From a virus (lineage: Duplodnaviria; Caudoviricetes): a stretch of DNA of 64,000 bases. The position numbers were made by a program, and so were the translations under genes. The notes under the pieces were generated by a model. That model did not search any database, was not told the origin of the DNA, and worked only from the letters and a program-made list of their open reading frames with translations. Each line of letters starts with the position of its first letter. The stretch's first letter is position 1. The DNA lies in the IMG/VR virus record IMGVR_UViG_3300032295_003840, positions 32,001-96,000 of that record; one strand, given 5' to 3'. Of this stretch, positions 1-64,000 are shown piece after piece.

Positions 1-1
1 T

Positions 2-958
2 GGCCGCCTGGGCATTTTTAAATCTGCTGCTGGCACAGATGTTCAGATAGTCAATCATGATGATGTCAGGACGGAAGGTCTGCTTCAGGGACAGCTCATT
101 GAGCAGACTCTTGAAGTGACCAGCATGAGCCGATGCAGTTGGATACTCCTTGATGATAAGTCTACCCTCGGTCTTGTCCTTGATTCTCTGTATGCGATTG
201 TCGAACATCTGGCGCGGCAAGTCGGCCAGCTGATCTATGGGAATATTCATCAGGTTGGCATCAATACGTTCAGCGATGCGTTCCTCGGCCATCTCCATGG
301 TAATGTATAAGACATTCTTGCCCTGACTCAGACAGCTGGCTGCCACATGACACATGAACAAACTCTTGCCCACACCAGTGCCAGCCAAGGCCACATTCAG
401 AGTCTTGTTGGGCAACCCGCCGTTGGTAATCTTGTTGAACATTTCTAAATCAAAGGCAATGCGATGTTCTACCTTGTGATAGAATTCATAGCGATCCGCA
501 AAGTCGCCCAGATAGTCATGGCCAATGCTGTTGTCGAACGCCACGGCCAGAGCATCCTGCAGCAAACTGGGCAGGGCATCGGCACTGTGATTTTTATCAC
601 GTCCATCGATGATTTCAATGCTCTTCAGGATGGCATTGTAGATAGCTCGATCACGACACCACTTTTCAGTTTCGTTTCTGAGCCAGTCCAGATTGGCATC
701 CTCGGGCACCAGGTCACGCACAATTTCTGCAGCCTCGCGAAAACTTTCTTCTTTGAGATTGGTCTTCTGCAGGGCTATGTCCAGAGCCTCGGTGCTGGGA
801 CAGACATTATACTCGTCGATGAACTTCTTGATGCAGTCAAAGATAGTGCGCTCAGCGGCCGAACTGAAGTATTCAGTCTTTAAAAAAGGAAAAACCTGTC
901 GCATGTATTGCTCGTCATGCACCAGGTTTCTCAATATGGTCTTTTCAATTCTATTCAT
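2..958 (-). CDS. 41: Replicative DnaB-like helicase gp41 (N-terminal part; runs off the left edge)
   Basis: ATG at 958 overlaps the upstream stop (ATGA). Reads MNRIEKTILRNL..., has Walker A LAGTGVGKS and TMEMAEERIAERIDANL. Missing from the ORF track because it is truncated. Confidence 0.93.
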   Translation of the reverse strand, partial: MNRIEKTILRNLVHDEQYMRQVFPFLKTEYFSSAAERTIFDCIKKFIDEYNVCPSTEALDIALQKTNLKEESFREAAEIVRDLVPEDANLDWLRNETEKWCRDRAIYNAILKSIEIIDGRDKNHSADALPSLLQDALAVAFDNSIGHDYLGDFADRYEFYHKVEHRIAFDLEMFNKITNGGLPNKTLNVALAGTGVGKSLFMCHVAASCLSQGKNVLYITMEMAEERIAERIDANLMNIPIDQLADLPRQMFDNRIQRIKDKTEGRLIIKEYPTASAHAGHFKSLLNELSLKQTFRPDIIMIDYLNICASSRFKNAQAA

Positions 959-1296
959 TCAATTTCCAGATATTCTTTGATTACAGCTACGATTATAGTT
1001 TTACTTTCCTCGGAAGTCAATTCCTCCACAGCGATGTCTCCGGTGTGTATGAGGTCATAGTTAAACTCCAGTCTGACGCTGTCGTCACTGGTGGGAATAA
1101 CGCCCAACTGTGTAGGGCGGAACACCACACCACACAGAGGGCCTTCTAGAATTTCCAGATTGCGATCACCGAAGTCGGTAATGAGCTCGCACCAACTAGG
1201 CGCCTGCGGCTTCGTACTCGTCTTGGATATCGTCCATGGCCAGATCCTGGTTAAGGTTGCTAGAACTGATTCGATAAGATTCTTCAATGTATTCAC
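955..1296 (-). CDS. Hypothetical protein at the T4 gp40 position (between uvsX and gp41)
   Basis: Synteny and stop/start coupling to gp41. The start is uncertain because it overlaps the uvsX 3' end. Confidence 0.55.
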   Translation of the reverse strand: MNTLKNLIESVLATLTRIWPWTISKTSTKPQAPSWCELITDFGDRNLEILEGPLCGVVFRPTQLGVIPTSDDSVRLEFNYDLIHTGDIAVEELTSEESKTIIVAVIKEYLEIE

Positions 1297-2254
1297 GGAA
1301 CTCCTTGCTACTTAGGATTGGCAACCAGAACTCTTTGCTATAAGTATCCTTGAGACGGTATTTCTTTTCTTCGCCCTTGTGGCTGTACCATCCGTTGCTG
1401 GGTTTGACAACAAAGCCGCCTGCCTGGGCAACGTCAAGCAAACCGCTCCATTTACTGATACCTCCATCGAAGGTGACTTCAACAGGTATGCGACTTTTTT
1501 CTCGAACATAGCGACTCTTCTCCACATTGATGATGAAATTATAGCCTACCAGTTCTTGTCCTTCTTTTTCTTGCTGGCGTCCAATGATGTAGATGTTGTC
1601 GGCTGAATAGTAGATACCAGTGCCGCCACTGACCACATCTTTAGGAAATAGTCCTACTTCTTTGTAGGTATGATTCACAACAATCATGGGAATGTCTTTG
1701 ATGGTCAGATGCGGCGTAACCATGCGGAACAGACTCTTGAGCTGCTTGGCTCGAGTCATGTCGGCTACACTCTTGCCTTCCAGAGCATCTTCTACCTCTT
1801 TCTTACTGGCCAGGTTGCCCACACTGTCCACAATGACAATGACATGATCGCCGCGTTCAATGTTGGCCAACTGTGCCATGCTGTCATGCTTCAGCTGTTC
1901 TATGTCAGTGATAGGGGTGTGAAGTACTCGGCTGGTATCGATCCCGAAACTATCAAAATAAGACTGAGGACTGCCAAACTCACTATCATAAAAAAGTACA
2001 ACAGCGTCTTCATATTTGTCCATGTAACTCTTGGCCAGCATCAGAGCAAAGGCCGTTTTAAAATGCTTACTGGGTCCAGCGAACACAGTAAGGCCAGGTG
2101 CCAGACCACCGTCCAGACGACCACTCAGCGCCACATTGATCATGGGCACGGGAGTCTGGATCAGATCCTTGGCATTGAAAAATTTACTTTCCTGCAGTAT
2201 TGCAGTGTCTTTGATGGTACTGTTCTTCTGTAGCTTATTTAATAGATTACTCAT
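1196..2254 (-). CDS. uvsX: UvsX RecA-like recombinase
   Basis: AGPSKHFKT P-loop, YDSEFG, VDSVGNLASKKE and GGTGIYYSAD motifs. Likely start is MSNLLNKL at 2254. Confidence 0.95.
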   Translation of the reverse strand: MSNLLNKLQKNSTIKDTAILQESKFFNAKDLIQTPVPMINVALSGRLDGGLAPGLTVFAGPSKHFKTAFALMLAKSYMDKYEDAVVLFYDSEFGSPQSYFDSFGIDTSRVLHTPITDIEQLKHDSMAQLANIERGDHVIVIVDSVGNLASKKEVEDALEGKSVADMTRAKQLKSLFRMVTPHLTIKDIPMIVVNHTYKEVGLFPKDVVSGGTGIYYSADNIYIIGRQQEKEGQELVGYNFIINVEKSRYVREKSRIPVEVTFDGGISKWSGLLDVAQAGGFVVKPSNGWYSHKGEEKKYRLKDTYSKEFWLPILSSKEFREYIEESYRISSSNLNQDLAMDDIQDEYEAAGA

Positions 2255-2432
2255 CTTCCGCTCCTTTAAATTCAAACCAGGCGCATATCTCATTCATGAC
2301 TGCGTTTTCAATTTCGTGTTCCATTTGTTCTTGAGTTGGAGTATCAGTATGCTTGTATGCTCGATTCATTCCATAACGTACTCCATCGGCAATACATCGA
2401 TCCAACAATTCATAGCTTTTTGGTATTAGCAT
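2247..2432 (-). CDS. Small hypothetical phage protein
   Basis: MLIPKSYELLDRCIADG...; overlaps the uvsX start. Confidence 0.6.
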   Translation of the reverse strand: MLIPKSYELLDRCIADGVRYGMNRAYKHTDTPTQEQMEHEIENAVMNEICAWFEFKGAEDE

Positions 2433-2574
2433 TTTTTGCACTCTTTTCAAGTCGTTCCAAAATTTTATCCTGCTTCTTGTCTTCCCAGGTACGAATATCC
2501 TTGTCGGGCGACATGCTGCCAACCAGACGATGATTCCACCAACTATTGGTCTTATAACTTGTTTTCTTTTTCAC
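2410..2574 (-). CDS. Small hypothetical protein (54 aa)
   Basis: GTG overlaps the gp43 stop and the ORF fills the gap; read manually (MKKKTSYKTNSWWNHRL...). Confidence 0.45.
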   Translation of the reverse strand: MKKKTSYKTNSWWNHRLVGSMSPDKDIRTWEDKKQDKILERLEKSAKNANTKKL

Positions 2575-5033
2575 GAAAACAAATCCTCCAGTGTAGCCTG
2601 TGGCGAACTATTCCATCCCAGACTTTCGATGATACCATTGAGCGGTTCAATAAAACTCTTCTCCCACATTGTATCATAGTCTACATACTTTGTCAATGCC
2701 AATTCGGCTGGCAGGTCACCGATAAAGGCTATGCAGTTTTCTTTGATGGGATTGGGAGTATGCAGGTAAATGAATTTGATCTTCTCACCTTCCTGTATGG
2801 CCTGATAGCGTTGATCCAGACCACGTTCCTTGATATAGTAGTTGTAGAGCAGGGCGCCGCGTACATGCATGGGAGTGCCCTTGGCATAGATGTCGCTGCG
2901 ACTGGTATACTTGGTCAGATTGTTGACACCGCGCGGGAACGCAATTTCTCCAGCCGAGAGTCGTGTATATCTATCTTTCTGTTCGTTAATGTAGGCCTGA
3001 AGACTTTGCTCATCCTTGGTGATGGCAATCTTGACCGCCTCTTTAAGTAGCGAGCGACATACCTCTGGAGTCGATGACCTGACAATTTCGAGCCCCATGA
3101 CTTTAAGTTTTGGTTCGGCATACTGTACTCCCTCATTGTTCAAGACATTGAGTGCATAGCGTTTCTTGGCCACCCAGATGCCACGTGTGGCTATGGCTTC
3201 ACGCTTGAAGAAAATCTTCTGTTCATAGGCTTGGGTATAGTCAGCCAGGTCGCCACAGGCTCTATTGATGGCGGCTGTGATCTTTTCTTCACAGATCTGA
3301 TCCAGGATCTTCACAATCTCATCCTGCGATTTATTGGCATAGAACTTCTTGACCAGGGGATCTAATGTGATATAACAGCTATCAGTATCACTATAAAAAC
3401 TATATTTAAAATCCTTGGTGCCGCAGATCTTGTTCAGGTATTCATCCAGAGCTCTGCCAACTGTGCGAATGATATACTGGCCAGTGAGCGTAATACCCTC
3501 GGCAATGCGGTCGTCAAAGTATCGGAAATAATAGTTGGCCCAGGCACCATACAAACTGTTCAACTGAATCTTACGAGCCATCTGAAAGTTATTGTACTTG
3601 GATATGGCATTGAGATACTTTTTGTCCTTGGTCTCTTCATACTGACGCTGTGCTTCTAGCATGAGCTTTTTATAGTCCTGACGATCCTGAAATAGCTTGG
3701 CCACAATTTCAGGAAACAATCCTTTTTTATCGCTGCGGAAGTAATAGCCATTGGCACTCATGCAATGATCAATGGCCACAGATTTGTCCAACAGACGATC
3801 CACCTTGGCTGGCATATCAGCGCCATGCTCCAGATCATTGGTCTCGGTCATTAGAGTTTCTGGACTCATGTTGTACTGCATGATGATGGATGGATACAGT
3901 GATGTGGCATCAAAGCTCACCACCCAGTCATACTGACCTGGTCGAGGATCCTGCACAAAGGCACCAACAATGCTGCGGTCTGGACGACTATTGTCACGTG
4001 GATGCACTACAATGTTCTGGTCCCACAGATGGTTATAAAGAATGCAATCCCAGATTCGTACTGCACTGAACACGTCGCCAAAATTACACTTGGCATCGAA
4101 TGCCATGGTAATGGCCAGCTCTATAAGCTTCATCTTGTCTTCCAGCTGACTTACACGCTCCACGTCAATGCGGTTATACTCTACAAAGCGCGGCCAGTCA
4201 TTGGTATAGAACTCTTTGAAGGTGTCATAGGGATTGTCCAGTTTACCAACGCCGAGTTCTACTCGACAGATATGATCTAGCTTGTAGCTCTCCTGTGCAT
4301 TGTAGGTAAACTTTTTATACAGGTCCAGATAGTCCAGCTGAGTCACACCAGCTATCTCATAGGCTGGTAGAACTTTGTCGGCCATCTGAATATCGCGACG
4401 GCGTACATTGCGCCAGGGGCTCAGCTGTTTGACCACATCTTGGCCTAGAACACGCTGGATGCGATGCACCAGATAAGGAACGTCAAACAACCCAATATTC
4501 CAGCCAGTGATAACATCTGGACAACGATGTACCCAATCAGTAACAAATTGTCGGAGCATGTCCTGTTCGGAAGCGTAATCGCGGACACTATATGTTGTAA
4601 TATCTTTGGTAGCATAGTTCTGCATACTGATCAGCAGTATGCCTTCGTTGGCAGTTTCGATGTCGGGAAATCCTGACTCGGTTTCAGTCTCAATGTCAAT
4701 GCTGCGAATGTCGATGTTGGTCATATCAAAGTCAACATGACCAACATAGTTTTCTGTGATGTACTGATACTGCCAGTTGGTGTTGCCGTGGATGCGCATA
4801 TTGCTGACACCGTCATAGTTCTTGATGAACTCGCGGGCATCGGCTACGTCACCGAATTCGATGCATTCCAGGGGTTCGTCGAACAGATTGCGATAAGTGG
4901 CTGCGCCGGGCTTCTTGCTGGGAACGAACAAACGGGGCTTGAATGGGACTCGCGATTCGAATCTGCGATCGCCGTTGATGCCGCGGACACATATCGAATT
5001 GCCTACAACTGCAACATTGGTATAAAATTTCAT
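2571..5033 (-). CDS. 43: Family B DNA polymerase gp43
   Basis: ExoI DIETE, ExoII GWNIGLFDVPY, motif A SFDATSLYPSII, motif B KIQLNSLYG, motif C YSDTDS. Start MKFYTN. Confidence 0.97.
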   Translation of the reverse strand: MKFYTNVAVVGNSICVRGINGDRRFESRVPFKPRLFVPSKKPGAATYRNLFDEPLECIEFGDVADAREFIKNYDGVSNMRIHGNTNWQYQYITENYVGHVDFDMTNIDIRSIDIETETESGFPDIETANEGILLISMQNYATKDITTYSVRDYASEQDMLRQFVTDWVHRCPDVITGWNIGLFDVPYLVHRIQRVLGQDVVKQLSPWRNVRRRDIQMADKVLPAYEIAGVTQLDYLDLYKKFTYNAQESYKLDHICRVELGVGKLDNPYDTFKEFYTNDWPRFVEYNRIDVERVSQLEDKMKLIELAITMAFDAKCNFGDVFSAVRIWDCILYNHLWDQNIVVHPRDNSRPDRSIVGAFVQDPRPGQYDWVVSFDATSLYPSIIMQYNMSPETLMTETNDLEHGADMPAKVDRLLDKSVAIDHCMSANGYYFRSDKKGLFPEIVAKLFQDRQDYKKLMLEAQRQYEETKDKKYLNAISKYNNFQMARKIQLNSLYGAWANYYFRYFDDRIAEGITLTGQYIIRTVGRALDEYLNKICGTKDFKYSFYSDTDSCYITLDPLVKKFYANKSQDEIVKILDQICEEKITAAINRACGDLADYTQAYEQKIFFKREAIATRGIWVAKKRYALNVLNNEGVQYAEPKLKVMGLEIVRSSTPEVCRSLLKEAVKIAITKDEQSLQAYINEQKDRYTRLSAGEIAFPRGVNNLTKYTSRSDIYAKGTPMHVRGALLYNYYIKERGLDQRYQAIQEGEKIKFIYLHTPNPIKENCIAFIGDLPAELALTKYVDYDTMWEKSFIEPLNGIIESLGWNSSPQATLEDLFS

Positions 5034-5055
5034 GAAATCCTTGAAGAAATACAAT

Positions 5056-5063
5056 GATAAATA
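5056..5063 (+). promoter_or_regulatory. Putative T4-like late promoter for the plus-strand island
   Basis: GATAAATA, a one-mismatch variant of TATAAATA that also occurs before gp3. Confidence 0.45.
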
Positions 5064-5080
5064 TCACGGGGTACGTGTCC

Positions 5081-5109
5081 ATTGTATATTAAGTACCCGT
5101 GAATGTCAA
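5081..5109 (-). promoter_or_regulatory. Sigma70-type promoter for gp43
   Basis: TTGACA-17 nt-TACAAT on the minus strand. Confidence 0.75.
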
Positions 5110-5140
5110 TAACTATAACAAAAGACATCAATCGGACTAA

Positions 5141-5914
5141 ATGGATCCAGTAACACTGTTTGCTCTGGCCAATGGGGCGGTAAAGCTTTGCAAAGAAGGC
5201 TGCAAACTCTACAAAGACATCAAAGGCGCTGCTGGGGATGTCAAGGATGTTCTCAAGGATCTTGACGACCAATTTAATAACAAATTTCGAGACCGCACCC
5301 CATCTGTTGCTGAGAAGAATCAGTATATACAGGAAAAGAATCGAGTCATTGAGCTCAACAAGCGCAATGGCGAGGTGCATAGTATATATCAGGACATAGG
5401 CAATCACCTGGGTACTTACTTCGATAATTATCACAAGTGCTTTGCCGTTTTTGAAGAAGAAGAACGTCGCAGCAAAAATGAAGTCTACACTGGCGAAGAT
5501 AGTCTGGGCAAACGCGCACTACAGCGTGTATTGATGAAGAAGCAGTTGGAACAGATGGGCACCGAACTGCGTGAAATCTTGGTGTACAATAGCCCACCAG
5601 AACTAGGCGCACTGTGGACTGAAGTCAATGACATGATGTTGGTCATGGGCAAGGAACAGAAACTGGCCATGATACGACAAATGCGCCGCCAGGCCGAACA
5701 AGCCAAGATTACGCGCAGAAATCGTAAGAAGTTTCTGTACAAGATTACCTGCTGGAGTCTGGTGAGTATTTTTATAGCAACCATTGTGCTGATGTTTAGT
5801 TTAGTAATACAATATAGAATAGAACGATACCCTGAGCTGGGTAATTGTATACCACCCAAGGGCAGCTGGATGTACAGAAAATGGACCAGTCTGGTCTGGG
5901 CCGAGTGCGAATGA
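5141..5914 (+). CDS. Hypothetical coiled-coil protein with a C-terminal transmembrane helix
   Basis: 257-aa ORF, MDPVTLFALANGAV N-terminus, hydrophobic ITCWSLVSIFIATIVLMFSLVI. Confidence 0.75.
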   Translation: MDPVTLFALANGAVKLCKEGCKLYKDIKGAAGDVKDVLKDLDDQFNNKFRDRTPSVAEKNQYIQEKNRVIELNKRNGEVHSIYQDIGNHLGTYFDNYHKCFAVFEEEERRSKNEVYTGEDSLGKRALQRVLMKKQLEQMGTELREILVYNSPPELGALWTEVNDMMLVMGKEQKLAMIRQMRRQAEQAKITRRNRKKFLYKITCWSLVSIFIATIVLMFSLVIQYRIERYPELGNCIPPKGSWMYRKWTSLVWAECE

Positions 5915-6555
5915 TTGAAGACATCTGTGTCGAAGAAAATTTTATCACCGAGGATGAGCGGTTAAGTATAAGACAACGTGTGCTGGAGTTGGAACCATGC
6001 TGGACCACGCACAGACCCGAACACTATAGCAACGTAGACTTCAGCACACTGGGCAATGCACTGTACATCATGGAGTCATCGGGTCATGCAGCACAGGACA
6101 TAGATCAGCAGGTTCGAGCATTGCTGTTGGAGAACTTTGACTGGCTGTATCAGAGAATATATAACAAGATTGCCCAACACACTGGACAACCCACCAGACT
6201 ACATGACAATCTTACTGTGCCAGGCTTTCACATTGGTCATGTAGCACAAGACAGCAACATTGACTTCTATCATCAGGATCTGAGCATCCTGCAGTATGAT
6301 GCCGAAGCCAACATGGAAACCAATCGCTCGGTGCTGATAGCCATAGACAAGCCCAGCAGTGGTGCCTATTTAGATTATTTGCACGAAGACAATACACGCA
6401 CACTGGACTATGTTTTAGGTGCCTGGCATCAATGGGACGCCAGAATCAAACACAAGGTTGGTGGATTAAAAATCAACCCAGGTGAGCATCGCATCACTCT
6501 ACAATGCCACTACTACTATAATGCGAGGATGCAATGCAACCTAGTATATTTTTAA
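5911..6555 (+). CDS. Putative 2OG-Fe(II) oxygenase-fold protein
   Basis: ATG at 5911 is coupled to the upstream stop. HxD (YHQD), distal H (KHKV) and R (HRITLQ) match the facial-triad pattern. Confidence 0.55.
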   Translation: MIEDICVEENFITEDERLSIRQRVLELEPCWTTHRPEHYSNVDFSTLGNALYIMESSGHAAQDIDQQVRALLLENFDWLYQRIYNKIAQHTGQPTRLHDNLTVPGFHIGHVAQDSNIDFYHQDLSILQYDAEANMETNRSVLIAIDKPSSGAYLDYLHEDNTRTLDYVLGAWHQWDARIKHKVGGLKINPGEHRITLQCHYYYNARMQCNLVYF

Positions 6556-6630
6556 ATGTTCTAGTTGATACATACGTGTACATCTTTTTGGAGATGTATT
6601 TTCTGCCCTTTAAAATTTTAGGAGAAGTCA

Positions 6631-7173
6631 ATGACTCCAGAAAAGAAGCCTCTTAGTAGAAGCGAAAGAGAAGCCCAGATCAAAGACAAAGCTGGATGGG
6701 TTATTACTGTGCTTGCTGCTCTTTTGGCCATTAATACTTATGTTGCTAATAGCAATAGTAGTAAGGTATTGAAGAACACCATCAGTGCCAACAATACCTG
6801 GGCCTTTTATCAGGCCAAGAGCATCAAACAGACACTGGCTGAACAGAGCCTGGACGATGCTTTGAATCGCGGAGATCGGGCAAAAGCCGATCGCCTGCAG
6901 AAAAAGATTGAGCGCTATGAGTCCGATCCCAGCACAGGAGAAGGTAAACGAGAACTCATGGCCAAGGCTCGAGCACTGGAAGCCGAGCGTGATGCCATAG
7001 CCAAAAAAAGTCCTTGGATGACTTTTTCGGGTAGCACATTTCAAATCAGCATCGTCCTACTCACTGCCAGCATCTTGGCAGTCAGCATGCCCCTGTACTG
7101 GGCCAGCATTGGAGTAGGTGTTCTAGCCACCCTGCTGATGTCTCAGGGCATCTGGTTGTGGCTACCATTCTAA
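6631..7173 (+). CDS. DUF4337-like membrane protein
   Basis: N-terminal TM, WAFYQAKSIKQ motif, two C-terminal TMs. Confidence 0.7.
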   Translation: MTPEKKPLSRSEREAQIKDKAGWVITVLAALLAINTYVANSNSSKVLKNTISANNTWAFYQAKSIKQTLAEQSLDDALNRGDRAKADRLQKKIERYESDPSTGEGKRELMAKARALEAERDAIAKKSPWMTFSGSTFQISIVLLTASILAVSMPLYWASIGVGVLATLLMSQGIWLWLPF

Positions 7174-7189
7174 CCGTCAAGGAGGTACC

Positions 7190-7489
7190 ATGCGTACCCT
7201 GCTCATAGCTGCACTGCTGTTGATGTCTGGTCTGGCATCAGCTCGCCAATTTGAATTTGAAAAGACCATAATCTGTGACGATACCCGCACCGTGTTTGAG
7301 TATTTCCAAAGCGGCAAGTATCAGGAAAAGCCAGTCTGGATTGGTCGGGATCTGGTAGAAGCCGCAGTAAGTCATGTCATGATGTTGAATAAACAAACCG
7401 GTACCTGGACACTGATTCAGTTCGATGAACAGTATGCCTGTGTGCTGGCCGCTGGCGAGAACTATCAGCTCATGGGCGAAAAAATCTGA
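7190..7489 (+). CDS. Hypothetical secreted protein
   Basis: AGGAGG RBS, signal peptide MRTLLIAALLLMSGLASA, two Cys. Confidence 0.7.
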   Translation: MRTLLIAALLLMSGLASARQFEFEKTIICDDTRTVFEYFQSGKYQEKPVWIGRDLVEAAVSHVMMLNKQTGTWTLIQFDEQYACVLAAGENYQLMGEKI

Positions 7490-8163
7490 TGCGCTGGTTA
7501 GTCGTACTGTGCCTGGTGATGTCCTGCCAGGCACAGGCCCTGACTGCACGCAGCTGGTTGATTACCGATACTGACTTAAATGTGCAGTCTGGTCATAACT
7601 ACCGTGAACTGCGCAGCATTGCCAGTCTGACCAAGCTACTAACTGTCATGGTCTCCATAGACGATGGCACTGCCAGACCCGAGCTGGTTAAACTGGCCAT
7701 GGTGAACAGCAGCAATTCAGCAGCCACGCAGCTCTGTAAAAACTACAGTCGTGGTTATCAGGCCTGCATACGAGCCATGAACGAAAAGGCCATGCGGTTG
7801 GATGCCTGGAATACCTATCTCTATGACTCTACAGGACTGGATCGACGCAACCGCAGCACAGCACAGGACATAGCACGCATTGTACTGGCGGCCAGAAACT
7901 ATGCACAGATAGTTGAGTCTAGTCATATACTCAGAGATCGTAAAAAGAAAATGGTGCTGAAGAATACCAACCCCTTGGTAGGCACCTTCAACACCACGGT
8001 TAGCAAGACAGGCTGGACCATGGCTGCTGGTGGTTGCATAGCAGTGCTCATAGAAAATCGCATCTATGTCCTGCTGGGCAGTCGCAACACCAAGACTCGA
8101 GTCACTGAACTTGCTCAATTGGTACGGGCAGAGGGAGTCGAACCCTCAAAACTCGGATTTTAA
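7489..8163 (+). CDS. Peptidase S11 (D-Ala-D-Ala carboxy/endopeptidase, PBP-like), secreted
   Basis: Signal peptide, SxxK (ASLTK), SxN (SSN) and KTG motifs. Confidence 0.85.
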   Translation: MRWLVVLCLVMSCQAQALTARSWLITDTDLNVQSGHNYRELRSIASLTKLLTVMVSIDDGTARPELVKLAMVNSSNSAATQLCKNYSRGYQACIRAMNEKAMRLDAWNTYLYDSTGLDRRNRSTAQDIARIVLAARNYAQIVESSHILRDRKKKMVLKNTNPLVGTFNTTVSKTGWTMAAGGCIAVLIENRIYVLLGSRNTKTRVTELAQLVRAEGVEPSKLGF

Positions 8164-8195
8164 GTCCGATACGTATACCATTCCGTCATGCCCGC
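8120..8195 (-). tRNA. tRNA-Leu(TAA), short variable loop
   Basis: Cloverleaf, anticodon arm tcgga-ctTAAaa-tccga, TTCGA T-loop, CCA end. Confidence 0.88.
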
Positions 8196-8199
8196 AATT

Positions 8200-8276
8200 T
8201 GGTCTCCGTAGCAGGGTTCGAACCTGCGACCCCCAGTCCCCCAGACTGGTGCGCTACCGGGCTGCGCTATACGGAG
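8200..8276 (-). tRNA. tRNA-Pro(GGG)
   Basis: ccagt-ctGGGgg-actgg, CCA end. Confidence 0.9.
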
Positions 8277-8846
8277 TTAATTCCAGTTGGTCGGAGCGCC
8301 CTGCAGGCCTGGATTGCCTCCCTCGGCGCGACTGCGTTTTAAAACTTCTTCCAGCAGTATAGGGCGGAAGTCGGTCTGTTCAACACAGACGCAGAAGTAA
8401 CGCAGATCAATTTCCTGATTGTCTAGACGCACACGCTTTTCATGCGTGTGTCCATGAATGTTCAGACCAAAGCGACCATGACTTTCAGGATGCAGGGGTA
8501 TGTGACTTAGTATGACACCTGCACCTGTCATGACATGATAGGCTCGGATGTCTCGAAAGTACTTGGTGTAGTCTTCGAGCTTGAAGATGTCGTGGTTGCC
8601 CTTGATCAGCACCTTGTCGCCGTTGAGACGATCCAGCGTGCTGAGTGCCCGACGATTGATCACCACGTCGCCCAGATGATAGACCTTGTCGCCAGGTCGT
8701 ACTGCGTCATTCCAGCGACGCACCATCTCATCATCCATTTCTTCGGGCGTGTCCCAGGGACGAAGCTTGGTACCATCCTGGCGTGTAAAACGGCATACGC
8801 CCAGATGACCAAAATGTGTATCACTTACTAACCATACTGCAGGCAT
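8277..8846 (-). CDS. Calcineurin-like metallophosphoesterase
   Basis: DTHFGH, LGD, GNHD, SH and HGHTH motifs. Start MPAVWL. Confidence 0.9.
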   Translation of the reverse strand: MPAVWLVSDTHFGHLGVCRFTRQDGTKLRPWDTPEEMDDEMVRRWNDAVRPGDKVYHLGDVVINRRALSTLDRLNGDKVLIKGNHDIFKLEDYTKYFRDIRAYHVMTGAGVILSHIPLHPESHGRFGLNIHGHTHEKRVRLDNQEIDLRYFCVCVEQTDFRPILLEEVLKRSRAEGGNPGLQGAPTNWN

Positions 8847-8865
8847 TTTATACTCCTGTTGATTG

Positions 8866-9804
8866 TCAAGGTGCTTCGCCGAATCTGGGTCGATCCAGCA
8901 ACAGATCAGTTGTTGGATTCCAGACACCGGATATGTTCCAGTCTGTGCTGACAGCACCAACTGGTAGTCGACCTGTGCTGAGGTTCACCATGGCGCTGGT
9001 CATGGTATCGCGATTAGCAAAGTTTAAATGGAAACTGGCCGGCCCGCGTCGATACTTGGTTATGTCGAATCTCTTGGCCACCCAACGCCCACCAATATAT
9101 TCTCCAAATACTTCAGGTCCCAGTATGACATCGTCCAGCATGACATGATCGGCGACGCGCATGTCGGCATAGGGTGTTGACCCATAGATGCCTATGTAAT
9201 TGGCGAAAGTAGGGTTGTTCATATATCCATTGTTGCCCAGCGTTGGCTGTGTGTTGACGTTTAAATTGGTCTGACGTTCTCCATTGACCCACAGACGTAC
9301 ACGATCAGTAATGGCGGCATTGTTGATGTCCGCAGTTAAATGTACATTGTGCCATTGATTCAGGGGCCAGGCCTTGTTGGTAAGTATTCTCCAACGAAAC
9401 ACCGACGACACATAGGCATAGGCATCAATGGTGCCAGTGGTAGTAAAACCAATGTTGTCATAGTTACCAGATGAATTGTAGGCTGCCATGAAGTAGTTGT
9501 TGCCGACAAAACTCAGTTGCTTGACCCAGACATTGATGGTATAGGTCTGTGCATTGGCACCTGCAGGACACAAACGCACCAGATGCTGACTGGCCCGGGC
9601 CGCTGTGAACTGTATGCTGGTCGGTGGACGATAGCTGGCTTGACCATCAAAGCTGTTGAAACTCACAGGGCTGGTATCGCCAGGTAATCGATCCAGTGTG
9701 TCTAAAACTCTGGGATCACCCAGAGACACAGGTCCAGCACCCAGAGCCAGCTCGTTGCGCAGATCGTCGAAGCTGTACTGCTGTCCAGGTTTATTTAATG
9801 CCAC
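8866..9804 (-). CDS. LamG/concanavalin-like lectin domain virion protein
   Basis: YTINVWVK, WHNVHL and RLWVNG beta-sandwich motifs. Probable GTG start at 9804. Confidence 0.65.
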   Translation of the reverse strand: MALNKPGQQYSFDDLRNELALGAGPVSLGDPRVLDTLDRLPGDTSPVSFNSFDGQASYRPPTSIQFTAARASQHLVRLCPAGANAQTYTINVWVKQLSFVGNNYFMAAYNSSGNYDNIGFTTTGTIDAYAYVSSVFRWRILTNKAWPLNQWHNVHLTADINNAAITDRVRLWVNGERQTNLNVNTQPTLGNNGYMNNPTFANYIGIYGSTPYADMRVADHVMLDDVILGPEVFGEYIGGRWVAKRFDITKYRRGPASFHLNFANRDTMTSAMVNLSTGRLPVGAVSTDWNISGVWNPTTDLLLDRPRFGEAP

Positions 9805-10315
9805 GACGTAACTCCTGCACCTGTTGATCCAGTTCCTGTATGGCAGCAATCAGCAGAGGCACCAGACGTTCGTAGCGCACAGTAAGGTACGCTGGATCCA
9901 CGGGTGCGGGTGCTACTGCCTCGGGCAGTTGTTGCTGCACCTGCTGAGCACTGACACCTACTTCGCGTACTGCAGGATCATAGCCCAGCCCAGCTGCGGT
10001 CTCGTTGGCATGATAGTAAAATGCCGACAGTGCACGCACACGCTGCAGAGCGTCTTCGATGCCGCCTAACTGTGTCTTGAGACGTTCATCAGAATAGTAG
10101 GCTGTGATGTTCTTCGTGGCCAGTATCTCACCAGGCACGCCGATGTGATCAGTACCAACACTCAGACTATTCAGAAACACCTGAGGATCATTGCTGGTGG
10201 GTATGGCAGTGCGCACCTGTTGCTGCTGAATTCTGGGCGCAATGGCCGAACCCGCGGCTGGCACTGTTGACTGATAGCTTGGCTGAAACTGTTTATTGCT
10301 GGTTGTATTGGGCAT
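9791..10315 (-). CDS. Short tail-fibre protein with an intramolecular chaperone (peptidase S74) domain
   Basis: YYSDERLK, VGVSAQ and YERLVPLLIAAIQEL coiled coil. Confidence 0.8.
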   Translation of the reverse strand: MPNTTSNKQFQPSYQSTVPAAGSAIAPRIQQQQVRTAIPTSNDPQVFLNSLSVGTDHIGVPGEILATKNITAYYSDERLKTQLGGIEDALQRVRALSAFYYHANETAAGLGYDPAVREVGVSAQQVQQQLPEAVAPAPVDPAYLTVRYERLVPLLIAAIQELDQQVQELRRGIK

Positions 10316-10340
10316 GGCTTACTCCTGACAGATTATCAGG

Positions 10341-10348
10341 TATTTATC
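10341..10348 (-). promoter_or_regulatory. Putative late promoter
   Basis: GATAAATA about 25 nt upstream of the ATG at 10315, which has an AGGAG RBS. Confidence 0.5.
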
Positions 10349-10424
10349 TGGCGCGGCTGGCAGGAATCGAACCCACATCGGACGCTTTAGAAGAGCGTTG
10401 CCTTATCCATTAGACCACAGCCGC
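10349..10424 (-). tRNA. tRNA-Arg(TCT)
   Basis: acgct-ctTCTaa-agcgt, CCA end. Confidence 0.9.
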
Positions 10425-10429
10425 GTTGT

Positions 10430-10834
10430 TCATCGAGTCAGTTCGCCCAGAGCTCGATATCCCTTGTAGGTGGGATGCACACCGTCGGCACTGATGTTGG
10501 ATTCTGGTCTGAGAATAATGATGTCAGTGAACTCAGTGGCAACCTTGGTCACAGCTTCTACCTGCTTGGGCTTGAGACGAGCGCTGGGCAGAATCCAAAA
10601 AACTCGATCTGCCTTGGCATTGGCTCGAAGTTTCCTAACATTGGCTTCGGTGTCCACACCCAGGTCATTGGCACCCAGACTGATGATCAGAGTACGTGCT
10701 GGTTTCAGTTTGTGCAGATGCAGCTGATTCCAATTTGCAGAGTTGATGCCACTCTTGGCAATGCTCTGACATTCAGTGCGGACCTGACTTACTCCTACGG
10801 CGATGCTATCGCCTACGATTAGACATTCTATCAT
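10430..10834 (-). CDS. SGNH/GDSL hydrolase
   Basis: GDSI, SG, GAND and DGVHP blocks. Confidence 0.85.
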   Translation of the reverse strand: MIECLIVGDSIAVGVSQVRTECQSIAKSGINSANWNQLHLHKLKPARTLIISLGANDLGVDTEANVRKLRANAKADRVFWILPSARLKPKQVEAVTKVATEFTDIIILRPESNISADGVHPTYKGYRALGELTR

Positions 10835-11304
10835 GCTACTCTCAATCCTTTGAATCGATCCGCAGCATAGCTGGCAGCAAATGCTCGGGGTTTAACCATG
10901 GGCACGACGTTGCAGGTGCCGCGAATGTAGCCAACAGCTTCGTTGATTACACAGCTGGAACCATGAAGCTCGTCAGGGTTGATGTCCAGATGTACTTCGA
11001 CCCGACGATCCTCCAGCACGTCATGCAGCTTTTGATACAGTTCAGCAATCTTGTAGACTTCATTCATGAGCCGCATGCGCGGACGAGCCTTTTTCTGATC
11101 CCAGTCACGCTCACGGCTTACTTCGCCAAAAATCTTGCAGCCATTGTTGCCGTTGATGTGCACTACAATGACCATGATGTAGTCTGCGTACCAGTCATTG
11201 CCAATCTTGATGCGCTCACTGTCGCCACCGATGTAGATCTTGGTGTCGGGAGTCTGTGCTTCAATGAAGCCTCGTACTTGTTCAATGTCAATAACTGGTC
11301 GCAT
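10831..11304 (-). CDS. RNase H-like YkuK/DUF458 family protein
   Basis: IYIGGDS, RLMNEV, EVHLDIN and ASYAAD motifs. Confidence 0.8.
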   Translation of the reverse strand: MRPVIDIEQVRGFIEAQTPDTKIYIGGDSERIKIGNDWYADYIMVIVVHINGNNGCKIFGEVSRERDWDQKKARPRMRLMNEVYKIAELYQKLHDVLEDRRVEVHLDINPDELHGSSCVINEAVGYIRGTCNVVPMVKPRAFAASYAADRFKGLRVA

Positions 11305-11320
11305 TTTACCACCTTTAATT

Positions 11321-11394
11321 TGGCATCCCGCTAGGGACTCGAACCCCAACCAACGGTTTTGGAGACCGCTATGCTGCCATTACACCAGCGAGAT
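11321..11394 (-). tRNA. tRNA-Trp(CCA)
   Basis: gcggt-ctCCAaa-accgt, CCA end. Confidence 0.9.
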
Positions 11395-11397
11395 ATT

Positions 11398-11601
11398 TTA
11401 CTTGATCAACTGTGTTTCCTCATTGTACCTGGTCTTGCGGTCCTCGGCCTCCAGAGCCGACAACACACAATCTTCAGTGCTGAGTATATCTTGAAAATCT
11501 GCAGGTCTTTTTTTCTTGAAAATGCTGTCCCAGTTATTGCTGAATGTTTCGGCATCTACACTCAGAGGCCTGGGACGACTTCCTTTACCACCATCACTCA
11601 T
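11398..11601 (-). CDS. Small hypothetical protein (GGKGSRPRP type)
   Basis: AGGAGG RBS, MSDGGKGSRPRP. Confidence 0.65.
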   Translation of the reverse strand: MSDGGKGSRPRPLSVDAETFSNNWDSIFKKKRPADFQDILSTEDCVLSALEAEDRKTRYNEETQLIK

Positions 11602-11628
11602 TGTATTACCTCCTGACAACAATGTCAA
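11600..11628 (-). promoter_or_regulatory. Sigma70-type promoter inside the tRNA array
   Basis: TTGACA-17 nt-TACAAT. Confidence 0.65.
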
Positions 11629-11636
11629 GTTATATA

Positions 11637-11712
11637 TGGTGCACCCTCCAGGGATCGAACCTGGTTCATCGGTTCTTCAAACCGCTGCTATGACCACATC
11701 AGCTAAAGGTGC
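11637..11712 (-). tRNA. tRNA-Phe(GAA)
   Basis: Anticodon loop ttGAAga, CCA end. Confidence 0.88.
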
Positions 11713-11713
11713 C

Positions 11714-11789
11714 TGGGGAGTTGTATGAGGATTGAACTCATACTATCTCGGTCACAGCGAGATGTGCAGACCACTACACTAACAACTCC
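11714..11789 (-). tRNA. tRNA-His(GTG)
   Basis: tctcg-ctGTGac-cgaga, G-1:C73 pair. Confidence 0.9.
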
Positions 11790-11795
11790 ACGGAC

Positions 11796-11869
11796 TGGTC
11801 TCGGTGGAGGGAATCGAACCCCCGCCGCATGCTCCCAAAGCACGCATGATGCCATTTCACTACACCGAG
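11796..11869 (-). tRNA. tRNA-Pro(TGG)
   Basis: Loop ttTGGga, CCA end. Confidence 0.88.
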
Positions 11870-11873
11870 TATC

Positions 11874-11948
11874 TGGAGCGGGTGACAGGGATCGAACCTG
11901 CGACGAACAGCTTGGAAGGCTGACACTCTACCACTGAGTTACACCCGC
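11874..11948 (-). tRNA. tRNA-Gly(TCC)
   Basis: GCGGG start, loop ctTCCaa, TCCA end. Confidence 0.92.
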
Positions 11949-11954
11949 ATTGTT

Positions 11955-12030
11955 TGGTGGGCCCACTAGGATTTGAACCTAGACTCAACGGATTATGAGT
12001 CCGCTGCTTTAACCATTAAGCTATAGGCCC
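11955..12030 (-). tRNA. tRNA(CAT), probably Ile2 (lysidine type)
   Basis: Loop ctCATaa with a GGGCC acceptor typical of Ile2. Confidence 0.8.
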
Positions 12031-12034
12031 TGAC

Positions 12035-12110
12035 TGGTGCTGCCAATGAGATTCGAACTCATGACCTCTGCCTTACCAAGGCAGCGCTCTACCGCTAGAG
12101 CTATGACAGC
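12035..12110 (-). tRNA. tRNA-Thr(GGT)
   Basis: ctgcc-ttGGTaa-ggcag. Confidence 0.9.
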
Positions 12111-12111
12111 C

Positions 12112-12186
12112 TGGTGCATCGTGAGAGGATTGAACTCCCGACCTTCGCCTTGTAAGGGCGCAGCTCTACCGCTGAGCTAACGATGC
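12112..12186 (-). tRNA. tRNA-Val(TAC)
   Basis: Loop ctTACaa, CCA end. Confidence 0.88.
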
Positions 12187-12191
12187 ATAAC

Positions 12192-12266
12192 TGGTGCCCC
12201 TTGAAGGAATCGAACCCACACACCCGGACTACAAAACCGGACCTCTACCATTAAGGATAAAAGGGC
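12192..12266 (-). tRNA. tRNA-Thr(TGT)
   Basis: Loop ttTGTag, GCC start, CCA end. Confidence 0.85.
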
Positions 12267-12267
12267 T

Positions 12268-12343
12268 TGGTGGTGATGGAGGGAATCGAGCCCCCGACCC
12301 TCTGCGTATGAAGCAGGTGCTCTACCAACTGAGCTACATCACC
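12268..12343 (-). tRNA. tRNA-Met(CAT), elongator
   Basis: Loop ttCATac, CCA end. Confidence 0.85.
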
Positions 12344-12347
12344 TGAT

Positions 12348-12421
12348 TGGTGCGGGCGGAGAGAATCGAACTCTCAACTAAACGTTGGCAACGTCTGATT
12401 TTACCATTAAACTACGCACGC
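12348..12421 (-). tRNA. tRNA-Gly(GCC)
   Basis: Loop ttGCCaa, CCA end. Confidence 0.88.
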
Positions 12422-12426
12422 ATGTC

Positions 12427-12502
12427 TGGCTGCCAAGGTAGGGATCGAACCTACGACCAATTGATTAACAGTCAACTGCTACTACCACTGAGCTACTTGG
12501 CA
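12427..12502 (-). tRNA. tRNA-Asn(GTT)
   Basis: Loop ctGTTaa, GCCA end. Confidence 0.9.
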
Positions 12503-12505
12503 ATA

Positions 12506-12742
12506 TTACTTGTTGGATACACAGATATCGCCTTTGAACAAATAGACATTGCTGTCTACTCTAGCCTGTTCAAAGAGCTGGTTGTCTACGCAGATATAGG
12601 GATCTTTGTAGTTGTTGAACCAATAGTATGCACCAAACCCCAGTCCTGCCAGAATCAGCAGTATGGGTATGTATTTGATATACTGGACAATGACTGGCAT
12701 TGAACCCAGTATCTGTGGCAGGAATTTTAGAAATTCTTTCAT
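12506..12742 (-). CDS. Small membrane protein
   Basis: MKEFLKFL..., TM IPILLILAGLGFGAYYW. Confidence 0.65.
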   Translation of the reverse strand: MKEFLKFLPQILGSMPVIVQYIKYIPILLILAGLGFGAYYWFNNYKDPYICVDNQLFEQARVDSNVYLFKGDICVSNK

Positions 12743-12753
12743 GCCACTATTTA

Positions 12754-12845
12754 TGGCGGTGAAGGTGGGATTCGAACCCACGGATCAACTTTCGTCAATC
12801 GACGGTTTAGCAAACCGCTGCCTTCGGCCACTCAGCCACTTCACC
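12754..12845 (-). tRNA. tRNA-Ser(GCT)
   Basis: Loop ttGCTaa, long variable arm, GCCA end. Confidence 0.92.
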
Positions 12846-12851
12846 TATAAT

Positions 12852-12928
12852 TGGTTGCGGTGTCTTGGATTCGAACCAAGGATCTTCGGCTTATGAGGCC
12901 GACGGGATGACCACTTCCCCAACCCGCA
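12852..12928 (-). tRNA. tRNA(CAT), initiator-like (fMet)
   Basis: TGCGGG...CCGCAACCA ends, loop ctCATaa. Confidence 0.8.
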
Positions 12929-12930
12929 AT

Positions 12931-13005
12931 TGGTGCACCAGAAAGGAATCGAACCTTAGGTCTATCGATTATCAATCGATTGCTCTACCATTGAGCTACT
13001 GGTGC
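12931..13005 (-). tRNA. tRNA-Ile(GAT)
   Basis: atcga-ttGATaa-tcgat. Confidence 0.9.
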
Positions 13006-13007
13006 CG

Positions 13008-13202
13008 CTAGGCTAACTGATCCACATTCATGCCCTTGGCATGGTCTTTCAGCACACCCTGTGTAGTATATAGTGTTACTGCATAGCTATAACGTTCAAC
13101 CTGAGTAACATCATTGCCTTTGTCATAGTCAAAGGTTGTTCTTTTTTCTATGGTGCGAAGGGCTCCATGCACACCATAATAGGTCGCTGTCTGTATCTCC
13201 AT
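13008..13202 (-). CDS. Small hypothetical protein
   Basis: AAGGAG RBS, start MEIQTATY. The longer ORF in the track overlaps tRNA-Asp. Confidence 0.65.
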   Translation of the reverse strand: MEIQTATYYGVHGALRTIEKRTTFDYDKGNDVTQVERYSYAVTLYTTQGVLKDHAKGMNVDQLA

Positions 13203-13212
13203 GTTTCTCCTT

Positions 13213-13287
13213 TGGCGGTCCCAAGGGGTAACGATCCCCTTCTTACGGCGTGACAGGCCGTCGTGCGTCCATGAACACTTTGGAACC
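13213..13287 (-). tRNA. tRNA-Asp(GTC)
   Basis: Loop ctGTCac, atypical T-loop (ATCGTTA), GCCA end. Confidence 0.85.
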
Positions 13288-13405
13288 TTAGAAGAGTCTT
13301 CTGCACTATTTGCTATGCTCAACGGAGTGTCCTCGAGGTTTTACCGTCTGTGTACATAGTTACTCAGGCATGATCAAGCCCATGGCTTACAAAAGACTCA
13401 TCTAA
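13288..13405 (-). ncRNA. Candidate structured ncRNA closed by a 13-bp terminal stem
   Basis: ttagatgagtctt ... aagactcttctaa pair with one mismatch; abuts tRNA-Asp. Confidence 0.5.
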
Positions 13406-13598
13406 GGTTGCTTGGGCTACTTGATTTCCAGTCATAGCCCCCAAGCTGAGTTGTTACCCTGTCCATCATTATATTGGTCATTTCCACGAATAATGAAACG
13501 CTGCTATGTTGTCTGCTTACGTATGCGCTGACGGTGCCATAGCCACCGGGACTTTATCGTTACCACACGCCAATTTCAGGAAATTGGTAACCGGATTC
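13406..13598 (-). ncRNA. Candidate manA-like structured RNA
   Basis: Non-coding, several stems (gttacca/tggtaac, ccaattt/aaattgg, gcttggg/cccaagc), directly after a promoter. The resemblance to the manA motif is from memory. Confidence 0.55.
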
Positions 13599-13601
13599 TT
13601 C

Positions 13602-13629
13602 ATTGTAGCACCTTGATGCTAGATGTCAA
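13602..13629 (-). promoter_or_regulatory. Sigma70-type promoter with an extended -10 and a palindrome over the -35
   Basis: TTGACA-16 nt-TACAAT with TGc upstream of the -10; CTTGA-N9-TCAAG. Confidence 0.7.
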
Positions 13630-13636
13630 GCATTTT

Positions 13637-13711
13637 TGGTGGACCGTCAGAGAATCGAACTCTGACCTCTGCGGTGCAAACGCAGCGTGCTCCCATTATC
13701 ACTAACAGCCC
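13637..13711 (-). tRNA. tRNA-Ala(TGC)
   Basis: Loop ttTGCac, G3:U70 pair. Confidence 0.92.
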
Positions 13712-13716
13712 AAAAA

Positions 13717-13791
13717 TGGCCGGTCCGGAGAGATTCGAACTCCCGACAGCTGGTTTCGAAGACCAGAACTCTTCCGCTGAGCTACGGACCG
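13717..13791 (-). tRNA. tRNA-Arg(TCG)
   Basis: ctggt-ctTCGaa-accag. Confidence 0.9.
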
Positions 13792-13796
13792 ATGCT

Positions 13797-13871
13797 TGGC
13801 AGGGGGTATAGGGATCGAACCTATGCATGGCGGGATCAAAACCCGCTGCCTTACCTCTTGGCGAACCCCCA
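13797..13871 (-). tRNA. tRNA-Gln(TTG)
   Basis: gcggg-ttTTGat-cccgc. Confidence 0.9.
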
Positions 13872-13878
13872 ACTAACT

Positions 13879-13954
13879 TGGTGCCCCAGGGGAGATTCGA
13901 ACTCCCAGAATTTGGTTTCTAAGACCAACACGTATACCGTTCCGTCACCAGGGC
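13879..13954 (-). tRNA. tRNA-Leu(TAG), short variable loop
   Basis: ttggt-ctTAGaa-accaa, 76 nt. Confidence 0.88.
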
Positions 13955-13961
13955 AAAAACT

Positions 13962-14048
13962 TGGTGGGTGCTCTCCGACTCGAACAGAGAAGGCCTAAGA
14001 CAACGGATTTACAGTCCGCCCCCGATACCATTACGGGACTAAGCACCC
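13962..14048 (-). tRNA. tRNA-Tyr(GTA)
   Basis: Loop ctGTAaa, long variable arm. Confidence 0.9.
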
Positions 14049-14055
14049 TACAACT

Positions 14056-14131
14056 TGGAAGTTGGAGTGAGACTCGAACTCACATTGACGCAGATTTGCA
14101 GTCTGCCGCGTAGCCTTTCCGCCATCCAACC
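14056..14131 (-). tRNA. tRNA-Cys(GCA)
   Basis: gcaga-ctGCAaa-tctgc, U73. Confidence 0.9.
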
Positions 14132-14283
14132 ATATAGAAACACACTAATGAACCAGCCTGACGCAGCCGTACGCTTGGCAGATCGTTTCCAATCTGTTTA
14201 TCGCTTTTCTCGGTACTCTGTATGTTCAGGATTCCGCAGTCCTCAGTACAATTGCTTGCAAGGGCAATCAATGTGTTTTTATA
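14132..14283 (-). ncRNA. Candidate structured ncRNA filling the Lys-Cys tRNA spacer
   Basis: Terminal stem tataaaaacacattga / ttagtgtgtttctata; internal cagattg-GAAA-cgatctg hairpin. Confidence 0.55.
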
Positions 14284-14358
14284 TGGTAGGGGTAGTAGGG
14301 ATCGAACCTACGGCCAATGGATTAAAAGTCCACTGCTCTTCCTCTGAGCTATACCCCC
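14284..14358 (-). tRNA. tRNA-Lys(TTT)
   Basis: Loop ctTTTaa, CCA end. Confidence 0.9.
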
Positions 14359-14360
14359 AA

Positions 14361-14435
14361 TGGTACACCGTAGGAGAATCGAACTCCTCTTTACGCCTTG
14401 AAAGGGCGTCGTCCTAACCGATAGACGAACGGTGC
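14361..14435 (-). tRNA. tRNA-Glu(TTC)
   Basis: acgcc-ctTTCaa-ggcgt. Confidence 0.9.
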
Positions 14436-14480
14436 GTATAACCTGCAAATTTTTAAAGATCAACTACTACAAGAAACTCT

Positions 14481-14509
14481 ATTGTAGCACCTTGACGCAC
14501 AACGTCAAG
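14481..14509 (-). promoter_or_regulatory. Sigma70-type promoter with an extended -10 and a palindrome over the -35
   Basis: TTGACG-16 nt-TACAAT; perfect CTTGACG-N5-CGTCAAG inverted repeat. Confidence 0.7.
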
Positions 14510-14559
14510 CTTTTTTTCAAATAACCCTACGTCGTGTAAGGTTAATATACTGCTAATCC

Positions 14560-14651
14560 TGGCGGAGGGCGGAGGAGTCGAACCCCATCCACTTTCGCAG
14601 AACCTGGTTTTCAAGGCCAGTCGCAGGACCATCCCCGCTGCATCACCCTCC
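14560..14651 (-). tRNA. tRNA-Ser(TGA), enlarged D-arm
   Basis: Loop ctTGAaa, long variable arm, GCCA end. Confidence 0.85.
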
Positions 14652-14659
14652 AAGTACAT

Positions 14660-14693
14660 AAACAAAAACCCCGAGCCTTTTGGGTCTCGGGGT
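14660..14693 (-). terminator. Intrinsic terminator (attenuator) immediately 5' of the first tRNA
   Basis: ACCCCGAG-acccaaaagg-CTCGGGGT followed by TTTTGTTT. Confidence 0.8.
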
Positions 14694-14716
14694 CTTGGTT
14701 TAGCTACCTGCTCTAG

Positions 14717-14833
14717 TTACGCTATACCCGACCCCCGACTATTATCCCATGCGCCTGTTGCAAAGCGGTACTCTGGCTGCATGGTGCATCCATGAATACT
14801 GGGCTTCAGCGATGAGGATATGAGGTGTTGCAC
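14717..14833 (-). CDS. Putative attenuator leader peptide (38 aa) MQHLISSSLKPSIHGCTMQPEYRFATGAWDNSRGSGIA
   Basis: AGGAG RBS 5 nt before GTG. Codons 2-31 use 29 different codons. The 3' end carries TCGGGGGTC, complementary to the terminator 5' arm. Confidence 0.7.
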   Translation of the reverse strand: MQHLISSSLKPSIHGCTMQPEYRFATGAWDNSRGSGIA

Positions 14834-14861
14834 AACGACTCCTAGTTGATTAATTACTGCC

Positions 14862-14890
14862 ATGATATAGTATATATCTGTTCTTGTCAA
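14862..14890 (-). promoter_or_regulatory. Sigma70-type promoter for the leader and tRNA array
   Basis: TTGACA-17 nt-TATCAT. Confidence 0.7.
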
Positions 14891-14916
14891 GAAAAATCAG
14901 AACTTTTTAAAAAATT

Positions 14917-15135
14917 TTACCTAAATGTATACCAAAAACCAGTCATGTAGATGGCCAGTAACCCAGCATTGACTATGACCAGATTCAATTCACGAATGCG
15001 GATAGCCCAGAGCAGATACAGCAGGCTACCAGCATTGCATAAAAAGATGTTCATGGGGTCGATACGAAAGCTGGTGCATAAAGCTCCAGCAATCGTACAA
15101 ACCAGCGCAGTCCATTTCAGTATATTATTTAGCAT
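14917..15135 (-). CDS. Small multi-TM membrane protein
   Basis: MLNNILKW..., three hydrophobic segments. Confidence 0.65.
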   Translation of the reverse strand: MLNNILKWTALVCTIAGALCTSFRIDPMNIFLCNAGSLLYLLWAIRIRELNLVIVNAGLLAIYMTGFWYTFR

Positions 15136-15141
15136 ACTACC

Positions 15142-15170
15142 ATTATAGCACCTTGCTAGCCAGCTGTCAA
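15142..15170 (-). promoter_or_regulatory. Consensus sigma70 promoter
   Basis: TTGACA-17 nt-TATAAT with extended TG. The -10 lies about 6 nt from the ATG, so the mRNA may be leaderless. Confidence 0.75.
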
Positions 15171-15191
15171 GCACTGTTTTCATCAATGAAA

Positions 15192-15488
15192 TCAAGCAGT
15201 TAGCGTAGTGCTGGGCATGATGATGCCTGCGCCATAGACACGATCGTATTGAGTGCGCAGATCCTCGGCTGGATTGCTGGTCACCACAATCTTGTCATGC
15301 TTGACGGTAAACTCTTTGTCGGCACTGTAGGGAATCCACTGACTCAGGCCCACACTGGGTACTCCAGTTTCTGTGGGGCGAATATAGACAATCAGAGGAT
15401 TGCGAATCTGCACACCAACGTCACCACTGTCCACAATCTCGGCCAGTACATCTTCGCCTGTGACCAGACGCATTAATTTAATTTCCAT
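15192..15488 (-). CDS. Conserved T4-like hypothetical protein (Sm-like fold)
   Basis: MEIKLMRLVTGEDVLAE ... WIPYS; sits next to hsp20. Confidence 0.7.
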   Translation of the reverse strand: MEIKLMRLVTGEDVLAEIVDSGDVGVQIRNPLIVYIRPTETGVPSVGLSQWIPYSADKEFTVKHDKIVVTSNPAEDLRTQYDRVYGAGIIMPSTTLTA

Positions 15489-15529
15489 GATGACTCCAAG
15501 ATGCGGCGGGTTGCCCCGCCGCGGTTTAA

Positions 15530-16051
15530 TTACAGACTGGTTTCAATCTGTGTTTTTTCATTTTCAGTCAGCAGTTGTTTTTTTCTGCTGCCTTCCTTGA
15601 CTTCGATCTTCTTGGGCTTCTTGTGCTCGGGAATGATGCGTTCCAGAGCAATCTGCAGCATGCCGTTGAACAAGGCTGCATCCTGAATCTCAATCTGATC
15701 GTTGAGTGCGAATGTGCGGGTAAACGCACGATTGGCGATACCTTTGAAGACATAGTCGGCATTGTTGTCTTCTTTGGTGTTGCCACGCACTACGAGCTTG
15801 TCATCCACAAATTCAATCTCAATGTCCTGACGAGCAAAGCCTGCCACGGCCATTTCAATGACATAGGTGTTCTCACCGGTCTTGCGAATATTGTAGGGAG
15901 GATAGTTGGGAATATCCTTGGTCACATCATCGTGTAGCTTGGCCAGACGATTGAACTGTTCTTCAAAACCAACAAAGAATTTGTCAATGCCCTTGAACAT
16001 TTCTTCAGGGTGTATTTCGGTATTAAGTTTAAATGGTCTTGTTGTGATCAT
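15530..16051 (-). CDS. Small heat-shock protein Hsp20
   Basis: NYPPYNI, EMAVAGF, GIANRAFTRTF and NGML motifs. Confidence 0.93.
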   Translation of the reverse strand: MITTRPFKLNTEIHPEEMFKGIDKFFVGFEEQFNRLAKLHDDVTKDIPNYPPYNIRKTGENTYVIEMAVAGFARQDIEIEFVDDKLVVRGNTKEDNNADYVFKGIANRAFTRTFALNDQIEIQDAALFNGMLQIALERIIPEHKKPKKIEVKEGSRKKQLLTENEKTQIETSL

Positions 16052-16063
16052 GTTGTCCTCCGA

Positions 16064-16288
16064 TTACTTGGTTGCCCAGGCTTTTTTAGCATCAAAATTG
16101 TGCATGGCATGGCCAACTGTGGTCATGAATGAATAGACTTCATGGCCCACGTGCTTGGCAAAGGCTGCCTGTGCATTGATATAGGTATCCAGAGGTTTTT
16201 TGAGTTCGTCGTTGGAAACAAAGTTCTTGACGAAGTTGGATTTGACGTCTCTTACAGAGTCAACCATGGCGTTGTATGCTGATAGCAT
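16064..16288 (-). CDS. Small amphipathic helical protein (phasin-like?)
   Basis: AAGGAG RBS; helical pattern only. Confidence 0.6.
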   Translation of the reverse strand: MLSAYNAMVDSVRDVKSNFVKNFVSNDELKKPLDTYINAQAAFAKHVGHEVYSFMTTVGHAMHNFDAKKAWATK

Positions 16289-16430
16289 ATAGTTCTCCTT
16301 GTTAAGCGAGTTATAAAATTGCTGCCCTTGCGGCGCAGCGGTTGCCGTGTACGATTACGGCGACAGTCTAACGTTCTGTCCGGTCAGCACTCGGGTAAGA
16401 GTCTGCAGTACGTCCCATCCCGTGGGATTT

Positions 16431-16655
16431 TTATGCGCCAGCGTAGTCGGTTTCGTCGCCTTCTGCAATTTCAGCAAGACGTTGAGCCATGGCATCGCGG
16501 TTATCGTTGCGCTGTTCTTCGGGTACCTGAGGCAGGGCCTGATTACGAATTTTGTCAATCAGTTGTGCTACGGTATCATAGGGCTGTTTAGCCAGGGCAA
16601 ACAGCACTGCGTTGGTTTCGTTAATTGTCAAAGACAAATGAATCTTATCACTCAC
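16431..16655 (-). CDS. Hypothetical protein
   Basis: AAGGAG RBS just after regA. Confidence 0.65.
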   Translation of the reverse strand: MSDKIHLSLTINETNAVLFALAKQPYDTVAQLIDKIRNQALPQVPEEQRNDNRDAMAQRLAEIAEGDETDYAGA

Positions 16656-16657
16656 GG

Positions 16658-17086
16658 TTACTCCTTATATCCACGTTTTTTACCGATGTTATATTTCGCC
16701 TGCAGGTTCCACTGATTCTTCTCATCATAGTTCAGAATCTTGATCTGGCTCAGTGGCGCCTGGTCAGTATATTTATCAGCGTTGATGATGGTCACCAGAC
16801 CCCAATCTGCCAAAAGTTTGGCAATGCTGTTGCGGCGCTGGATATCGTTTTTGCTCAGATCAGCCTGCTTGCCATCGAGTGCAAACAGCTCTTTGAAATG
16901 AACAATGAAATAGTGTCCCTGCTTGTGCAGGATATGACAGCTTTGATACAGTACGTTGCTGCGACGACTGGCTACACCAATACGAGTCAGCGTTTCGCGT
17001 ACCTTGAGGAAATCGTCGGGCTGAGCCAGTTTAACTTCCAAAGGACTATATTCAAAGGGAAGGTCAAGATTGAAAAAATCAGTCAT
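16658..17086 (-). CDS. regA: Translational repressor RegA
   Basis: DDFLKVRETLTRIGVAS and LYQSCHILHKQGHYFIVHFKELFALDG. Confidence 0.96.
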   Translation of the reverse strand: MTDFFNLDLPFEYSPLEVKLAQPDDFLKVRETLTRIGVASRRSNVLYQSCHILHKQGHYFIVHFKELFALDGKQADLSKNDIQRRNSIAKLLADWGLVTIINADKYTDQAPLSQIKILNYDEKNQWNLQAKYNIGKKRGYKE

Positions 17087-17523
17087 TATTTACCGCCTCT
17101 GTTCAGTTTATTCTTCATGTGCTCCAACTGAGAGTCAGACAACAGAGGTAATACCTGGCGGGCTTTGTCTATGCTATAGCCATAGTATTCTTGTACCGTT
17201 GCCAACACGTCAACTGTTTCGGCTTTCAACCACTTGTTGTAACGCTTGCGTGGTCTAACGGTATTTATAAGAAAATCGAACTGAAGACGACGGTCCAGAT
17301 GCGGACGCGCATTCATTTCGTTGGCATAGATTACGGTATCGGCCCCATAGCTCAGGCTTTTGTTGACGATGAAGGCATTGTACTGCTTCTCTGACCATTC
17401 ATCAACAATCAGTGCTTCCTTGCTATGGTTAATGGCATTGGCAAAATCAAAGGGGCTGATCTGAGGCTTTTTATAGACCTCTTCAACCTTTTCAACTACT
17501 TCATAACCAAGTGCATTCTTCAT
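17086..17523 (-). CDS. 62: Clamp loader small subunit gp62
   Basis: Synteny with regA; YNAFIVNKSLS, RPRKR, YYGYS motifs. Confidence 0.9.
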   Translation of the reverse strand: MKNALGYEVVEKVEEVYKKPQISPFDFANAINHSKEALIVDEWSEKQYNAFIVNKSLSYGADTVIYANEMNARPHLDRRLQFDFLINTVRPRKRYNKWLKAETVDVLATVQEYYGYSIDKARQVLPLLSDSQLEHMKNKLNRGGK

Positions 17524-17639
17524 TTTATTCTATCAGTCAAATATTCACATAATTTAGCAAATTGCAGTGCTAGCCACATCAGGCTGGCGACTACAACTCC
17601 CAGGCCCACCCAATAAAGTACTATCTGCACAGCAATCAT
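17520..17639 (-). CDS. Tiny membrane protein (39 aa)
   Basis: MIAVQIVLYWVGLGVVVASLMWLAL...; ATGA coupling at both ends. Confidence 0.45.
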   Translation of the reverse strand: MIAVQIVLYWVGLGVVVASLMWLALQFAKLCEYLTDRIK

Positions 17640-17926
17640 GATACCAACATTCGAATCAATCCCAGTGTATCAATGGCAGTCAGCAGGATGTAGTTAGCCA
17701 GCATGCCAAACGATTTCCTAGTATAAGCAGCCCAAGCATACATGGCACAGCCAGTAATCCACACAGGATAAAGAGCCAATAGGGGAGGATTCGGGACGGT
17801 AAGTGCCATAGTAATGCTGCAACCAATACTGACAGCCCAAGCGAGCACTTCAATAAAAAATCGAAAGGGATGAGTATTGTAGTCATCACGAATCCAATCA
17901 AAGGTAGGTTTAAATAGATCCAGCAA
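17636..17926 (-). CDS. Membrane hypothetical protein
   Basis: Three TM segments, AAGGAG RBS. Confidence 0.7.
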   Translation of the reverse strand: MLDLFKPTFDWIRDDYNTHPFRFFIEVLAWAVSIGCSITMALTVPNPPLLALYPVWITGCAMYAWAAYTRKSFGMLANYILLTAIDTLGLIRMLVS

Positions 17927-18101
17927 GTTGTTGCTCCTTATAGAACTGCATGACCTCGGCGAATTTAATTCGCACTGGCTGAGGGTAGCAGTTCATCTCC
18001 TTCATGTGCCGATGGTTGTCAGACATGATTGTAGCCAGCTCACGCAGTAGTTTTAGTTCGCGTGCTGTACCACGCTCATGTACTTCAAAATCACTCATCA
18101 T
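17910..18101 (-). CDS. Hypothetical protein
   Basis: Packed operon ORF, MMSDFEVHERG. Confidence 0.6.
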   Translation of the reverse strand: MMSDFEVHERGTARELKLLRELATIMSDNHRHMKEMNCYPQPVRIKFAEVMQFYKEQQLAGSI

Positions 18102-18309
18102 AGACTCCAAAGTCTCGGAGCACAAACTTTACTGCCTTGATCATTTCGTGGCTATGTACAACATCGTCGGCATGTAGCCATGATCCGTTGTGATAGTTTT
18201 CTAGCTGGTGTTCCAGAGTTTCCAGATAGTTCTTCAAGGTAGCCACAGTAATGCGATCCGCAGTTTCCCAATCCAGGGTCAGATCCAATCCCAATCCTTC
18301 TTGTGTCAT
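18091..18309 (-). CDS. Hypothetical protein
   Basis: Coupled to the gp44 stop. Confidence 0.6.
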   Translation of the reverse strand: MTQEGLGLDLTLDWETADRITVATLKNYLETLEHQLENYHNGSWLHADDVVHSHEMIKAVKFVLRDFGVYDE

Positions 18310-19250
18310 GATTTAAACTCCACCGCGGCCATGATTTCAGTAAGACAAGCCACCAGGTTAATCTCGGCATCGGCCACGAACGCTGCCTTGTACTGATAGT
18401 CTGCCAACAACAGAACCAGTTGTGGTACCTGCTTGACCTGATCAGTCAGCTGGTCATACAACAATCTAAAAATTGTCTGTGGGTCACTATCTATATTGTT
18501 TACAACCCACTGACGCATTTTCTTGAAGTCTTTTTCCTTCAGTGCCTCCACCAGAGTCTTGATGTTGGCATCCTGCAGATTGGACAGCACACCTTCGTCG
18601 ATGACTCCACTGACACTGTAGCGTTGCAGTTCATTTAAGATACGGCGATAGTCAGGAAAGTGTCGTTCAATCAGCCTTGCCACACTCTTGGCATCGGCCT
18701 CTACATTCTCGTTTTTCAGTATCTCCATGACCCGCTTGAAGAAGCCTGCAGCAATCTTGGGCCGCTCCGCAGCAGCAATCTTGAACTCTACTACTGTGGT
18801 TCTGCTGTGCAGTGGTTGTATGATTCTGTTCTTGAAGTTGCATGTTAGGATAAACCTACAATTTTTGCTGAACTCTTCCATGAAGTTACGAAGAGCCGGC
18901 TGAGTTGAATTGGGATTAAGATAGTCAGCCTCGTCTAGGATAACCACCTTGGGTCGACCTTCAAAGCTAACTGTGCTGGCAAATCCAAAGATCTCATTGC
19001 GCAGCGTATCAATATTGCCATTCATACTACCATTGATGACTATGTAGTCCGATCCTAACTCCTCACATAGAGCTCGGGCCACAGTAGTCTTGCCCATGCC
19101 AGCTCCACCACAGAGCAACATGTTGGGTATTTCACCTTTGGCAACAAACTGTTCAAAAGTCTGTCGCTGATCTGCAGGCAGAATGCAGTCGGCCAGCTGC
19201 CTGGGCCGATACTTTTCTACCCACAGAAATTGATCATCACGAAATTGCAT
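18306..19250 (-). CDS. 44: Clamp loader large subunit gp44
   Basis: LWVEKYRP, GGAGMGKTT, LDEAD motifs. Confidence 0.96.
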   Translation of the reverse strand: MQFRDDQFLWVEKYRPRQLADCILPADQRQTFEQFVAKGEIPNMLLCGGAGMGKTTVARALCEELGSDYIVINGSMNGNIDTLRNEIFGFASTVSFEGRPKVVILDEADYLNPNSTQPALRNFMEEFSKNCRFILTCNFKNRIIQPLHSRTTVVEFKIAAAERPKIAAGFFKRVMEILKNENVEADAKSVARLIERHFPDYRRILNELQRYSVSGVIDEGVLSNLQDANIKTLVEALKEKDFKKMRQWVVNNIDSDPQTIFRLLYDQLTDQVKQVPQLVLLLADYQYKAAFVADAEINLVACLTEIMAAVEFKS

Positions 19251-19251
19251 A

Positions 19252-19521
19252 TCAGTTGGTTCTTTCCATCATGGATTTTTTATACAGGTCTTCTCGGGGG
19301 TCTGCCACCTCATATCCTTCACGCTGTGCTGGTTCAACTAATCCATACTTTGGCTTGACAACCAAACCATGGCCAGTGGCTGTCAGCCAGGTATTGATAT
19401 TGTCCATGAGTGTCTGGAAGTCAGCATTGTCAAAGCTCACATCCAGATCCAGCAAAGTATCATTGCTGTCAGCATCAGTGGCAGTATAGTTGAGTCGTAC
19501 TCGGGTATTGATATTTTTCAT
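19252..19521 (-). CDS. Hypothetical protein
   Basis: Packed between gp45 and gp44. Confidence 0.6.
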   Translation of the reverse strand: MKNINTRVRLNYTATDADSNDTLLDLDVSFDNADFQTLMDNINTWLTATGHGLVVKPKYGLVEPAQREGYEVADPREDLYKKSMMERTN

Positions 19522-19523
19522 GA

Positions 19524-20183
19524 TTACACCTGACTGTCGGGTTCCATGGCAAGCCAGTACTCCAAGGGCTTGGTCTCGTGTTTAAAGTGAAAGAACTTCT
19601 TCTTGCTTACTGTGACTGCATAGGCTTCGGGTACTACCTTGAAATTTTCCACAGCCAGGCGGCAATTGAAGTCTGAATCAAAGTCACCAATGGTGCGCTT
19701 GTAGCTGTTGCTGCTGGCAGTCTTGGGATCGCCAACGCTCAGCGTTACCTTGCCCTTGCTGCTGACCACGCTGATGAACTTGGCACCTACAATGGCAGCT
19801 GCTTTGTTCAGCATCTGTACATCGTTGGCAGTCATCTTGAATTGGAAATGATTGTCAACTGCAATGCTCTTGCCTGCCTCGGGTGCAATGATCACACTCT
19901 CATCGGCATAGAAGTATTCAAACTCTCCGCCGTCTTTGCTGATCTTCAAACTGGCATCGCCAAAGTCAATGTCCTGATCTTCCATGAGCGTCAGCAGGCT
20001 CAGCAGACTATTTAGATCATAGATGCAGAAGTCCTTGGGAAAAGTCTCAGCCACGGTTGCCTTGGCAAAGATATTCTTCTGTGGACCAATGGTGCTGATC
20101 TCTGATCCAGGACGGATTCGGATATTGCTGTTGATGGTGGCAAAATTCTGCAACACCTTGATGGTATCAGTACTAATTTTCAT
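19524..20183 (-). CDS. 45: Sliding clamp gp45
   Basis: LQNFATINSNI, FCIYDLNSLL, YWLAME motifs. Confidence 0.93.
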   Translation of the reverse strand: MKISTDTIKVLQNFATINSNIRIRPGSEISTIGPQKNIFAKATVAETFPKDFCIYDLNSLLSLLTLMEDQDIDFGDASLKISKDGGEFEYFYADESVIIAPEAGKSIAVDNHFQFKMTANDVQMLNKAAAIVGAKFISVVSSKGKVTLSVGDPKTASSNSYKRTIGDFDSDFNCRLAVENFKVVPEAYAVTVSKKKFFHFKHETKPLEYWLAMEPDSQV

Positions 20184-20217
20184 TCAGATAACTCCTTGTT
20201 TAAAAATACAGTATAAA

Positions 20218-20847
20218 TTATACTGCAGCATCTGTCAATGCCAGCGTTGCCATCATACCATCAAGACGATCATGTAACCATTCCATGGGACCGCTATTAG
20301 CTACAAGAACATCATAATGACGGTCTAGCCAGGCCCATTCGCTTTGATGTGGAATATGACTGGGCGGTTTGCCAGCTGGAAAACTTAGATAGTCCAGAGC
20401 ATCCTGAACCCAAGCTGGGTCTTTGCCTCGGCTAATTCTAACAATGATACCACCAGCCTTTTTAATTACATCAATCTCGTTAGGAAAACGACAGTCAGTA
20501 ATTACAATATCGTCTGTAGTTTTACGCAGACGATTTTCCAGACTAGCTACCCAGATGTCGGTGTGATAGGCATTGCGCCCAACTTCGGTACCCCAGATTT
20601 GCAGGGTATGGCGTGGAGTAACTTCACGACCTAATCGCTCACTCCACCAAGGATCCGCACACTCTCGCCAGGCTCGACTTTCATTGGTGTGACCTTCTAG
20701 TAACTGTCGATCCCAACCAAAGATGTCTGCCACAGCGTCTTTCAACGGAGCAGCAAAACTGTCACGCCGAAACTTATATTTTTCTACCAGATACTCGGCA
20801 GCAGTATCTTTACCACTGCCGATGAATCCTACAAATCCAATAATCAT
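20218..20847 (-). CDS. 1: dNMP kinase (gp1-like)
   Basis: GFIGSGKDT, FAAPLKD, LQIWGTEVGR, DCRFPNE motifs. Confidence 0.92.
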   Translation of the reverse strand: MIIGFVGFIGSGKDTAAEYLVEKYKFRRDSFAAPLKDAVADIFGWDRQLLEGHTNESRAWRECADPWWSERLGREVTPRHTLQIWGTEVGRNAYHTDIWVASLENRLRKTTDDIVITDCRFPNEIDVIKKAGGIIVRISRGKDPAWVQDALDYLSFPAGKPPSHIPHQSEWAWLDRHYDVLVANSGPMEWLHDRLDGMMATLALTDAAV

Positions 20848-22043
20848 TAGAAAGGTACCTCTTCAGTTGTGGCTTCAGTCACGATAGGTGCTGGAGCTGG
20901 GTCAGGATTCACAGCTGGTGCATCTACCTTGCTGTACAGGTCCTTGAACGCAGACTTGGTCTCGGCATCGAAGCGATTGGTGCAGAGCTCAATGGCCTTG
21001 GTGCGATCACGGAACATATGGAATGCCTTGACGATGTGCAGCAAGCGTCGAGTGCTGATCAGTTCGTCGATGCCGCCTTCCTGGAATGTCTTACGAATAA
21101 TTTCAGCCCAGGTAACCAGCTTGTCGCCAAACTCTTCGTCCAGGCAACCCAGCTCCTTCATCTTGCCGATGATGATCTTCTTCTCAATCTTGCTATCGGG
21201 AAATTCCTGCTCCACGGTAATGGCAAAGCGTTCCAGGAATGCTTCGTCAATCATCTGTGCACCAGTAAAACGACCGTCTTCGGTACCACGGCCCTTGGTA
21301 TTGGCAGTGGCAATGATGTTGAAGCCAGCAGCAGGATGCACAACCTCGCCTGTCTTCTTGTTCAGGTAGGGCTTGCCTTCCATGATGGCCTGCAGGCACA
21401 TCAGCTTATTGCTACCGCGGTCACATTCGTCGATGAGCAGCAAGGCACCGCGCTTCATGGCCAGCAATACTGGACCTTCACGGTATACAATATTACCATC
21501 CACCAGGGTATTGCCGCCGATGAGATCGTCTTCGTCGGTCTCGATGCTGATGTTTACACGGATACATTCACGACCCAGATCCGCACACACCTGCTCCACC
21601 ATGGTGGTCTTGCCATTGCCTGACAAACCAGTAATGAACACAGGATAGAAGATCTTGCTGCTAATAACCTTCTTCAGGTCCTTGAAGAAGCCAAAAGGAA
21701 CATACAACTCATCGCGGCGTGGCACCAGATTGTCCACCGTAGTCTCCAATTTCTTCTGACGCAGACTTGCCATGGGTACAACCTGTGCTGCCAGAGCCGC
21801 GGCCATTTCAGGTTCTTGCACACTCTGGGCAGGAGCGAACTTCTGGAAGACGCGCATGTCATAGACACCGCGACCAGACTTGGCGTCGGGATTGTCAATA
21901 ATAAACCGAGGATAAGGCAGGCCTTTGCTGCTGGCGGTCTGCTCTACCTGGCGACGGAGTACCAATACGCCATACTCACCGATGAGATCGGCAACGAATT
22001 GGTCTTGCTGTGCTTGTGTCCATTTGCTCATCATTTTCTCCAT
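20847..22043 (-). CDS. CobS/MoxR-like AAA+ ATPase
   Basis: GLSGNGKT, LLIDECD, ATANTKG, AFLERF motifs. Confidence 0.88.
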   Translation of the reverse strand: MEKMMSKWTQAQQDQFVADLIGEYGVLVLRRQVEQTASSKGLPYPRFIIDNPDAKSGRGVYDMRVFQKFAPAQSVQEPEMAAALAAQVVPMASLRQKKLETTVDNLVPRRDELYVPFGFFKDLKKVISSKIFYPVFITGLSGNGKTTMVEQVCADLGRECIRVNISIETDEDDLIGGNTLVDGNIVYREGPVLLAMKRGALLLIDECDRGSNKLMCLQAIMEGKPYLNKKTGEVVHPAAGFNIIATANTKGRGTEDGRFTGAQMIDEAFLERFAITVEQEFPDSKIEKKIIIGKMKELGCLDEEFGDKLVTWAEIIRKTFQEGGIDELISTRRLLHIVKAFHMFRDRTKAIELCTNRFDAETKSAFKDLYSKVDAPAVNPDPAPAPIVTEATTEEVPF

Positions 22044-22071
22044 AATATAAAACTACCATCAATGTACTGCT

Positions 22072-22100
22072 ATTATAGCAAAATTGCGTCACGTTGTCAA
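22072..22100 (-). promoter_or_regulatory. Consensus sigma70 promoter
   Basis: TTGACA-17 nt-TATAAT with extended TG. Confidence 0.75.
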
Positions 22101-24304
22101 GCAATCATTTGGATAAAACGGTTCAGAAGGATTCGGCTGGTTGTCTTGTTGTTCTGCATCTCGGCAAACGCCTTGTAGATCTTCTTCTTGTCAGCACCGC
22201 TTTCTACATCCATTTCATCGTCATCGATGTCCAGATCCTGACCACCTGGAATCAAATAGTATTCATTGAAGCCCAGATCCTCGATGACATAGATTCGTTC
22301 TTTCTTGAACTTACGATGTGCTGCTTCTACCTGACTGAACTGTTCAGGAGTCAGCACACGATCGCCTTTGAACATTTTATAAGACATGGCACGTCGTCCC
22401 TGATGTTCCAGGATGTCAAAGCATACAACATTGGCACCAGTTACTTCACGCACCAGACGAATCAAACTGCAGGTTGTGCGTCGATCTATGTCAGCCACCT
22501 TGACACTGACTCGGGTATCTTTATGAGTCAGGATGACGTTGGTATTTTCTGGCGACTTGACATCCGTGGGGCGTACAACGTCTTCACCTGAATAATTTCT
22601 ATAGGTTGTCATGTAGCGCAGTGCTGAGTCTGAATCACCGTCGGTAAGGAAGGCCATGTTTACTACCTCGGCCTTGGTGCGCTCCTTGAACTTTTTAAAG
22701 ATATCCAGGCTCAGCAGCACACTCTGGTTCAGCGGAGTACCGTTCAAGTCTTCGCTTTCTGGAACCTGCATATTGATAAGATCCATCTCTTCGAGTCGTT
22801 CATAACGATTCCAGCGGCGAGCACGACGATGCCAGATGCGGGCCAGCAGCAGGAGATTACCTACCTGGCGTTTATATTCTGCTGGACGCATGGTGTCGAT
22901 AAAATACTGACGCAGACGGAATGCATTGTCGTCGACGTGAGCCTCACCTACAACCTTGGGCTGACGTTGTTCCAGATTTTTAAAGAAAGGATCTTCATAG
23001 TAGTTGCTGGGGTGTGCATTGGTAAAGCCATAGACCTCGAAAGGAATATTGACCTTGCGACAAAACTCCACCAACACCAGCATCTGTTCCAGTGTGGCAC
23101 CCATCTGCTGGCCCATGCTGCCGCTCATGTCAAAGAACATGATCAGTCCATGATTCTTGCCCATGGGCACTGTGGTGATGCGTCGGAACAGATCTTCGTT
23201 ATAACGATAGCTAAAGATCTTCTTGACATCCAGCTCACCACTGCGGCTAGTCTTGGCACGGGCCAACTGTTCGGCATTGCGACGCAGTTCAAATTCCTTG
23301 ACCAGGTAGGCTATGACCTTGTCATTCTTTTTCTTGAATGCTGCCACAGCCTCGGGCATGAGCTCTTCCTGCTCGGGCAAGAACTGCATGCCTTCCATGA
23401 CCTTCTTATACTTCTCGATAAAGGGTTCGGCCTTGATGGTGGGTATGGTTACATACTCGTAGGGGCGGCTAGCAGCATCCAGCAGTTCATCTTCGTGATT
23501 ACGAAAGGCACGATCGGTTTCGGAGCTGGGCTGATCCATGACATTCATTTTGCGTTCTTGGTCAGTCAGACCATCTTCAAACTCTTCCATGGCGTCTGTG
23601 AAGTCATATTCGATTTCATCGAACTCATCCAGATCCAGCTCTTCGGATTCGACATCGTCGCCCATCTCACCAGGGCCAACCTTGATGCGCAGTTTCTTTT
23701 TAATGGCACCCTTCTTTTCTTCTAATTCCTTCTTGCAATAGGCCATGAGGTCACGAGCCAGCTGTTCAACCTCTTCCCAGGTCTCCAACTGTTCGGTGCG
23801 GCGCACAAAGACCTTTTCTTCTTCTGTGAACTGCACTGCCAGGAAGGAGCCTAGCTTGAAGTGCAGGTTGATGCGGTCGATGAGCAGCATGTCGCCAATG
23901 TTCTTGTCGGCTACTTCAAAGAAGTCTTTTTCGTGCAGGCCCTGATAGGCGCGATAGAAGTTGGCGCGCAGACCTGGATACTTGGACTTGATCTTTTTCT
24001 CGATGCGGGCATCCTCCAGTACATTGAGGAAGCCTTTCATGGCCATGTCGGCGTTCTTGATGTCTCCGTCTTCGCCACAGATGGCGTCGTGCCAACCCTT
24101 GGCTGGAGTATACAGTGCATGACCAACTTCATGACCACAGAGCAGGTCATATAAGTCGCCATCCATGTCTTGCCAGATAGGCAGGGTCAGTGTACGGCTC
24201 TTGGTATCGAAGCTGGCAGTCGGCACCTTGGCATGATATACATGGATGTTCTCCTGCGCCAGCAACTTGGCAAATATCGATTTACTTGTCTTGATATCCA
24301 TCAT
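22097..24304 (-). CDS. CobT-like metallopeptidase-vWA protein
   Basis: HEVGH (HExxH), NVLEDARIE, MIDAS DMSGS ... T ... TDG. Confidence 0.85.
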   Translation of the reverse strand: MMDIKTSKSIFAKLLAQENIHVYHAKVPTASFDTKSRTLTLPIWQDMDGDLYDLLCGHEVGHALYTPAKGWHDAICGEDGDIKNADMAMKGFLNVLEDARIEKKIKSKYPGLRANFYRAYQGLHEKDFFEVADKNIGDMLLIDRINLHFKLGSFLAVQFTEEEKVFVRRTEQLETWEEVEQLARDLMAYCKKELEEKKGAIKKKLRIKVGPGEMGDDVESEELDLDEFDEIEYDFTDAMEEFEDGLTDQERKMNVMDQPSSETDRAFRNHEDELLDAASRPYEYVTIPTIKAEPFIEKYKKVMEGMQFLPEQEELMPEAVAAFKKKNDKVIAYLVKEFELRRNAEQLARAKTSRSGELDVKKIFSYRYNEDLFRRITTVPMGKNHGLIMFFDMSGSMGQQMGATLEQMLVLVEFCRKVNIPFEVYGFTNAHPSNYYEDPFFKNLEQRQPKVVGEAHVDDNAFRLRQYFIDTMRPAEYKRQVGNLLLLARIWHRRARRWNRYERLEEMDLINMQVPESEDLNGTPLNQSVLLSLDIFKKFKERTKAEVVNMAFLTDGDSDSALRYMTTYRNYSGEDVVRPTDVKSPENTNVILTHKDTRVSVKVADIDRRTTCSLIRLVREVTGANVVCFDILEHQGRRAMSYKMFKGDRVLTPEQFSQVEAAHRKFKKERIYVIEDLGFNEYYLIPGGQDLDIDDDEMDVESGADKKKIYKAFAEMQNNKTTSRILLNRFIQMIA

Positions 24305-24326
24305 CACCTCTTCATTATGTATATGG

Positions 24327-24355
24327 ATTATAGCAAAAAACGCACACTCTGTCAA
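24327..24355 (-). promoter_or_regulatory. Consensus sigma70 promoter
   Basis: TTGACA-17 nt-TATAAT with extended TG. Confidence 0.75.
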
Positions 24356-24365
24356 GACCTAGTTA

Positions 24366-25229
24366 TCATTTCATGCAGGTTGCACGAGCCATCTTCATCC
24401 AATCGCCACCCATGCGCATCAAACCAGCCAGCTTGATTACCATGCGCAGGCTCAGTTCACGCAGACGGTCCTGGTTGTCGGTAATGAATGTCATCAGCTC
24501 TTGTTCTTCGCCTTGACTAAAGCCCTGCTCTGCCAACATGCCCTGACCAACCACTTGCTTGAGGCGCACGACATAATCGCGCTTGGTGTGAATGCCAACA
24601 TCCAGATAGTGGCTACGACTAATCAGAGCCTGGAAGTGAGGAGCCAGCTTGTTGCCCTTGTCAATCAGGTTATCAAAATCATAGTTGGTAATGAAGATGA
24701 TGGAGCCTTCAAACTCAAAGGTACGGGGCAGGCGCTCGCCGTCTTCGTCTTCCATCTTGGTCTCTGTCAACCAGCTCAGGCGACGGCTACGAGTCATATC
24801 ACAAGCTGCCTTGAGCAGGTTAAGACACACGTCATCGAGGAACACTGAGTCGGAGTCGTCAAAAACCACTACACAGTCTCGGTGACGGTTCTCATACAGC
24901 ATCTTGTACAAGCCTGTGGGGCGAACATAGCCCTTGACGAAAGTGCAAAGCTTCTCGCCTTCCATCTGATCCATGATCTGGGTTACTGTGTGGCTCTTGC
25001 CAACACCTGCAGGACCTGAGATGATCAGGCTCTTGTTGATACCTTTAAAGGTAGCCAGTGCCATGGTGTTCATAGCATCGAACCGATCATTAAGACGTTC
25101 TGCAATCTCAGCATCGGTCTCGCTTTGGATAACCACTTTAGGTTGTGCTACAGCGCCAACCTGCATTGCAGTTTCCAGACGCTTGCGGGTCATACGAACA
25201 CCCGACTTAGGAACACCTCTAGGCATCAT
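24366..25229 (-). CDS. P-loop AAA-type ATPase
   Basis: GPAGVGKS, VVVFDDSD, IFITN motifs. Confidence 0.8.
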   Translation of the reverse strand: MMPRGVPKSGVRMTRKRLETAMQVGAVAQPKVVIQSETDAEIAERLNDRFDAMNTMALATFKGINKSLIISGPAGVGKSHTVTQIMDQMEGEKLCTFVKGYVRPTGLYKMLYENRHRDCVVVFDDSDSVFLDDVCLNLLKAACDMTRSRRLSWLTETKMEDEDGERLPRTFEFEGSIIFITNYDFDNLIDKGNKLAPHFQALISRSHYLDVGIHTKRDYVVRLKQVVGQGMLAEQGFSQGEEQELMTFITDNQDRLRELSLRMVIKLAGLMRMGGDWMKMARATCMK

Positions 25230-25321
25230 TCACTCCTTATCATCATCAACATATCACCATTATGGCAGAACGATGCTAAGAGTCAAGAAGAAGTAGAAAG
25301 ACCAAGTAAAATGGTCGGGTT

Positions 25322-25385
25322 CTAACCCATTGATTTCATTGATGTTTTTCGGGGCTGAAAAAGTGCTTGTAAATCAATGGGTTAG
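25322..25385. repeat. Perfect 15-bp inverted repeat
   Basis: CTAACCCATTGATTT (25322-25336) and AAATCAATGGGTTAG (25371-25385). Confidence 0.85.
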
Positions 25386-25409
25386 CAACGTGGGAATCTT
25401 ATAATTTTA

Positions 25410-25916
25410 TTAAGATTTGCGGGTGCGCGACCACCAGTCTTCCCAGGGGAAGACGACCCACTCAGAGTCTTGATCTTCGCTGATGTGATTGCCCACGAAG
25501 TCAAATTCCTCTTGGCTGCTATACTTTTCTAGTAAGACAGCATAGCGGATCTCACCCAGGTGGATGTCGTCAGCCTCCATGGTGGCAATGATGCTCTTGA
25601 GCTCGGCCAGAGTTCGGCCTGTGTCATTGATGTCATCCACAAACAGTATGGCACCTTCCATGCTGGCTCTGCTCAGACTGTTCATGATCATGGTCTTGGA
25701 GCGAGGATAAGAGTGTGCGTGGTCCCGAGTACTGAGCTCTATGGGAAACAGCGGAACGTCATAGTAATGACTAAGCATGGTGCCTATGCCCAGGCCACCA
25801 CGACTTGGTGCAACTATGGCCGCAGGTTTAAAATCGTGACTGGTTGCTTCACGAATGACATTGGACAACAGAGATCTAACTTCACTATCACTTACATACC
25901 TACGTTTAATCATCAC
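25410..25916 (-). CDS. Purine phosphoribosyltransferase (Gpt-like)
   Basis: SRGGL, PRPP-binding FVDDINDTGRT, WVVFPWE motifs. Confidence 0.88.
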   Translation of the reverse strand: MMIKRRYVSDSEVRSLLSNVIREATSHDFKPAAIVAPSRGGLGIGTMLSHYYDVPLFPIELSTRDHAHSYPRSKTMIMNSLSRASMEGAILFVDDINDTGRTLAELKSIIATMEADDIHLGEIRYAVLLEKYSSQEEFDFVGNHISEDQDSEWVVFPWEDWWSRTRKS

Positions 25917-26548
25917 AACTCCATCAAGTTATCAACAAATTCCAATAGTAAACGGTTATCTAATCCGCCATGCCAATGTGGCTTTAAATACTTGGGTCGA
26001 TCATACCAGTAGGGCTGGCTTTCAGGATGACATCCAATCAAGCCTATTTTGTTCTGAATAATGGCCATGGGGTAGCCTGTGGCATAGGTGGCATAGACAT
26101 CTTGTTCCCCACCAATAAAAGTACAGCCATCATAAAAATACATACGAGTCAGATTGCCTTGCCAATTTACTGGCATGGCCTTGGGGTGAGGACGACGAGT
26201 GTCTGTACCTGGTTGAGTAATATATTGTTCTACTCTGGTTTCTTTCAGTATGTCAAAATAGTATTGGTCTGCCCAATAGGCTCCCATGCAGATGCCAATA
26301 TAACGACCACCCCTTTGAATGTATTCTTGTATACGCGGCTTGTGAATCTGTGCCACTTTTTCAAATTTATCTGAGTCTCCAATACCACCAGGAAATAAAA
26401 CTGCGTCGACATCGTCGAAGAAGTCATCTTCCATTGCATTTTTGCCAAACAACTTGAAACGATATTTACCTTCTAATGAAGCAATGACACCATTGCTGCA
26501 CTGAGCATCACAGGTAGGCTCGTGCATGTATAGGGCTATGCGTTTCAT
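25913..26548 (-). CDS. Class I glutamine amidotransferase-like (BPL_N-type) protein
   Basis: FPGG, YIGICMGAY nucleophile elbow, CHPE. Confidence 0.8.
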   Translation of the reverse strand: MKRIALYMHEPTCDAQCSNGVIASLEGKYRFKLFGKNAMEDDFFDDVDAVLFPGGIGDSDKFEKVAQIHKPRIQEYIQRGGRYIGICMGAYWADQYYFDILKETRVEQYITQPGTDTRRPHPKAMPVNWQGNLTRMYFYDGCTFIGGEQDVYATYATGYPMAIIQNKIGLIGCHPESQPYWYDRPKYLKPHWHGGLDNRLLLEFVDNLMEL

Positions 26549-26781
26549 GATCTGGTTATAACCAATATTCGGTCAATCTGTCGCTGTATTACTGCTTCGC
26601 GATTAGGCCAATGGATATAGGCCTTGTCTGGATTCTTCTGCAGGTTGCGTAACAAGGGCATGATCAAGGACTCAACCTGTTGTAGTTTAGTCTTGGTTTC
26701 ATCTACCTCGGCCTGTACTGCAGTAGGATCGAAATCTACAGCGGTAAAACCAAAATCATCGCCTAGATCTTCGTCTATCAT
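26545..26781 (-). CDS. Conserved T4-like hypothetical protein
   Basis: DFGFTAVD ... NPDKAYIHWPNR. Confidence 0.7.
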   Translation of the reverse strand: MIDEDLGDDFGFTAVDFDPTAVQAEVDETKTKLQQVESLIMPLLRNLQKNPDKAYIHWPNREAVIQRQIDRILVITRS

Positions 26782-28499
26782 TTTTGTGCTATCCTCGAGA
26801 AATTTTGATATTTTTCAAATTTAATTACTGAACGGAACTTGTCAAACAACTGATCGCCTTTGTGGCTAATGACAAACACATTGGTATCTTCGCCCAGAGT
26901 GTTCAGTACATTCATCAGATAGTCTGTGCCGTTGATGTCCAGACTTGAGTCAAATACTTCATCTAATAGCAGCAGATTGGTGGCTGCTGAGTTCTTCATC
27001 TTGGCTATGGTGCGCCAGGTAAACAGCAGAGCCAGGTCAATACGCTGCTTTTCGCCTTCACTGAAGCTGGCATAGCTAAAGTCATCGCGATGTCTGCTCT
27101 TGATGGTTTCATTGAAGGCTTCGTCTAATTCAAAGCTCACAAAGAAGTCCATGGCATTCAGGTATTTATTCACCAGTTTGTTGATGGCTGGCAAATACTG
27201 ACGTATGACCTTGGTCTTGATGCCAGTGTCTTTGAGCAGATTGCTGGCTATATCCTGATAATACTTCTCTTCACTCAGGCTAGTCTTTTCCTGTGTCAGG
27301 GCTACAACCTCTCGAGCCAGCCCACGAAGCTTGCTCTTCTCTTCATCCAGATTGTCTGTGGTGCCTGTGTGTGTATTGAGTTCAGCCTGCAGTTTCTGAA
27401 TATACTTCTGGTTGGCAATGATGGCATTGTTGTAGGTAATGATTTCCTGATTGTGTTCGGATATCTGTGTGGAGGTGTCGTGTATGATGTCCAGACGTTG
27501 CTGTACAATGTCAATGTTGTTGCTCAGAGCAGTCAGTGCCTGCTGTATTTCTTCCATCTTGGAATTCTGTGCTGCTATGGCCTCGGTCTTCAACTCATGT
27601 GGCAAACCCTGCTGACAAGTAGGACAGTTGTCATTGTCATGATAGAAGGCAATCTCTGTCTGTGCCTTGGCTATCTTTTCAGTCATCTTGCGCTGCAGGT
27701 CTGCCAGTGTGCGCGCCTTGGCAATCTGACTATCCTCATCATTGATCTGAGACCGCAGTGCATGTACCTGTGCCTCTAACTTGATGACTGCTGAGTTGGA
27801 AAAATCAATCTCTGTGGCAGCCTGGTCAATGTTGTTCTGAATTTCCTGGCTGCGGTTCTGATGATCTACTTCCAGAGTCTTGATATATTCGTTCTGTATT
27901 CTGACTCGTTCTTTCTGCACGTCGATGTCAGACTCTAGCTGCCTAAGTGAATCTCTGAGCTGGTTTTGACGATCCTTGAGCAGCTGGTTCATGGCAGTAA
28001 AGATGCGTATGTCCAGCAGGTCCTCGATGATCTCTCGACGATGTGATGGTGGTAACTGCATGAACGGAGTAAAGCTAGCACTGCCCAAGATAACAATCTG
28101 AGTAAAGCTCTTGTAGTTCAGCTTCAGTATATGCTCTTCCAGATAGCGTTGATAGTCTCGGCTATCGGCCTCCTGATTAAGGAAGTTACCGTCGACATAG
28201 ATCTCAAATCTGGATGGCTTGTGTCCACGCACAATGCGATAGTCGCGACGGCCTATGCTGAACTCTACCTCGACCAGAAGATTTTTCTGATTGATGCTGT
28301 TCAATAGCTGTGGCTTGCTGATGTTGCGAAAGGCCTTGTTGAAGAGCGCAAAGCAGATGGCATCCAAGATGGTGCTCTTGCCTGCGCCATTCTCACCAAC
28401 AATCAGAGTAGTGTTGGTACGATCCAGCTGTACCTCTGTGATGGCATTGCCAGTGCTTAAAAAATTACGCCAGCTTATCTTCTTGAATTTTATCATCAA
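26778..28499 (-). CDS. 46: Recombination endonuclease subunit gp46 (Rad50/SbcC-like)
   Basis: GENGAGKS, Zn-hook CPTC, FSEGEK, LDEVFD motifs. Confidence 0.96.
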   Translation of the reverse strand: MMIKFKKISWRNFLSTGNAITEVQLDRTNTTLIVGENGAGKSTILDAICFALFNKAFRNISKPQLLNSINQKNLLVEVEFSIGRRDYRIVRGHKPSRFEIYVDGNFLNQEADSRDYQRYLEEHILKLNYKSFTQIVILGSASFTPFMQLPPSHRREIIEDLLDIRIFTAMNQLLKDRQNQLRDSLRQLESDIDVQKERVRIQNEYIKTLEVDHQNRSQEIQNNIDQAATEIDFSNSAVIKLEAQVHALRSQINDEDSQIAKARTLADLQRKMTEKIAKAQTEIAFYHDNDNCPTCQQGLPHELKTEAIAAQNSKMEEIQQALTALSNNIDIVQQRLDIIHDTSTQISEHNQEIITYNNAIIANQKYIQKLQAELNTHTGTTDNLDEEKSKLRGLAREVVALTQEKTSLSEEKYYQDIASNLLKDTGIKTKVIRQYLPAINKLVNKYLNAMDFFVSFELDEAFNETIKSRHRDDFSYASFSEGEKQRIDLALLFTWRTIAKMKNSAATNLLLLDEVFDSSLDINGTDYLMNVLNTLGEDTNVFVISHKGDQLFDKFRSVIKFEKYQNFSRIAQK

Positions 28500-28624
28500 A
28501 TCCGACCGTCTAAATCTAATTGTTTATGACAACGTTGACAAGCCCAGAATCTGGGAGATCCGACTTTATCGGGACGATATGGTCGATGTCCAAAAATTGC
28601 ACAGAGCAGACGTCTAAGGTACAT
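28496..28624 (-). CDS. Tiny Cys/His protein (42 aa)
   Basis: MYLRRLLCAIFGH...CQRC; fills the gap between gp47 and gp46. Confidence 0.5.
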   Translation of the reverse strand: MYLRRLLCAIFGHRPYRPDKVGSPRFWACQRCHKQLDLDGRI

Positions 28625-29679
28625 TACTCCTCCGAATTTTGTGCTTCTACATAGAGCTCACGCATCAGGTTCTTGATTCGAGTTTTATCGGCATCGGTTT
28701 CTGTGCTGTCAACAAAGCTGTTGAGCAGGCTCATGGTATCTTCAATGTTGAGATTTTCATCGTCCAGAGCATCGCTTTCAAACTCTGAAAAGTCTTCAAT
28801 GATTTTTAATTCTAGCAGATTTTGTTTATAAAGTCTATCTACCAGCTGGTCAAACTTATAAAAGTCTGTCTTGTTGGCAACAATGAGCTTGACATTCTTT
28901 TCTGCATACTGTGCTGCATCTATGGTGTCAGGATCGGTTTCTGCATCATCATAGACCAGACGCATAAACATACGATATGGATTTTCTACGAACTGTAGGT
29001 CCAGTGTTTTAGTATCAAAGATATGAAAGCCTCGGGGATCGTCAAAGTCACTCCAGGTTAGCTCATAGGGATTGCCCAGATACTGTATGTTGCCTTTGCG
29101 ACTACGATGATGGAAATGACCACTGCACACCAGATCAAACTTGTCAAAGATCTTTGGATCCATGCCACCTTCGCTCTGCTGTCCTTTGTGCATGACAAAG
29201 CCAGCCAACTCTAGATGCCCAAACAGTACAGGTGCTGTGCTGTTCTTGATGGCATCCATGCACTCAGCATAGTTGTCAGCACAGATCCAGGGCATCATTA
29301 GGATGCTGGTATGATCTAATTGCAGAGTGTCTGGGCTGGCATAGGTAACAATGTTGGTATAGTCATTGAGCAACAGATCAGGACTATTTACATCGTTGGT
29401 ATTTTTAAAATAGGTGTCATGATTACCGGCCATCATGTGAACATTGATGCCGTTGTCTGCCATCCTATTGAAGAAATAGTCTCGGCAGTTTTTTAGAATA
29501 TTGAAATTAATATACTTACGACGGTCAAAACAATCGCCAAGGTGAATGACAGTAGTAATATGTTGCTGTGTAAGTGTTGGAAAAAAGACTTCATCGTAAA
29601 ATTTCCTAAAAAAGTTATCAAAGGGTAGACTATCTGACCTGGCCCCAAAGTGCGTGTCGGTTATCAATGCAATTTTCAT
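28624..29679 (-). CDS. 47: Recombination endonuclease subunit gp47 (Mre11/SbcD-like)
   Basis: DTHFG, GDCFD, GNHD, SGHFH motifs. Confidence 0.96.
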   Translation of the reverse strand: MKIALITDTHFGARSDSLPFDNFFRKFYDEVFFPTLTQQHITTVIHLGDCFDRRKYINFNILKNCRDYFFNRMADNGINVHMMAGNHDTYFKNTNDVNSPDLLLNDYTNIVTYASPDTLQLDHTSILMMPWICADNYAECMDAIKNSTAPVLFGHLELAGFVMHKGQQSEGGMDPKIFDKFDLVCSGHFHHRSRKGNIQYLGNPYELTWSDFDDPRGFHIFDTKTLDLQFVENPYRMFMRLVYDDAETDPDTIDAAQYAEKNVKLIVANKTDFYKFDQLVDRLYKQNLLELKIIEDFSEFESDALDDENLNIEDTMSLLNSFVDSTETDADKTRIKNLMRELYVEAQNSEE

Positions 29680-29858
29680 AGTTCATTTCTAAGTTGCTCA
29701 ATTCTATCTTTGATCATCAATTTTTCTTTTTTCATCTTGCCCATGTCGGTATCATTGAGATAGCTGCTGTATCCCCAGGCTATGCTGTATTCCAATTCCT
29801 TGTGACGCTCTTCTAAATGCTTGATAGTCTCTCGCAGACTATGTTCGACCTCTTCCAT
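29676..29858 (-). CDS. DUF465-like small coiled-coil protein
   Basis: HKELE ... KKEKLMIKDRI. Confidence 0.6.
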   Translation of the reverse strand: MEEVEHSLRETIKHLEERHKELEYSIAWGYSSYLNDTDMGKMKKEKLMIKDRIEQLRNEL

Positions 29859-29860
29859 GT

Positions 29861-30379
29861 TTACCCCTCATAGGTAGCACTGTTGGCGTTGTGTTCAAAT
29901 ACTTCTACACTGCGTAGTCTTACTCCCTGCCCTACTGGATATCTGGCTTTGAAGACATTGCCGTTGGGGCAGTAATATTCATTGCCATTTTTAAAGATGT
30001 GCAGTATAGTAGCCATTTCTTTATAGGCAAGCTCGGCAAACTTTTCACAACCTACACCTTCGACAATGCGAAGGTCGCAGACGCCGCCCTGATCCTGCAG
30101 ACCCAGACTGGACATCTTCTCAAACATTTCCAGATGTGGATCGTCTTGGGCAATGACCAAGGTATGGTCAAACATATACTCTGACCATTCTTTGAATGCC
30201 TTGAGTCCACCAAAGTCCATGACCCAGTTACGGTCATCCAGAGTTTCGCTTTCAAAGACTAACTTAATGCCAATGCTGTAGCCATGCAGCAGACTGCAAT
30301 GACTGTGACTTGACCGCCACTGACGGAAACAGCAGCTCAGACCGCGGTCATTACCATAAACTTTTGTGCTTAGGTACAT
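29861..30379 (-). CDS. queD: 6-carboxy-tetrahydropterin synthase QueD
   Basis: CxxLHGY, DFGGLK, FDH motifs. Confidence 0.88.
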   Translation of the reverse strand: MYLSTKVYGNDRGLSCCFRQWRSSHSHCSLLHGYSIGIKLVFESETLDDRNWVMDFGGLKAFKEWSEYMFDHTLVIAQDDPHLEMFEKMSSLGLQDQGGVCDLRIVEGVGCEKFAELAYKEMATILHIFKNGNEYYCPNGNVFKARYPVGQGVRLRSVEVFEHNANSATYEG

Positions 30380-30391
30380 TTTATCTCCTTA

Positions 30392-30862
30392 CTACTTTAT
30401 ATTATTGTATATTGTCTGTGGTGCAGAGTCAATATTATCCAGACGATTTTTTTCTATGTTGTAGACTCGTTGCCGAAGTTCGGTGGTGGAAAAACTATGC
30501 TTGCGATCATTGAAGTAGAATTCAATACCACGGTTTAAACATTCAGTCTTGCCAGTAAAGTCACGTCCCTGATATTCCACACCCAGAATGCGAATGTCTA
30601 TGGGATAGCTTAGGAAGATGTCAATGAGTTCTTTTTCGGTGCTGTACACCACAATTTCATTGACATACTTGCAGGCATCAATCTGAACAAATCTTTCAAA
30701 TACACTTTGTATGGGTTTGTTCTTTTCTGTGGGGCGATCTATGGTAGGATCGGTCTGCAGACCCACAATTAAATAATCGCATTGGCGCCGTGCTTCTTTG
30801 AGCATGGTGACATGACCTGCATGAAACAGGTCAAAGGTTGAACAAGTAAAACCTACTTTCAT
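30392..30862 (-). CDS. Cytidylyltransferase (TagD-like)
   Basis: FDLFHAGH (HxGH), LIVGL, RKHSFSTT motifs. Confidence 0.87.
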   Translation of the reverse strand: MKVGFTCSTFDLFHAGHVTMLKEARRQCDYLIVGLQTDPTIDRPTEKNKPIQSVFERFVQIDACKYVNEIVVYSTEKELIDIFLSYPIDIRILGVEYQGRDFTGKTECLNRGIEFYFNDRKHSFSTTELRQRVYNIEKNRLDNIDSAPQTIYNNIK

Positions 30863-30863
30863 G

Positions 30864-31925
30864 TTATACCTCTAGGATTTTATCAATCATGATGTTGGCA
30901 TTCATGAAACGATCGATGAGGATTTGCTGCTGTTCCTTCAGCAAAGTCAGGAACTGTTCACGATTGTGTACTCTGTGTGTAATAAAGGATTGGATGTTGT
31001 CGCGATTCTCGACATAATTTTCCCAGCTACTGGTCCAATGACTGGGATACTTGAACTCGGGCAAATACATTTCAGCATAGCTGGCACGATCAGGAACAAC
31101 TGGTATGGCACCTGCCAGGGTTCCTTCCATGACACTGATGCCCAGATTTTCATGCAGAGCACAACTAAAAATAATGGCGGCCTGTCCCAGAGTGGTATAG
31201 TAATCGTCTTTGCTGAGATTCATCTTCTGAGTAATAACCAGATTAAGATGGTTAGACAGATCCTCGGCAATCTCAGGTTGCTTATCTGAGTTATAACGAT
31301 GTGGCCACATTACCACAGGATATTTTTCCGCAGACTGTTGTGCAACCAACATGTTGACGATAAAGTCATGCGGCTGGCCAGAACGATATGCTCGTCGATC
31401 AGTATAACTGATGGCCAGGTTTTCAAGAAACATATCTTTGTGAAAGTCTGTGGCAAAGTAATTATAGTCACAGGCATAGTACCAGGCGCGTTCCTGATTG
31501 GAACTCCAGCCTTTGCCCATCTTCATACCCAGGATGTCAGTTGGGTCATAGGCACCTGCATGCCAGATGCCATGAATCTCTACTGGTATGTCCAGCAGAT
31601 CCGACATATAACGTATGGCAGTAATGACAAAGTTCCAGGCATCGGTAACCAGGAACTTATCGCCAGCTTTAATTTTGCCATGACTGAACAGAGCAGCAAT
31701 TTGTTCAACCTGCGTGGCCTTGTAGATGTTGGTTATGCCGAAGTCTAGGAAGGCACCAGTAGTGGTACCCGTCTTGGGTTGCTTGCCGTCTATGGTGACA
31801 ACATTCCAAGGAACGCATTTCTTGTCGGCAATGCGCTGGTTAATTAACTTGGGGATATTTTCATACCACTGCTTGGTATAACGCTGATCAATGGGCTCAA
31901 TGGGTACAATATAAAGTGTTTTCAT
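30864..31925 (-). CDS. GT-B fold glycosyltransferase
   Basis: WPHR...KQPE and ENLGISVMEG (Ex7E motif). Confidence 0.8.
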   Translation of the reverse strand: MKTLYIVPIEPIDQRYTKQWYENIPKLINQRIADKKCVPWNVVTIDGKQPKTGTTTGAFLDFGITNIYKATQVEQIAALFSHGKIKAGDKFLVTDAWNFVITAIRYMSDLLDIPVEIHGIWHAGAYDPTDILGMKMGKGWSSNQERAWYYACDYNYFATDFHKDMFLENLAISYTDRRAYRSGQPHDFIVNMLVAQQSAEKYPVVMWPHRYNSDKQPEIAEDLSNHLNLVITQKMNLSKDDYYTTLGQAAIIFSCALHENLGISVMEGTLAGAIPVVPDRASYAEMYLPEFKYPSHWTSSWENYVENRDNIQSFITHRVHNREQFLTLLKEQQQILIDRFMNANIMIDKILEV

Positions 31926-32692
31926 AATCTCTCAATATCAGATTCAATGCAACGATCGCCATACTGTATTTCAACTACCTTGAGTGGCTTATCAGTTTCA
32001 TTGCAAAGCTGATGCCACTCAGTCTTGCTAATATGTATGTGGTTATGCTTATTATAATATCCCAGCAGCTCTGCGTCGGTAGTGCGTTCATCGATTGTAT
32101 ATACCGTGGCTGTACCTTCGGCCACAAACCAATGCTCGGCTCGATCCTGATGTCGCTGCATGCTTAATCGTTCGCCAGGATTGACTGTGAGCTCTTTGAC
32201 CTTGGTATTGTCACCTACCTCATGCAGTACACGATAATAGCCCCAGGGTCGATCTGTCTTGGGTGCTTTCCATTCTTCCAGGATCCAGCTTGAGCTGTTG
32301 GCCTTGTCTTCTCCGCCTACGCCAAATTCAAATACCAGATTGTCATCTTGATAGTCCATTTCAGGAATATTTACTGCGGTACGATCTCCGCCATTGGCAA
32401 AAATTAGCTGGGCACTGGGCCACATCAGACGACATTTATGAATGCAGTCCTTGCTGTTGTTGTCATCATCGTTGAACTGCATGACATAATCAACATCTTT
32501 CATGGCCTGTATGACCTTGCTGCGTTCAAACCAGGGCATGAAAGGCCGACCCTTTTTACGAGTCAGCCAGGCATCGCTGTTGATGCCTACAATTAATTTG
32601 TCGCCCAGACGTCGAGCAGCTCTGATGTAGCTAACATGACCACTGTGCAGAGGATCAAATCCACCAGTAACAATTACAATTTTTTCAGTCAT
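31922..32692 (-). CDS. Cytidylyltransferase fused to a mannose-6-phosphate isomerase-type cupin
   Basis: GGFDPLHSGH, ANGGDR; C-terminal RPWG, LSMQRH, EHW, EIQYG. Confidence 0.87.
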   Translation of the reverse strand: MTEKIVIVTGGFDPLHSGHVSYIRAARRLGDKLIVGINSDAWLTRKKGRPFMPWFERSKVIQAMKDVDYVMQFNDDDNNSKDCIHKCRLMWPSAQLIFANGGDRTAVNIPEMDYQDDNLVFEFGVGGEDKANSSSWILEEWKAPKTDRPWGYYRVLHEVGDNTKVKELTVNPGERLSMQRHQDRAEHWFVAEGTATVYTIDERTTDAELLGYYNKHNHIHISKTEWHQLCNETDKPLKVVEIQYGDRCIESDIERL

Positions 32693-33054
32693 GCTGTATA
32701 CTCCAGAATTGCACCATTCTCTCCATCCTCAAAGACCTGGATTGTCATGTCGCGACCAGGATAGCGTGCGGCAATGGTCTCAATTAATTCATCGGCAATC
32801 ATCTCGCAACTCTTATAGTCGAGCTGCAAAGTATTTTGTTCCCCTGAATACAGTGATTCAAGCCACCTTTTGAATTGAATAAATTCAATGTCTCGGTCGT
32901 TGTGCGTGACTGCGATGCGCACCCTGAAATGAAACATATGGCGATGAGGATAACCAAGAAACGAAACATCGGCTAGGGCAGGTTCGGTTAAGGCGGCAGG
33001 ATACTTGTGTATCCCTTCTCTTTGAAAAGTAACTTCAATCCAGCGTTTAATCAT
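32689..33054 (-). CDS. QueD-paralog T-fold protein, DpdL-like (putative CDG decarboxylase)
   Basis: LGYPHRHMF matches LxxxHRHxF; also SCE and EDGENG. Lies next to the dpdA-like gene. Confidence 0.7.
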   Translation of the reverse strand: MIKRWIEVTFQREGIHKYPAALTEPALADVSFLGYPHRHMFHFRVRIAVTHNDRDIEFIQFKRWLESLYSGEQNTLQLDYKSCEMIADELIETIAARYPGRDMTIQVFEDGENGAILEYTA

Positions 33055-34301
33055 GCGAATAAATCCTCCAGGGTATTGGGCTCAACATATTCTTGCACTG
33101 GTTCTGAATCCATGTAGGGTCCAACGTGCTTCAACCAGTGATCAAAATCCTCAGTAGTCTTAACTGAGTATAAGGCATCAAAGGCATTCCTGTCAAGTCC
33201 TTTGGCAAACTTCAGCACCTCTTGCTGACTCTTGCTGACTCGATCTACCTGTTCGATAAAATTCTTGATAGACGAACTTACATAGGCAACATAGAGCTGC
33301 ATGCTGGGATCGATGCTGCCAAATTTAGTTTCATAGGTACGGCTGCTGTGATTCAGCACATTGTAGAGATCATCTACACTGTACTCAATGAAAGGAAAAT
33401 TACGCTTCATGTCATCCAGCACAATGCGATAGCTGTCGTCAAAGGCACGGGTAAAGGTAAAGGCATAGTCGTTCATGTAGTAACGACCCTGAGTCACGCC
33501 ACTGGTGTGTGTAGTGCTATCATAGCTCATATGCACATCAGCATACATGCCATTCTGAATAAAGATCAGCTGTGGCAGCATTCGATACACACTACCTACT
33601 CCCAGCAAATGCAGGTTACGATGTTCCAGATCTATGGGCAGTTGAGTAAAATAGAATGCACGCTTGATGTCTTCCAGACTGCCTTTGCCCAGCGCGGCCG
33701 CTCCCATGGCTATGCCGCCAATGTGTTTGGTATAACCAGCTGGCAATTCTTCCACGACATACTGAGTCCACTTCATGTATGAGTCATAGTCATTGCCCTG
33801 TGTAATCAACATGGGCTTGGCAGTGGTGCCTTTTTCCAGAAAGAACTCTATTTGTCTTTTAAGGTTCTTGCCAGTTGCACGAGCACAACGCTCAAGATCA
33901 GCACGGTCAAACCTTCGATTGCTAAGATCCAGACGTTCAGACCTACCATTATCAAGAGTGCGTACAGGTATAACATCAAAGCACATAGCCACATCGCTAT
34001 TTTCAGCTTGATTGGCATAGACTTCCTCCTTGAGCTCTTCTGTGATGGTGCGGCCCAGCGTCACCATCTGCAGTCCACCAGAGTCGGCATGGATGTTGTG
34101 TACTAGACCGCGATAATGGGAGCCGCACCAACGGCCAGGTCTCTTCTCAGTATAGGCATTGTACAGTAAACTGATCTTATGATTGTGCTGATCGTTGAGA
34201 CTGCCAAAGGTGCGGGTGAACCAGTCCAGGTTCTGTGGTGCCAGACTTTCTTGATACATCAATTTAAAGTAACTGGTACCACTGGCTACGTATTCAAACA
34301 T
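33051..34301 (-). CDS. dpdA: TGT-fold DpdA-like deazaguanine transglycosylase
   Basis: ADSGG, catalytic D (CFDVIP), QG, HLLGVG, YDSTT; sits in a folE/queD/queE cluster. Confidence 0.75.
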   Translation of the reverse strand: MFEYVASGTSYFKLMYQESLAPQNLDWFTRTFGSLNDQHNHKISLLYNAYTEKRPGRWCGSHYRGLVHNIHADSGGLQMVTLGRTITEELKEEVYANQAENSDVAMCFDVIPVRTLDNGRSERLDLSNRRFDRADLERCARATGKNLKRQIEFFLEKGTTAKPMLITQGNDYDSYMKWTQYVVEELPAGYTKHIGGIAMGAAALGKGSLEDIKRAFYFTQLPIDLEHRNLHLLGVGSVYRMLPQLIFIQNGMYADVHMSYDSTTHTSGVTQGRYYMNDYAFTFTRAFDDSYRIVLDDMKRNFPFIEYSVDDLYNVLNHSSRTYETKFGSIDPSMQLYVAYVSSSIKNFIEQVDRVSKSQQEVLKFAKGLDRNAFDALYSVKTTEDFDHWLKHVGPYMDSEPVQEYVEPNTLEDLFA

Positions 34302-34302
34302 A

Positions 34303-34806
34303 TTAACTTCCCAGAATTTTTATTAGGTGCTTGGTTTGTGTGATGGCGTCGTCAAGTGCATTATGATATGTTCCTTCACGTTTGTCAATGGGGATGTTGA
34401 CGATGTTCTTCATGGTGCGATAGCAACGATCTTCCCAGGGCAACCAAGGCCGCTTTCTGTCCAGAGCCTTGTAGGCACAGTCCAGGATTACATTATCAAA
34501 ACCAGCACCATTGCCCCAGGTAGGCAAACTCTTGTTGCCATACCAGGCCTCGAAGTTGGTCAGTGCTTCTTCCAGACTTAGATTATCTTTGAGCAAGGCA
34601 GCGCGAGCTTCTTTGCTTTGCTTTTGCCACCACTCCAGGGTGGACTTTTCAAAGTGCAGTCCTGCTTCTTTGCAGGTTGCAGGATCAATGGTGCAGTAAA
34701 AGGTGTCGACGATCTCACCGTCTTGCCATTTAACTGCACCAATGCTGGCAATGGCGGCATTGGGCCTGGTACTGTAGGTCTCCAGGTCAATCATTACGTT
34801 TATCAC
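34303..34806 (-). CDS. DEDDh 3'-5' exonuclease (exo VIII/Rv2179c-like)
   Basis: MIDLET, WGNGAGFD, HNALDDA motifs. Confidence 0.85.
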   Translation of the reverse strand: MINVMIDLETYSTRPNAAIASIGAVKWQDGEIVDTFYCTIDPATCKEAGLHFEKSTLEWWQKQSKEARAALLKDNLSLEEALTNFEAWYGNKSLPTWGNGAGFDNVILDCAYKALDRKRPWLPWEDRCYRTMKNIVNIPIDKREGTYHNALDDAITQTKHLIKILGS

Positions 34807-34807
34807 G

Positions 34808-35014
34808 TTACACCCAGCGCCAGTAGATTGGATGTTCTTTGTCTTCAGGCAATTCGCGATGCTTGATCTTGTTTTGCTGTAACCAGGTACTGAGCAGCAT
34901 TTCTACGCTGCTGCCATGCTGCTTGGCATGCTGCCGTGCCATTTTAGGAATGCCATACCACTTGGCCAGGACCTTGTCCCAGCGACGCTGTACTCGTTGA
35001 CGTTTGTTCTTCAT
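34808..35014 (-). CDS. Small basic hypothetical protein
   Basis: Packed operon ORF. Confidence 0.55.
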   Translation of the reverse strand: MKNKRQRVQRRWDKVLAKWYGIPKMARQHAKQHGSSVEMLLSTWLQQNKIKHRELPEDKEHPIYWRWV

Positions 35015-35286
35015 TGTATCTCCTCAAAGATGGTGCTCCAGCGTTGAAGTTTGCTGTACTTGGTGCGGGTAGCATTACGCAAAAATTCAGGGTCTATTAA
35101 TCCATTGCTCTGCATGAGTTCAATCATGCACACCAGATCGCCAACTTCTTCTTCCAGACGTTCACGATTGGTTTTATTGTCATAGGTTTCATCCAGGCCA
35201 AATCTGAATATTTTGCTGATGACCTGACTTACCTCAGCACATTCTTCCTGCGCGATTAGCAGGATTTCGCGTTGTTTATTGTTCAT
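35011..35286 (-). CDS. MazG-like nucleotide pyrophosphohydrolase
   Basis: EECAE ... EEEVGD. Confidence 0.75.
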   Translation of the reverse strand: MNNKQREILLIAQEECAEVSQVISKIFRFGLDETYDNKTNRERLEEEVGDLVCMIELMQSNGLIDPEFLRNATRTKYSKLQRWSTIFEEIQ

Positions 35287-35960
35287 TTCATTTTAGCCAC
35301 AATGTCATAAAATTCTTTTTTCAGACTTTTGTCTGTCTGAAACTTGCCGCGCATGATGGCAGTAGTCATGTCGCTCTCATGCTCCTTGACACCGCGATGA
35401 GTCATGCAGTGGTGTTCAGCCTGCACCAGTACAGCTACGCCTTCGGCCTCGGTTTCCTTCTCAATGGCGTCGGCAATCTGCACTGTCATTTCTTCCTGGA
35501 TTTGAGGACGGCTGGCAATCCAATCCGCGATGCGATTGAACTTACTAAGTCCAATGACGTTCTTTCCAGGATAGACTCCGATATAGGCACGCCCCACAAT
35601 ATTTTGGAAGTGATGAGCACACGTAGAGCGGATTGTGATAGGTCCTGTGACGTAGAGTTGATCGTATTCTGTGACATTAGGAAAAGCAGTTACTTTAGGA
35701 GGGTTCTTGTATCGGCCGCCAAAGGTTTCATGAACAAACATCTTGGCCACTCGTCGTGCTGTGTCTTGTGTATTATGATCATTATCAGTGTCAATGATTA
35801 GACTATTTAGTACGCCTTGAAACTGACAGGCTACTTCGTCTACCAGACGTTCGACTTCTTCTTCGGTTTCGATGAAGCCACTGATGTTGTCATTGCTAAA
35901 GTATCGTCCGCCACCATTCTTGATGCGCTCACGAATCACTTCACTGATATTTCTTTCCAT
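35283..35960 (-). CDS. folE: GTP cyclohydrolase I
   Basis: STCAHH, GLSKFNR, RPQIQE, HHCMTHRG motifs. Confidence 0.93.
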   Translation of the reverse strand: MERNISEVIRERIKNGGGRYFSNDNISGFIETEEEVERLVDEVACQFQGVLNSLIIDTDNDHNTQDTARRVAKMFVHETFGGRYKNPPKVTAFPNVTEYDQLYVTGPITIRSTCAHHFQNIVGRAYIGVYPGKNVIGLSKFNRIADWIASRPQIQEEMTVQIADAIEKETEAEGVAVLVQAEHHCMTHRGVKEHESDMTTAIMRGKFQTDKSLKKEFYDIVAKMK

Positions 35961-35962
35961 GT

Positions 35963-36211
35963 TCAAATCCTTTTAAAAAATTTATCTAGCCATAGTATGA
36001 CATTTTTATACCATCGTGTCAATAGCCTGTCGCGTTTTCTCAGAGTCCAGCTACCATCATGGTTGTCTATCCATTCCAGAGTGTCGCCGATCTTCCAATC
36101 TAAATCACGCAGTATTTCAGAAGGCAAGGGTACTACATAGTCACCAGTCTCATTATCATATTCGACTGTGGCAGTCCAGCTCTTATTTTCCAATGACGTT
36201 TCCAAAGACAT
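35963..36211 (-). CDS. AbrB/MazE-like small DNA-binding protein
   Basis: VVPLPSEILRDLDWKIGDTLEW pattern. Confidence 0.6.
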   Translation of the reverse strand: MSLETSLENKSWTATVEYDNETGDYVVPLPSEILRDLDWKIGDTLEWIDNHDGSWTLRKRDRLLTRWYKNVILWLDKFFKRI

Positions 36212-37094
36212 AGCAATGATTCCTTGTAGCTATTTGATAACCGCGACGCATGGCCTCCAAACAGATATCAGCAACCGCCGCATTTTCCTGCGAGTCCTTG
36301 GTGGCACCCACAGGCATGATCCAGACGTCAGGACAGTAATAACTGTTCTGACCGAACAATCTTTGCAGTCTATCAACATGGCCATCTAGCTCGGCCCAGT
36401 TGTCCGCACTGCCATTGCAGACAAACTTCAATACACCAGTGCTGAAGGTTTCAGTGACATAGTTAAAAATAACATCGTCTTTGACTGCATCTTTTTCACC
36501 TGCCACGGTCCAGAGTTTAGGACTCATGGCCCAGTGCCAACGACTACCGCCTTCTTGTGCAAATTCTTCGTTGATGAATTCACGCAGATCATCAGTCAGG
36601 GCCTTGGTGGCATTGGTCTCTACTGTGACAGTGCGGGGCAGCTGATCTCGAGCCTTGAGTTCACGCAGGATGGCCAGCATGGCCTTTTGCCACATCATGG
36701 GCTCACCGCCAGTAAAGCAAAGCTGAGTATCCTGACCAGTTACTGGATGAACCCAGTCACCTCGGGGATTGCTGCTATGACGCATCTGATCAATGAGCTT
36801 GTCACAGACCGCGGCAGCGTCGTCATCGTGCGCCAGGTGTTTGTATTTAGCACTCCAGCTGTAGCTAGAGTCACAGCCATGATCCCATACAGGTAAGTCT
36901 TCGATCTTCTTTACCTTGCTGACATCAAAGCTGGCATAAGGCAAGACATAGGTTGCGGGATTGGTTGGATCCATCTGACCAAATCCATTGCATTCTAGAT
37001 TGCATCCAAAGAACCTTAGCCAGACGCTGGGCTTGCCAGCCAACTCGGCCTCGCCTTGAAAACTATAGAAGATTTCTGAGTAACGAATTTTCAT
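36183..37094 (-). CDS. queE: 7-carboxy-7-deazaguanine synthase QueE (radical SAM)
   Basis: EIFYSFQGE, LRFFGCNLEC ... CDS, TGGEP, VETN, SPK motifs. Confidence 0.9.
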   Translation of the reverse strand: MKIRYSEIFYSFQGEAELAGKPSVWLRFFGCNLECNGFGQMDPTNPATYVLPYASFDVSKVKKIEDLPVWDHGCDSSYSWSAKYKHLAHDDDAAAVCDKLIDQMRHSSNPRGDWVHPVTGQDTQLCFTGGEPMMWQKAMLAILRELKARDQLPRTVTVETNATKALTDDLREFINEEFAQEGGSRWHWAMSPKLWTVAGEKDAVKDDVIFNYVTETFSTGVLKFVCNGSADNWAELDGHVDRLQRLFGQNSYYCPDVWIMPVGATKDSQENAAVADICLEAMRRGYQIATRNHCYVFGNVIGK

Positions 37095-37127
37095 GCCAAC
37101 TCCATTCAAGATAATACTGCCAGTATA

Positions 37128-37703
37128 TTATAGTTCAGTGTCAGGGTCAATAGTTGATTCTTCGTTCTTTTTCTTTTTTATTGCGGCTTTGGTGGCGGGA
37201 CTGACGACCTTTTCGTAATCATAGCCGTCCAGCTGATTTTTGAGATACTCCAGAAACTGATTCTGAAACTCACCGTTGTCCTGTTCCTGTGTAATGAGTT
37301 CATTGAGATCCAGTTGATCGATGTAGCGATACTTGGTCTGCAGCATTTTCTTTTCCTTCTGAATGCGTCTAATGAAGGCAAAGTAGGTAATCTGAGTAAA
37401 GTAGGCAAATGGATTTTTTGACTTGGCAGGATCAAAGTTGTTCACCACAGCCAGACAGTTCTCAATGGCGTCTGAGATCATTTCATCCTTGTAGCTATAA
37501 TTAATGAAGTTCGATTTATAGCTTAGATGGCGAGCGATTTTGATGAAACAGTCACCCAGGTAATTGCTGATGGGCGGTGGTTCGGTGCCAGCGGCTCGGG
37601 CAGTCTGCACGGCTTCGCGATGTTCCAACAATGCAGCCAGAAAGGCCTGATTATCGATATAATGATTGGCCGCAGCCTTGGTGGGTTTTGTCTGTGTTTC
37701 CAT
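37128..37703 (-). CDS. 55: Late sigma factor gp55
   Basis: HYIDN, NFINYSYKDEMISDAIENC, NPFAYFTQI motifs. Confidence 0.95.
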   Translation of the reverse strand: METQTKPTKAAANHYIDNQAFLAALLEHREAVQTARAAGTEPPPISNYLGDCFIKIARHLSYKSNFINYSYKDEMISDAIENCLAVVNNFDPAKSKNPFAYFTQITYFAFIRRIQKEKKMLQTKYRYIDQLDLNELITQEQDNGEFQNQFLEYLKNQLDGYDYEKVVSPATKAAIKKKKNEESTIDPDTEL

Positions 37704-37737
37704 GTTACCTCATTTCAATTTAAATTCATGAATGCTA

Positions 37738-37766
37738 TTGACAGCCATTGACACTGGCTCTATAAT
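37738..37766 (+). promoter_or_regulatory. Consensus sigma70 promoter, antisense orientation
   Basis: TTGACA-gccattgacactggctc (17 nt)-TATAAT on the plus strand. Confidence 0.65.
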
Positions 37767-37780
37767 CACGGTGTGGTCAG

Positions 37781-38197
37781 TTAATGAACCATTTTATGTT
37801 TGAACTCCTGCAATGCCTGCAGTAACTCTTCATCTTCTTCTGTGAACTGTGCTTCATCGACGACTGCCTGCTGTTCATCTTCCTGACGTTGTTCCTGAAA
37901 GTGTTCCAAGAAGCTTTCATAGCGGATCGCAGCAGCAGGCAACATGGCCGTGATGCTAAAAATATGATCAGCATTGAGTTCAACTTTTTCAGTTTCTCCT
38001 ATGGGCATCATAGGCATCATGCTAATGGTTTCAACCAACTCACCATCTGAATCCAGATATTTAAAACTGTTGAATATTACTGGATTGTTCACAGTAATAA
38101 ATTTTGACGTCATGACATCCTGTGTAGTAATGTCATTGTCAGTGCTGCAGGCCATGAGCTCGCCATTTTTTAATTTTACAGCTTTATAGTAGATCAT
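37781..38197 (-). CDS. Conserved hypothetical protein downstream of uvsW
   Basis: VKLKNGE N-terminus; usual T4-like position. Confidence 0.7.
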   Translation of the reverse strand: MIYYKAVKLKNGELMACSTDNDITTQDVMTSKFITVNNPVIFNSFKYLDSDGELVETISMMPMMPIGETEKVELNADHIFSITAMLPAAAIRYESFLEHFQEQRQEDEQQAVVDEAQFTEEDEELLQALQEFKHKMVH

Positions 38198-39675
38198 TGT
38201 AGCGGCACCTCGGTTAGTTTGTAATCAAAACCTTCATCGTTGTAGATACGAATTCTTTCTGCCATGTGCAACAGAGTGAAGTTCTTTTTACTCTTGTGGC
38301 TCAGGTCATCTCCAATATCAAACAACTTGCAACGATCCTTGCTGTCCGAAGTTCTCAGACCGCGTCCTATACTCTGCAGGTTTCTAATACGACTTTTGCT
38401 GGGGCTGGCAAAGACAATATTATGCAGGTTCCGTATATTTATACCTGTGGAAAATGTGCCGTAGCTGGCCACAATTATGGCATCTTTTTCCTGCTCAGTA
38501 ATGCGACGAACCTGTTCACGCTGCTCTGTGTCGGTACCGCCATAGACAAAGAACACCTGACGCCCATCGGCTGCACGCGCAGCAATCATCTCATGCAGAG
38601 CCTTGCCATGTTTCTCCACATACTGGAACAGCACCAGTGTGTTGCCTGTCTGAGCCAAGGCCAGATTACGAATAAATCGATTGCGAGCTGGATGCGTTAC
38701 CAGCCAGTCCATTTCTTCCTGATAGGTAAAACTGCGCACTGCCTTACAATCTTCTTCGGAATACTTCATGATTAAGCACTGTATCTCCAGATCCGCCAGC
38801 TGCTGATTTTTAATCAGCGACTTGGTGGTGGTTACTCTGTGTACTGCGCCAAAGATGCCTTCCAAGATCAGCTTATGAGTCTTGCTATCATCCAAGGTAC
38901 CTGTGGTGCCAATGCGATATGCACAGTCAGGCATTTTATTTAGTATGCCAGTCAGACTCTGTGCTTTGAACAGATGTGCTTCATCGCCTATGACTACATC
39001 ATACTTCTCAAAAAACTTTTTCGGTAACTTGTAGAGACTTTGCCAGGTGCTGATGGTGATGTCAAACTCTGCGGCCTTGTCGGCACCAGCATAGATTCTG
39101 TGTACGTGTTCACTGGTGCGCCAGCCATTGGCTGAACTGTAGTCCTGGAAGTCTGAATATAACTGTTCTACCAGACTGGTGGTGGGTACCAGTATTAGTA
39201 TTCTGCGTCCCTGATTTAAATGATAGCGTATCAGTCCATAGATGATTAAACTCTTGCCACTGCCTGTGGGGCTGAGCAGCAAGGCACGATGATGGTGTAT
39301 GGCATGTCGGACTGCGTCGATCTGATAGTCGCGAATGTCTATGGGCTTGCCATGACCCTGCAGATCCAGACTCTGTAAAAACTCCTGCACATCAATATAG
39401 GGCTCGGGCAAAGCCGTGCGCTGATCAACAACTCGGTATTGATTCTGCTCGGCAAATAACTTTACATAGGGTATTAGACCAACATAGAGTTCTTGTCTGA
39501 ACAAATTGAACAGACGTATTTTTCCATCCCAGAGCTTGGCACGAAACTGCGGCATGAAGCGTGCGCCAGGTTGCTCAAAGGTAAAGTAGTCCGACAGTTC
39601 CTGCAGTATGCTGACATCGTCAGAATTGATTCTGCAGTATACCTGATCTTTTTCTAGTATGGTTATTTCAGACAT
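38194..39675 (-). CDS. uvsW: UvsW helicase
   Basis: PTGSGKS, DEAH, TGT, QSIGRGLR motifs. Confidence 0.95.
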   Translation of the reverse strand: MSEITILEKDQVYCRINSDDVSILQELSDYFTFEQPGARFMPQFRAKLWDGKIRLFNLFRQELYVGLIPYVKLFAEQNQYRVVDQRTALPEPYIDVQEFLQSLDLQGHGKPIDIRDYQIDAVRHAIHHHRALLLSPTGSGKSLIIYGLIRYHLNQGRRILILVPTTSLVEQLYSDFQDYSSANGWRTSEHVHRIYAGADKAAEFDITISTWQSLYKLPKKFFEKYDVVIGDEAHLFKAQSLTGILNKMPDCAYRIGTTGTLDDSKTHKLILEGIFGAVHRVTTTKSLIKNQQLADLEIQCLIMKYSEEDCKAVRSFTYQEEMDWLVTHPARNRFIRNLALAQTGNTLVLFQYVEKHGKALHEMIAARAADGRQVFFVYGGTDTEQREQVRRITEQEKDAIIVASYGTFSTGINIRNLHNIVFASPSKSRIRNLQSIGRGLRTSDSKDRCKLFDIGDDLSHKSKKNFTLLHMAERIRIYNDEGFDYKLTEVPLQ

Positions 39676-40115
39676 TACATCAATCCATTGGTAAATTTAG
39701 TCCACTCAATGCTGTTCTTGATATCCCAGGTACGGCTATGCAGACTCTTTAAGATACTTTCCAGCTGCACCAGCACAGTTTTAAGATATTCCAGTTTGTC
39801 CTGTGCTGTGATTAAATCTTCGTCGGTCTGCAGGAACTCATCCATTTCATTCTTGATGGGCTTGACTCCCTGGTACTGACCCCAGCCCAGTGCCTCCAGC
39901 TCGTCGCGAGTGAGCTCGCCACGGAAATACCGATACTTGATGCGACGAAGTTTGAGATAGTCTGACTCGGCTTTGCGATGCTGCAGCTTGGCCGACGTCA
40001 ATAGATTGAGATACTTGGCGTGTAGTTCGGGTGTGCGGGCAGCAGCTCGACCCAGATTGGTTTCATCGATCTTGCTGTCCTTGGCCCAGTTTTCTTGTAG
40101 TTCAGTAAGTTTCAT
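39675..40115 (-). CDS. uvsY: UvsY recombination mediator
   Basis: LHAKYL, IKNSIEW; synteny. Confidence 0.9.
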   Translation of the reverse strand: MKLTELQENWAKDSKIDETNLGRAAARTPELHAKYLNLLTSAKLQHRKAESDYLKLRRIKYRYFRGELTRDELEALGWGQYQGVKPIKNEMDEFLQTDEDLITAQDKLEYLKTVLVQLESILKSLHSRTWDIKNSIEWTKFTNGLM

Positions 40116-40139
40116 AATAACTCCGATTCAGATACATTC

Positions 40140-40168
40140 ATTATATCTGAATTCAGCAAAGATGTCAA
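40140..40168 (-). promoter_or_regulatory. Consensus sigma70 promoter for uvsY-uvsW
   Basis: TTGACA-17 nt-TATAAT. Confidence 0.8.
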
Positions 40169-40171
40169 TGA

Positions 40172-40744
40172 TTATATAGATTCAATGGTAAACAATTTGT
40201 ATCGGAATGCCGCTATGCCTACAAAGTATTCCATGCCAGCGGTTGTGATGTCGAAGTCCAGAGCTTCGATGCTGATGGGAAACAAATCCTGAAACACCAG
40301 TTTAACTATGGGTAGATTGTCACTGTCCAAGATTAGCAGAGCAGCGTCGCTGAATACATTCTGATAATTTTCTGCATTGTATGAAGTAAATGCCGATGCT
40401 CGACGCAGAGCCTGTGCATACTGATCGCCACTGTAGGGTGTACCCAGTTGTTCGATCCAGGCAGATATTTCCTTGTAGTTGCTCATGTCTTCGTTGATCA
40501 GGAATCTAATGGTAAACTCACCATAGTTAACCTTGTCACCAGGATGTGGTATGTCAACGAAGGGAGTAACCTGCATGGCTGCACCCAGCTGTATGGCTGG
40601 TAGATTGGCGCTCTGACAAGTATAGGTTACATTGGGTGCGCGCGCAATCACAAACTTAAAGCTATTGGGTTTGAGATAGTTGGTGACTGCTGTGTTGGTA
40701 GCAGCGTTGGCTATGGCGGCGTTTAAATCTGATAGTTTACTCAT
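40172..40744 (-). CDS. 3: Tail tube terminator/completion protein gp3
   Basis: NYLKPNSFKF, CQSANLP, FLINEDMSNY motifs. Confidence 0.85.
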   Translation of the reverse strand: MSKLSDLNAAIANAATNTAVTNYLKPNSFKFVIARAPNVTYTCQSANLPAIQLGAAMQVTPFVDIPHPGDKVNYGEFTIRFLINEDMSNYKEISAWIEQLGTPYSGDQYAQALRRASAFTSYNAENYQNVFSDAALLILDSDNLPIVKLVFQDLFPISIEALDFDITTAGMEYFVGIAAFRYKLFTIESI

Positions 40745-40780
40745 GGATGACCTCTAAGGTATTTCCATTATTTATCTGAT

Positions 40781-40806
40781 AAAAAAGGGGGACCTAAGTC
40801 CCCCTC
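40781..40806 (-). terminator. Intrinsic terminator after gp23
   Basis: GGGGAC-ttag-GTCCCC followed by a T-tract. Confidence 0.85.
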
Positions 40807-40836
40807 TAAACTGCTCTCTTACCGGAGCCTCAATGA

Positions 40837-42123
40837 TTACATTAGGTTTGTAACCTTGACACGACGGTAGTAGGTGTTGCTGTTGGCGCTCAGGCTAGTG
40901 AATGGGTTGGTTACCATGCCATAGCGTGTCTTGAAGCCAATCTTGGGCTGGAAGGTGCTAGGATCGACCGCACGAACCATCTGCAGAGGAACGTATGGGC
41001 AATAGAACATACCAGCGTCATATGGGTTAGTACCCTTGTAACCAACTACATAGAATTGGTTAGCAGTATTCAGGTTAGCTGAATATGGGTCAACATAGAC
41101 ACGAATCTTACCGTTCAGAACACCAGCAAATGTATTGCCAGTATCGTCAACGTTGAGGTTGGTGCTCAGTGCTGGAGTATAGTCCAGGATACCTGCCATG
41201 CTCAGTGCACTTGCAACGTCTGCGGAGCAAACGATGAAGTTACCTTTACCACGACGTGTTTGCTGAGCAATGTTGTTGGCATCACGTTCGATTTGGAACA
41301 GCAAGCCTTTGAAGCGTTCTACGCTCCAACGACCGTTGGCATCCACATCCAGGTCAAATGTACCGTAGGTTGTGGTGGCACCAGTGTCTGCACCTGGCTT
41401 GGCAGCTGCATACATGGTACGGATAACTTCGCGGTTGATCTCGAACAGGATTTCCTGGCTCAGGATGTTGCTTAGTTCACCTTCGGCATCCAGACCGTGT
41501 ACTGCCTTCAGGTCCTGTGCGAGTTCGACGGTGTACTCAGCTTTCAGAGCACGAGTCTTGGCTGTGACAGTGGTCTTTTCGATGCTGAATGCCATCTGAC
41601 CAAATGCATAGGTGTCGCCCAACTGTTCAGCGTCGCCTGTGGCGATACCAACACCAGTGGTGTATGGGCTGTTAACTGGGTTTGTACCAGCATGTGCAGT
41701 GATGGAGCTACCTGCGAAGTCGGTGTCGGCTTCGTTGAACAGTGCTTCGGTGTTACCCTGGCTGCTGTAGTTTGACTTCATAGCGAAGATCAAACCGGTA
41801 GGACCAGTCATTGGCTGAACGCCGCAGACATCATAGGCCATGAGATTAGGCATGGCACGACGTACCAGGCTAATCAGGATTGGATCGTAACCAGCCATGT
41901 TGGCGTTAGGCGAACCATTGACCTGGCCGCTGAAACCACCGCCGATGGCGTTGGCAGGAGTGGTTTCCCACAGAGCCTGCTTCTCTTCCATCAGGGCTTT
42001 TTCCTGGTTTTCCAGCAGAGTTGCTGTTACAGCACGCTTATAGGCGTCTTTGATTTCGGGCAGAGCATCGTGGTTGATAACTGCTTCCCACTTGTTCTGG
42101 ATTTGTTCGTTTAAATTGAACAT
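40837..42123 (-). CDS. 23: Major capsid protein gp23
   Basis: GVQPMTGPTGLIFAM, ALKAEYTVELAQDLKAVHGLDAE, FYCPYVPL motifs. Confidence 0.98.
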   Translation of the reverse strand: MFNLNEQIQNKWEAVINHDALPEIKDAYKRAVTATLLENQEKALMEEKQALWETTPANAIGGGFSGQVNGSPNANMAGYDPILISLVRRAMPNLMAYDVCGVQPMTGPTGLIFAMKSNYSSQGNTEALFNEADTDFAGSSITAHAGTNPVNSPYTTGVGIATGDAEQLGDTYAFGQMAFSIEKTTVTAKTRALKAEYTVELAQDLKAVHGLDAEGELSNILSQEILFEINREVIRTMYAAAKPGADTGATTTYGTFDLDVDANGRWSVERFKGLLFQIERDANNIAQQTRRGKGNFIVCSADVASALSMAGILDYTPALSTNLNVDDTGNTFAGVLNGKIRVYVDPYSANLNTANQFYVVGYKGTNPYDAGMFYCPYVPLQMVRAVDPSTFQPKIGFKTRYGMVTNPFTSLSANSNTYYRRVKVTNLM

Positions 42124-42153
42124 GTTTTTTTCTCCTAAAAGAAACTATATCGT

Positions 42154-42161
42154 TATTTATA
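42154..42161 (-). promoter_or_regulatory. T4 late promoter
   Basis: TATAAATA upstream of gp23. Confidence 0.85.
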
Positions 42162-42166
42162 AAAAC

Positions 42167-43429
42167 TTATTTCTTGACTGATCTCGAAATGGTCTGAACG
42201 TAACGCTGAATCTGTGCTGGGATATCAGCGGCTGGCTTGTCACCATTCTGCACTGCCTCTTCCAGCATCTTTTCAGGGCTGGTAGGTGTGCCGGCTGGGA
42301 AATAATTTTCCTTGACAACCTTGACCTTCTGTGTGAACAGATCTTCGTTGTCAAATTCAACGCCTTCAAGCAATTTGCCTAGTTTTTCAGCATCAGTAGC
42401 GGTAAGTCCGCGGCTGGCGTGTTCGATGATACGATCGCGCATCACTGCATCCAATTGAGACTTGAGCTCAATGTTGGTGCTAATGGCTTCGTTGAGTTTA
42501 GCCTCGGCATCGTCGACCTTGACAGCCATGTCTTCGAGAACGTCAACCTTGTCCTCGGGTACTTCAAAGTAGTGTTCTTGGAAAAGATTTTTTAGACCAA
42601 GCATAAAGTCTTCGGCAACTTCTGTGCGCAGACCTTTTTCCACGGCAATTTCATTGTCCTGCATCCATTGTTCTACAACATAATTTAGATATGAATCAAC
42701 CTTTTCTACAAGTCCCTCTTTGATAGATTCAATTTCCTTAGCAGCCTGTTCAACAAGCTCTTCGGTAATTTTTTCGATTTCGTTGTTGACACGGCTAATT
42801 ACAGCTGCCTCGAAAATGGCGCTGGCCTGTGTCTTGAACTCTTCACTGAGATTGGTATCGGTGCTGAACACACTGGCGATATCCTTGCGCAGATCTTCCA
42901 GATTCATTTCTACCTTGCGTGGCTCGGTGTTCTGATCTTCCAGATCTTCTTCAGTGATGACTTCGTCGTCGGCATCGGCATCTTCCTTGAAGGGAATCTG
43001 ACCTTCGCCTGGATTGGTGGGCTGCTCAAAAGTACCAGTAGTGCTGGTGCCCTTGCCAGTGGCTACCTTCACAGCAGCATCACGGCTATTGCCCTGACGT
43101 GCCTGTGGCTCACTGTTGCCTTTTTTCAGACTTGAGTCTGGTGTATTGCTGTTCTGACCATGGGGATCGACCTGATTGACATCAGCGTCCTTGCTGTCGC
43201 CCTGCTTGGGATTGCTGGTTTCGCCAGCTGGCTTCTTGATACTGTCATCGCCCTTGACAATGGCCTGACCATTGTGCGGATCAATTTCAGTATACGTGGC
43301 TTTTTGGCTGTCGCCCTGCATATGAGCGTTCATGCCTTCGCCGTCGTCGCTCTTGCCAGCTGCAGCCTCGTTAAGCGCCTTGGATTTTTTAGCTTCCATG
43401 AGCTCGCGGATTTTGGTTTCTAGTGACAT
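42167..43429 (-). CDS. 22: Prohead scaffold protein gp22
   Basis: LSEEFK...IFEAAV, YLNYVVEQW; synteny. Confidence 0.9.
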   Translation of the reverse strand: MSLETKIRELMEAKKSKALNEAAAGKSDDGEGMNAHMQGDSQKATYTEIDPHNGQAIVKGDDSIKKPAGETSNPKQGDSKDADVNQVDPHGQNSNTPDSSLKKGNSEPQARQGNSRDAAVKVATGKGTSTTGTFEQPTNPGEGQIPFKEDADADDEVITEEDLEDQNTEPRKVEMNLEDLRKDIASVFSTDTNLSEEFKTQASAIFEAAVISRVNNEIEKITEELVEQAAKEIESIKEGLVEKVDSYLNYVVEQWMQDNEIAVEKGLRTEVAEDFMLGLKNLFQEHYFEVPEDKVDVLEDMAVKVDDAEAKLNEAISTNIELKSQLDAVMRDRIIEHASRGLTATDAEKLGKLLEGVEFDNEDLFTQKVKVVKENYFPAGTPTSPEKMLEEAVQNGDKPAADIPAQIQRYVQTISRSVKK

Positions 43430-43460
43430 TAGTATCTCCTAACCTAAAACGGGTTCGTAT

Positions 43461-43468
43461 TATTTATA
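43461..43468 (-). promoter_or_regulatory. T4 late promoter
   Basis: TATAAATA upstream of gp22. Confidence 0.85.
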
Positions 43469-43475
43469 AAAATCT

Positions 43476-44135
43476 TTAATTCGATAGACGACGCATAAAG
43501 TCATTGAAGACCTGAATCTGCGCTTCGGCTAAATCTTTGCTGCTGGCACGGCGTATTACATTTCGAGCACGGTCAATGTCGCGCTCTACAAAACGGCCTT
43601 CAACCATGACCCACTCTTTGCCTTCCATGATGCCACGTACAAAGGCATCGGGTGCACTGGGATCGGCTACAATGTCGCCTGCAGTTGCCAGATAAAAATC
43701 GTCCTGTACTTCATTGACACCTTCTTTGTTCATAACCAGGCTACCCATGCCGCGGCTTGATACGCCCAACTGAGCACCCTCGTCGATCAAATTCTTTACA
43801 ATGCGTCCCATGGGAGTCTCGGTCATGATCTTGGCACGTCCAACATAGTTGTTGCCGTCTTCCTTGAGACTGGTGATCATGTGGCTGACTCTATCCAGGT
43901 TGATGCCTGGACCATCGGGATGTCCTAGCTCGCCAAAGGCACGCTTGGTCTCAACATATTCTTTGATGTAGCGGTTAACCTCACGCTCCATCACAGGCTT
44001 GCTATACTTGCGCCCGTTTTTATTTACTACCTCGGTCTGCAGGAATGGACCTTCGATGAAATAGGCCTTGCCGCCGTCTTCTTTTTTCTCGGTCAGATAT
44101 TTAACTGACTCTATGGTTTCAGTAATGAGTTTCAT
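43476..44135 (-). CDS. 21: Prohead protease gp21
   Basis: GELGHP, GVSSRGMGS, DIVADPSAPDA motifs. Confidence 0.96.
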   Translation of the reverse strand: MKLITETIESVKYLTEKKEDGGKAYFIEGPFLQTEVVNKNGRKYSKPVMEREVNRYIKEYVETKRAFGELGHPDGPGINLDRVSHMITSLKEDGNNYVGRAKIMTETPMGRIVKNLIDEGAQLGVSSRGMGSLVMNKEGVNEVQDDFYLATAGDIVADPSAPDAFVRGIMEGKEWVMVEGRFVERDIDRARNVIRRASSKDLAEAQIQVFNDFMRRLSN

Positions 44136-44530
44136 TATACCCCCACGTTGGTTTGGGTGCTGGAGAATCCATCGCCTTTGCGCAGATCCAAAATCAGCAT
44201 ACCTGGCATGTTGAAGGTAACATCGATGCTGCTGGTGGCGCCTATGGCCAGTGCTGGAATCTGATTGGAACCAGGAAAGTCGCTGGCGCCGTGTAGATCC
44301 AGCACAACAGTACCTGAACTGCCGCGCTTAATGGTTACGCCGCTCACGGCATCACCAACATTGCAGTAGGCTGCGGCAATGGTTACAGTAAGAGCGCCGC
44401 TGGAAGTTTCTCGGCCTGCACGTAACAATTCAGTAAGAGCAATGCTGGTGGTGTCTGCAGCAGCAGTGGCAACCAGATGCAGCATTGCACGCATGTGATC
44501 GTTTTTAATTAGTGTCTTGGTTAAAGCCAT
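44135..44530 (-). CDS. Hypothetical virion/prohead protein
   Basis: Lies between gp20 and gp21. Confidence 0.65.
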   Translation of the reverse strand: MALTKTLIKNDHMRAMLHLVATAAADTTSIALTELLRAGRETSSGALTVTIAAAYCNVGDAVSGVTIKRGSSGTVVLDLHGASDFPGSNQIPALAIGATSSIDVTFNMPGMLILDLRKGDGFSSTQTNVGV

Positions 44531-44739
44531 TATTCTTCTCCGTCGTCTTCTAGAAGATGGTCAAAGCTTTCATTGGCTTTGATCTTCTTGGCAATCTCGT
44601 GGCCCTTCATGATGACCTTCTTGGGCAGATCTTGAACAGGGCCTTCGCCATAGCCGTACTTTTTCTTGGCAGCTGCCATGCCTATGGCATACTCGTTATA
44701 CTTGGCGGCTTCACGAATCTGCTTGAACGCTGGCATCAT
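44530..44739 (-). CDS. Small prohead-core-like protein
   Basis: FKQIRE N-terminus; position. Confidence 0.55.
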   Translation of the reverse strand: MMPAFKQIREAAKYNEYAIGMAAAKKKYGYGEGPVQDLPKKVIMKGHEIAKKIKANESFDHLLEDDGEE

Positions 44740-44893
44740 GTGCTCCTAGTTGTCTGGCTACTTCTTGTTTGCGTTGATCCAGAGCATCGGTAAGTTTGAT
44801 GCTGATCAGATCAGTAAAATTTTGCTGTGCCTCGACATGATTGTCGGTCTGGATGTTGTCCAGCATGTCGCGGATTAGTTGATCGTGTGTCAT
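44711..44893 (-). CDS. gp67-like small prohead core protein
   Basis: Position after gp20; DALDQRKQEVA. Confidence 0.55.
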   Translation of the reverse strand: MTHDQLIRDMLDNIQTDNHVEAQQNFTDLISIKLTDALDQRKQEVARQLGAHDASVQADS

Positions 44894-46527
44894 AGTCTGG
44901 CCTTTCTAAGTTCCATGATGTTATTTATGGCAGGGAAAACCGTTTCAATCACAGGGTTTTCTGGGTTATAGGGCATAGGCTGTTGCGGTTGTCCTTGTGG
45001 ACCCTGCAGTGCCTGGCCAGGTTGTTCTTGCTGAGCTGTCAGTTGTTGCTGTAGGTCAGTGTCGTTGGCTATGGCATCTTTCATTTCGTCGACTTCGTCT
45101 TCGGTAAGATGCAGGATCTTGTCATAGACATACTCACGACTAAAGTAAGTACCAACATGTGGAACTATGGTGTTCAGCAGGTCCAGACGATTACGCAGAA
45201 TTTCGCTTTCCTTGGCCTCGGCTGTGTAGCCATCTTGGGTAAACTCATAGTAGATGTCTTCCTTGATTTTATCCCATTCCTCGGCCTTCATGATGCCCTT
45301 GAGCACCAGCTGAGTCTTCAGCAAGTCGTCGAATAGCTCGGCAAACTTTTTGCGAAGTCTGCTAATAAATTTACTGAACTTGAGTTCGTCTCGGGTAATC
45401 TCGGCCTGGCGGCCAAAGTTCATGCCTGTCTCGGGCTTCATGCGGCTCAGTGGTACATTGAGCGACTGATATAATTTGTTCTGAAAATAGTTGATGTCGT
45501 TGATCTCGCCCAGATTCTGGCCGCCATCTAATGTGGTGATCTCTGTGCCTTTGCCGCCTTCACGACGTGGCATCCAGAAGTCTTCCAACATGGACATTGT
45601 TTTCTTCTCGTCACGAACTTCGCCAGTGCTGGCATCATAGGTGACCTTGTTGCGATACTGATTCATGATCGACTTGACATACTGCTCGGCCTTGACCTTG
45701 GGCAGGTTACCAACGTCGATGTAGAAAATTCTGCGCTCGGGTGCGCGTGACATGCGGTAAATCACCAGACTGTCTTCCACCATGCGCAGTTGATTAACTG
45801 TCTTGATGGCTTTGTTTAGATGACTCAGCACCATGTTGCGATCTAAATCCAGCAGTCCACTGGTGCAGTAGGTAATGCTGTCTGGGCTGATGCGCAGTCC
45901 CTGGCTCTGATTGGCAGTGCTGGGCACCGTGGCAATCAGTCCTTTTTCATTGTAGATAAAAAATTCTTCGATGTTGGTGATGAACTCAACACCGGTCTTC
46001 TGATCTTTTTGCTTGTTAATTTTGCGCACTTTTTTGATCTTACGTGGATCAATGTAGCGCAATTCCTGAATGCCCTGCTTGGCATTGGCAGTATTGACAA
46101 TCTTGTGGTAATAGATTCTGCCGTCGATGTACCAGCGTTTAAAAATGTCATGTGCCTTGCTGTTAAAGTCCAGCATCTTCAGCACATTGTCGAACTCTTC
46201 TTCGATTAAATTTTTAACGCTTTTACTAAGCTCGACCTTTTCCAGATCAATTTTAACCACTGCCTCGTCATCCTGTGCTGAGACAGCTTCATTGACAATG
46301 TCTTCAATGGCGCTGTCACAGTCAGGATAGTTACTGGCATCACGATAACGACTGATTAAATCGTTCTCGGTCTTGGCTATGACATCAATGTCAATGTAGG
46401 TGTTGTAGAAGCCACTGACGTTGACCGTGGTTGCGCCTTCGTCGTCAGTAGGAGGTACGAAGCTCTGTCTAGGAGCCTCGTCCTTTTTCTTCTGTATAGT
46501 ATAACCAAATAATGTAAGATCGGCCAT
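44890..46527 (-). CDS. 20: Portal protein gp20
   Basis: WYIDGR, RAPERRIFYIDVGNLPK, EDFWMPRREGGKGTEI motifs. Confidence 0.97.
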   Translation of the reverse strand: MADLTLFGYTIQKKKDEAPRQSFVPPTDDEGATTVNVSGFYNTYIDIDVIAKTENDLISRYRDASNYPDCDSAIEDIVNEAVSAQDDEAVVKIDLEKVELSKSVKNLIEEEFDNVLKMLDFNSKAHDIFKRWYIDGRIYYHKIVNTANAKQGIQELRYIDPRKIKKVRKINKQKDQKTGVEFITNIEEFFIYNEKGLIATVPSTANQSQGLRISPDSITYCTSGLLDLDRNMVLSHLNKAIKTVNQLRMVEDSLVIYRMSRAPERRIFYIDVGNLPKVKAEQYVKSIMNQYRNKVTYDASTGEVRDEKKTMSMLEDFWMPRREGGKGTEITTLDGGQNLGEINDINYFQNKLYQSLNVPLSRMKPETGMNFGRQAEITRDELKFSKFISRLRKKFAELFDDLLKTQLVLKGIMKAEEWDKIKEDIYYEFTQDGYTAEAKESEILRNRLDLLNTIVPHVGTYFSREYVYDKILHLTEDEVDEMKDAIANDTDLQQQLTAQQEQPGQALQGPQGQPQQPMPYNPENPVIETVFPAINNIMELRKARL

Positions 46528-46545
46528 GCCTTGTCCTGTCAAAAA

Positions 46546-47154
46546 TTAAATACCTAAAATACCGCGACCCCGACCAATGGTATTGTTCACGATGTTACCT
46601 ACGCTCAACGATCCGCTCAGGGCTGTGGTATAATGCTGGAACTGGAAGGTGCAGGTATAGGTTTCAATGGTGTCGTTGTCACCATAGTTCAGTGCAATCT
46701 CCGATAAGTCTACGGGGAAGGCGCTGGCCAGGGTGTAGATCTTCAGAGGATTGTTGTTGCGATCCAGCTGGGTTACTGAAATGTTGACCTGATATTCACG
46801 TGGATTGGTGATACCGTTGTTGTTGACTAGTCCGTTCATGCCGTTCATCCAGGCTTCTAAACTGTTGCGAATGTTGAAGCTGACGTCGTTCATGATGGTT
46901 ACTGTCCAGGGAGCAAAAGTTCGCTCGCCGGCAAATTTGACCTCACGGCCACGATACTGAACAATGGTTGGGTTGACTACGCTGCCTGGTAAGCTGGTTG
47001 CGCTGCACAGGAACGCTGCCTGTGGTGTTGCAGCGCCGCCAGTGGGAACATAACCAGGAAAGTTCAGAGCCACGAAAAACTGATTGGCGCGTGCACCGCC
47101 ACCAATCATCGCGGCCTTGAACTGATCAACGTTAAAAATTGATCTTTCTGCCAT
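46546..47154 (-). CDS. 19: Tail tube protein gp19
   Basis: GGARANQF, GERTFAPWTVTIMND motifs. Confidence 0.93.
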   Translation of the reverse strand: MAERSIFNVDQFKAAMIGGGARANQFFVALNFPGYVPTGGAATPQAAFLCSATSLPGSVVNPTIVQYRGREVKFAGERTFAPWTVTIMNDVSFNIRNSLEAWMNGMNGLVNNNGITNPREYQVNISVTQLDRNNNPLKIYTLASAFPVDLSEIALNYGDNDTIETYTCTFQFQHYTTALSGSLSVGNIVNNTIGRGRGILGI

Positions 47155-47179
47155 TTTTTATTCTCCTGTTAAAAACCTA

Positions 47180-49111
47180 TTAAGCGCCAACTTCTTCGAA
47201 ACTTACGCTGCTGCGTGTTGCCACGAAGTTCAGGGTAATGAAGTTGATGCTCTTGTTGGGCTTGATGTAAATGTCGGCTACAAATTCGTTGCGGTCAACG
47301 ACTTCGCCAGTGTTGTTGGTCTCATCGCAGACAACACGGAAGTCAGTGATACCACGACGGCCCTGTACGTCACGCAGGAATGGCTCAACCAGACTGACAA
47401 ACTGTGCACGAGTGAATCCATCGTTGAATTCAAACAGCTGGAACTTGGCAGCGGTTGCAATGGCTTTTTCCAGGACAATGAACAGTCTACGTACATTGAT
47501 GCGATCAAATGCGCTGGGCTTCTGTGTGCAGGTCTTGTCGCCGAACAGCACTGTGCCCAGACCAGGCTGTGTTACCACAGGGTTGATCTGATTGCGATAC
47601 AGGTTGTCACGGTCGGTCTTGTTGGGACTCCAGTTTAGCTTGACCAGGTTCTTGACCTGACCGCGTGTATAACCGCCAGGGCTATACCAGGGTTCAGTGG
47701 TCTCGTCGGTACGAACGCAAACACCAGCAGTGTCGGCAGCCAAGGGTACATAGCGGTACACATCATTGTAGCGATCGTACTGATATTTCCAGCCGCTGTC
47801 CATGACAGCAAATGTTGAGTCTTTGTTGAAATTGGCGAGACGATCATTGACAACCGCAGTAGCTGTCAGCAGATTGGCCGAGGTTGGACTGGTGAATACC
47901 AGGCAATCACGACGCACTTCGGCTACATTGTCAACAACATAGCGTGCAGTAGCATTGTCAGCACTGACACCAACCACAGGAATTAGACTTACGTCAAACA
48001 ATTCGGCATTGGCCAGCTTGGCATATTCGGCCTGCAGCAAACCATCGGTGGGTGTGCTGGCAACGCCGCCGCTGAAGCTGCGAGTCTGAACCTGGCTCAT
48101 TAGATTGAAGCCTGTGCCGTCGGTGGGGATGACACTTTCCCAGGTCACACTGTTGGCTGCGCTGCTGGTGGTCAGTGCAGTCTTGCTACCGTAGCGAATC
48201 CAGGCACTGCCCAGATTGATGTAGTTGCGATAGTATAGGTTAGTGCCATCGGTGCTGCGTGCATCGGTGCCCTTGCTCAGACCCTGATGCTTTTCCAGTA
48301 TGGTTCCTGCAGTACCAGTAATACCACCGTCTTCGTCAACAACTATGACATGAAGTTCGTCATAGATTGTGGCAGTGGCTGCGGTTACGCCGGCCTTCTC
48401 CAGAGCGAAGCGGGTATGTGTTGGGCGGCTTTCAACTTCTTGCCAGAATTCCCAGAGCATGGTAGCACTGGTTGTGCTGGCTTCGGTGATGGCGTTGTTG
48501 ACAAATGCAACAGTGGTTGCGCCGCTGGCTGCGTCAGCAGTAAGTTTAAAGCGATAGGCTACGCCACTGTAGATGACTTCTAACCAGCTGCCCTTGGGTG
48601 CTGGACGAGTCAGTGCCGACACAACTGCACCTGTGGTGTAGATTGTGCTGATTGCGCTGAGCTGTACAGTGAACTGATAGCTGTTGTAATCGCAGACGCT
48701 GACCTTGAGATTGTCACCCAGGGTGCCTGCGAAACGAGCCACATATTCGGTGCCAGTCAGGGTTGGTGCTGTATAGCCACGATCACCATTGTAGTGATCA
48801 TCATTGTCAATGCGAACTGCTGAACCCAGAGCAACGCTGTTGCGTGCTGAGTCGCTGATAATACGGTTAACCTGCAGGTTGTTGCCGTAGCTCAGGAAGT
48901 TGGCTGCAGTAAACCAGTATTTAAAGTTGTTGTCGTCGGGACGGCCAAATACTTCGTACAGCGTTTTTTCGCTGTCAACTGTGACGAATTCCTTGGCAGG
49001 GCCCCAGTTAAAGTGTCCCACGAAGGCGCCAGCTGTGGTGGCAACCTGGGGAACAAATAGGCTAACGTCGCGCTCTTGAACTAATACGTTAGGCGAAACT
49101 TGAAAAGGCAT
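47180..49111 (-). CDS. 18: Tail sheath protein gp18
   Basis: ANFLSYGN, GDKT, FDRINVRRLF, FEFND motifs. Confidence 0.96.
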   Translation of the reverse strand: MPFQVSPNVLVQERDVSLFVPQVATTAGAFVGHFNWGPAKEFVTVDSEKTLYEVFGRPDDNNFKYWFTAANFLSYGNNLQVNRIISDSARNSVALGSAVRIDNDDHYNGDRGYTAPTLTGTEYVARFAGTLGDNLKVSVCDYNSYQFTVQLSAISTIYTTGAVVSALTRPAPKGSWLEVIYSGVAYRFKLTADAASGATTVAFVNNAITEASTTSATMLWEFWQEVESRPTHTRFALEKAGVTAATATIYDELHVIVVDEDGGITGTAGTILEKHQGLSKGTDARSTDGTNLYYRNYINLGSAWIRYGSKTALTTSSAANSVTWESVIPTDGTGFNLMSQVQTRSFSGGVASTPTDGLLQAEYAKLANAELFDVSLIPVVGVSADNATARYVVDNVAEVRRDCLVFTSPTSANLLTATAVVNDRLANFNKDSTFAVMDSGWKYQYDRYNDVYRYVPLAADTAGVCVRTDETTEPWYSPGGYTRGQVKNLVKLNWSPNKTDRDNLYRNQINPVVTQPGLGTVLFGDKTCTQKPSAFDRINVRRLFIVLEKAIATAAKFQLFEFNDGFTRAQFVSLVEPFLRDVQGRRGITDFRVVCDETNNTGEVVDRNEFVADIYIKPNKSINFITLNFVATRSSVSFEEVGA

Positions 49112-49167
49112 GGTATTCTCCTTGGATATAAACCTTCAACGTCGAACCAAAAATTCGGGATCACCTT

Positions 49168-49175
49168 TATTTATA
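49168..49175 (-). promoter_or_regulatory. T4 late promoter
   Basis: TATAAATA upstream of gp18. Confidence 0.8.
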
Positions 49176-49186
49176 ATTATCTGTAT

Positions 49187-50875
49187 TTAGAGCCAGTTCG
49201 TTGAGGGTTTTTGAACAGTCCATAGATCTCCAGCTTCCAGGAACTGCTCGGGTTTTTCATCTTCACGCCCATCGGCAATAAAGCCAAAGGGTGTGAGTTC
49301 TTCTTCGATTTGTCGAATCTGATTTTCGTACATGGTGGTACGAATATTCATGTTGGTTAAATCACGAAAATATGGATTGGTTGTCAGCCAGGCAAACAAC
49401 ACCAGCGTCATCACCATGTCATCGTGATATCCTTCGTCGGCACTGTAGCTGCCCTTGTTGTCCTCGACGAAGGTTGAGAATTCTGAGATTACGTCGCTGT
49501 CCCAGATCAGCAGACGCTGTCCTTCCACCAGAGTCTTGAGCTGACTGCAGCCCACGCGCTTGACCTTTTTATCGGTGCGCACGCCTGACTGTATGGTGCG
49601 TCCAGCAAAACCACCGCTCACAACCTGCCCCTTGGCTGAGTCACGGCTAATCCAGAGCATGTTTTCATATTCCAATTCATGATACAGGATGTCGGCAACC
49701 TGTTGTCCATTGTCATTGATTTCCACCATGATGTGAGCATTGTTATAGTTGCGAGCCACGGTGTGAATCATGGTGGGATACAGCATGGGGCTGAGCTTGT
49801 TGTTGCGATACTTGGCCACCAGGCGATAGGGACTTTCAGTGACATCAATTACAGCAAAGGCATGATAATCGCCGCCCACACCGCGGCTGGTGTCCACGGT
49901 TATGACATAGGCGTTGTCGGGTTTGGTGACCTTGCCCTCGGCATCGCGCTCGCCACGCACAGGCTCTTCATAGACATCCAGATAGTCACGACTGTAGATG
50001 GGTTTCTTGGCGCTGAATCGACTCAATGTGTCGGCATCCAGCAAGGTATAGCTGGAACCCAGGAAGTTACACAGAACCTCCTGTGTAAATTTAACGTCGC
50101 CCAGAATAGCCTTTTGTTCATTGGCCCAGCGTTCATCGCGACCAGGTATGGCTGTGTAGGGTATGAACAGGTTCACAAAGTCATTGTTGCCCTGTTCGGC
50201 ATCGTTCCAGAACTTCCAGAAGTGATTGTAGCCCAGAGGGGTTGATGACATCAGCACCTTGGTGGTCTCACCGGCCATGATGGTCGGATAAGTGGCTGTG
50301 AAGAACTCTTCGGCTATGTTGTTGGGTATGATGGCGGCTTCGTCGATGTACAACCAGTTCACGGACTTACCACGGATACCAGATGCGGCGGTGGCTGCGG
50401 TAAATACCTTGCTCCCGTTCTCTAATTCTATCGAACCTTTGTTCCATTCTTTGACGCCTTGTTGCAGCCACATGGGCAGATGTTCATACATGTTCTGATA
50501 TCGACTCATGACCTCCCGAGCCGCTGCAGCTTTGTTGGCCAAGATGGCCACGGTCTTGTTGTCCTGGAATAACGTGTACCAGAGAATGCAGGCAGCCGAC
50601 GTAATAGTCTTGCCCTGCTGACGGCCTTCCATCAGTATAACCTTGCGGTTGTTCAGGATGACGTTGACTTTTTCTTTCTGGCATTCATAGAGCTTGAAGG
50701 GTACCAGACCCTTGTCCAGACTTACAATCTTGCAGTAGCTCTCTATGAAGTAGACAGGGTCTTCAATGCAATGAGCAATTTCTTCGATGTGCCAGGGTTC
50801 AAAATCAAAGGCAAATCCAATCTGCTTTAGATTGCTGTTGCCATTATAACTTGGACGTGTTCGGCGCAGTAGCAT
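49187..50875 (-). CDS. 17: Terminase large subunit gp17
   Basis: GRQQGKT, YIDEAA, STPLG, DTSRGVGGD, HDDMVM motifs. Confidence 0.96.
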   Translation of the reverse strand: MLLRRTRPSYNGNSNLKQIGFAFDFEPWHIEEIAHCIEDPVYFIESYCKIVSLDKGLVPFKLYECQKEKVNVILNNRKVILMEGRQQGKTITSAACILWYTLFQDNKTVAILANKAAAAREVMSRYQNMYEHLPMWLQQGVKEWNKGSIELENGSKVFTAATAASGIRGKSVNWLYIDEAAIIPNNIAEEFFTATYPTIMAGETTKVLMSSTPLGYNHFWKFWNDAEQGNNDFVNLFIPYTAIPGRDERWANEQKAILGDVKFTQEVLCNFLGSSYTLLDADTLSRFSAKKPIYSRDYLDVYEEPVRGERDAEGKVTKPDNAYVITVDTSRGVGGDYHAFAVIDVTESPYRLVAKYRNNKLSPMLYPTMIHTVARNYNNAHIMVEINDNGQQVADILYHELEYENMLWISRDSAKGQVVSGGFAGRTIQSGVRTDKKVKRVGCSQLKTLVEGQRLLIWDSDVISEFSTFVEDNKGSYSADEGYHDDMVMTLVLFAWLTTNPYFRDLTNMNIRTTMYENQIRQIEEELTPFGFIADGREDEKPEQFLEAGDLWTVQKPSTNWL

Positions 50876-51299
50876 CGATTATGTTCTCATTCTTAGATCT
50901 CAGAGCCTTGAGCAGCTCGTTGGTGGATCCAGCAAATACTATGTTGTTCTGTGTACCAATCTGCTGTGGCTTGGCTTCCTCAGGATCACGCAGGTCTTTA
51001 CGAGCCTTTTGCAGCGCCAGCAGATCCTTGGCAGTCTCGGCCACGGTCTTGATTAATTGTCCAGTGACTTCATAGGCACGGGGATGATCGCTCTGACGTG
51101 CTACATCGATCATGCCATCCAAGGCCTGTTCGCCCTTGGTGATTAGATTACGCAGGGTAGTGCGTGCCTGATCAAAATCGTCGTCGACATTGTTGGCTGT
51201 GACTACGGCAGGCAGGGCCGCATCAACGCGAGCCGGCAGAGCCGATGGCACAGTATTAAATTTGCTGTCCAGCGCCGCAAAGACATCTTTATCTTGCAA
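50844..51299 (-). CDS. 16: Terminase small subunit gp16
   Basis: HPRAYEV, FAGSTNEL motifs. Confidence 0.9.
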   Translation of the reverse strand: MQDKDVFAALDSKFNTVPSALPARVDAALPAVVTANNVDDDFDQARTTLRNLITKGEQALDGMIDVARQSDHPRAYEVTGQLIKTVAETAKDLLALQKARKDLRDPEEAKPQQIGTQNNIVFAGSTNELLKALRSKNENIIDATAPNTSKL

Positions 51300-53094
51300 T
51301 TGTAAACCCTCGTGTATCCCAACCCAGGAACGCCGGTGTTCCGGTGCTAGCCAAGGGCTGACCAGCCATGTTTTGTCCAGCTATGGCATAGCGTATGATG
51401 GCACCCGAGGTTGATCCCCATACTGTGGAGCCTGCTACAATGTTATCAGGGATCAGTTCATTGCCAGGAGACACTGTCAACATTTTGGTGTGTATAGAGG
51501 TCACACTGGCCACAGTATCTTTGACAACCTGAGTTGGTCCATTGGTTGGGCCTGAATTTATGTTGGCTCCATAGGCCGTGGCATTGGAGCTGGCCCAGGG
51601 TTCGCCAAAGAACACCACGGCATTGGTGATCAGAGTGGTGTTGTGAATTACATTGATCTCAGCAGTAATGCCAGGCAATGGTGGTATGGCTCGGATCAAT
51701 ATTGAACTGTACAGTGCTGCGTTGGCAGTAGTAGCCACCGAGGACAGCAGCAGACCCTGATGTGAGAGCAGACTGTCCACAGTAAGTTTAGTGAACGACG
51801 TTGTTTCAACCGACGATGAATGATTGGGGCCGGCGCCAGTGTTGGCATAGCTGAGTCGCAGTACATTGCCGCCAGCGTTGGTGGTTACAAAGGGTAGTGG
51901 ATCTATACTGGTGTTCAGAGTTCTAAAACAGCCCAGTCTGCGCACTACTCGGTACGCACTGCCGCCCTGAGCGCTGGCCAGTTTGCTTTCAGTTATAGAG
52001 TAGCTCGACGAATTTGTGGCAACAATGTCTGCGCCGCCAGTGCCTTCATCGACTATGAGATACACATAGTACCAGGTACCAGTGTTAATGGTATCCAAGC
52101 TGGCCTGACCATTGGTTGCGGTCCAAGTACCTGCATTGTCCCAGGCTCTGGACATTTCAACAGTAGCCGCCACAAAAGAACGAACTTCAGTGCTGGTCAC
52201 CACAGTAGCACCAGTAACACTGAAACTATAATGTACAGCTGCGCCTGGGCTAACAACTAAACGCAGTGGAGTTCCTCGGATATTATAGGTCAATCCACTG
52301 ATGAAGTCAGGAAAGAATCTGCCGTCGATGCTGACTGATCGGTTTTCCGACAATGCGCCACCACCGGATACTCCGCGTGCTCCAGTAACAGTGCTGGTAC
52401 CATTGGCAAACCCACGACGCGATATGGCTTCCTGTACAAAGCCGCTGTGTACAATGGTGCCGCTGCTATCGCTGGGAGACTTATAGTCGTCGCTGTTGAT
52501 GATAGGGGTACGATATAATATAATGCCTGACGATCCAGTGCTGATCATCATGCTGCTGACGCCACTTTCTTCGGCGTTGTTTCTGAATACAGTCAGACCG
52601 TCTATGCCACCGATTGCCACACCACGATTGGTGATGGCCAGACTGGTGGCCTGTGCATTGCCCATGCCAAAAAACCAGGCACCACGGGTAGCCGCAGTGG
52701 ACCCTGTGGTGGTAGCAGCCATGCGCCACATACGACGGCCATTGAAAATCATTTCCAGCGAATTGGGGATGCTGGTGTATTCTTCGTCAGTACCAGCTTT
52801 GCCTGTGTTGTTGGTTAAAATCAGTACTGAACTACCATTGCCAGACAAGGTCTTGAGCATGGTGCTGGAGCTGGGTATGAACTGATTGTTGATGGGACTC
52901 CAGCCCAGCATGTCTCCCACAGCAGGCGCACCAATCAAGGGTGTGCCCAGATCAATGCGCAGTGAGCCCGTGGCCGATCCTGCTAACTGTGTATAGAGTT
53001 CAGAAAAATTAGCGTTGATCTTGGTACCACCGGCATACAGACTATCGCCATCGTTGTTGTTGGGTGTTCCAAGAAAGATTGTTTGCAATGCCAT
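51289..53094 (-). CDS. Baseplate/tail-fibre-type structural protein
   Basis: N-terminal GTPNNNDGDSLYAGGTKINANFSELY (gp9/gp10-type motif); Thr/Ser/Gly rich. Confidence 0.7.
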   Translation of the reverse strand: MALQTIFLGTPNNNDGDSLYAGGTKINANFSELYTQLAGSATGSLRIDLGTPLIGAPAVGDMLGWSPINNQFIPSSSTMLKTLSGNGSSVLILTNNTGKAGTDEEYTSIPNSLEMIFNGRRMWRMAATTTGSTAATRGAWFFGMGNAQATSLAITNRGVAIGGIDGLTVFRNNAEESGVSSMMISTGSSGIILYRTPIINSDDYKSPSDSSGTIVHSGFVQEAISRRGFANGTSTVTGARGVSGGGALSENRSVSIDGRFFPDFISGLTYNIRGTPLRLVVSPGAAVHYSFSVTGATVVTSTEVRSFVAATVEMSRAWDNAGTWTATNGQASLDTINTGTWYYVYLIVDEGTGGADIVATNSSSYSITESKLASAQGGSAYRVVRRLGCFRTLNTSIDPLPFVTTNAGGNVLRLSYANTGAGPNHSSSVETTSFTKLTVDSLLSHQGLLLSSVATTANAALYSSILIRAIPPLPGITAEINVIHNTTLITNAVVFFGEPWASSNATAYGANINSGPTNGPTQVVKDTVASVTSIHTKMLTVSPGNELIPDNIVAGSTVWGSTSGAIIRYAIAGQNMAGQPLASTGTPAFLGWDTRGFTIAR

Positions 53095-53107
53095 GTCTGT
53101 ATCCTAG

Positions 53108-53866
53108 TTAAAATGTACTCTCATCGGAAGTACTGACGAAATCAAAGTCATCCGACGGTGTAGCAGTCAGTGGATTGGTTGTCTCGGTATATTTAGCCAA
53201 TTGGTTTTCCAGCTCAGGATCGTTGAACACATTGGCTATGGCGCTGCGAATTATGGTCTGACGCTCTATGGGTCCATAGTAGTAGAGCTTCAGAGTAAAG
53301 GTATAGGTCCAGATTATGGTGCGCCGTCCCTGTACCTCGCCTTCGAAGTCATCCTGGAAACTTACACTGTTTAAGATGATGGGTAGATCGTGTTTGATGT
53401 TCAGCTCAGGAATATAGTTTACAGTGACATTGAAATCAGGATTAAAGGCAGGCGCAATTTGTTCAAAGATCTGCAGGCCATCGTCCTGATTTTTAGCATA
53501 GGCGTAGAGATTCACAGTCAGGTTATAGGGTGTGGGACCATAGACACGTTTAGCCTGAGTCTGTCCTGTGACCGCACTGGTGGGATTCATGTTGTTGATT
53601 TTTCTGGCACCGTCATACTCAAAGGCTATGACTTCAAAACTTAGCCGTGGTAGTATGACCTGCTGTCTGACAACATCGGCATCGGGCAGTTGTGCTATGC
53701 GAGTCAGCATCTTGTTCTTGGGAGCATAGGCCAAGGGTACGCGCAGACTCTGCACAACATTGCCTGCAGCATCTCGGCGTCGAATCTGCAGGTTGTTGAA
53801 CATTACGCCAAAGGCTATGATGGCCTTGCGTGTTATGCTGTGATAGAATACTTTGTTTTCAAACAT
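53108..53866 (-). CDS. 15: Tail sheath stabilizer gp15
   Basis: FGVMFNN, VPLAYAPK, LPRLSFE motifs. Confidence 0.93.
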   Translation of the reverse strand: MFENKVFYHSITRKAIIAFGVMFNNLQIRRRDAAGNVVQSLRVPLAYAPKNKMLTRIAQLPDADVVRQQVILPRLSFEVIAFEYDGARKINNMNPTSAVTGQTQAKRVYGPTPYNLTVNLYAYAKNQDDGLQIFEQIAPAFNPDFNVTVNYIPELNIKHDLPIILNSVSFQDDFEGEVQGRRTIIWTYTFTLKLYYYGPIERQTIIRSAIANVFNDPELENQLAKYTETTNPLTATPSDDFDFVSTSDESTF

Positions 53867-54636
53867 TATCGTGTCACCACTTCACCAAAGGGATTGATGG
53901 TTGAGAAATCCAGGATCTCCAGTGCCTCGTTGCTGAAATCTTCGTTGTCGCTCAGCACATCCTGACCCTTGACAGTGTAGCCTTCGAACAACAACTGGCC
54001 AGTGTCGCTGTCCAGCCAGGCCGGTGTATCCAGCAGCAGACGACTTCCGTCTTCCAACACCAATCCGTAGAGATCGGTGTCCTGACTCAGCTGATCTTCT
54101 ATGGCATCGACTTCGGCTATGCCAGTATCGAACCGCTCTGAGCTGTACTGGTAGAGTTCACAGTAGAGTTTATAGACGTAGAGTTTGCCCAGCTGATAGA
54201 ATGGGTCCTTGGTTTCTACCTTTTTAACTTCAAAGTAACTCTTGGTCAAGGGCAGATAGATTAAATCGCCTTCGGCTGGACGATTGGGCAGGGGTATGGA
54301 ATTGCTGCGGCCCTTGCCTACAACATCTTCCCAGCGACCACGAACCAGCACAAAGGTGGCTGTTTCACGCAGCTCAATGCCAAATTTGGACATGAGTTCG
54401 CCTTCGCCGCCAAACCCATCGACATTCTCCAGATACATTTCCAGGGGCAGAGCATTGTCAAACTTGCTCAGTGTATCGTCGGCAAAGAAGGTGTCTTCAT
54501 TGACTTCGGTGCGGGGCAGATAGTAGACATCGAATCCATAGATCTTGATGCTCTCTGTGATCAGACTTTCTATGAGTCGTTGTTCACTGGTACGGCCTCC
54601 AGGTACGCCACTTTGAAAATAAAAGTTGGTGGCCAT
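53866..54636 (-). CDS. 14: Neck protein gp14
   Basis: YYLPR, RPAEGDLIY, PFYQLGK, INPFGE motifs. Confidence 0.93.
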   Translation of the reverse strand: MATNFYFQSGVPGGRTSEQRLIESLITESIKIYGFDVYYLPRTEVNEDTFFADDTLSKFDNALPLEMYLENVDGFGGEGELMSKFGIELRETATFVLVRGRWEDVVGKGRSNSIPLPNRPAEGDLIYLPLTKSYFEVKKVETKDPFYQLGKLYVYKLYCELYQYSSERFDTGIAEVDAIEDQLSQDTDLYGLVLEDGSRLLLDTPAWLDSDTGQLLFEGYTVKGQDVLSDNEDFSNEALEILDFSTINPFGEVVTR

Positions 54637-54639
54637 GTA

Positions 54640-55383
54640 TTATCCCACCATGAAGTTGGGCGGCTCTACATAGGTGCTCTGCATCTCAGTTTCCAGATAA
54701 CGAATTTCTTCTATAGCCTCGTCATAGATTTTCTGACCATTGAGTGTGACGCCACCAGGCATCTGTATGCCTTCGAACTTTTTAAGATTGGCACCCCACT
54801 GACGTTTGATCAGAGCCGTGGCATAGCGTTTCAAGAAGCGATCATTGTAGACATCGGTATAGGTATTGGGGTTCAGTATCTTGTAGGCTTCCACCAGAAT
54901 AAACTCACCCTCGCTGATGTCGGTTTGCCAGCCCATGTCAATGTGCAGACGATTCTGATGTCGCTGGAATCTGAAACTCTTGCTGCCCACCAGCAGCTGA
55001 TCAATCAAGGATAGCTGTTGTTTGACCTGCTCATAGTAGATGATCGACGTGTTCAGCAGATCAAACATATCATTGAGACGCAGCTGATAGCGTATGTCCC
55101 ACATATAGGCCTGACCAGTGTTGATGGCACTGAAGGGCAGCACTCGAACTACACCTATGATGCTGTCGTCCAGATCAATGTAGGTATTGGTCTGGTTGCT
55201 GCTAGTGACCTGATGTTTCAGGTAAATGCGCTCTATGGCATCATAGTGATAGTCCTGATAGTACTGAAACGCTTCGTCGATGCGATCGCTGACCTGATCG
55301 TCATCGACGTTGACTTCCAACACAGGATGCCCCAGCTCTCTGAGGCAATAGTCTATGAGTCCCTGTCTGCTACTTACCGTCAT
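54640..55383 (-). CDS. 13: Neck protein gp13
   Basis: YCLRELGHPV, KRQWGANLKKF, PGGVTLNG motifs. Confidence 0.93.
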   Translation of the reverse strand: MTVSSRQGLIDYCLRELGHPVLEVNVDDDQVSDRIDEAFQYYQDYHYDAIERIYLKHQVTSSNQTNTYIDLDDSIIGVVRVLPFSAINTGQAYMWDIRYQLRLNDMFDLLNTSIIYYEQVKQQLSLIDQLLVGSKSFRFQRHQNRLHIDMGWQTDISEGEFILVEAYKILNPNTYTDVYNDRFLKRYATALIKRQWGANLKKFEGIQMPGGVTLNGQKIYDEAIEEIRYLETEMQSTYVEPPNFMVG

Positions 55384-55392
55384 GGTTTCTCC

Positions 55393-58329
55393 TTAGGCCT
55401 GTGCTTCGGTCCAGCTTAGACGCATGTTGGAAATAATTGCTGGTCCGGCATTTTGATTTCTAAGCACAATGGTCAGCATGTCTGGTCCGTTGGGAAAGCC
55501 CGGTGTCTTGGCACTGCCTGGGCCACTGACAATGCTGTTACCTAAGTCACGAACGTTGCTGATGTCATAGTTGTCGGCACCAGTCGAGGTAACGAAACCA
55601 AAGATCTGTTCACCACCAGTAACAGTGGTTGTATTGCCAGTATGGTCAATGATCTGTGCCAGACTACCTGAACCAATCTGAGTAACAATGCTGGTTATAC
55701 CCCAGACGGTGGGAAACACTGGTGCGGTACTTCCACCAAAGACCGTGGGATTAAGAACACCCAGAACCTGAATCGAGGTATTACACACCAGACCCAGGCC
55801 CCGCATCTGCAGCTGCATGCGGTTTACAATTTCTCGTACGCCAAATTGTCCAGCAATGCTGTTGTCCACACTGGGTGCCAGACGTATGCTCAGCACGGCA
55901 ATGCTGGTGTTGGCTGCAATTGTAGTCAAAGATGTCAGTCGTGTATAAGCAAAAACAATGCTGCGGTCATCGTCATAGCCACCGTCCATGATTACACTGG
56001 TGCCCCAGTGCATTACTGTTGGTGCGCAGTTACATTCAATGTAGGTTACACTGCACTGTGAACTATTGCTTACTGCACCGCCTTCGTATTCTGTGGGAAC
56101 AAAGGTCAGGTTGCTGGTTGATCCACCCACCAGACGACGACTTAGTTGTTTCAGAGTCCAGGTACTGGCAATCGACGTATTGGCTTCCTTGCCTGAATAG
56201 GTCATGACTTCCACATTGGCGCCCTGCTGTACCAGAATTCTACCGTCATTGGGCCAGTAGGTTGCATCGCTGACCACCATCTGAACATCTCCAGATCCTA
56301 AACTCACACCCGGTGTGGCCACGTTATTGCTGACCAGCTTGGTATAGGGGCCGACGTTGAATACTTCGTAGCGAGCCGGCAGGTTACCAGATCGCATGTA
56401 GGCCTGATTGTTGACGTTGTTGTTGGCAATCTTATGGCAATAGACTACATCGCCATTGGTCATGCGCCAGCCAAATCTAACGAAACCTGCACCATACCAG
56501 GTATAGTCAATGTAGGCCATCTGCATTTTGCCAATGTCCAGATTATAACCACTGGGACCCGACCCATCGCAACGATCCAGGTTCCAGCTGCTCTGTGGTA
56601 TGCGCAGATTCTGCGTTACATTGACTCGGAGGCCTGCAGCAGTGTCGCCACGATAGGGTGGAGCAATCTCCATGCTGGTGGCAGTGTCTATGGCAGTAAC
56701 CTGAAAACTTGATCCACGGATCACAATGTTGTCGCCCACCACTAGCTGTTTATGAAACTTGGTGTTTAAACCAGTGACTGTGGTTGAGCCACTGGTGGCT
56801 GTCACTGTACCAAAAAGCTCTTTGATGCTCTGACGGCGTACTGCGAACAAAGTCTGACCATCGTATTCATAGTAGAAACCATTCTGAGCATCGAACATAC
56901 CAACTCTAGACGACGCACCCTTCCAGTTCTTTACAGTGATCTGAGCATTGGTGCCGCCAGGATTGGTGTCAGTGCTGGCCTGTGCTACGTTGTAGGTCAG
57001 TGTACGGCTGGTGGCAACCGAAGTAGTCACGCTCTGCACAACAAAGGTACCATTGTAGGGGTTGGTGGAACCCAGATTGGTTTCCACGCCTTCGACCACA
57101 ATGCTGACACCGCTGAGCAGCGACAGGGTTTGCTGTGTAGTAACACTGACCGATGTTCCAACCGCAGTTATGGTATTGATGTCAAAGTGTGAGCAGAACT
57201 TGGTGCCGGTACTCATGGCCAGGCCCTTGCCTGACTGATAACGGAAGTAGCGTCGAGTCTGACGTATGGCTGACACACCTTCCTGAATATTGTTGGTGCT
57301 GATCAGAACACCGCCGTCGCCGGCTCGATGCACAAAGGTTGCCTCGGGGCGTGGCATGAACATGGCATTGCCCAGTGTGGGCGAAGTAGCACCAGTCTGA
57401 ACATTCAGGGTAAGATAGCGGAAGCTAGTGGCGGTGGGGACGTCGTAGACACTCCAGTTACCATTGATGGTGGTTGTGGTAGCTGAGTTAACCAGGATTG
57501 GCGATCCAGGCATCAATCCATGTTTACCTGTGGTGTTCACAGTCACCATGCTGCCCGACAACGCAGAGTTAGTAGCAGCATTGTCTGACGCCACGGTGGA
57601 TACAATGAAACGCATTGGTACATTGTTGATGTCGTAGTTGTAGCCTGCCTGTACTATGCTGGCACTGGTGTAGACGCTGCCGTTGATCTGACCCTTGCCA
57701 ATGTAGGTAAAGTTTGTTGTCGTAGAGCTGACAATGGCAAACACGCCCTCGGCGTCCAGGTTGCTGGTGTAGCTTACGTTGACCAGATCACTGGTGACCA
57801 AACCATGGGCACCAACTGTGGTGACCGTGATTAAAGATCTGGGTGTCTGGTTACCGCCACTGATACCACCGGTGGTGACGTTCAGGCTGTTGGCACCGCC
57901 GCGATAGAAGTAGCCAGGATAGTTCTGCAGCAGGCTTAGGCTTTCCCATTTAATGGGCTGCAGGCCAAATTCAAAGTCAGTGTCGATCAGACTTTCTGGC
58001 GCAGCAACTCGCAGTTTATTGGCAGGATCCTGCAGCACTTCTATGGGCGCAAAACGCTCGTCGGCAACATCCTCCATGATCATTATGGGATCGGATGCAT
58101 TCATGCTGGTGGTGTTGTAGGCCAGAGTAAACTGCGTGCCTGTGCTGCTGAACGGACAGGTATAGCTGGCCAGTGTTAGATCTGGATCGCTAAAGTTATA
58201 GAGTACAGTGTTACTGGTAACATTGACCACCAACAGCAACTGTTCCCTGCTGATGATACGATTGGGAATCGTTATGGTTTTGGTTGCGGGGTCAAATGTA
58301 TAGTATTCACTTAAAATGCGTTTCGCCAT
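55393..58329 (-). CDS. Large virion structural protein
   Basis: 978 aa, Thr/Ser rich; LIDTDFEFGLQPIKWE, RQTRRYFRYQSGKG, IDYTWYGAG. Confidence 0.75.
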   Translation of the reverse strand: MAKRILSEYYTFDPATKTITIPNRIISREQLLLVVNVTSNTVLYNFSDPDLTLASYTCPFSSTGTQFTLAYNTTSMNASDPIMIMEDVADERFAPIEVLQDPANKLRVAAPESLIDTDFEFGLQPIKWESLSLLQNYPGYFYRGGANSLNVTTGGISGGNQTPRSLITVTTVGAHGLVTSDLVNVSYTSNLDAEGVFAIVSSTTTNFTYIGKGQINGSVYTSASIVQAGYNYDINNVPMRFIVSTVASDNAATNSALSGSMVTVNTTGKHGLMPGSPILVNSATTTTINGNWSVYDVPTATSFRYLTLNVQTGATSPTLGNAMFMPRPEATFVHRAGDGGVLISTNNIQEGVSAIRQTRRYFRYQSGKGLAMSTGTKFCSHFDINTITAVGTSVSVTTQQTLSLLSGVSIVVEGVETNLGSTNPYNGTFVVQSVTTSVATSRTLTYNVAQASTDTNPGGTNAQITVKNWKGASSRVGMFDAQNGFYYEYDGQTLFAVRRQSIKELFGTVTATSGSTTVTGLNTKFHKQLVVGDNIVIRGSSFQVTAIDTATSMEIAPPYRGDTAAGLRVNVTQNLRIPQSSWNLDRCDGSGPSGYNLDIGKMQMAYIDYTWYGAGFVRFGWRMTNGDVVYCHKIANNNVNNQAYMRSGNLPARYEVFNVGPYTKLVSNNVATPGVSLGSGDVQMVVSDATYWPNDGRILVQQGANVEVMTYSGKEANTSIASTWTLKQLSRRLVGGSTSNLTFVPTEYEGGAVSNSSQCSVTYIECNCAPTVMHWGTSVIMDGGYDDDRSIVFAYTRLTSLTTIAANTSIAVLSIRLAPSVDNSIAGQFGVREIVNRMQLQMRGLGLVCNTSIQVLGVLNPTVFGGSTAPVFPTVWGITSIVTQIGSGSLAQIIDHTGNTTTVTGGEQIFGFVTSTGADNYDISNVRDLGNSIVSGPGSAKTPGFPNGPDMLTIVLRNQNAGPAIISNMRLSWTEAQA

Positions 58330-58332
58330 GAA

Positions 58333-59547
58333 TCAATCTCCTAGGACTATGCTGTTGGCTGAGAATGGATAACGTTTTTTCTTTTGCCTTGATGCGGACC
58401 GATTATTTATCCGTATTTCTGCAGACTGTCGCGACTCAATGCCGCGATAAAAAATAATTCTGCTGCCCGATACCCTATAGGTATAGGTTCGTTCAGCCGT
58501 GTAGTCTACTATCCAAGGACCCAGCGTAGTTGTTTGTGGAACAGCAGCCCGATAATGTCTATTACCAATGCTGACTGTAAGATCTTTGTTGTCAGTATAA
58601 TGCACGCCTTCGGTGATGGCTACCTGATCGTCTCGTAGCGTGAACATGCGCTGAGCATTGTTGAACTGATCGGCAATATCGTCCAGCACAGTCACCGTGG
58701 CTCCAAAGCCTGCCACGACATTGCTGGTCACCGTACTGGTTACTGAATTGGCAACTATGCTGCTGCCTGTGACGCTGGTGATTAACTGGGTTGGAACATA
58801 GATGCCGTTGAACCAGGTAATGTTACCAACACTACCAGCATGAGCAACCGTAACGTCTCTATTAGCACCCGAGCTATTTTGTACGTAGATTTCAAAGTAA
58901 TCGGTGCTGCCATTGGCGTAGGCCAGAGCACTGACCTGCATGGCAAAGAAACTGGTAGCGGGCCAACCAGTTGCATTATACCCACGGTGATACTCAGAAC
59001 CATTCTTATAAAGAATAATCATTGCCTCGCTGCTGCCCATGTTGTCCATGCGGACCGTGGCATTGAGCTGATAATATCCAGTTACTGTGGGAGTAAATCT
59101 TGAGTTAGCAAAGTTGCCATTGTTGTCCCATTCTTCGTTCTGGAACAGCACCTTTTGTTGTTGCCCATTTGCCAGTATAGTCTGCTGAATGCTGCTATCA
59201 GGATAGGCACTGAAGGTGGGATAGGTGGTTGTACCAGTGTTGACCGTGCTGGTCACAGTAGCACTTACTGTGCTGATCACAGTACTGGTTACTGTGCTGC
59301 TGACATTGGTTACACTGGGAGTTACCGGAGTCCAAGCGGAGCCGCTCCAGGTCAGAGCCTGACCAGTTGTGGGTGTTGCCGAGCTGACTGCGTTGCCACG
59401 CAGTTTGGTGACGACAGGGGCACTGGTGCCGCCCCCCAGATCGCCGCCGAGCTCAATCTTTAGTAAATTGAGCTGGCGGAAATTATCATCGAGTTCACTG
59501 TTGGTAAGCGGCGAGCCCTTGTCTATACGCAGTGTTATACTGGCCAT
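58333..59547 (-). CDS. Virion protein with a C1q-like domain
   Basis: KGSPLTNSELDDNF N-terminus; FSAY ... RFTPTVTGYYQLNA ... WFNG. Confidence 0.7.
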   Translation of the reverse strand: MASITLRIDKGSPLTNSELDDNFRQLNLLKIELGGDLGGGTSAPVVTKLRGNAVSSATPTTGQALTWSGSAWTPVTPSVTNVSSTVTSTVISTVSATVTSTVNTGTTTYPTFSAYPDSSIQQTILANGQQQKVLFQNEEWDNNGNFANSRFTPTVTGYYQLNATVRMDNMGSSEAMIILYKNGSEYHRGYNATGWPATSFFAMQVSALAYANGSTDYFEIYVQNSSGANRDVTVAHAGSVGNITWFNGIYVPTQLITSVTGSSIVANSVTSTVTSNVVAGFGATVTVLDDIADQFNNAQRMFTLRDDQVAITEGVHYTDNKDLTVSIGNRHYRAAVPQTTTLGPWIVDYTAERTYTYRVSGSRIIFYRGIESRQSAEIRINNRSASRQKKKRYPFSANSIVLGD

Positions 59548-59565
59548 GTGGCTGCCCCATTATAA

Positions 59566-60117
59566 TTAGGAGATTGTAATGGTCCAGGTGATCTGCAGCG
59601 TATCGTCGTTACCTTTGTTGACAGCATTGAAGGTTGTGCGGCAAAGCATGGTACCACCAGAAGCCTGAGTATTGGAGCTGTTGAAAATGCCAGCTTCAGT
59701 AATGGCTGTGGTGTTGCTGGTGTTGGTGCGCTGTGGATTGTTTACACCAAATGTAGACACATAGGTAACAATACCAGTTGAGAAGCTGCTGGTGGTCAGG
59801 CTTGCGCGGCTATAGGCGAAGATATCGCCACCCACGGCAACTTCGGCTGTAAGGCTGGTGTCAGCGTTGGCAGCAGCAGTAGTGCTGGTACCAATGCCCA
59901 TGTGCGACATGCAGCTGGTCAGTGTGCTAGTGCTGCGGTTGTCGGCAGCCAGGCCAGCCACACTGTTGGGACCAACCATGCGTGTGGCAATATAGGTTTT
60001 ACCAGACTGTACTACTAGGTTGGGAATGTAGCGACTGTCCTTGATTTCGCCGTCGGGACCGATGAGTTTAATGTCAACGCTACCACGAAGCTTTTGTGTA
60101 TCTTCGTATTTAGTCAT
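59566..60117 (-). CDS. Tail-associated structural protein
   Basis: NLVV, GIGT, ITEAGIFN, MLCRTTF, DTLQITW motifs. Confidence 0.7.
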   Translation of the reverse strand: MTKYEDTQKLRGSVDIKLIGPDGEIKDSRYIPNLVVQSGKTYIATRMVGPNSVAGLAADNRSTSTLTSCMSHMGIGTSTTAAANADTSLTAEVAVGGDIFAYSRASLTTSSFSTGIVTYVSTFGVNNPQRTNTSNTTAITEAGIFNSSNTQASGGTMLCRTTFNAVNKGNDDTLQITWTITIS

Positions 60118-60131
60118 TTAGTGCTCCTTAT

Positions 60132-63100
60132 TTAAGAAAATGATCGCGATGCGCCAACATAGTCGTTCTCAAGATATTCTATGTCAACGTAGTCTGTCAT
60201 GCGTAGAGATCCATTACTGACCATAGTATTTATATTTCCGAACGGGTCAAGATCGCCCTGCGGGTCGATCAGTGTGTCTTCCAGAGTTCGGAACAGCAGG
60301 TTGCTAATGGTAACAGCGTCTGAGGCCAGCAGATCTTCACGACGGGGCTGGGTCAGCAGATAGTTAAAACGACTTTCTGTGGAAAGACTAAGTTCAACAG
60401 GACGTTTATAGTTAGCGAATCTGCGCTGATCGTCTGAAATTACTATGTTTTGAGTGGTCAGTATTATAATGGGCGGAACAATGCCTGTTCCGCCGCCACC
60501 AGCTCCTCGGCCCAAGCTACCGCTATAGGCGCCGCCTCCACCACCGCCAGCACCGCCCCCAGAACCCGGAGAACCGGCGGTGCTGTCATTGTTAGGAACA
60601 CCGGTATTGCCAGTATCTGCATTACCACCGGCACCACCGTTGCCACTATAACCGCCAGCGCCACCGCCGCCACCGCCTGAATAGGTAGCTGTACGATTAC
60701 CACCGTTGCCGCCATTGCCACCGCCCTGACCAACGTAATTGCCGCCAGTTCCTCCTGCAATGCCGTTGGCGCCACCACCGCCTTTTACAGTTGTAATGCT
60801 GCTAAAATAACTGTCACCTCCAGAATTTTGCACTGAGAATAGTCCAGCTCTACCAACCTGAACTGTGTAGGTGTTGCCTAGCCCCACAGGCACAACAGCC
60901 CAGCCTAAACCTCCGCCACCGCCACCTCTGCCGCCATTGTCCTGCCCCGCTCCACCGCCACCGACACAGATAGCTACAACTATGCCATTTACAGTGGAAA
61001 CCCAAGATGTGACAAAATTTGTTGTGGCCGCAGCCGATGTGGTAAATGTTATAGAAGAGTCTGTACCATTGGCATTTTTCCAATACAGATGTACTACACC
61101 AACACCGGCATCGCCGAGGCCTCGGCCGAGGCCATCGGCACCGCCGCCACCGCCACCGTAGGTACCGCCAGCACTGCTGGTAGTACCATTGGCACCACTA
61201 GATCCACCAGCACCTGGATCTGGTAAAGCCAATGAGGTACCGCGTGCACCACCAGCACCCGATGCGCCACCTGCCGCAATATATGAAATTTCCACCAAAG
61301 GCGTTTTAAGAAAATCTAGACTGATGCGTTCCTGAGCATCGCCGCTGAATCTGATTGTGCCATAGCGCTGACCTATGCGTACAATGTCAGTAGTACTGGT
61401 GGCTGCTATGGTTACGCCGCTTACAGTGACATTGGCGCCTTGCTTGGCTCTCAGGCTGAAGTCAAAGCTAGTTCTTTCTAAATCATTGCCGCTAACACGA
61501 GCCCCAAAAGTGCCACCGCCAAAGCCTATGACCACAGCCACAGAAGAAATTCGTTTTCCTACAGTAAAGAAGCTGCGCTCTTCGTTGGCACTGCGCTGAT
61601 CGTAGTCAATGCCAGCTCGTAGTGTAATACTGCTAATGGGTTTGCTGATGTCAAATCTGATGCGTTCCTGAGCATCGCCACTGAAACGAATTACACCATA
61701 TCGTTGTCCTACTCGTACGTTGTCACTGGTGCTGCTAGCAGCAATGGTCACACCGCTTACAGTGACATTGGCGCCCTGTTTGGCCAACAGACTAAAGTCA
61801 AAGGCAGTACGTTCCAGGGGCGAGCCCGTGACACGAATACCCAGAGCGGGTACAATGCCTGCTGTTAAACTATCACGCTCCAGCAGAGTGGCGCGATAGG
61901 TCAGTCCGTCGAAGGTCTGCAGGAAGTCATCGGGTATGACGCTGTCGCCGATGCGCTTGGTGATGCTGAACACCAGACGTTCCAGCACATTGCCACGTGC
62001 CTGGTCTACCCCGCTGCCTGCTCTGATGTTGATGCTGCTGATGGCCTTGTTGACATTCAGGCTAATACGCTCCTGGGCATCGCCGCTGAATCTAATGATG
62101 CCAAACTGCTGACCAACGCGTAGGGTATCACTGGTGCTGCTGGCCGCCACGGTAACACCACTCACCGTGACATTGGCGCCCTGCTTGGCACGCAGTGTAA
62201 AGTTAAAACTGGTGCGTTCTAGATCGTCGCCACTGACACGCAGGCCCGGCGCCGCAGTACCAAAGCCAATCTGAACTGGATGTGTTGCAGGATTGCCTGC
62301 ATCGGCACGAGCCAGCATGGTGATGCTGAACGCCAGACGTTCCAGCTCATTGCCCCGTGCCTGGTCTATGTCAATGCCAGCCTTGACATCATCGGTTTTA
62401 TTCAGACCAACCAATTTAGCTGTGCGATCCAATATGATTGGCTGATCAGTCAGACTCTTGGTAATATCGAAGAAACGTGAGTCTGCAGTAGGCTGTATTT
62501 CTCGGAATAGTTTGGTGCCGTCATAGGTCAGACCGTCTGTGACTAGACTGTAGGAATCTTCTACACTGACAGTATCAGTCAAGGTTGCAGGAATCAGCAG
62601 CTTGGCTATGCGGTCCAGCGCCGGTGTTTCCAGTTCAAAATTACGCTTGTAGTCAGTGATGCTGGTCCAGAGATCTATGACACCAACAGCATCACGATCC
62701 TGTGCAGACTGTGACAACAGCACCGATGAATCTCTGACACCAGTATAGCCTATGACAGTGACCGTGGTTTCATAGGATGTAGAATATTCAGTGTTTAGAA
62801 CACGGAAATTGGTAAACGCAGCAAAGGGCGATGACCCTAGTTCATCATCGGCATTCTGACGGAATCGAACCAGTACACTCGCCTGACGTTGTGCCGGCGT
62901 TAGAACAATGGTCTTGGTTGTATAACTGGTACCACTGTATGGCGAACTACTGGTATCAAAAATCGTTGTTGTTGTGTCACCTATTGTAACACTAAATGAC
63001 GGTGAGCCGTCATGACCTGAAACTCGCCAATCAAAACTAATGGCTGTGGCATTGCGCAGATCCAGTAAATTGCTGTCAATGTAGCGTGATTCACCCTGAA

Positions 63101-64000
63101 AGATGCCTGGCGTACGGTAAGTAAAATAGTTTCCAAAGTCATCTGTACTAACCGTACCAAACCGATCACTGGTAGACAAAAACAAGGTGGATCCAGTCCA
63201 GTTATTGCCCGTGGTAACTGAACTCATGTAACCATCGGTCTGCAGAGTGACATAGTATGGTGTTACAATGGTCTGCACCGATGTACTGAACTGCGAAGGA
63301 ACCAGAGATTCTATGGTCTTGACCAGCAGACTTCCAGCCACACTGCGTCGTGCAGACTTGTTGATGTTGAATGCAGTACGTTCTAGATCGTCGCCACTGA
63401 CACGTTGCCCAAAGTTGTCGGCACCAAAGCCTACAACAATGTTCACAGAACTAATGGGTTTGATCAGAGTAAACCGTTCAGCATCCAACGGCGGTGCTGC
63501 CTCTTCAAATACACGATTCACTGAAATTAGACGACGCCAGGTGTCCACAGTACCCACTCGGTCGGTATCGGAACTGGTGTAGGTCAGCGCCACGGAACTG
63601 TCCAGCGGATGGGCTGTGCCTGTAAATACTGTGCTGGTTGTCACCGACGTTACAGTAACAACTGAAGTTACAGTCAACAATGAAACTTCGGCTACACCAT
63701 AGTTGTCGGTTGTGCCGCCGCTGGAGGCAAACTGCACCAGACGTATTCTGGTGGGGCTGAACAACAATGCTATGCTGGTCAGTGTCCAGCTGTCAGTGGT
63801 TAATAAATTAACCGTGGTTGCCGTAACCCAGGTGCCAGTCGACGATGACAGATACTGCAATACCAGTTGTTCGCCACTCAGATCAGGAGTTTCGCCACCG
63901 TTGGTGCCGTTACCAGCTATGTGCCTGAAGGCTATACTGGCAATCCCAGTACTGAAACTCTTGGTGGTCAGAGTACGTGTAGTAGCAGTGTCAAAGAAGT
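60132..64000 (-). CDS. Very large tail/adhesin-like protein with internal repeats and a Gly-rich domain (5' end outside the window)
   Basis: The frame stays open beyond 63860 to the window edge. Three copies of AKQGANVTVSGVT...RFSGDAQERI and a Gly-rich C-terminal region. Confidence 0.8.
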   Translation of the reverse strand, partial: FFDTATTRTLTTKSFSTGIASIAFRHIAGNGTNGGETPDLSGEQLVLQYLSSSTGTWVTATTVNLLTTDSWTLTSIALLFSPTRIRLVQFASSGGTTDNYGVAEVSLLTVTSVVTVTSVTTSTVFTGTAHPLDSSVALTYTSSDTDRVGTVDTWRRLISVNRVFEEAAPPLDAERFTLIKPISSVNIVVGFGADNFGQRVSGDDLERTAFNINKSARRSVAGSLLVKTIESLVPSQFSTSVQTIVTPYYVTLQTDGYMSSVTTGNNWTGSTLFLSTSDRFGTVSTDDFGNYFTYRTPGIFQGESRYIDSNLLDLRNATAISFDWRVSGHDGSPSFSVTIGDTTTTIFDTSSSPYSGTSYTTKTIVLTPAQRQASVLVRFRQNADDELGSSPFAAFTNFRVLNTEYSTSYETTVTVIGYTGVRDSSVLLSQSAQDRDAVGVIDLWTSITDYKRNFELETPALDRIAKLLIPATLTDTVSVEDSYSLVTDGLTYDGTKLFREIQPTADSRFFDITKSLTDQPIILDRTAKLVGLNKTDDVKAGIDIDQARGNELERLAFSITMLARADAGNPATHPVQIGFGTAAPGLRVSGDDLERTSFNFTLRAKQGANVTVSGVTVAASSTSDTLRVGQQFGIIRFSGDAQERISLNVNKAISSINIRAGSGVDQARGNVLERLVFSITKRIGDSVIPDDFLQTFDGLTYRATLLERDSLTAGIVPALGIRVTGSPLERTAFDFSLLAKQGANVTVSGVTIAASSTSDNVRVGQRYGVIRFSGDAQERIRFDISKPISSITLRAGIDYDQRSANEERSFFTVGKRISSVAVVIGFGGGTFGARVSGNDLERTSFDFSLRAKQGANVTVSGVTIAATSTTDIVRIGQRYGTIRFSGDAQERISLDFLKTPLVEISYIAAGGASGAGGARGTSLALPDPGAGGSSGANGTTSSAGGTYGGGGGGADGLGRGLGDAGVGVVHLYWKNANGTDSSITFTTSAAATTNFVTSWVSTVNGIVVAICVGGGGAGQDNGGRGGGGGGLGWAVVPVGLGNTYTVQVGRAGLFSVQNSGGDSYFSSITTVKGGGGANGIAGGTGGNYVGQGGGNGGNGGNRTATYSGGGGGGAGGYSGNGGAGGNADTGNTGVPNNDSTAGSPGSGGGAGGGGGGAYSGSLGRGAGGGGTGIVPPIIILTTQNIVISDDQRRFANYKRPVELSLSTESRFNYLLTQPRREDLLASDAVTISNLLFRTLEDTLIDPQGDLDPFGNINTMVSNGSLRMTDYVDIEYLENDYVGASRSFS

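Follow-up and report, generated by a model that had tools for sequence, protein, structure and literature searches.

A putative transcription attenuator whose leader samples nearly all amino acids, at the head of tRNA arrays in uncultured phages

Introduction

Transcription attenuation by a translated leader peptide is known for amino-acid biosynthesis, for a few synthetase genes and for drug-resistance genes. The enterobacterial leaders include multivalent ones, such as those of ilvGMEDA (Ile/Val/Leu) and thr (Thr/Ile), as well as trpL, hisL, leuL and pheL. Leader attenuators are also found at antibiotic-resistance genes of Firmicutes (bmrB-bmrCD, vmlR and ermK-type), where slowing of the ribosome on the leader ORF leads to formation of an antiterminator. 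We found no report of leader attenuation for tRNA genes or tRNA arrays, nor of a leader sampling all amino acids, in a literature search whose coverage left many subscription journals outside.

The DNA analysed here, referred to as the window, is a stretch of 64,000 nucleotides comprising bases 32001-96000 of a 166,912-bp IMG/VR virus record. A first-pass annotation of the window had proposed that a short ORF ahead of the phage tRNA genes belongs to a pan-codon attenuator. In the enterobacterial leaders, codons for one to three amino acids recur, whereas the phage leader contains approximately one or two of each of 19-20. Compared with described leader attenuators, the cassette thus shows codon enrichment in a variant form, with 19-20 kinds of amino acid and no repeated regulatory codons.

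Results

Source genome and anatomy of the cassette

The genome encodes a DNA polymerase, a portal protein, a tail sheath protein and a gp46-like nuclease, a gene content that marks the phage as a T4-like myovirus. Judged by portal protein, the closest cultured phages are Methylophilales phage Melnitz and cyanomyoviruses (∼55% identity); the Melnitz phage publication holds nothing relevant to the leader cassette. ARAGORN detected a permuted tmRNA gene with the tag peptide ANDESYALAA in the same genome, outside the window (G000:C1:135902-136273, minus strand). This phage-borne rescue system for stalled ribosomes shares the genome with a putative stalling sensor. An Hsp20-type small heat-shock protein gene lies at 15530-16051 (minus strand; 28-37% identity to cyanomyovirus counterparts). 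The conserved neighbour upstream of the cassette encodes a 72-residue membrane protein (14917-15135, minus strand) with a weak DUF6552 match (23 bits, under the cut-off). The latter gene has its own promoter at 15142-15170 (12/12 consensus), and the 92-residue TTG-start ORF listed for it is probably too long.

The features of the cassette and of the tRNA genes behind it are as follows.

14862-14890, minus strand: promoter P1, TTGACA-17-TATCAT (consensus scan, 11/12)
14839-14843, minus strand: Shine-Dalgarno sequence AGGAG, 5 nt ahead of the GTG start at 14833 (read directly)
14717-14833, minus strand: leader ORF, 38 codons from the GTG start at 14833 plus TAA at 14719-14717 (translated)
14721-14739, minus strand: antiterminator 5' strand (A), codons 32-38 to the stop codon (nascent fold, A:B covariation in the family)
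14684-14704, minus strand: shared strand (B), the antiterminator 3' strand, of which 14684-14694 doubles as the terminator 5' arm (nascent fold)
14660-14696, minus strand: intrinsic terminator, 13-pair stem with one bulge, loop CAAAA and U-tract (folding, -25.4 to -29.5 kcal/mol)
14564-14651, minus strand: long-arm tRNA-Ser(UGA), first gene past the terminator, anticodon loop CUUGAAA (Rfam tRNA-Sec model, BLAST)
14481-14508, minus strand: promoter P2, TTGACG-16-TACAAT (consensus scan; relatives have an equivalent promoter)
11321-14435, minus strand: main array of 24 tRNAs, including tRNA-Tyr(GUA) (ARAGORN, Rfam)
13966-14048, minus strand: long-arm tRNA-Tyr(GUA), missed by ARAGORN (Rfam tRNA-Sec model, 31 bits)
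8120-10424: three distal tRNAs

Direct reading of the minus strand confirmed the proposed order of promoter, ribosome-binding site, GTG-started ORF, terminator and first tRNA. The terminator hairpin occupies ∼14696-14665 and its U-tract reaches 14660. The distance from the terminator to the first tRNA is 8 bases, as had been claimed, if counted from 14660 to 14651, and 12 nt if counted from the end of the T5 run (14664). The hairpin structure is conserved, with compensatory changes among relatives. P1 shows no sequence difference in relatives L002 and L003, and AGGAG is kept in L002, L003, L126 and L034. The spacer of P1 contains GATATATAC between the -35 and -10 boxes (14866-14874, minus strand); it is retained by the very distant L093, L126, L038, L037, L046 and L025, and may represent a second promoter type or a regulator site.

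The cassette is the sole one of its kind in the 167-kb genome. With the first start codon used for each ORF, the window leader is the only genomic ORF of 28-60 residues that has at least 19 kinds of amino acid and a terminator behind it. Gaps elsewhere in the window's array contain small protein genes and no second leader/terminator cassette.

ARAGORN missed tRNA-Ser(UGA), which scored 36 bits with the Rfam tRNA-Sec model, under threshold; BLAST homologues of 14564-14651 include annotated tRNA-Ser. This type of tRNA-Ser is also found in >118 IMG/VR contigs, in Pseudomonas phage PHB09 and in mycobacteriophages. Together with the 24 tRNAs of the main array and the three distal ones, it brings the total of the phage to 28 tRNAs, covering 20/20 amino acids.

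Homologous cassettes in uncultured phages

We scanned IMG/VR with the tRNA-Ser sequence and with the leader motif CAGYCNGAGTATCGCAC, followed by iterated nhmmer searches. The searches gave 58 unique homologous cassettes, all in uncultured phage contigs and each at the head of a tRNA array. A profile of the distant 'QPEYRT' clade alone, with the window's clade left out, matched the window at E = 1.3e-5, which indicates that the cassettes are homologous. The closest relatives are L002 and L003 (∼85% identical), which were also the sole matches in an exact 20-mer scan; both retain the ORF, and their indels are in-frame.

All 58 cassettes contain a homologous ORF of 31-60 codons with start signals. 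Depending on the clade, the start signal is a Shine-Dalgarno sequence, a AGAAAGAAA tract or a leaderless-type ATG located 6 nt past the -10 box. A sigma-70-like promoter was detected within 90 nt upstream in 50 of 57 unique cassettes, and a terminator follows the stop codon at a distance of 23-44 nt in all 58. The first-pass annotation had named homologous loci that keep the terminator without the ORF as evidence against its proposal; a short translatable ORF is kept in 58/58 cassettes.

BLAST of the window's or a relative's cassette against GenBank phages (50,697 records) gave no homologue, and the family is known from uncultured contigs only. Two leads were set aside. Pseudomonas phage PHB09 was ruled out as a cassette carrier, the common part being the tRNA-Ser only. 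The upstream membrane-protein gene was tried as an anchor and led to 19 loci, just 2 of which have the cassette. Rfam cmscan of 7500-16000 at E ≤ 1 returned tRNAs and chance hits only, with no leader, riboswitch or T-box match; the models for the Trp, His, Leu, Thr and Phe leaders gave no match in this interval. Five leaders searched against Pfam (E ≤ 1) matched no family except for a 12.7-bit chance hit. A profile search of a set of 5.8 billion proteins retrieved 4 related called ORFs, for which the sole source name is 'hypothetical protein'; the number is this small because gene callers skip such ORFs.

Mutually exclusive antiterminator and terminator

We examined the folding of the window transcript with and without the leader end blocked. 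In the nascent transcript, 14739-14721 (A) pairs with 14704-14684 (B) to form the antiterminator (-24.7 kcal/mol), and the partner of A is B rather than the 5' part of the leader. The claimed complementarity between the end of the leader and the terminator was borne out, since TCGGGGGTC pairs with the terminator 5' arm. The complete transcript prefers the terminator (-29.5 kcal/mol), and only the terminator is left once the bases under a ribosome at the stop codon are masked. Because thermodynamic stability favours the window terminator over the antiterminator, any switching must be under kinetic control; in this model, the position of the ribosome would determine the choice of fold.

The consensus fold of six relatives consists of the terminator and local stems only. 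It contains no conserved anti-antiterminator (the trp-type 1:2 pairing), and the 5' half of the leader shows no structure that is kept among relatives. With no conserved 1:2 pairing, untranslated RNA should read through and not super-attenuate. The trp/his/thr-type geometry claimed in the first-pass annotation therefore stands for the leader ORF, the terminator and the mutually exclusive antiterminator, and not for a conserved anti-antiterminator.

The A:B pairing was then evaluated in the family. We compared 20 representatives whose terminator flanks are dissimilar. The mean energy of the A:B duplex was -19.2 kcal/mol for cognate strands and -14.2 kcal/mol for non-cognate ones, and the cognate mean was matched by 0 of 20,000 permutations (p < 5e-5). 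The A:B and terminator pairings are mutually exclusive in 20/20 representatives. Relative to the first base of the stop codon, the 3' end of A ranges from -18 to +12 nt in these representatives, and strand B falls, by geometry, beyond a ribosome footprint placed at the stop codon. Covariation was tested on an 11-pair helix in a MAFFT alignment of 36 cassettes. Paired cells made up 83% of the helix, a value that none of 500 shuffles attained (shuffled, 75%), and 25 cells were changed on both sides vs. 11.1 ± 2.7 in shuffles (0 of 500). Sliding the helix partners by 1-3 columns reduced the pairing to 28-57%. Both tests agree with the covariation between antiterminator and terminator that the first-pass annotation had suggested looking for in related phages. 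The best upstream duplex averages -18.8 kcal/mol at the cassettes vs. -11.5 kcal/mol at 165 other terminators of the same loci (Mann-Whitney p = 2.5e-16). A strong upstream complement to the 5' arm is also present at ∼14.5% of these 165 control terminators, part of which may be further unrecognised attenuators.

The whole 204-nt transcript of the window folds far better than shuffles (z = -5.1). Such stability would suit an untranslated small RNA of ∼190 nt, or an insulator of transcription, in which the ORF is incidental, as would the high nucleotide conservation among close relatives, where the substitutions in codons 1-31 are non-synonymous. The long hairpin across the window ORF that accounts for this score was, however, rejected as a conserved feature, being absent beyond the closest relatives, and there is no Rfam family at E ≤ 1. 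Moreover, the ORF and its start signals are kept despite indels in all cassettes, whereas the other two frames across the same spans contain 87 and 164 stops, and the amino-acid completeness described below is meaningful only with translation. We regard a non-coding role as very improbable.

Amino-acid completeness of the leader

Codons 2-31 of the window leader contain 29 distinct codons and 19 amino acids, as previously claimed, and 29 distinct codons in 30 positions has P < 1e-5 under a null of random windows taken from the phage's own long reading frames. Over codons 2-38, 33 of 37 codons are distinct, compared with 24.6 ± 2.4 in the null (P < 1e-5). The entire ORF includes 19 of the 20 amino acids, Val being the missing one, and 34 distinct codons. 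It samples 24 of the 27 tRNA species of the phage (null 16.3, P = 7e-5). The share of leader codons readable by phage tRNAs was 0.92 vs. 0.85 in ordinary genes, which is not significant (P = 0.19), and a codon-level matching of the leader to the phage anticodons was dropped.

The first-pass annotation had also called for a comparison of leader diversity with controls in related phages. Among 50 unique peptides of 31-60 residues, 31 contain 20 kinds of amino acid, 16 contain 19 and three contain 18, so that 47 of 50 hold 19-20 kinds. Windows of 31-38 residues drawn from long ORFs at these loci served as controls; they contain a mean of 15-16 kinds and reach all 20 at P = 0.0004-0.005. Highly dissimilar leaders (L071, L052, L057, L093, L046 and L034) are equally complete, and completeness is therefore not merely inherited along with conserved sequence. 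These comparisons indicate that the leaders have been selected for amino-acid completeness.

The part of the leader upstream of A has, at the median, 19 kinds of amino acid within 28 codons. The amino acids usually lacking there are Val and Gly, because both are encoded within A (GGG UUU UGU GUA). An exact 'roster' rule, by which an amino acid missing from the leader would be one whose tRNA is missing, was considered and rejected: the window leader has no Val and the L037 clade leaders have no Cys, yet in both cases the tRNA for the missing amino acid is present in the array.

In a rival reading, the cassette is a translation-coupled terminator switch with a less specific input than the supply of individual aminoacyl-tRNAs, namely overall ribosome activity or the coupling of transcription and translation, as affected for example by host shut-off, ribosome-targeting defence or toxins, or growth state, with completeness being secondary. 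Given a three-part design that lacks an anti-antiterminator, late or failed arrival of the ribosome at A from any cause would result in read-through, the codon choice of the leader is not tuned to the phage anticodons, and leader attenuators that respond to any stall have been described for antibiotic-resistance genes. This explanation leaves two observations unaccounted for: the presence of 19-20 kinds of amino acid within ∼30-40 codons in 47 of 50 divergent leaders, and the tie of the cassette to complete tRNA sets. On balance we consider it unlikely.

tRNA arrays and promoters downstream of the cassette

The search with the leader motif is unbiased towards tRNAs. In all cassettes found by the leader motif only and having enough downstream sequence, a tRNA-Gln comes next, within ∼16-105 nt. 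Most arrays with at least 5 kb of sequence contain 23-32 tRNAs for 19-20 amino acids; the exceptions are L187 (8 tRNAs) and L034 (16 tRNAs, 14 amino acids).

Internal promoters had been placed at 14509, 13629 and 11628, and the consensus scan finds them at 14508, 13629 and 11628. Between 14890 and 14508, the scan detected no promoter-like site besides P1, and tRNA-Ser(UGA), the only gene between the window terminator and the next promoter, therefore apparently depends on read-through. P2 probably feeds the rest of the array independently of P1. Most relatives have a near-consensus promoter (TTGACA or TTGCCA, 17 nt, TACAAT) between the terminator and the first tRNA, so the array in those phages does not depend on read-through, and the switch could only add to a basal supply. 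No promoter-like site was detected in this interval in the window's clade, the L174 clade, L063 and L031, and their first tRNA apparently depends on read-through. The expectation that the cassette may control only part of the array's output is borne out by the second promoter of most relatives and by the single tRNA ahead of P2 in the window.

The motif CTTTAAAAATTT (∼14447-14458, minus strand) is located 15-30 nt ahead of the first tRNA past P2. It is also present in most related loci and conserved across distant relatives; it may act in the tRNA precursor, as a processing signal or as a leader signal. In one clade (L052, L112, L074, L087 and L088), the interval from the leader terminator to the first tRNA contains a conserved segment, GGGAAACGAGGTCCCG ... 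CAAACGGGCGGAC, ∼20-200 nt past the terminator; it looks like a structured RNA and matches no Rfam family at threshold. L088 further carries a GOLLD RNA (192.6 bits; L088:9451-9914, plus strand) with an embedded tRNA, ∼300 nt upstream of its cassette (10217-10417), and a permuted tmRNA further upstream of the cassette (L088:3476-3926, plus strand).

The strong promoter past the terminator in most relatives also bears on a quite different reading, in which the cassette is a stand-alone micro-gene with its own promoter and an ordinary terminator, the product is the peptide of 31-60 residues (for example, a factor acting on tRNA, the ribosome or host defence), and the tRNA array relies on promoters of its own. 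The leaders share a peptide motif, HKP...Q[P/S]EYR[T/F]...W...G[F/V], which a pure codon sampler would not need; some changes inside it are synonymous (CCA/CCG, TAC/TAT), and C-terminal tails of the EG.GY[A/C] type reappear in different codons. Across the family, 29% of single-base codon differences are synonymous, compared with an expectation of 22% and with 18-26% in the two alternative frames, which points to weak selection on the peptide sequence itself, and there is no Pfam family match. A strand over the stop codon that competes and co-varies with the terminator would be superfluous if the terminator were an ordinary one, and in several clades the first tRNA directly follows the terminator with no promoter-like site before it. 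To our knowledge, compositional completeness is not a property of functional micro-proteins. A micro-gene appears quite unlikely as an explanation of the cassette. The weak synonymous enrichment also means that translation of the leader ORF is inferred mostly from its composition and start signals.

Discussion

We conclude that the cassette is probably a ribosome-mediated transcription attenuator that heads the tRNA array and has a leader sampling essentially every amino acid. The pan-codon reading of the first-pass annotation thus gains support from the conserved ORF, the A:B covariation, the completeness of the leaders and the constant linkage to tRNA arrays.

In the proposed mechanism, RNA synthesis would start at P1 and the 38-codon leader would be translated during transcription. 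A ribosome delayed on any codon ahead of A, whether by a full stall or by slowing, would allow A:B to form first, the terminator would be blocked, and RNA polymerase would continue into tRNA-Ser(UGA) and the array. A ribosome that keeps pace would reach the stop codon and cover A; B would then pair with the terminator 3' arm (C) and transcription would end. With 19 of 20 amino acids (24 of 27 tRNA species) in the sensing part, the slowest aminoacyl-tRNA of almost any kind would set the output, and a complete tRNA set would be the output that matches an all-amino-acid input. The build-up of phage tRNAs would shut the switch again, as a feedback. Host shut-off, starvation, anticodon nucleases and tRNA-degrading defence are candidate triggers, and the physiological signal may be scarcity of charged tRNA or a tRNA-targeting defence. 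In its widest form, the 'pangram' leader of phages with complete tRNA sets would be a universal sensor of decoding speed, opening the phage's own tRNA array when any tRNA or amino acid becomes limiting and closing it upon recovery; we put this forward tentatively, as a serious possibility that falls short of an expectation.

If true, phage tRNA arrays would be an on-demand supply and not simply constitutive supplements. This would bear on the debated reason for tRNA carriage by phages, be it codon compensation, host shut-off or escape from tRNA-targeting defence. Demand-driven control of tRNA genes in viruses would then be a general principle that is as yet undescribed. A natural element that senses global decoding capacity in so compact a form would also have practical value as a tool.

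Comparison with known attenuation systems

T-box riboswitches resemble the mechanism proposed for the cassette in coupling the supply of charged tRNA to a terminator/antiterminator choice upstream of translation-related genes. A T-box binds one uncharged tRNA directly and needs no ORF, whereas the phage cassette lacks specifier and T-box motifs and has an ORF instead.

The resistance-gene attenuators of Firmicutes share with the proposed mechanism the use of general translation speed as the input, received through a short leader ORF. They respond to drugs and regulate efflux or ribosome-protection genes, and their leaders, unlike that of the phage cassette, are compositionally incomplete and unlinked to tRNA genes or phages.

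The enterobacterial amino-acid leaders are similar to the cassette in layout, with a promoter-proximal short ORF, an intrinsic terminator and a mutually exclusive antiterminator. The logic would also be the same, in that the ribosome position selects the fold and an upstream stall results in read-through. The cassette is phage-encoded and has no sequence or Rfam relationship to these leaders. Untranslated trp-type leaders super-attenuate via the 1:2 pairing, whereas the phage cassette, with none conserved, should read through. Finally, the enterobacterial leaders regulate biosynthetic enzymes, whereas the phage cassette stands at the head of tRNA genes.

Follow-up and report, generated by a model that had tools for sequence, protein, structure and literature searches.

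A DpdL-linked GT4-like glycosyltransferase family in phage deazaguanine operons and a possible sugar-bearing 7-deazaguanine in DNA

The locus lies in the IMG/VR virus record IMGVR_UViG_3300032295_003840 (166.9 kb, 92% complete), of which a 64,000-nt window, positions 32,001 to 96,000 of the record, was analysed; coordinates below are those of the window. A minus-strand gene unit, preceded by a predicted sigma70-like promoter (37150-37122, promoter scan), begins with a QueE-like radical-SAM enzyme, the 7-carboxy-7-deazaguanine (CDG) synthase (36183..37109; PHROG QueE-like, E 7.1e-44, with N-terminal matches to NCBIfam QueE models), and continues with the GTP cyclohydrolase I FolE (35283..35966; Pfam PF01227, E 1.7e-49) and an Rv2179c-like 3'-5' exonuclease (34303..34806; Pfam PF16473, E 2e-46), whose place between FolE and DpdA is kept in T4-like relatives (loci L007, L012, L014, L037, L154 and L155). 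These are followed by a tightly packed series of six minus-strand genes, with ATGA overlaps or gaps of 1-12 nt: a DpdA-like DNA transglycosylase of the 416-aa type with a TGT fold and a DSGGLQ motif (33051..34301; phrog_10773, E 2.1e-92; weak Tgt models, E 2.6e-5), the QueD paralogue DpdL (32689..33054; phrog_17812, E 2.2e-38), a 256-aa nucleotidyltransferase fused to a type II phosphomannose-isomerase-like cupin (NT-cupin; 31922..32692), a 353-aa glycosyltransferase (GT; 30864..31925), the stand-alone 156-aa HIGH-family nucleotidyltransferase NT1 (30392..30862) and a QueD-type PTPS, the CPH4 synthase (29861..30379; Pfam PF01242, E 3.5e-13; PHROG QueD-like, E 2.8e-34). Reading of the sequence revealed ATGA overlaps at three junctions (DpdA/DpdL, DpdL/NT-cupin and NT-cupin/GT), a 1-nt gap between GT and NT1, and a 12-nt gap containing AAGGAG between NT1 and QueD. 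The initial annotation had described a GT-B gene between two HxGH nucleotidyltransferases, packed tightly from a dpdL-like gene to queD; the three open reading frames were found on the minus strand at 30392-30862, 30864-31925 and 31922-32692, and motifs and junctions agreed as well. It had also placed the T4 alpha-glucosyltransferase in the same interval, correctly: the module lies between gp55 and gp47, and in T4 a-gt does sit between genes 47 and 55. Phage records yielded no megablast match to 29861-34301.

The predicted pathway is one of 7-deazaguanine synthesis. FolE, QueD and QueE would convert GTP to CDG, and since no QueC was found in the genome (166.9-kb record, 92% complete), the pathway would halt at CDG, which would pass to DpdL. 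The DpdL motif LGYPHRHMF fits the signature LxxxHRHxF, which replaces CxxxHGH and defines DpdL (PMC10516641); LxxxHRHxF was present in 108 of 110 DpdL homologues, and CxxxHGY, seen here in QueD as CSLLHGY, in all QueD homologues of related loci (30/30). DpdL is known as a QueD paralogue marking phages with 7-deazaguanine in their DNA, and a decarboxylase role giving 7-deazaguanine (DG) has been proposed for it but is unproven in the literature (PMC10516641). Judged by sequence, the protein here is likewise a proposed CDG decarboxylase giving DG, and the DpdA transglycosylase would exchange the base into DNA. The accompaniment of DpdL by FolE, QueD, QueE and a TGT-fold transglycosylase, without QueC, resembles the DpdL/DpdA3 system of phiST (Cui, Hutinet et al., NAR 2023, PMC10516641), in which guanine is fully replaced by dDG. 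In contrast to phiST, which has a short DpdA3 and no member of the GT family, this phage and its relatives have a GT4-like enzyme with a 416-aa or 546-aa DpdA, often with sugar-nucleotide genes; the window's 416-aa DpdA had no match in phiST, and only the TGT-type DSGG motif is common to both. DpdA and DpdL of ACP17, which is listed as a DpdL phage and carries the GT, gave no dDG in E. coli, nor did those of phiST, and the authors raised the possibility that further enzymes are required (PMC10516641).

Identification of the GT relies on its AlphaFold2 model, fold matches, conserved residues and co-occurrence. No Pfam, NCBIfam or PHROG model matched it above cut-off; PF00534 (Glycos_transf_1) scored 13.4 bits (E 0.004, under cut-off), and the family profile matched C-terminal domains of GT1/GT4 enzymes in the PDB at E 3e-6, suggesting that the GT is related to these enzymes by fold but has diverged, and stands outside the curated family. 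The model (pLDDT 96.3) exhibited a GT-B fold of two Rossmann-like domains with a cleft, and the best solved matches over residues 1-353 were GT4 enzymes (VIA Z 26.2 to 6kih, rmsd 3.1, 316 aligned; Z 25.3 to BshA 6n1x). Among 121 sequences, E267 of the E-x7-E motif (E259-x7-E267) was invariant, and E259 and the donor-diphosphate R/K pair, R210 and K215, were each at least 90% conserved. On its modelled structure, the protein is a GT4-like GT-B glycosyltransferase, a retaining type dependent on NDP-sugars, with an intact nucleotide-sugar site. The structural comparison with T4 AGT proposed earlier confirmed GT-B likeness, but of a generic kind only: DNA glycosyltransferases (T4 AGT, Z 18.5; HY126 GT, Z 19.9) were not separated from small-molecule GT4 enzymes, which scored higher (Z 20-26). 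The latter, including BshA/MshA, LmbT, SenB and BGluT, share the E-x7-E and R/K donor-site motifs with the phage GT, but at about 10% identity, and the phage GT differs in its DNA-modification context and in an N-terminal acceptor domain with conserved acidic and aromatic residues of its own. The family is acidic (median pI 5.75), a weak hint which suggests a surface other than that expected for extended DNA binding. Orthology to T4 a-gt was rejected (BLASTP E 1.8, only the genome slot being common to both), and the alternative of a TagF-like enzyme that transfers polyol phosphate from a CDP-alcohol made by NT1 was set aside, as the fold neighbours and E-x7-E motif are of the GT4 sugar-transferase type.

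The distribution of the family revealed a close link with DpdL. Among 80 viral contigs anchored on DpdL, a sample biased to close relatives of this phage's DpdL, the GT followed DpdL in the same orientation in 79, and the sole exception was a truncated contig. Among GT-anchored loci, 102 of 104 carried DpdL, immediately upstream of the GT, 94 carried DpdA, and most of the longer ones carried QueE; the co-occurrence of this GT clade with dpdA/dpdL that the initial annotation wished to see examined was thus found. The pairing persisted down to 28-32% GT identity, in six cultured phage groups (ACP17, PA5oct, Phosso, X1/BUDD, BCSR5 and BUCT-ZZ01) and in Magnetospirillum chromosomes, where it lies beside a CoiA-like nuclease, so that the adjacency spans the unrelated backbones of T4-like phages, PA5oct-like jumbo phages, Phosso, cyanophage and a bacterial chromosome. 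The GT family is found essentially only beside DpdL and a large DpdA, and its association with the deazaguanine module is much closer than chance would give. The family is an abundant one, numbering at least 1,334 clusters (50% identity); it is 94-100% viral and has members in cultured phages and Magnetospirillum aberrantis; IMG/VR contains at least 599 DpdL loci. A search of phiST, with its proven dDG, and three further complete DpdL phages detected no member of the family, indicating that the GT is an add-on to DpdL. None of these four phages has a 416-aa or 546-aa DpdA; the GT and the large DpdA types tend to occur together. Weaker tblastn matches in the Xanthomonas PhiXhv and Erwinia Ep032 phages were to a different GT, beside GlmS-like/LmbE-like genes and without DpdL.

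The neighbouring sugar genes were more variable. NT1 (PF01467, CTP_transf_like, 55.3 bits against a cut-off of 21, E 1e-14; HAGH and SFSTT motifs) had ethanolamine-phosphate cytidylyltransferase (ECT; E 4e-24) and TagD (E 2e-12) as best solved relatives. As to CTP specificity, the best NCBIfam model was an adenylyltransferase, rfaE_dom_II, under cut-off, and the best PDB sequences were ECT and TagD. The N-domain of NT-cupin (PF01467, 54.5 bits, cut-off 21, E 1.8e-14; motif HSGH) tied structurally among RfaE-like, TagD, Fom1 and HldC proteins (3glv, RfaE-like, Z 14.2; TagD, Z 14.0; HldC 5x9q, Z 13.7) in a two-domain AF2 model (pLDDT 88.9), and at 31% identity to 5x9q it resembles HldC and domain II of HldE, the heptose-1-phosphate adenylyltransferase. 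Its C-terminal part is a PF01050 MannoseP_isomer cupin (84.1 bits against 23.6, E 1.1e-23; Z 13.5 to PMI 7zvy) with the metal-binding motif QRHQDRAEHW and later His residues, like the C-terminal cupin of ManC/AlgA with its QRHxxRxEHW motif; known bifunctional GMP/PMI enzymes differ in having a GT-A-like nucleotidyltransferase domain. The combination of a PMI-like isomerase with an HldC-like transferase, as judged from sequence and model, suggests a hexose or heptose of manno configuration. Of the previous description as two cytidylyltransferases, one cupin-fused, the PF01467 fold with HxGH and the cupin fusion stand, while "cytidylyltransferase" is merely the name of the Pfam superfamily. Nor are the two enzymes a conserved part of the system: they are lineage-specific, each in about 12 of 104 GT loci. 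In 36 of 104 loci the GT belonged to a same-strand cluster that also contained sugar-nucleotide genes, which mostly adjoined it directly, and other lineages have an epimerase/dehydratase and an aminotransferase in place of the two nucleotidyltransferases. In the closest relatives the order is NT-cupin, GT, an optional SDR epimerase and NT1. The same genome contains a second sugar island (Gmd, a sugar C-methyltransferase, a TPP enzyme, SDRs and a GT2); this island and its GT2 could be an alternative destination of the nucleotidyltransferase products.

We then considered the acceptor. No match to a ThyA-family enzyme (dCMP hydroxymethylase/hydroxylase) was found in the 166.9-kb record (92% complete), whereas 10 of 14 control genomes matched; the absence of a dCMP hydroxymethylase noted for the window therefore extends to the whole record. 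Without such an enzyme no hydroxy- or hydroxymethyl-pyrimidine acceptor would be made, and a T4-type or RB69-type route of pyrimidine glycosylation was rejected. To our knowledge, DNA glycosylation is confined to modified pyrimidines, and none of the eight known DNA 7-deazaguanines bears a sugar; no description of a glycosylated deazaguanine in DNA was found in the literature searched, in agreement with the initial annotation, which knew of no such derivative. On the sequence and model evidence, we consider it somewhat more probable than not, and the likeliest reading, that the GT places a sugar on a 7-deazaguanine-derived base. It would transfer the sugar from an NDP-sugar either to the free base just ahead of its insertion by DpdA or to the base flipped out of DNA afterwards, and virion DNA would then contain a glycosylated deazapurine, which would block restriction. 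The donor may be made or boosted here by the two flanking nucleotidyltransferases, and sister lineages with a dehydratase and an aminotransferase may use other sugars. The previous proposal that the phage makes its own activated sugar and transfers it is in line with the NDP-sugar-type GT-B enzyme, its tie to the deazaguanine module and the adjoining sugar-nucleotide genes, but less so with the poor conservation of the nucleotidyltransferases. Plain 7-deazaguanine has no hydroxyl to glycosylate. An O-glycoside would thus require a different DpdL product; failing that, the linkage would have to be N- or C-glycosidic or an ester. The chances are about even for the more specific hypothesis that 7-deazaguanine is present in virion DNA in glycosylated form, which would make it the first purine analogue in DNA to bear a sugar, with a lineage-dependent sugar (from a manno-type NDP-sugar here, amino-deoxy where a dehydratase and an aminotransferase are present), and that, given the missing hydroxyl, either the bond is C- or N-glycosidic or the DpdL of these lineages makes a side-chain-bearing base instead of DG.

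Cyanobacterial BGluT glycosylates tetrahydrobiopterin made by FolE and a PTPS, and the phage GT might similarly act on a small pathway compound that does not become part of DNA, whether a pterin intermediate or a deazapurine metabolite serving as cofactor, inhibitor or storage form. This is in keeping with the top fold neighbours, which are small-molecule GT4 enzymes (BshA, LmbT, sucrose-phosphate synthase and GlgM), with the score of the pterin glucosyltransferase 5zer (Z 20.2), with DpdL being a PTPS paralogue that always has FolE nearby, and with the acidic family. However, BGluT is no closer to the GT than dozens of other GT4 enzymes, the presence of DpdA and, in most longer loci, QueE beside the GT argues for a DNA function, and the Magnetospirillum island couples the genes with a nuclease, as expected of a DNA-marking system; we regard a small-molecule acceptor as unlikely. 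Somewhat less probable still is modification of DNA or protein elsewhere than at the deazaguanine base, with the GT joining DpdL only as a fellow anti-restriction gene in one early operon. Clustering of phage anti-defence genes is common, and the T4 DNA glucosyltransferase occupies the same 47-55 interval, but, against this, the adjacency is kept in unrelated backbones and down to 28% identity, DpdL is present in nearly every GT locus, and the genome encodes no hydroxymethyl- or hydroxy-pyrimidine synthase.

The failed reconstitution with DpdA and DpdL of ACP17 and phiST, together with the co-variation of the GT with large DpdA, would also be compatible with a GT-like protein that helps to make or insert deazaguanine, for instance as an activator or carrier of the base, with the final product free of sugar. 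phiST attains full dDG replacement without any member of the family, and the donor-site residues and adjoining sugar-nucleotide genes favour real sugar transfer, so that such a helper role appears very unlikely. We give equally little credence to incidental operon placement of the nucleotidyltransferases, and perhaps of the GT too, in the service of a cell-surface or virion glycan programme. The genome does have its own sugar island, and NT-cupin relatives at 69-73% identity mostly lie in unrelated phage sugar islands (GT8, methyltransferases, epimerases) without deazaguanine genes; the closest relatives (74-80% identity), however, are all in the deazaguanine operon directly upstream of the GT, the NT-cupin to GT order recurs in both DpdA backbones, and the GT itself is restricted essentially to the deazaguanine module.

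Glycosylation of a deazaguanine-derived base has partial parallels among known systems. QTMAN (GTDC1) is a GT4-family protein. QTMAN and QTGAL mannosylate and galactosylate queuosine in vertebrate tRNA, adding a sugar to a 7-deazaguanine derivative after insertion by a TGT-family enzyme (PMC12518689; bioRxiv 10.64898/2026.06.28.735034), a likeness in description; unlike the phage enzyme, they act on RNA and on a cyclopentenediol side-chain hydroxyl, and the phage pathway makes no such side chain. The alpha/beta-glucosyl-hmC of T4 and the arabinosyl-5-hydroxycytosine of RB69/HY126 (PMC13326640) likewise involve GT-B transferases and lineage-varying sugars, and the arabinosyl systems also have phage-encoded sugar-nucleotide synthesis (PMC13326640). 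In contrast to these systems, the GT has no sequence similarity to T4 a-gt beyond the generic fold likeness, no ThyA-family hydroxylase/hydroxymethylase is present, and the linked base pathway is that of a purine analogue. If true, a deazapurine bearing a sugar would represent a new class of DNA base and would account both for the failed reconstitution and for the modified G of unknown chemistry in the DNA of the therapeutic-candidate phage PA5oct (PMC12191111). DNA of this kind would probably be resistant to restriction enzymes and influence sequencing, and the enzymes could be used to label 7-deaza-dG DNA.

A phosphoribosyltransferase gene (25410..25916, minus strand; Pfam PF00156, E 1.8e-12) is a frequent companion of the module, with homologues in 49 of 104 GT loci; salvage of the guanine released by DpdA is a possible role.

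The interval between gp55 (late sigma factor; 37128-37703) and gp47/gp46 (28624-29679 and 26778-28499) of this T4-like phage, whose IMG/VR record spans 166,912 bp and is 92% complete, holds a single tightly packed gene run on the minus strand. In order, it encodes a QueE-like protein (36183-37109), an 82-aa ORF, FolE (35283-35966), two small ORFs, an Rv2179c-like 3'-5' exonuclease (34303-34806), a DpdA-like protein of 416 aa with the TGT fold (33051-34301), DpdL (121 aa; 32689-33054), a nucleotidyltransferase-cupin fusion (NT-cupin, 256 aa; 31922-32692), a glycosyltransferase without family match (GT, 353 aa; 30864-31925), a stand-alone nucleotidyltransferase (NT1, 156 aa; 30392-30862) and PTPS/QueD (172 aa, Pfam PF01242; 29861-30379). 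Junctions read from the sequence revealed ATGA overlaps at DpdA/DpdL, DpdL/NT-cupin and NT-cupin/GT, a 1-nt gap between GT and NT1, and a 12-nt gap with AAGGAG between NT1 and QueD, confirming the initial annotation's arrangement of GT flanked by two HxGH nucleotidyltransferases between the dpdL-like gene and queD. Likewise, a-gt of T4, encoding the alpha-glucosyltransferase, does lie in the 47-55 interval, the same slot as GT. A sigma70-like promoter (TTGACC-17-TATACT, 37150-37122) precedes QueE, and a motif scan found no T4 late promoter motif inside the QueE-to-QueD unit. The exonuclease keeps its position between FolE and DpdA in T4-like relatives.

DpdL, a QueD paralogue defined by an LxxxHRHxF signature, has been proposed as the decarboxylase of 7-carboxy-7-deazaguanine (CDG) (Cui, Hutinet et al., PMC10516641); the 121-aa protein carries this signature as LGYPHRHMF. 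QueC had no match in the whole record in a search that matched 13 of 14 control genomes, and the module is therefore of the QueC-less, DpdL type. QueD contains CSLLHGY; CxxxHGY replaced the canonical CxxxHGH in all QueD homologues of related loci (30/30). In the window's QueD, HSH immediately precedes the Cys of this motif. Just beyond gp46, a PF00156 phosphoribosyltransferase (25410-25916) lies beside a GATase/BPL_N-like protein (25913-26548), both on the minus strand. Phosphoribosyltransferase homologues were found alongside the module in 49 of 104 GT loci, with that of Synechococcus phage BUCT-ZZ01 annotated as XGPRT, and the enzyme may salvage guanine released by DpdA.

The co-occurrence of GT with dpdL and dpdA, which the initial annotation proposed to test, was borne out across phages: DpdL was present in 102 of 104 GT-bearing loci, DpdA in 94 and FolE in 89. 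The 416-aa DpdA occurred in 14 loci; the other 80 had a 546-aa type that carries DSGGFQ and is a homologue of PA5oct EST35_0316. DpdL was directly upstream in nearly all of 25 GT-anchored IMG/VR loci, the exception being one cut contig. When loci were anchored on DpdL, GT came next on the same strand in 79 of 80 (the remaining contig ended just past DpdL), in a sample limited to the top 80 of at least 599 matches and so biased to close relatives of the window's DpdL. Divergent GTs (28-32% identity to the window's) had DpdL immediately upstream in 3 of 4 short contigs. Among cultured phages, tblastn found GT in Sinorhizobium Phosso, eleven PA5oct-like Pseudomonas jumbo phages, Acidovorax ACP17, Xanthomonas X1 and BUDD, Burkholderia BCSR5 and Synechococcus BUCT-ZZ01; in those examined it adjoined DpdL every time, with FolE, QueE or QueD close by. 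The jumbo-phage modules (loci L033-L112) also contained an unnamed family of about 172 aa just upstream of DpdL (61 loci), an unnamed 77-124-aa family between DpdL and GT (59), a cysteine-dioxygenase-like cupin (29), a YhhQ/Vut_1 queuosine-precursor transporter (10) and an IMPDH/GMP-reductase-like gene (7). A distant GT of Xanthomonas PhiXhv-15 (locus L149, 3618-6852; 25% identity over 59% of the query), without DpdL and beside a GlmS-like aminotransferase and an LmbE/BshB-like deacetylase, may belong to a different sugar system.

The link is one-way: four completely sequenced phages, Cellulophaga phiST, Rhizobium RHph_I1_18, Aeromonas Ahp1 and Vibrio D479, encode DpdL but no GT-family member. 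In phiST DNA, dG is wholly replaced by the deoxynucleoside of 7-deazaguanine (dDG; 302,000 per million nucleotides); since phiST makes dDG without GT, GT is not required for dDG and is an addition to the dDG pathway. Neither the 416-aa nor the 546-aa DpdA was found in these four phages, the positive control Phosso having the 546-aa type. In RHph_I1_18 (locus L029, 5977-7238), whose DpdL shares 66% identity with that of the window, DpdL is directly followed by a macro-domain (Appr-1-p processing) gene in the slot held elsewhere by GT.

GT had no match in Pfam, NCBIfam or PHROGs, with PF00534 scoring under the Pfam cut-off. Of 1.84 billion cluster representatives searched, at least 1,334 were relatives (196 at E <=1e-30); the family's ESM Atlas clusters were 94-100% viral. 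The family profile matched GT1/GT4 C-terminal domains in the PDB (E 3e-6). In a 121-sequence alignment, E145 and E267 were invariant and E259, R210 and K215 nearly so; E259 and E267 form the E-x7-E motif known from GT4 enzymes, and R210 and K215 their pair that binds the diphosphate. Among 48,161 solved chains, the AlphaFold2 model (pLDDT 96.3, pTM 0.93) best matched GT4-type GT-B enzymes along the entire chain, in agreement with Foldseek: sucrose-phosphate synthase (6kih, Z 26.2), BshA (6n1x, Z 25.3), LmbT (Z 23.1) and PglA (Z 22.9), followed at lower rank by pteridine glucosyltransferase (5zer, Z 20.2) and HY126 DNA arabinosyltransferase (9iqz, Z 19.9). The comparison with T4 AGT suggested earlier revealed a shared GT-B fold (1y6f, Z 18.5), but small-molecule GT4 enzymes score higher, and direct comparison detected no sequence similarity between T4 a-gt and GT. 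Together, these results make GT a genuine though divergent NDP-sugar glycosyltransferase, whose acceptor cannot be read from the fold alone.

HxGH is present in both nucleotidyltransferases, each of which scores above the Pfam threshold. By sequence, NT1 resembles ethanolamine-phosphate (E 4e-24) and glycerol-3-phosphate (E 2e-12) cytidylyltransferases. In the two-domain NT-cupin model (pLDDT 88.9), the N-domain matched RfaE-like 3glv (Z 14.2), TagD (Z 14.0), the Fom1 CyTase and HldC (5x9q, Z 13.7, 31% identity) about equally well, and the cupin domain, with a type II PMI motif, matched phosphomannose isomerase (7zvy, Z 13.5); our best guess for the donor is a manno-configured sugar. NT1 and NT-cupin were each present in 12 of 104 GT loci, and in many T4-like relatives DpdL, GT and QueD follow one another without intervening genes; neither nucleotidyltransferase is a core partner of GT. 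NT-cupin has more than 8,000 close relatives: the closest (74-80% identity) lie in the same deazaguanine operon, one with an extra SDR epimerase/dehydratase between GT and NT1, and those at 69-73% belong to phage sugar islands that combine GT8, methyltransferases and epimerases and contain no deazaguanine genes. In the other large GT lineage, the genes after GT encode an SDR epimerase/dehydratase in 18 loci and a DegT-type aminotransferase in 15. Altogether, 36 of 104 loci had a sugar-nucleotide gene in the same-strand cluster, mostly directly adjoining GT; T-even glucosyl- and arabinosyl-DNA systems also place lineage-specific donor-sugar genes beside one conserved transferase (PMC13326640). 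Outside the window, the phage's whole record (G000 C1) contains a second sugar programme at 134469-134936, 138000-148000 (locus L117), 155000-164000 (L118) and 165977-166798, with a GDP-mannose 4,6-dehydratase (E 2.6e-140), a sugar C-methyltransferase, DUF6165, two SDRs, a methyltransferase, a YerE-like TPP enzyme, a DHQS-like fragment, a DegT-like gene and a single GT2; NDP-mannose could be common to this programme and NT-cupin.

By homology, the phage converts GTP to CDG, lacks a route onward to preQ0, encodes DpdL as well as a DNA transglycosylase, and has a GT whose NDP-sugar site is intact; GT would add a sugar to the deazaguanine-derived base. The system is a variant of known deazaguanine DNA-modification systems with a predicted product; our literature search turned up no published account of a glycosylated deazaguanine in DNA. 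The initial annotation had noted no dCMP hydroxymethylase in the window, and indeed no ThyA-family enzyme is encoded in the whole 166,912-bp record (92% complete). Because 5-hydroxycytosine synthase is also a ThyA homologue (PMC13326640), phage-made hydroxymethyl-pyrimidines and 5-hydroxycytosine are ruled out as acceptors. The proposal that a phage-made sugar is moved onto DNA, possibly onto a deazaguanine, is partly supported: the transferase, its linkage and the lack of a pyrimidine route stood, and the two nucleotidyltransferases proved not to be conserved components of the system.

The main difficulty for this proposal is the acceptor atom, since plain 7-deazaguanine has no hydroxyl. Co-variation with DpdA type, the acidic pI of the GT family (median 5.75) and the small-molecule structural neighbours lean toward transfer on the free base before insertion by DpdA. 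Precedents in T4, HY126 and QTMAN on tRNA, together with a bacterial nuclease island, lean toward transfer on DNA after insertion. PA5oct DNA is resistant to enzymes whose sites contain G in a GA or GG context (PMC12191111), and ACP17 DpdA plus DpdL yielded no dDG in E. coli (PMC10516641). The island emerged when one genome per species was scanned: on a 424-kb contig of Magnetospirillum aberrantis SpK (locus L140, NZ_JAAIYP010000038.1, 1105-10914), a 519-aa protein bearing a CoiA-like nuclease domain immediately precedes GT, DpdL, DpdA(546) and QueD, with a HEPN protein nearby, and related MAGs share this arrangement, one on a 1.4-Mb contig. By its gene content, the locus looks like a modification-plus-nuclease island, possibly a restriction-modification-like one in a cultured organism, and it favours DNA as the final target. 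The SpK island also contains a two-component pair, between the HEPN protein and the CoiA-like nuclease protein.
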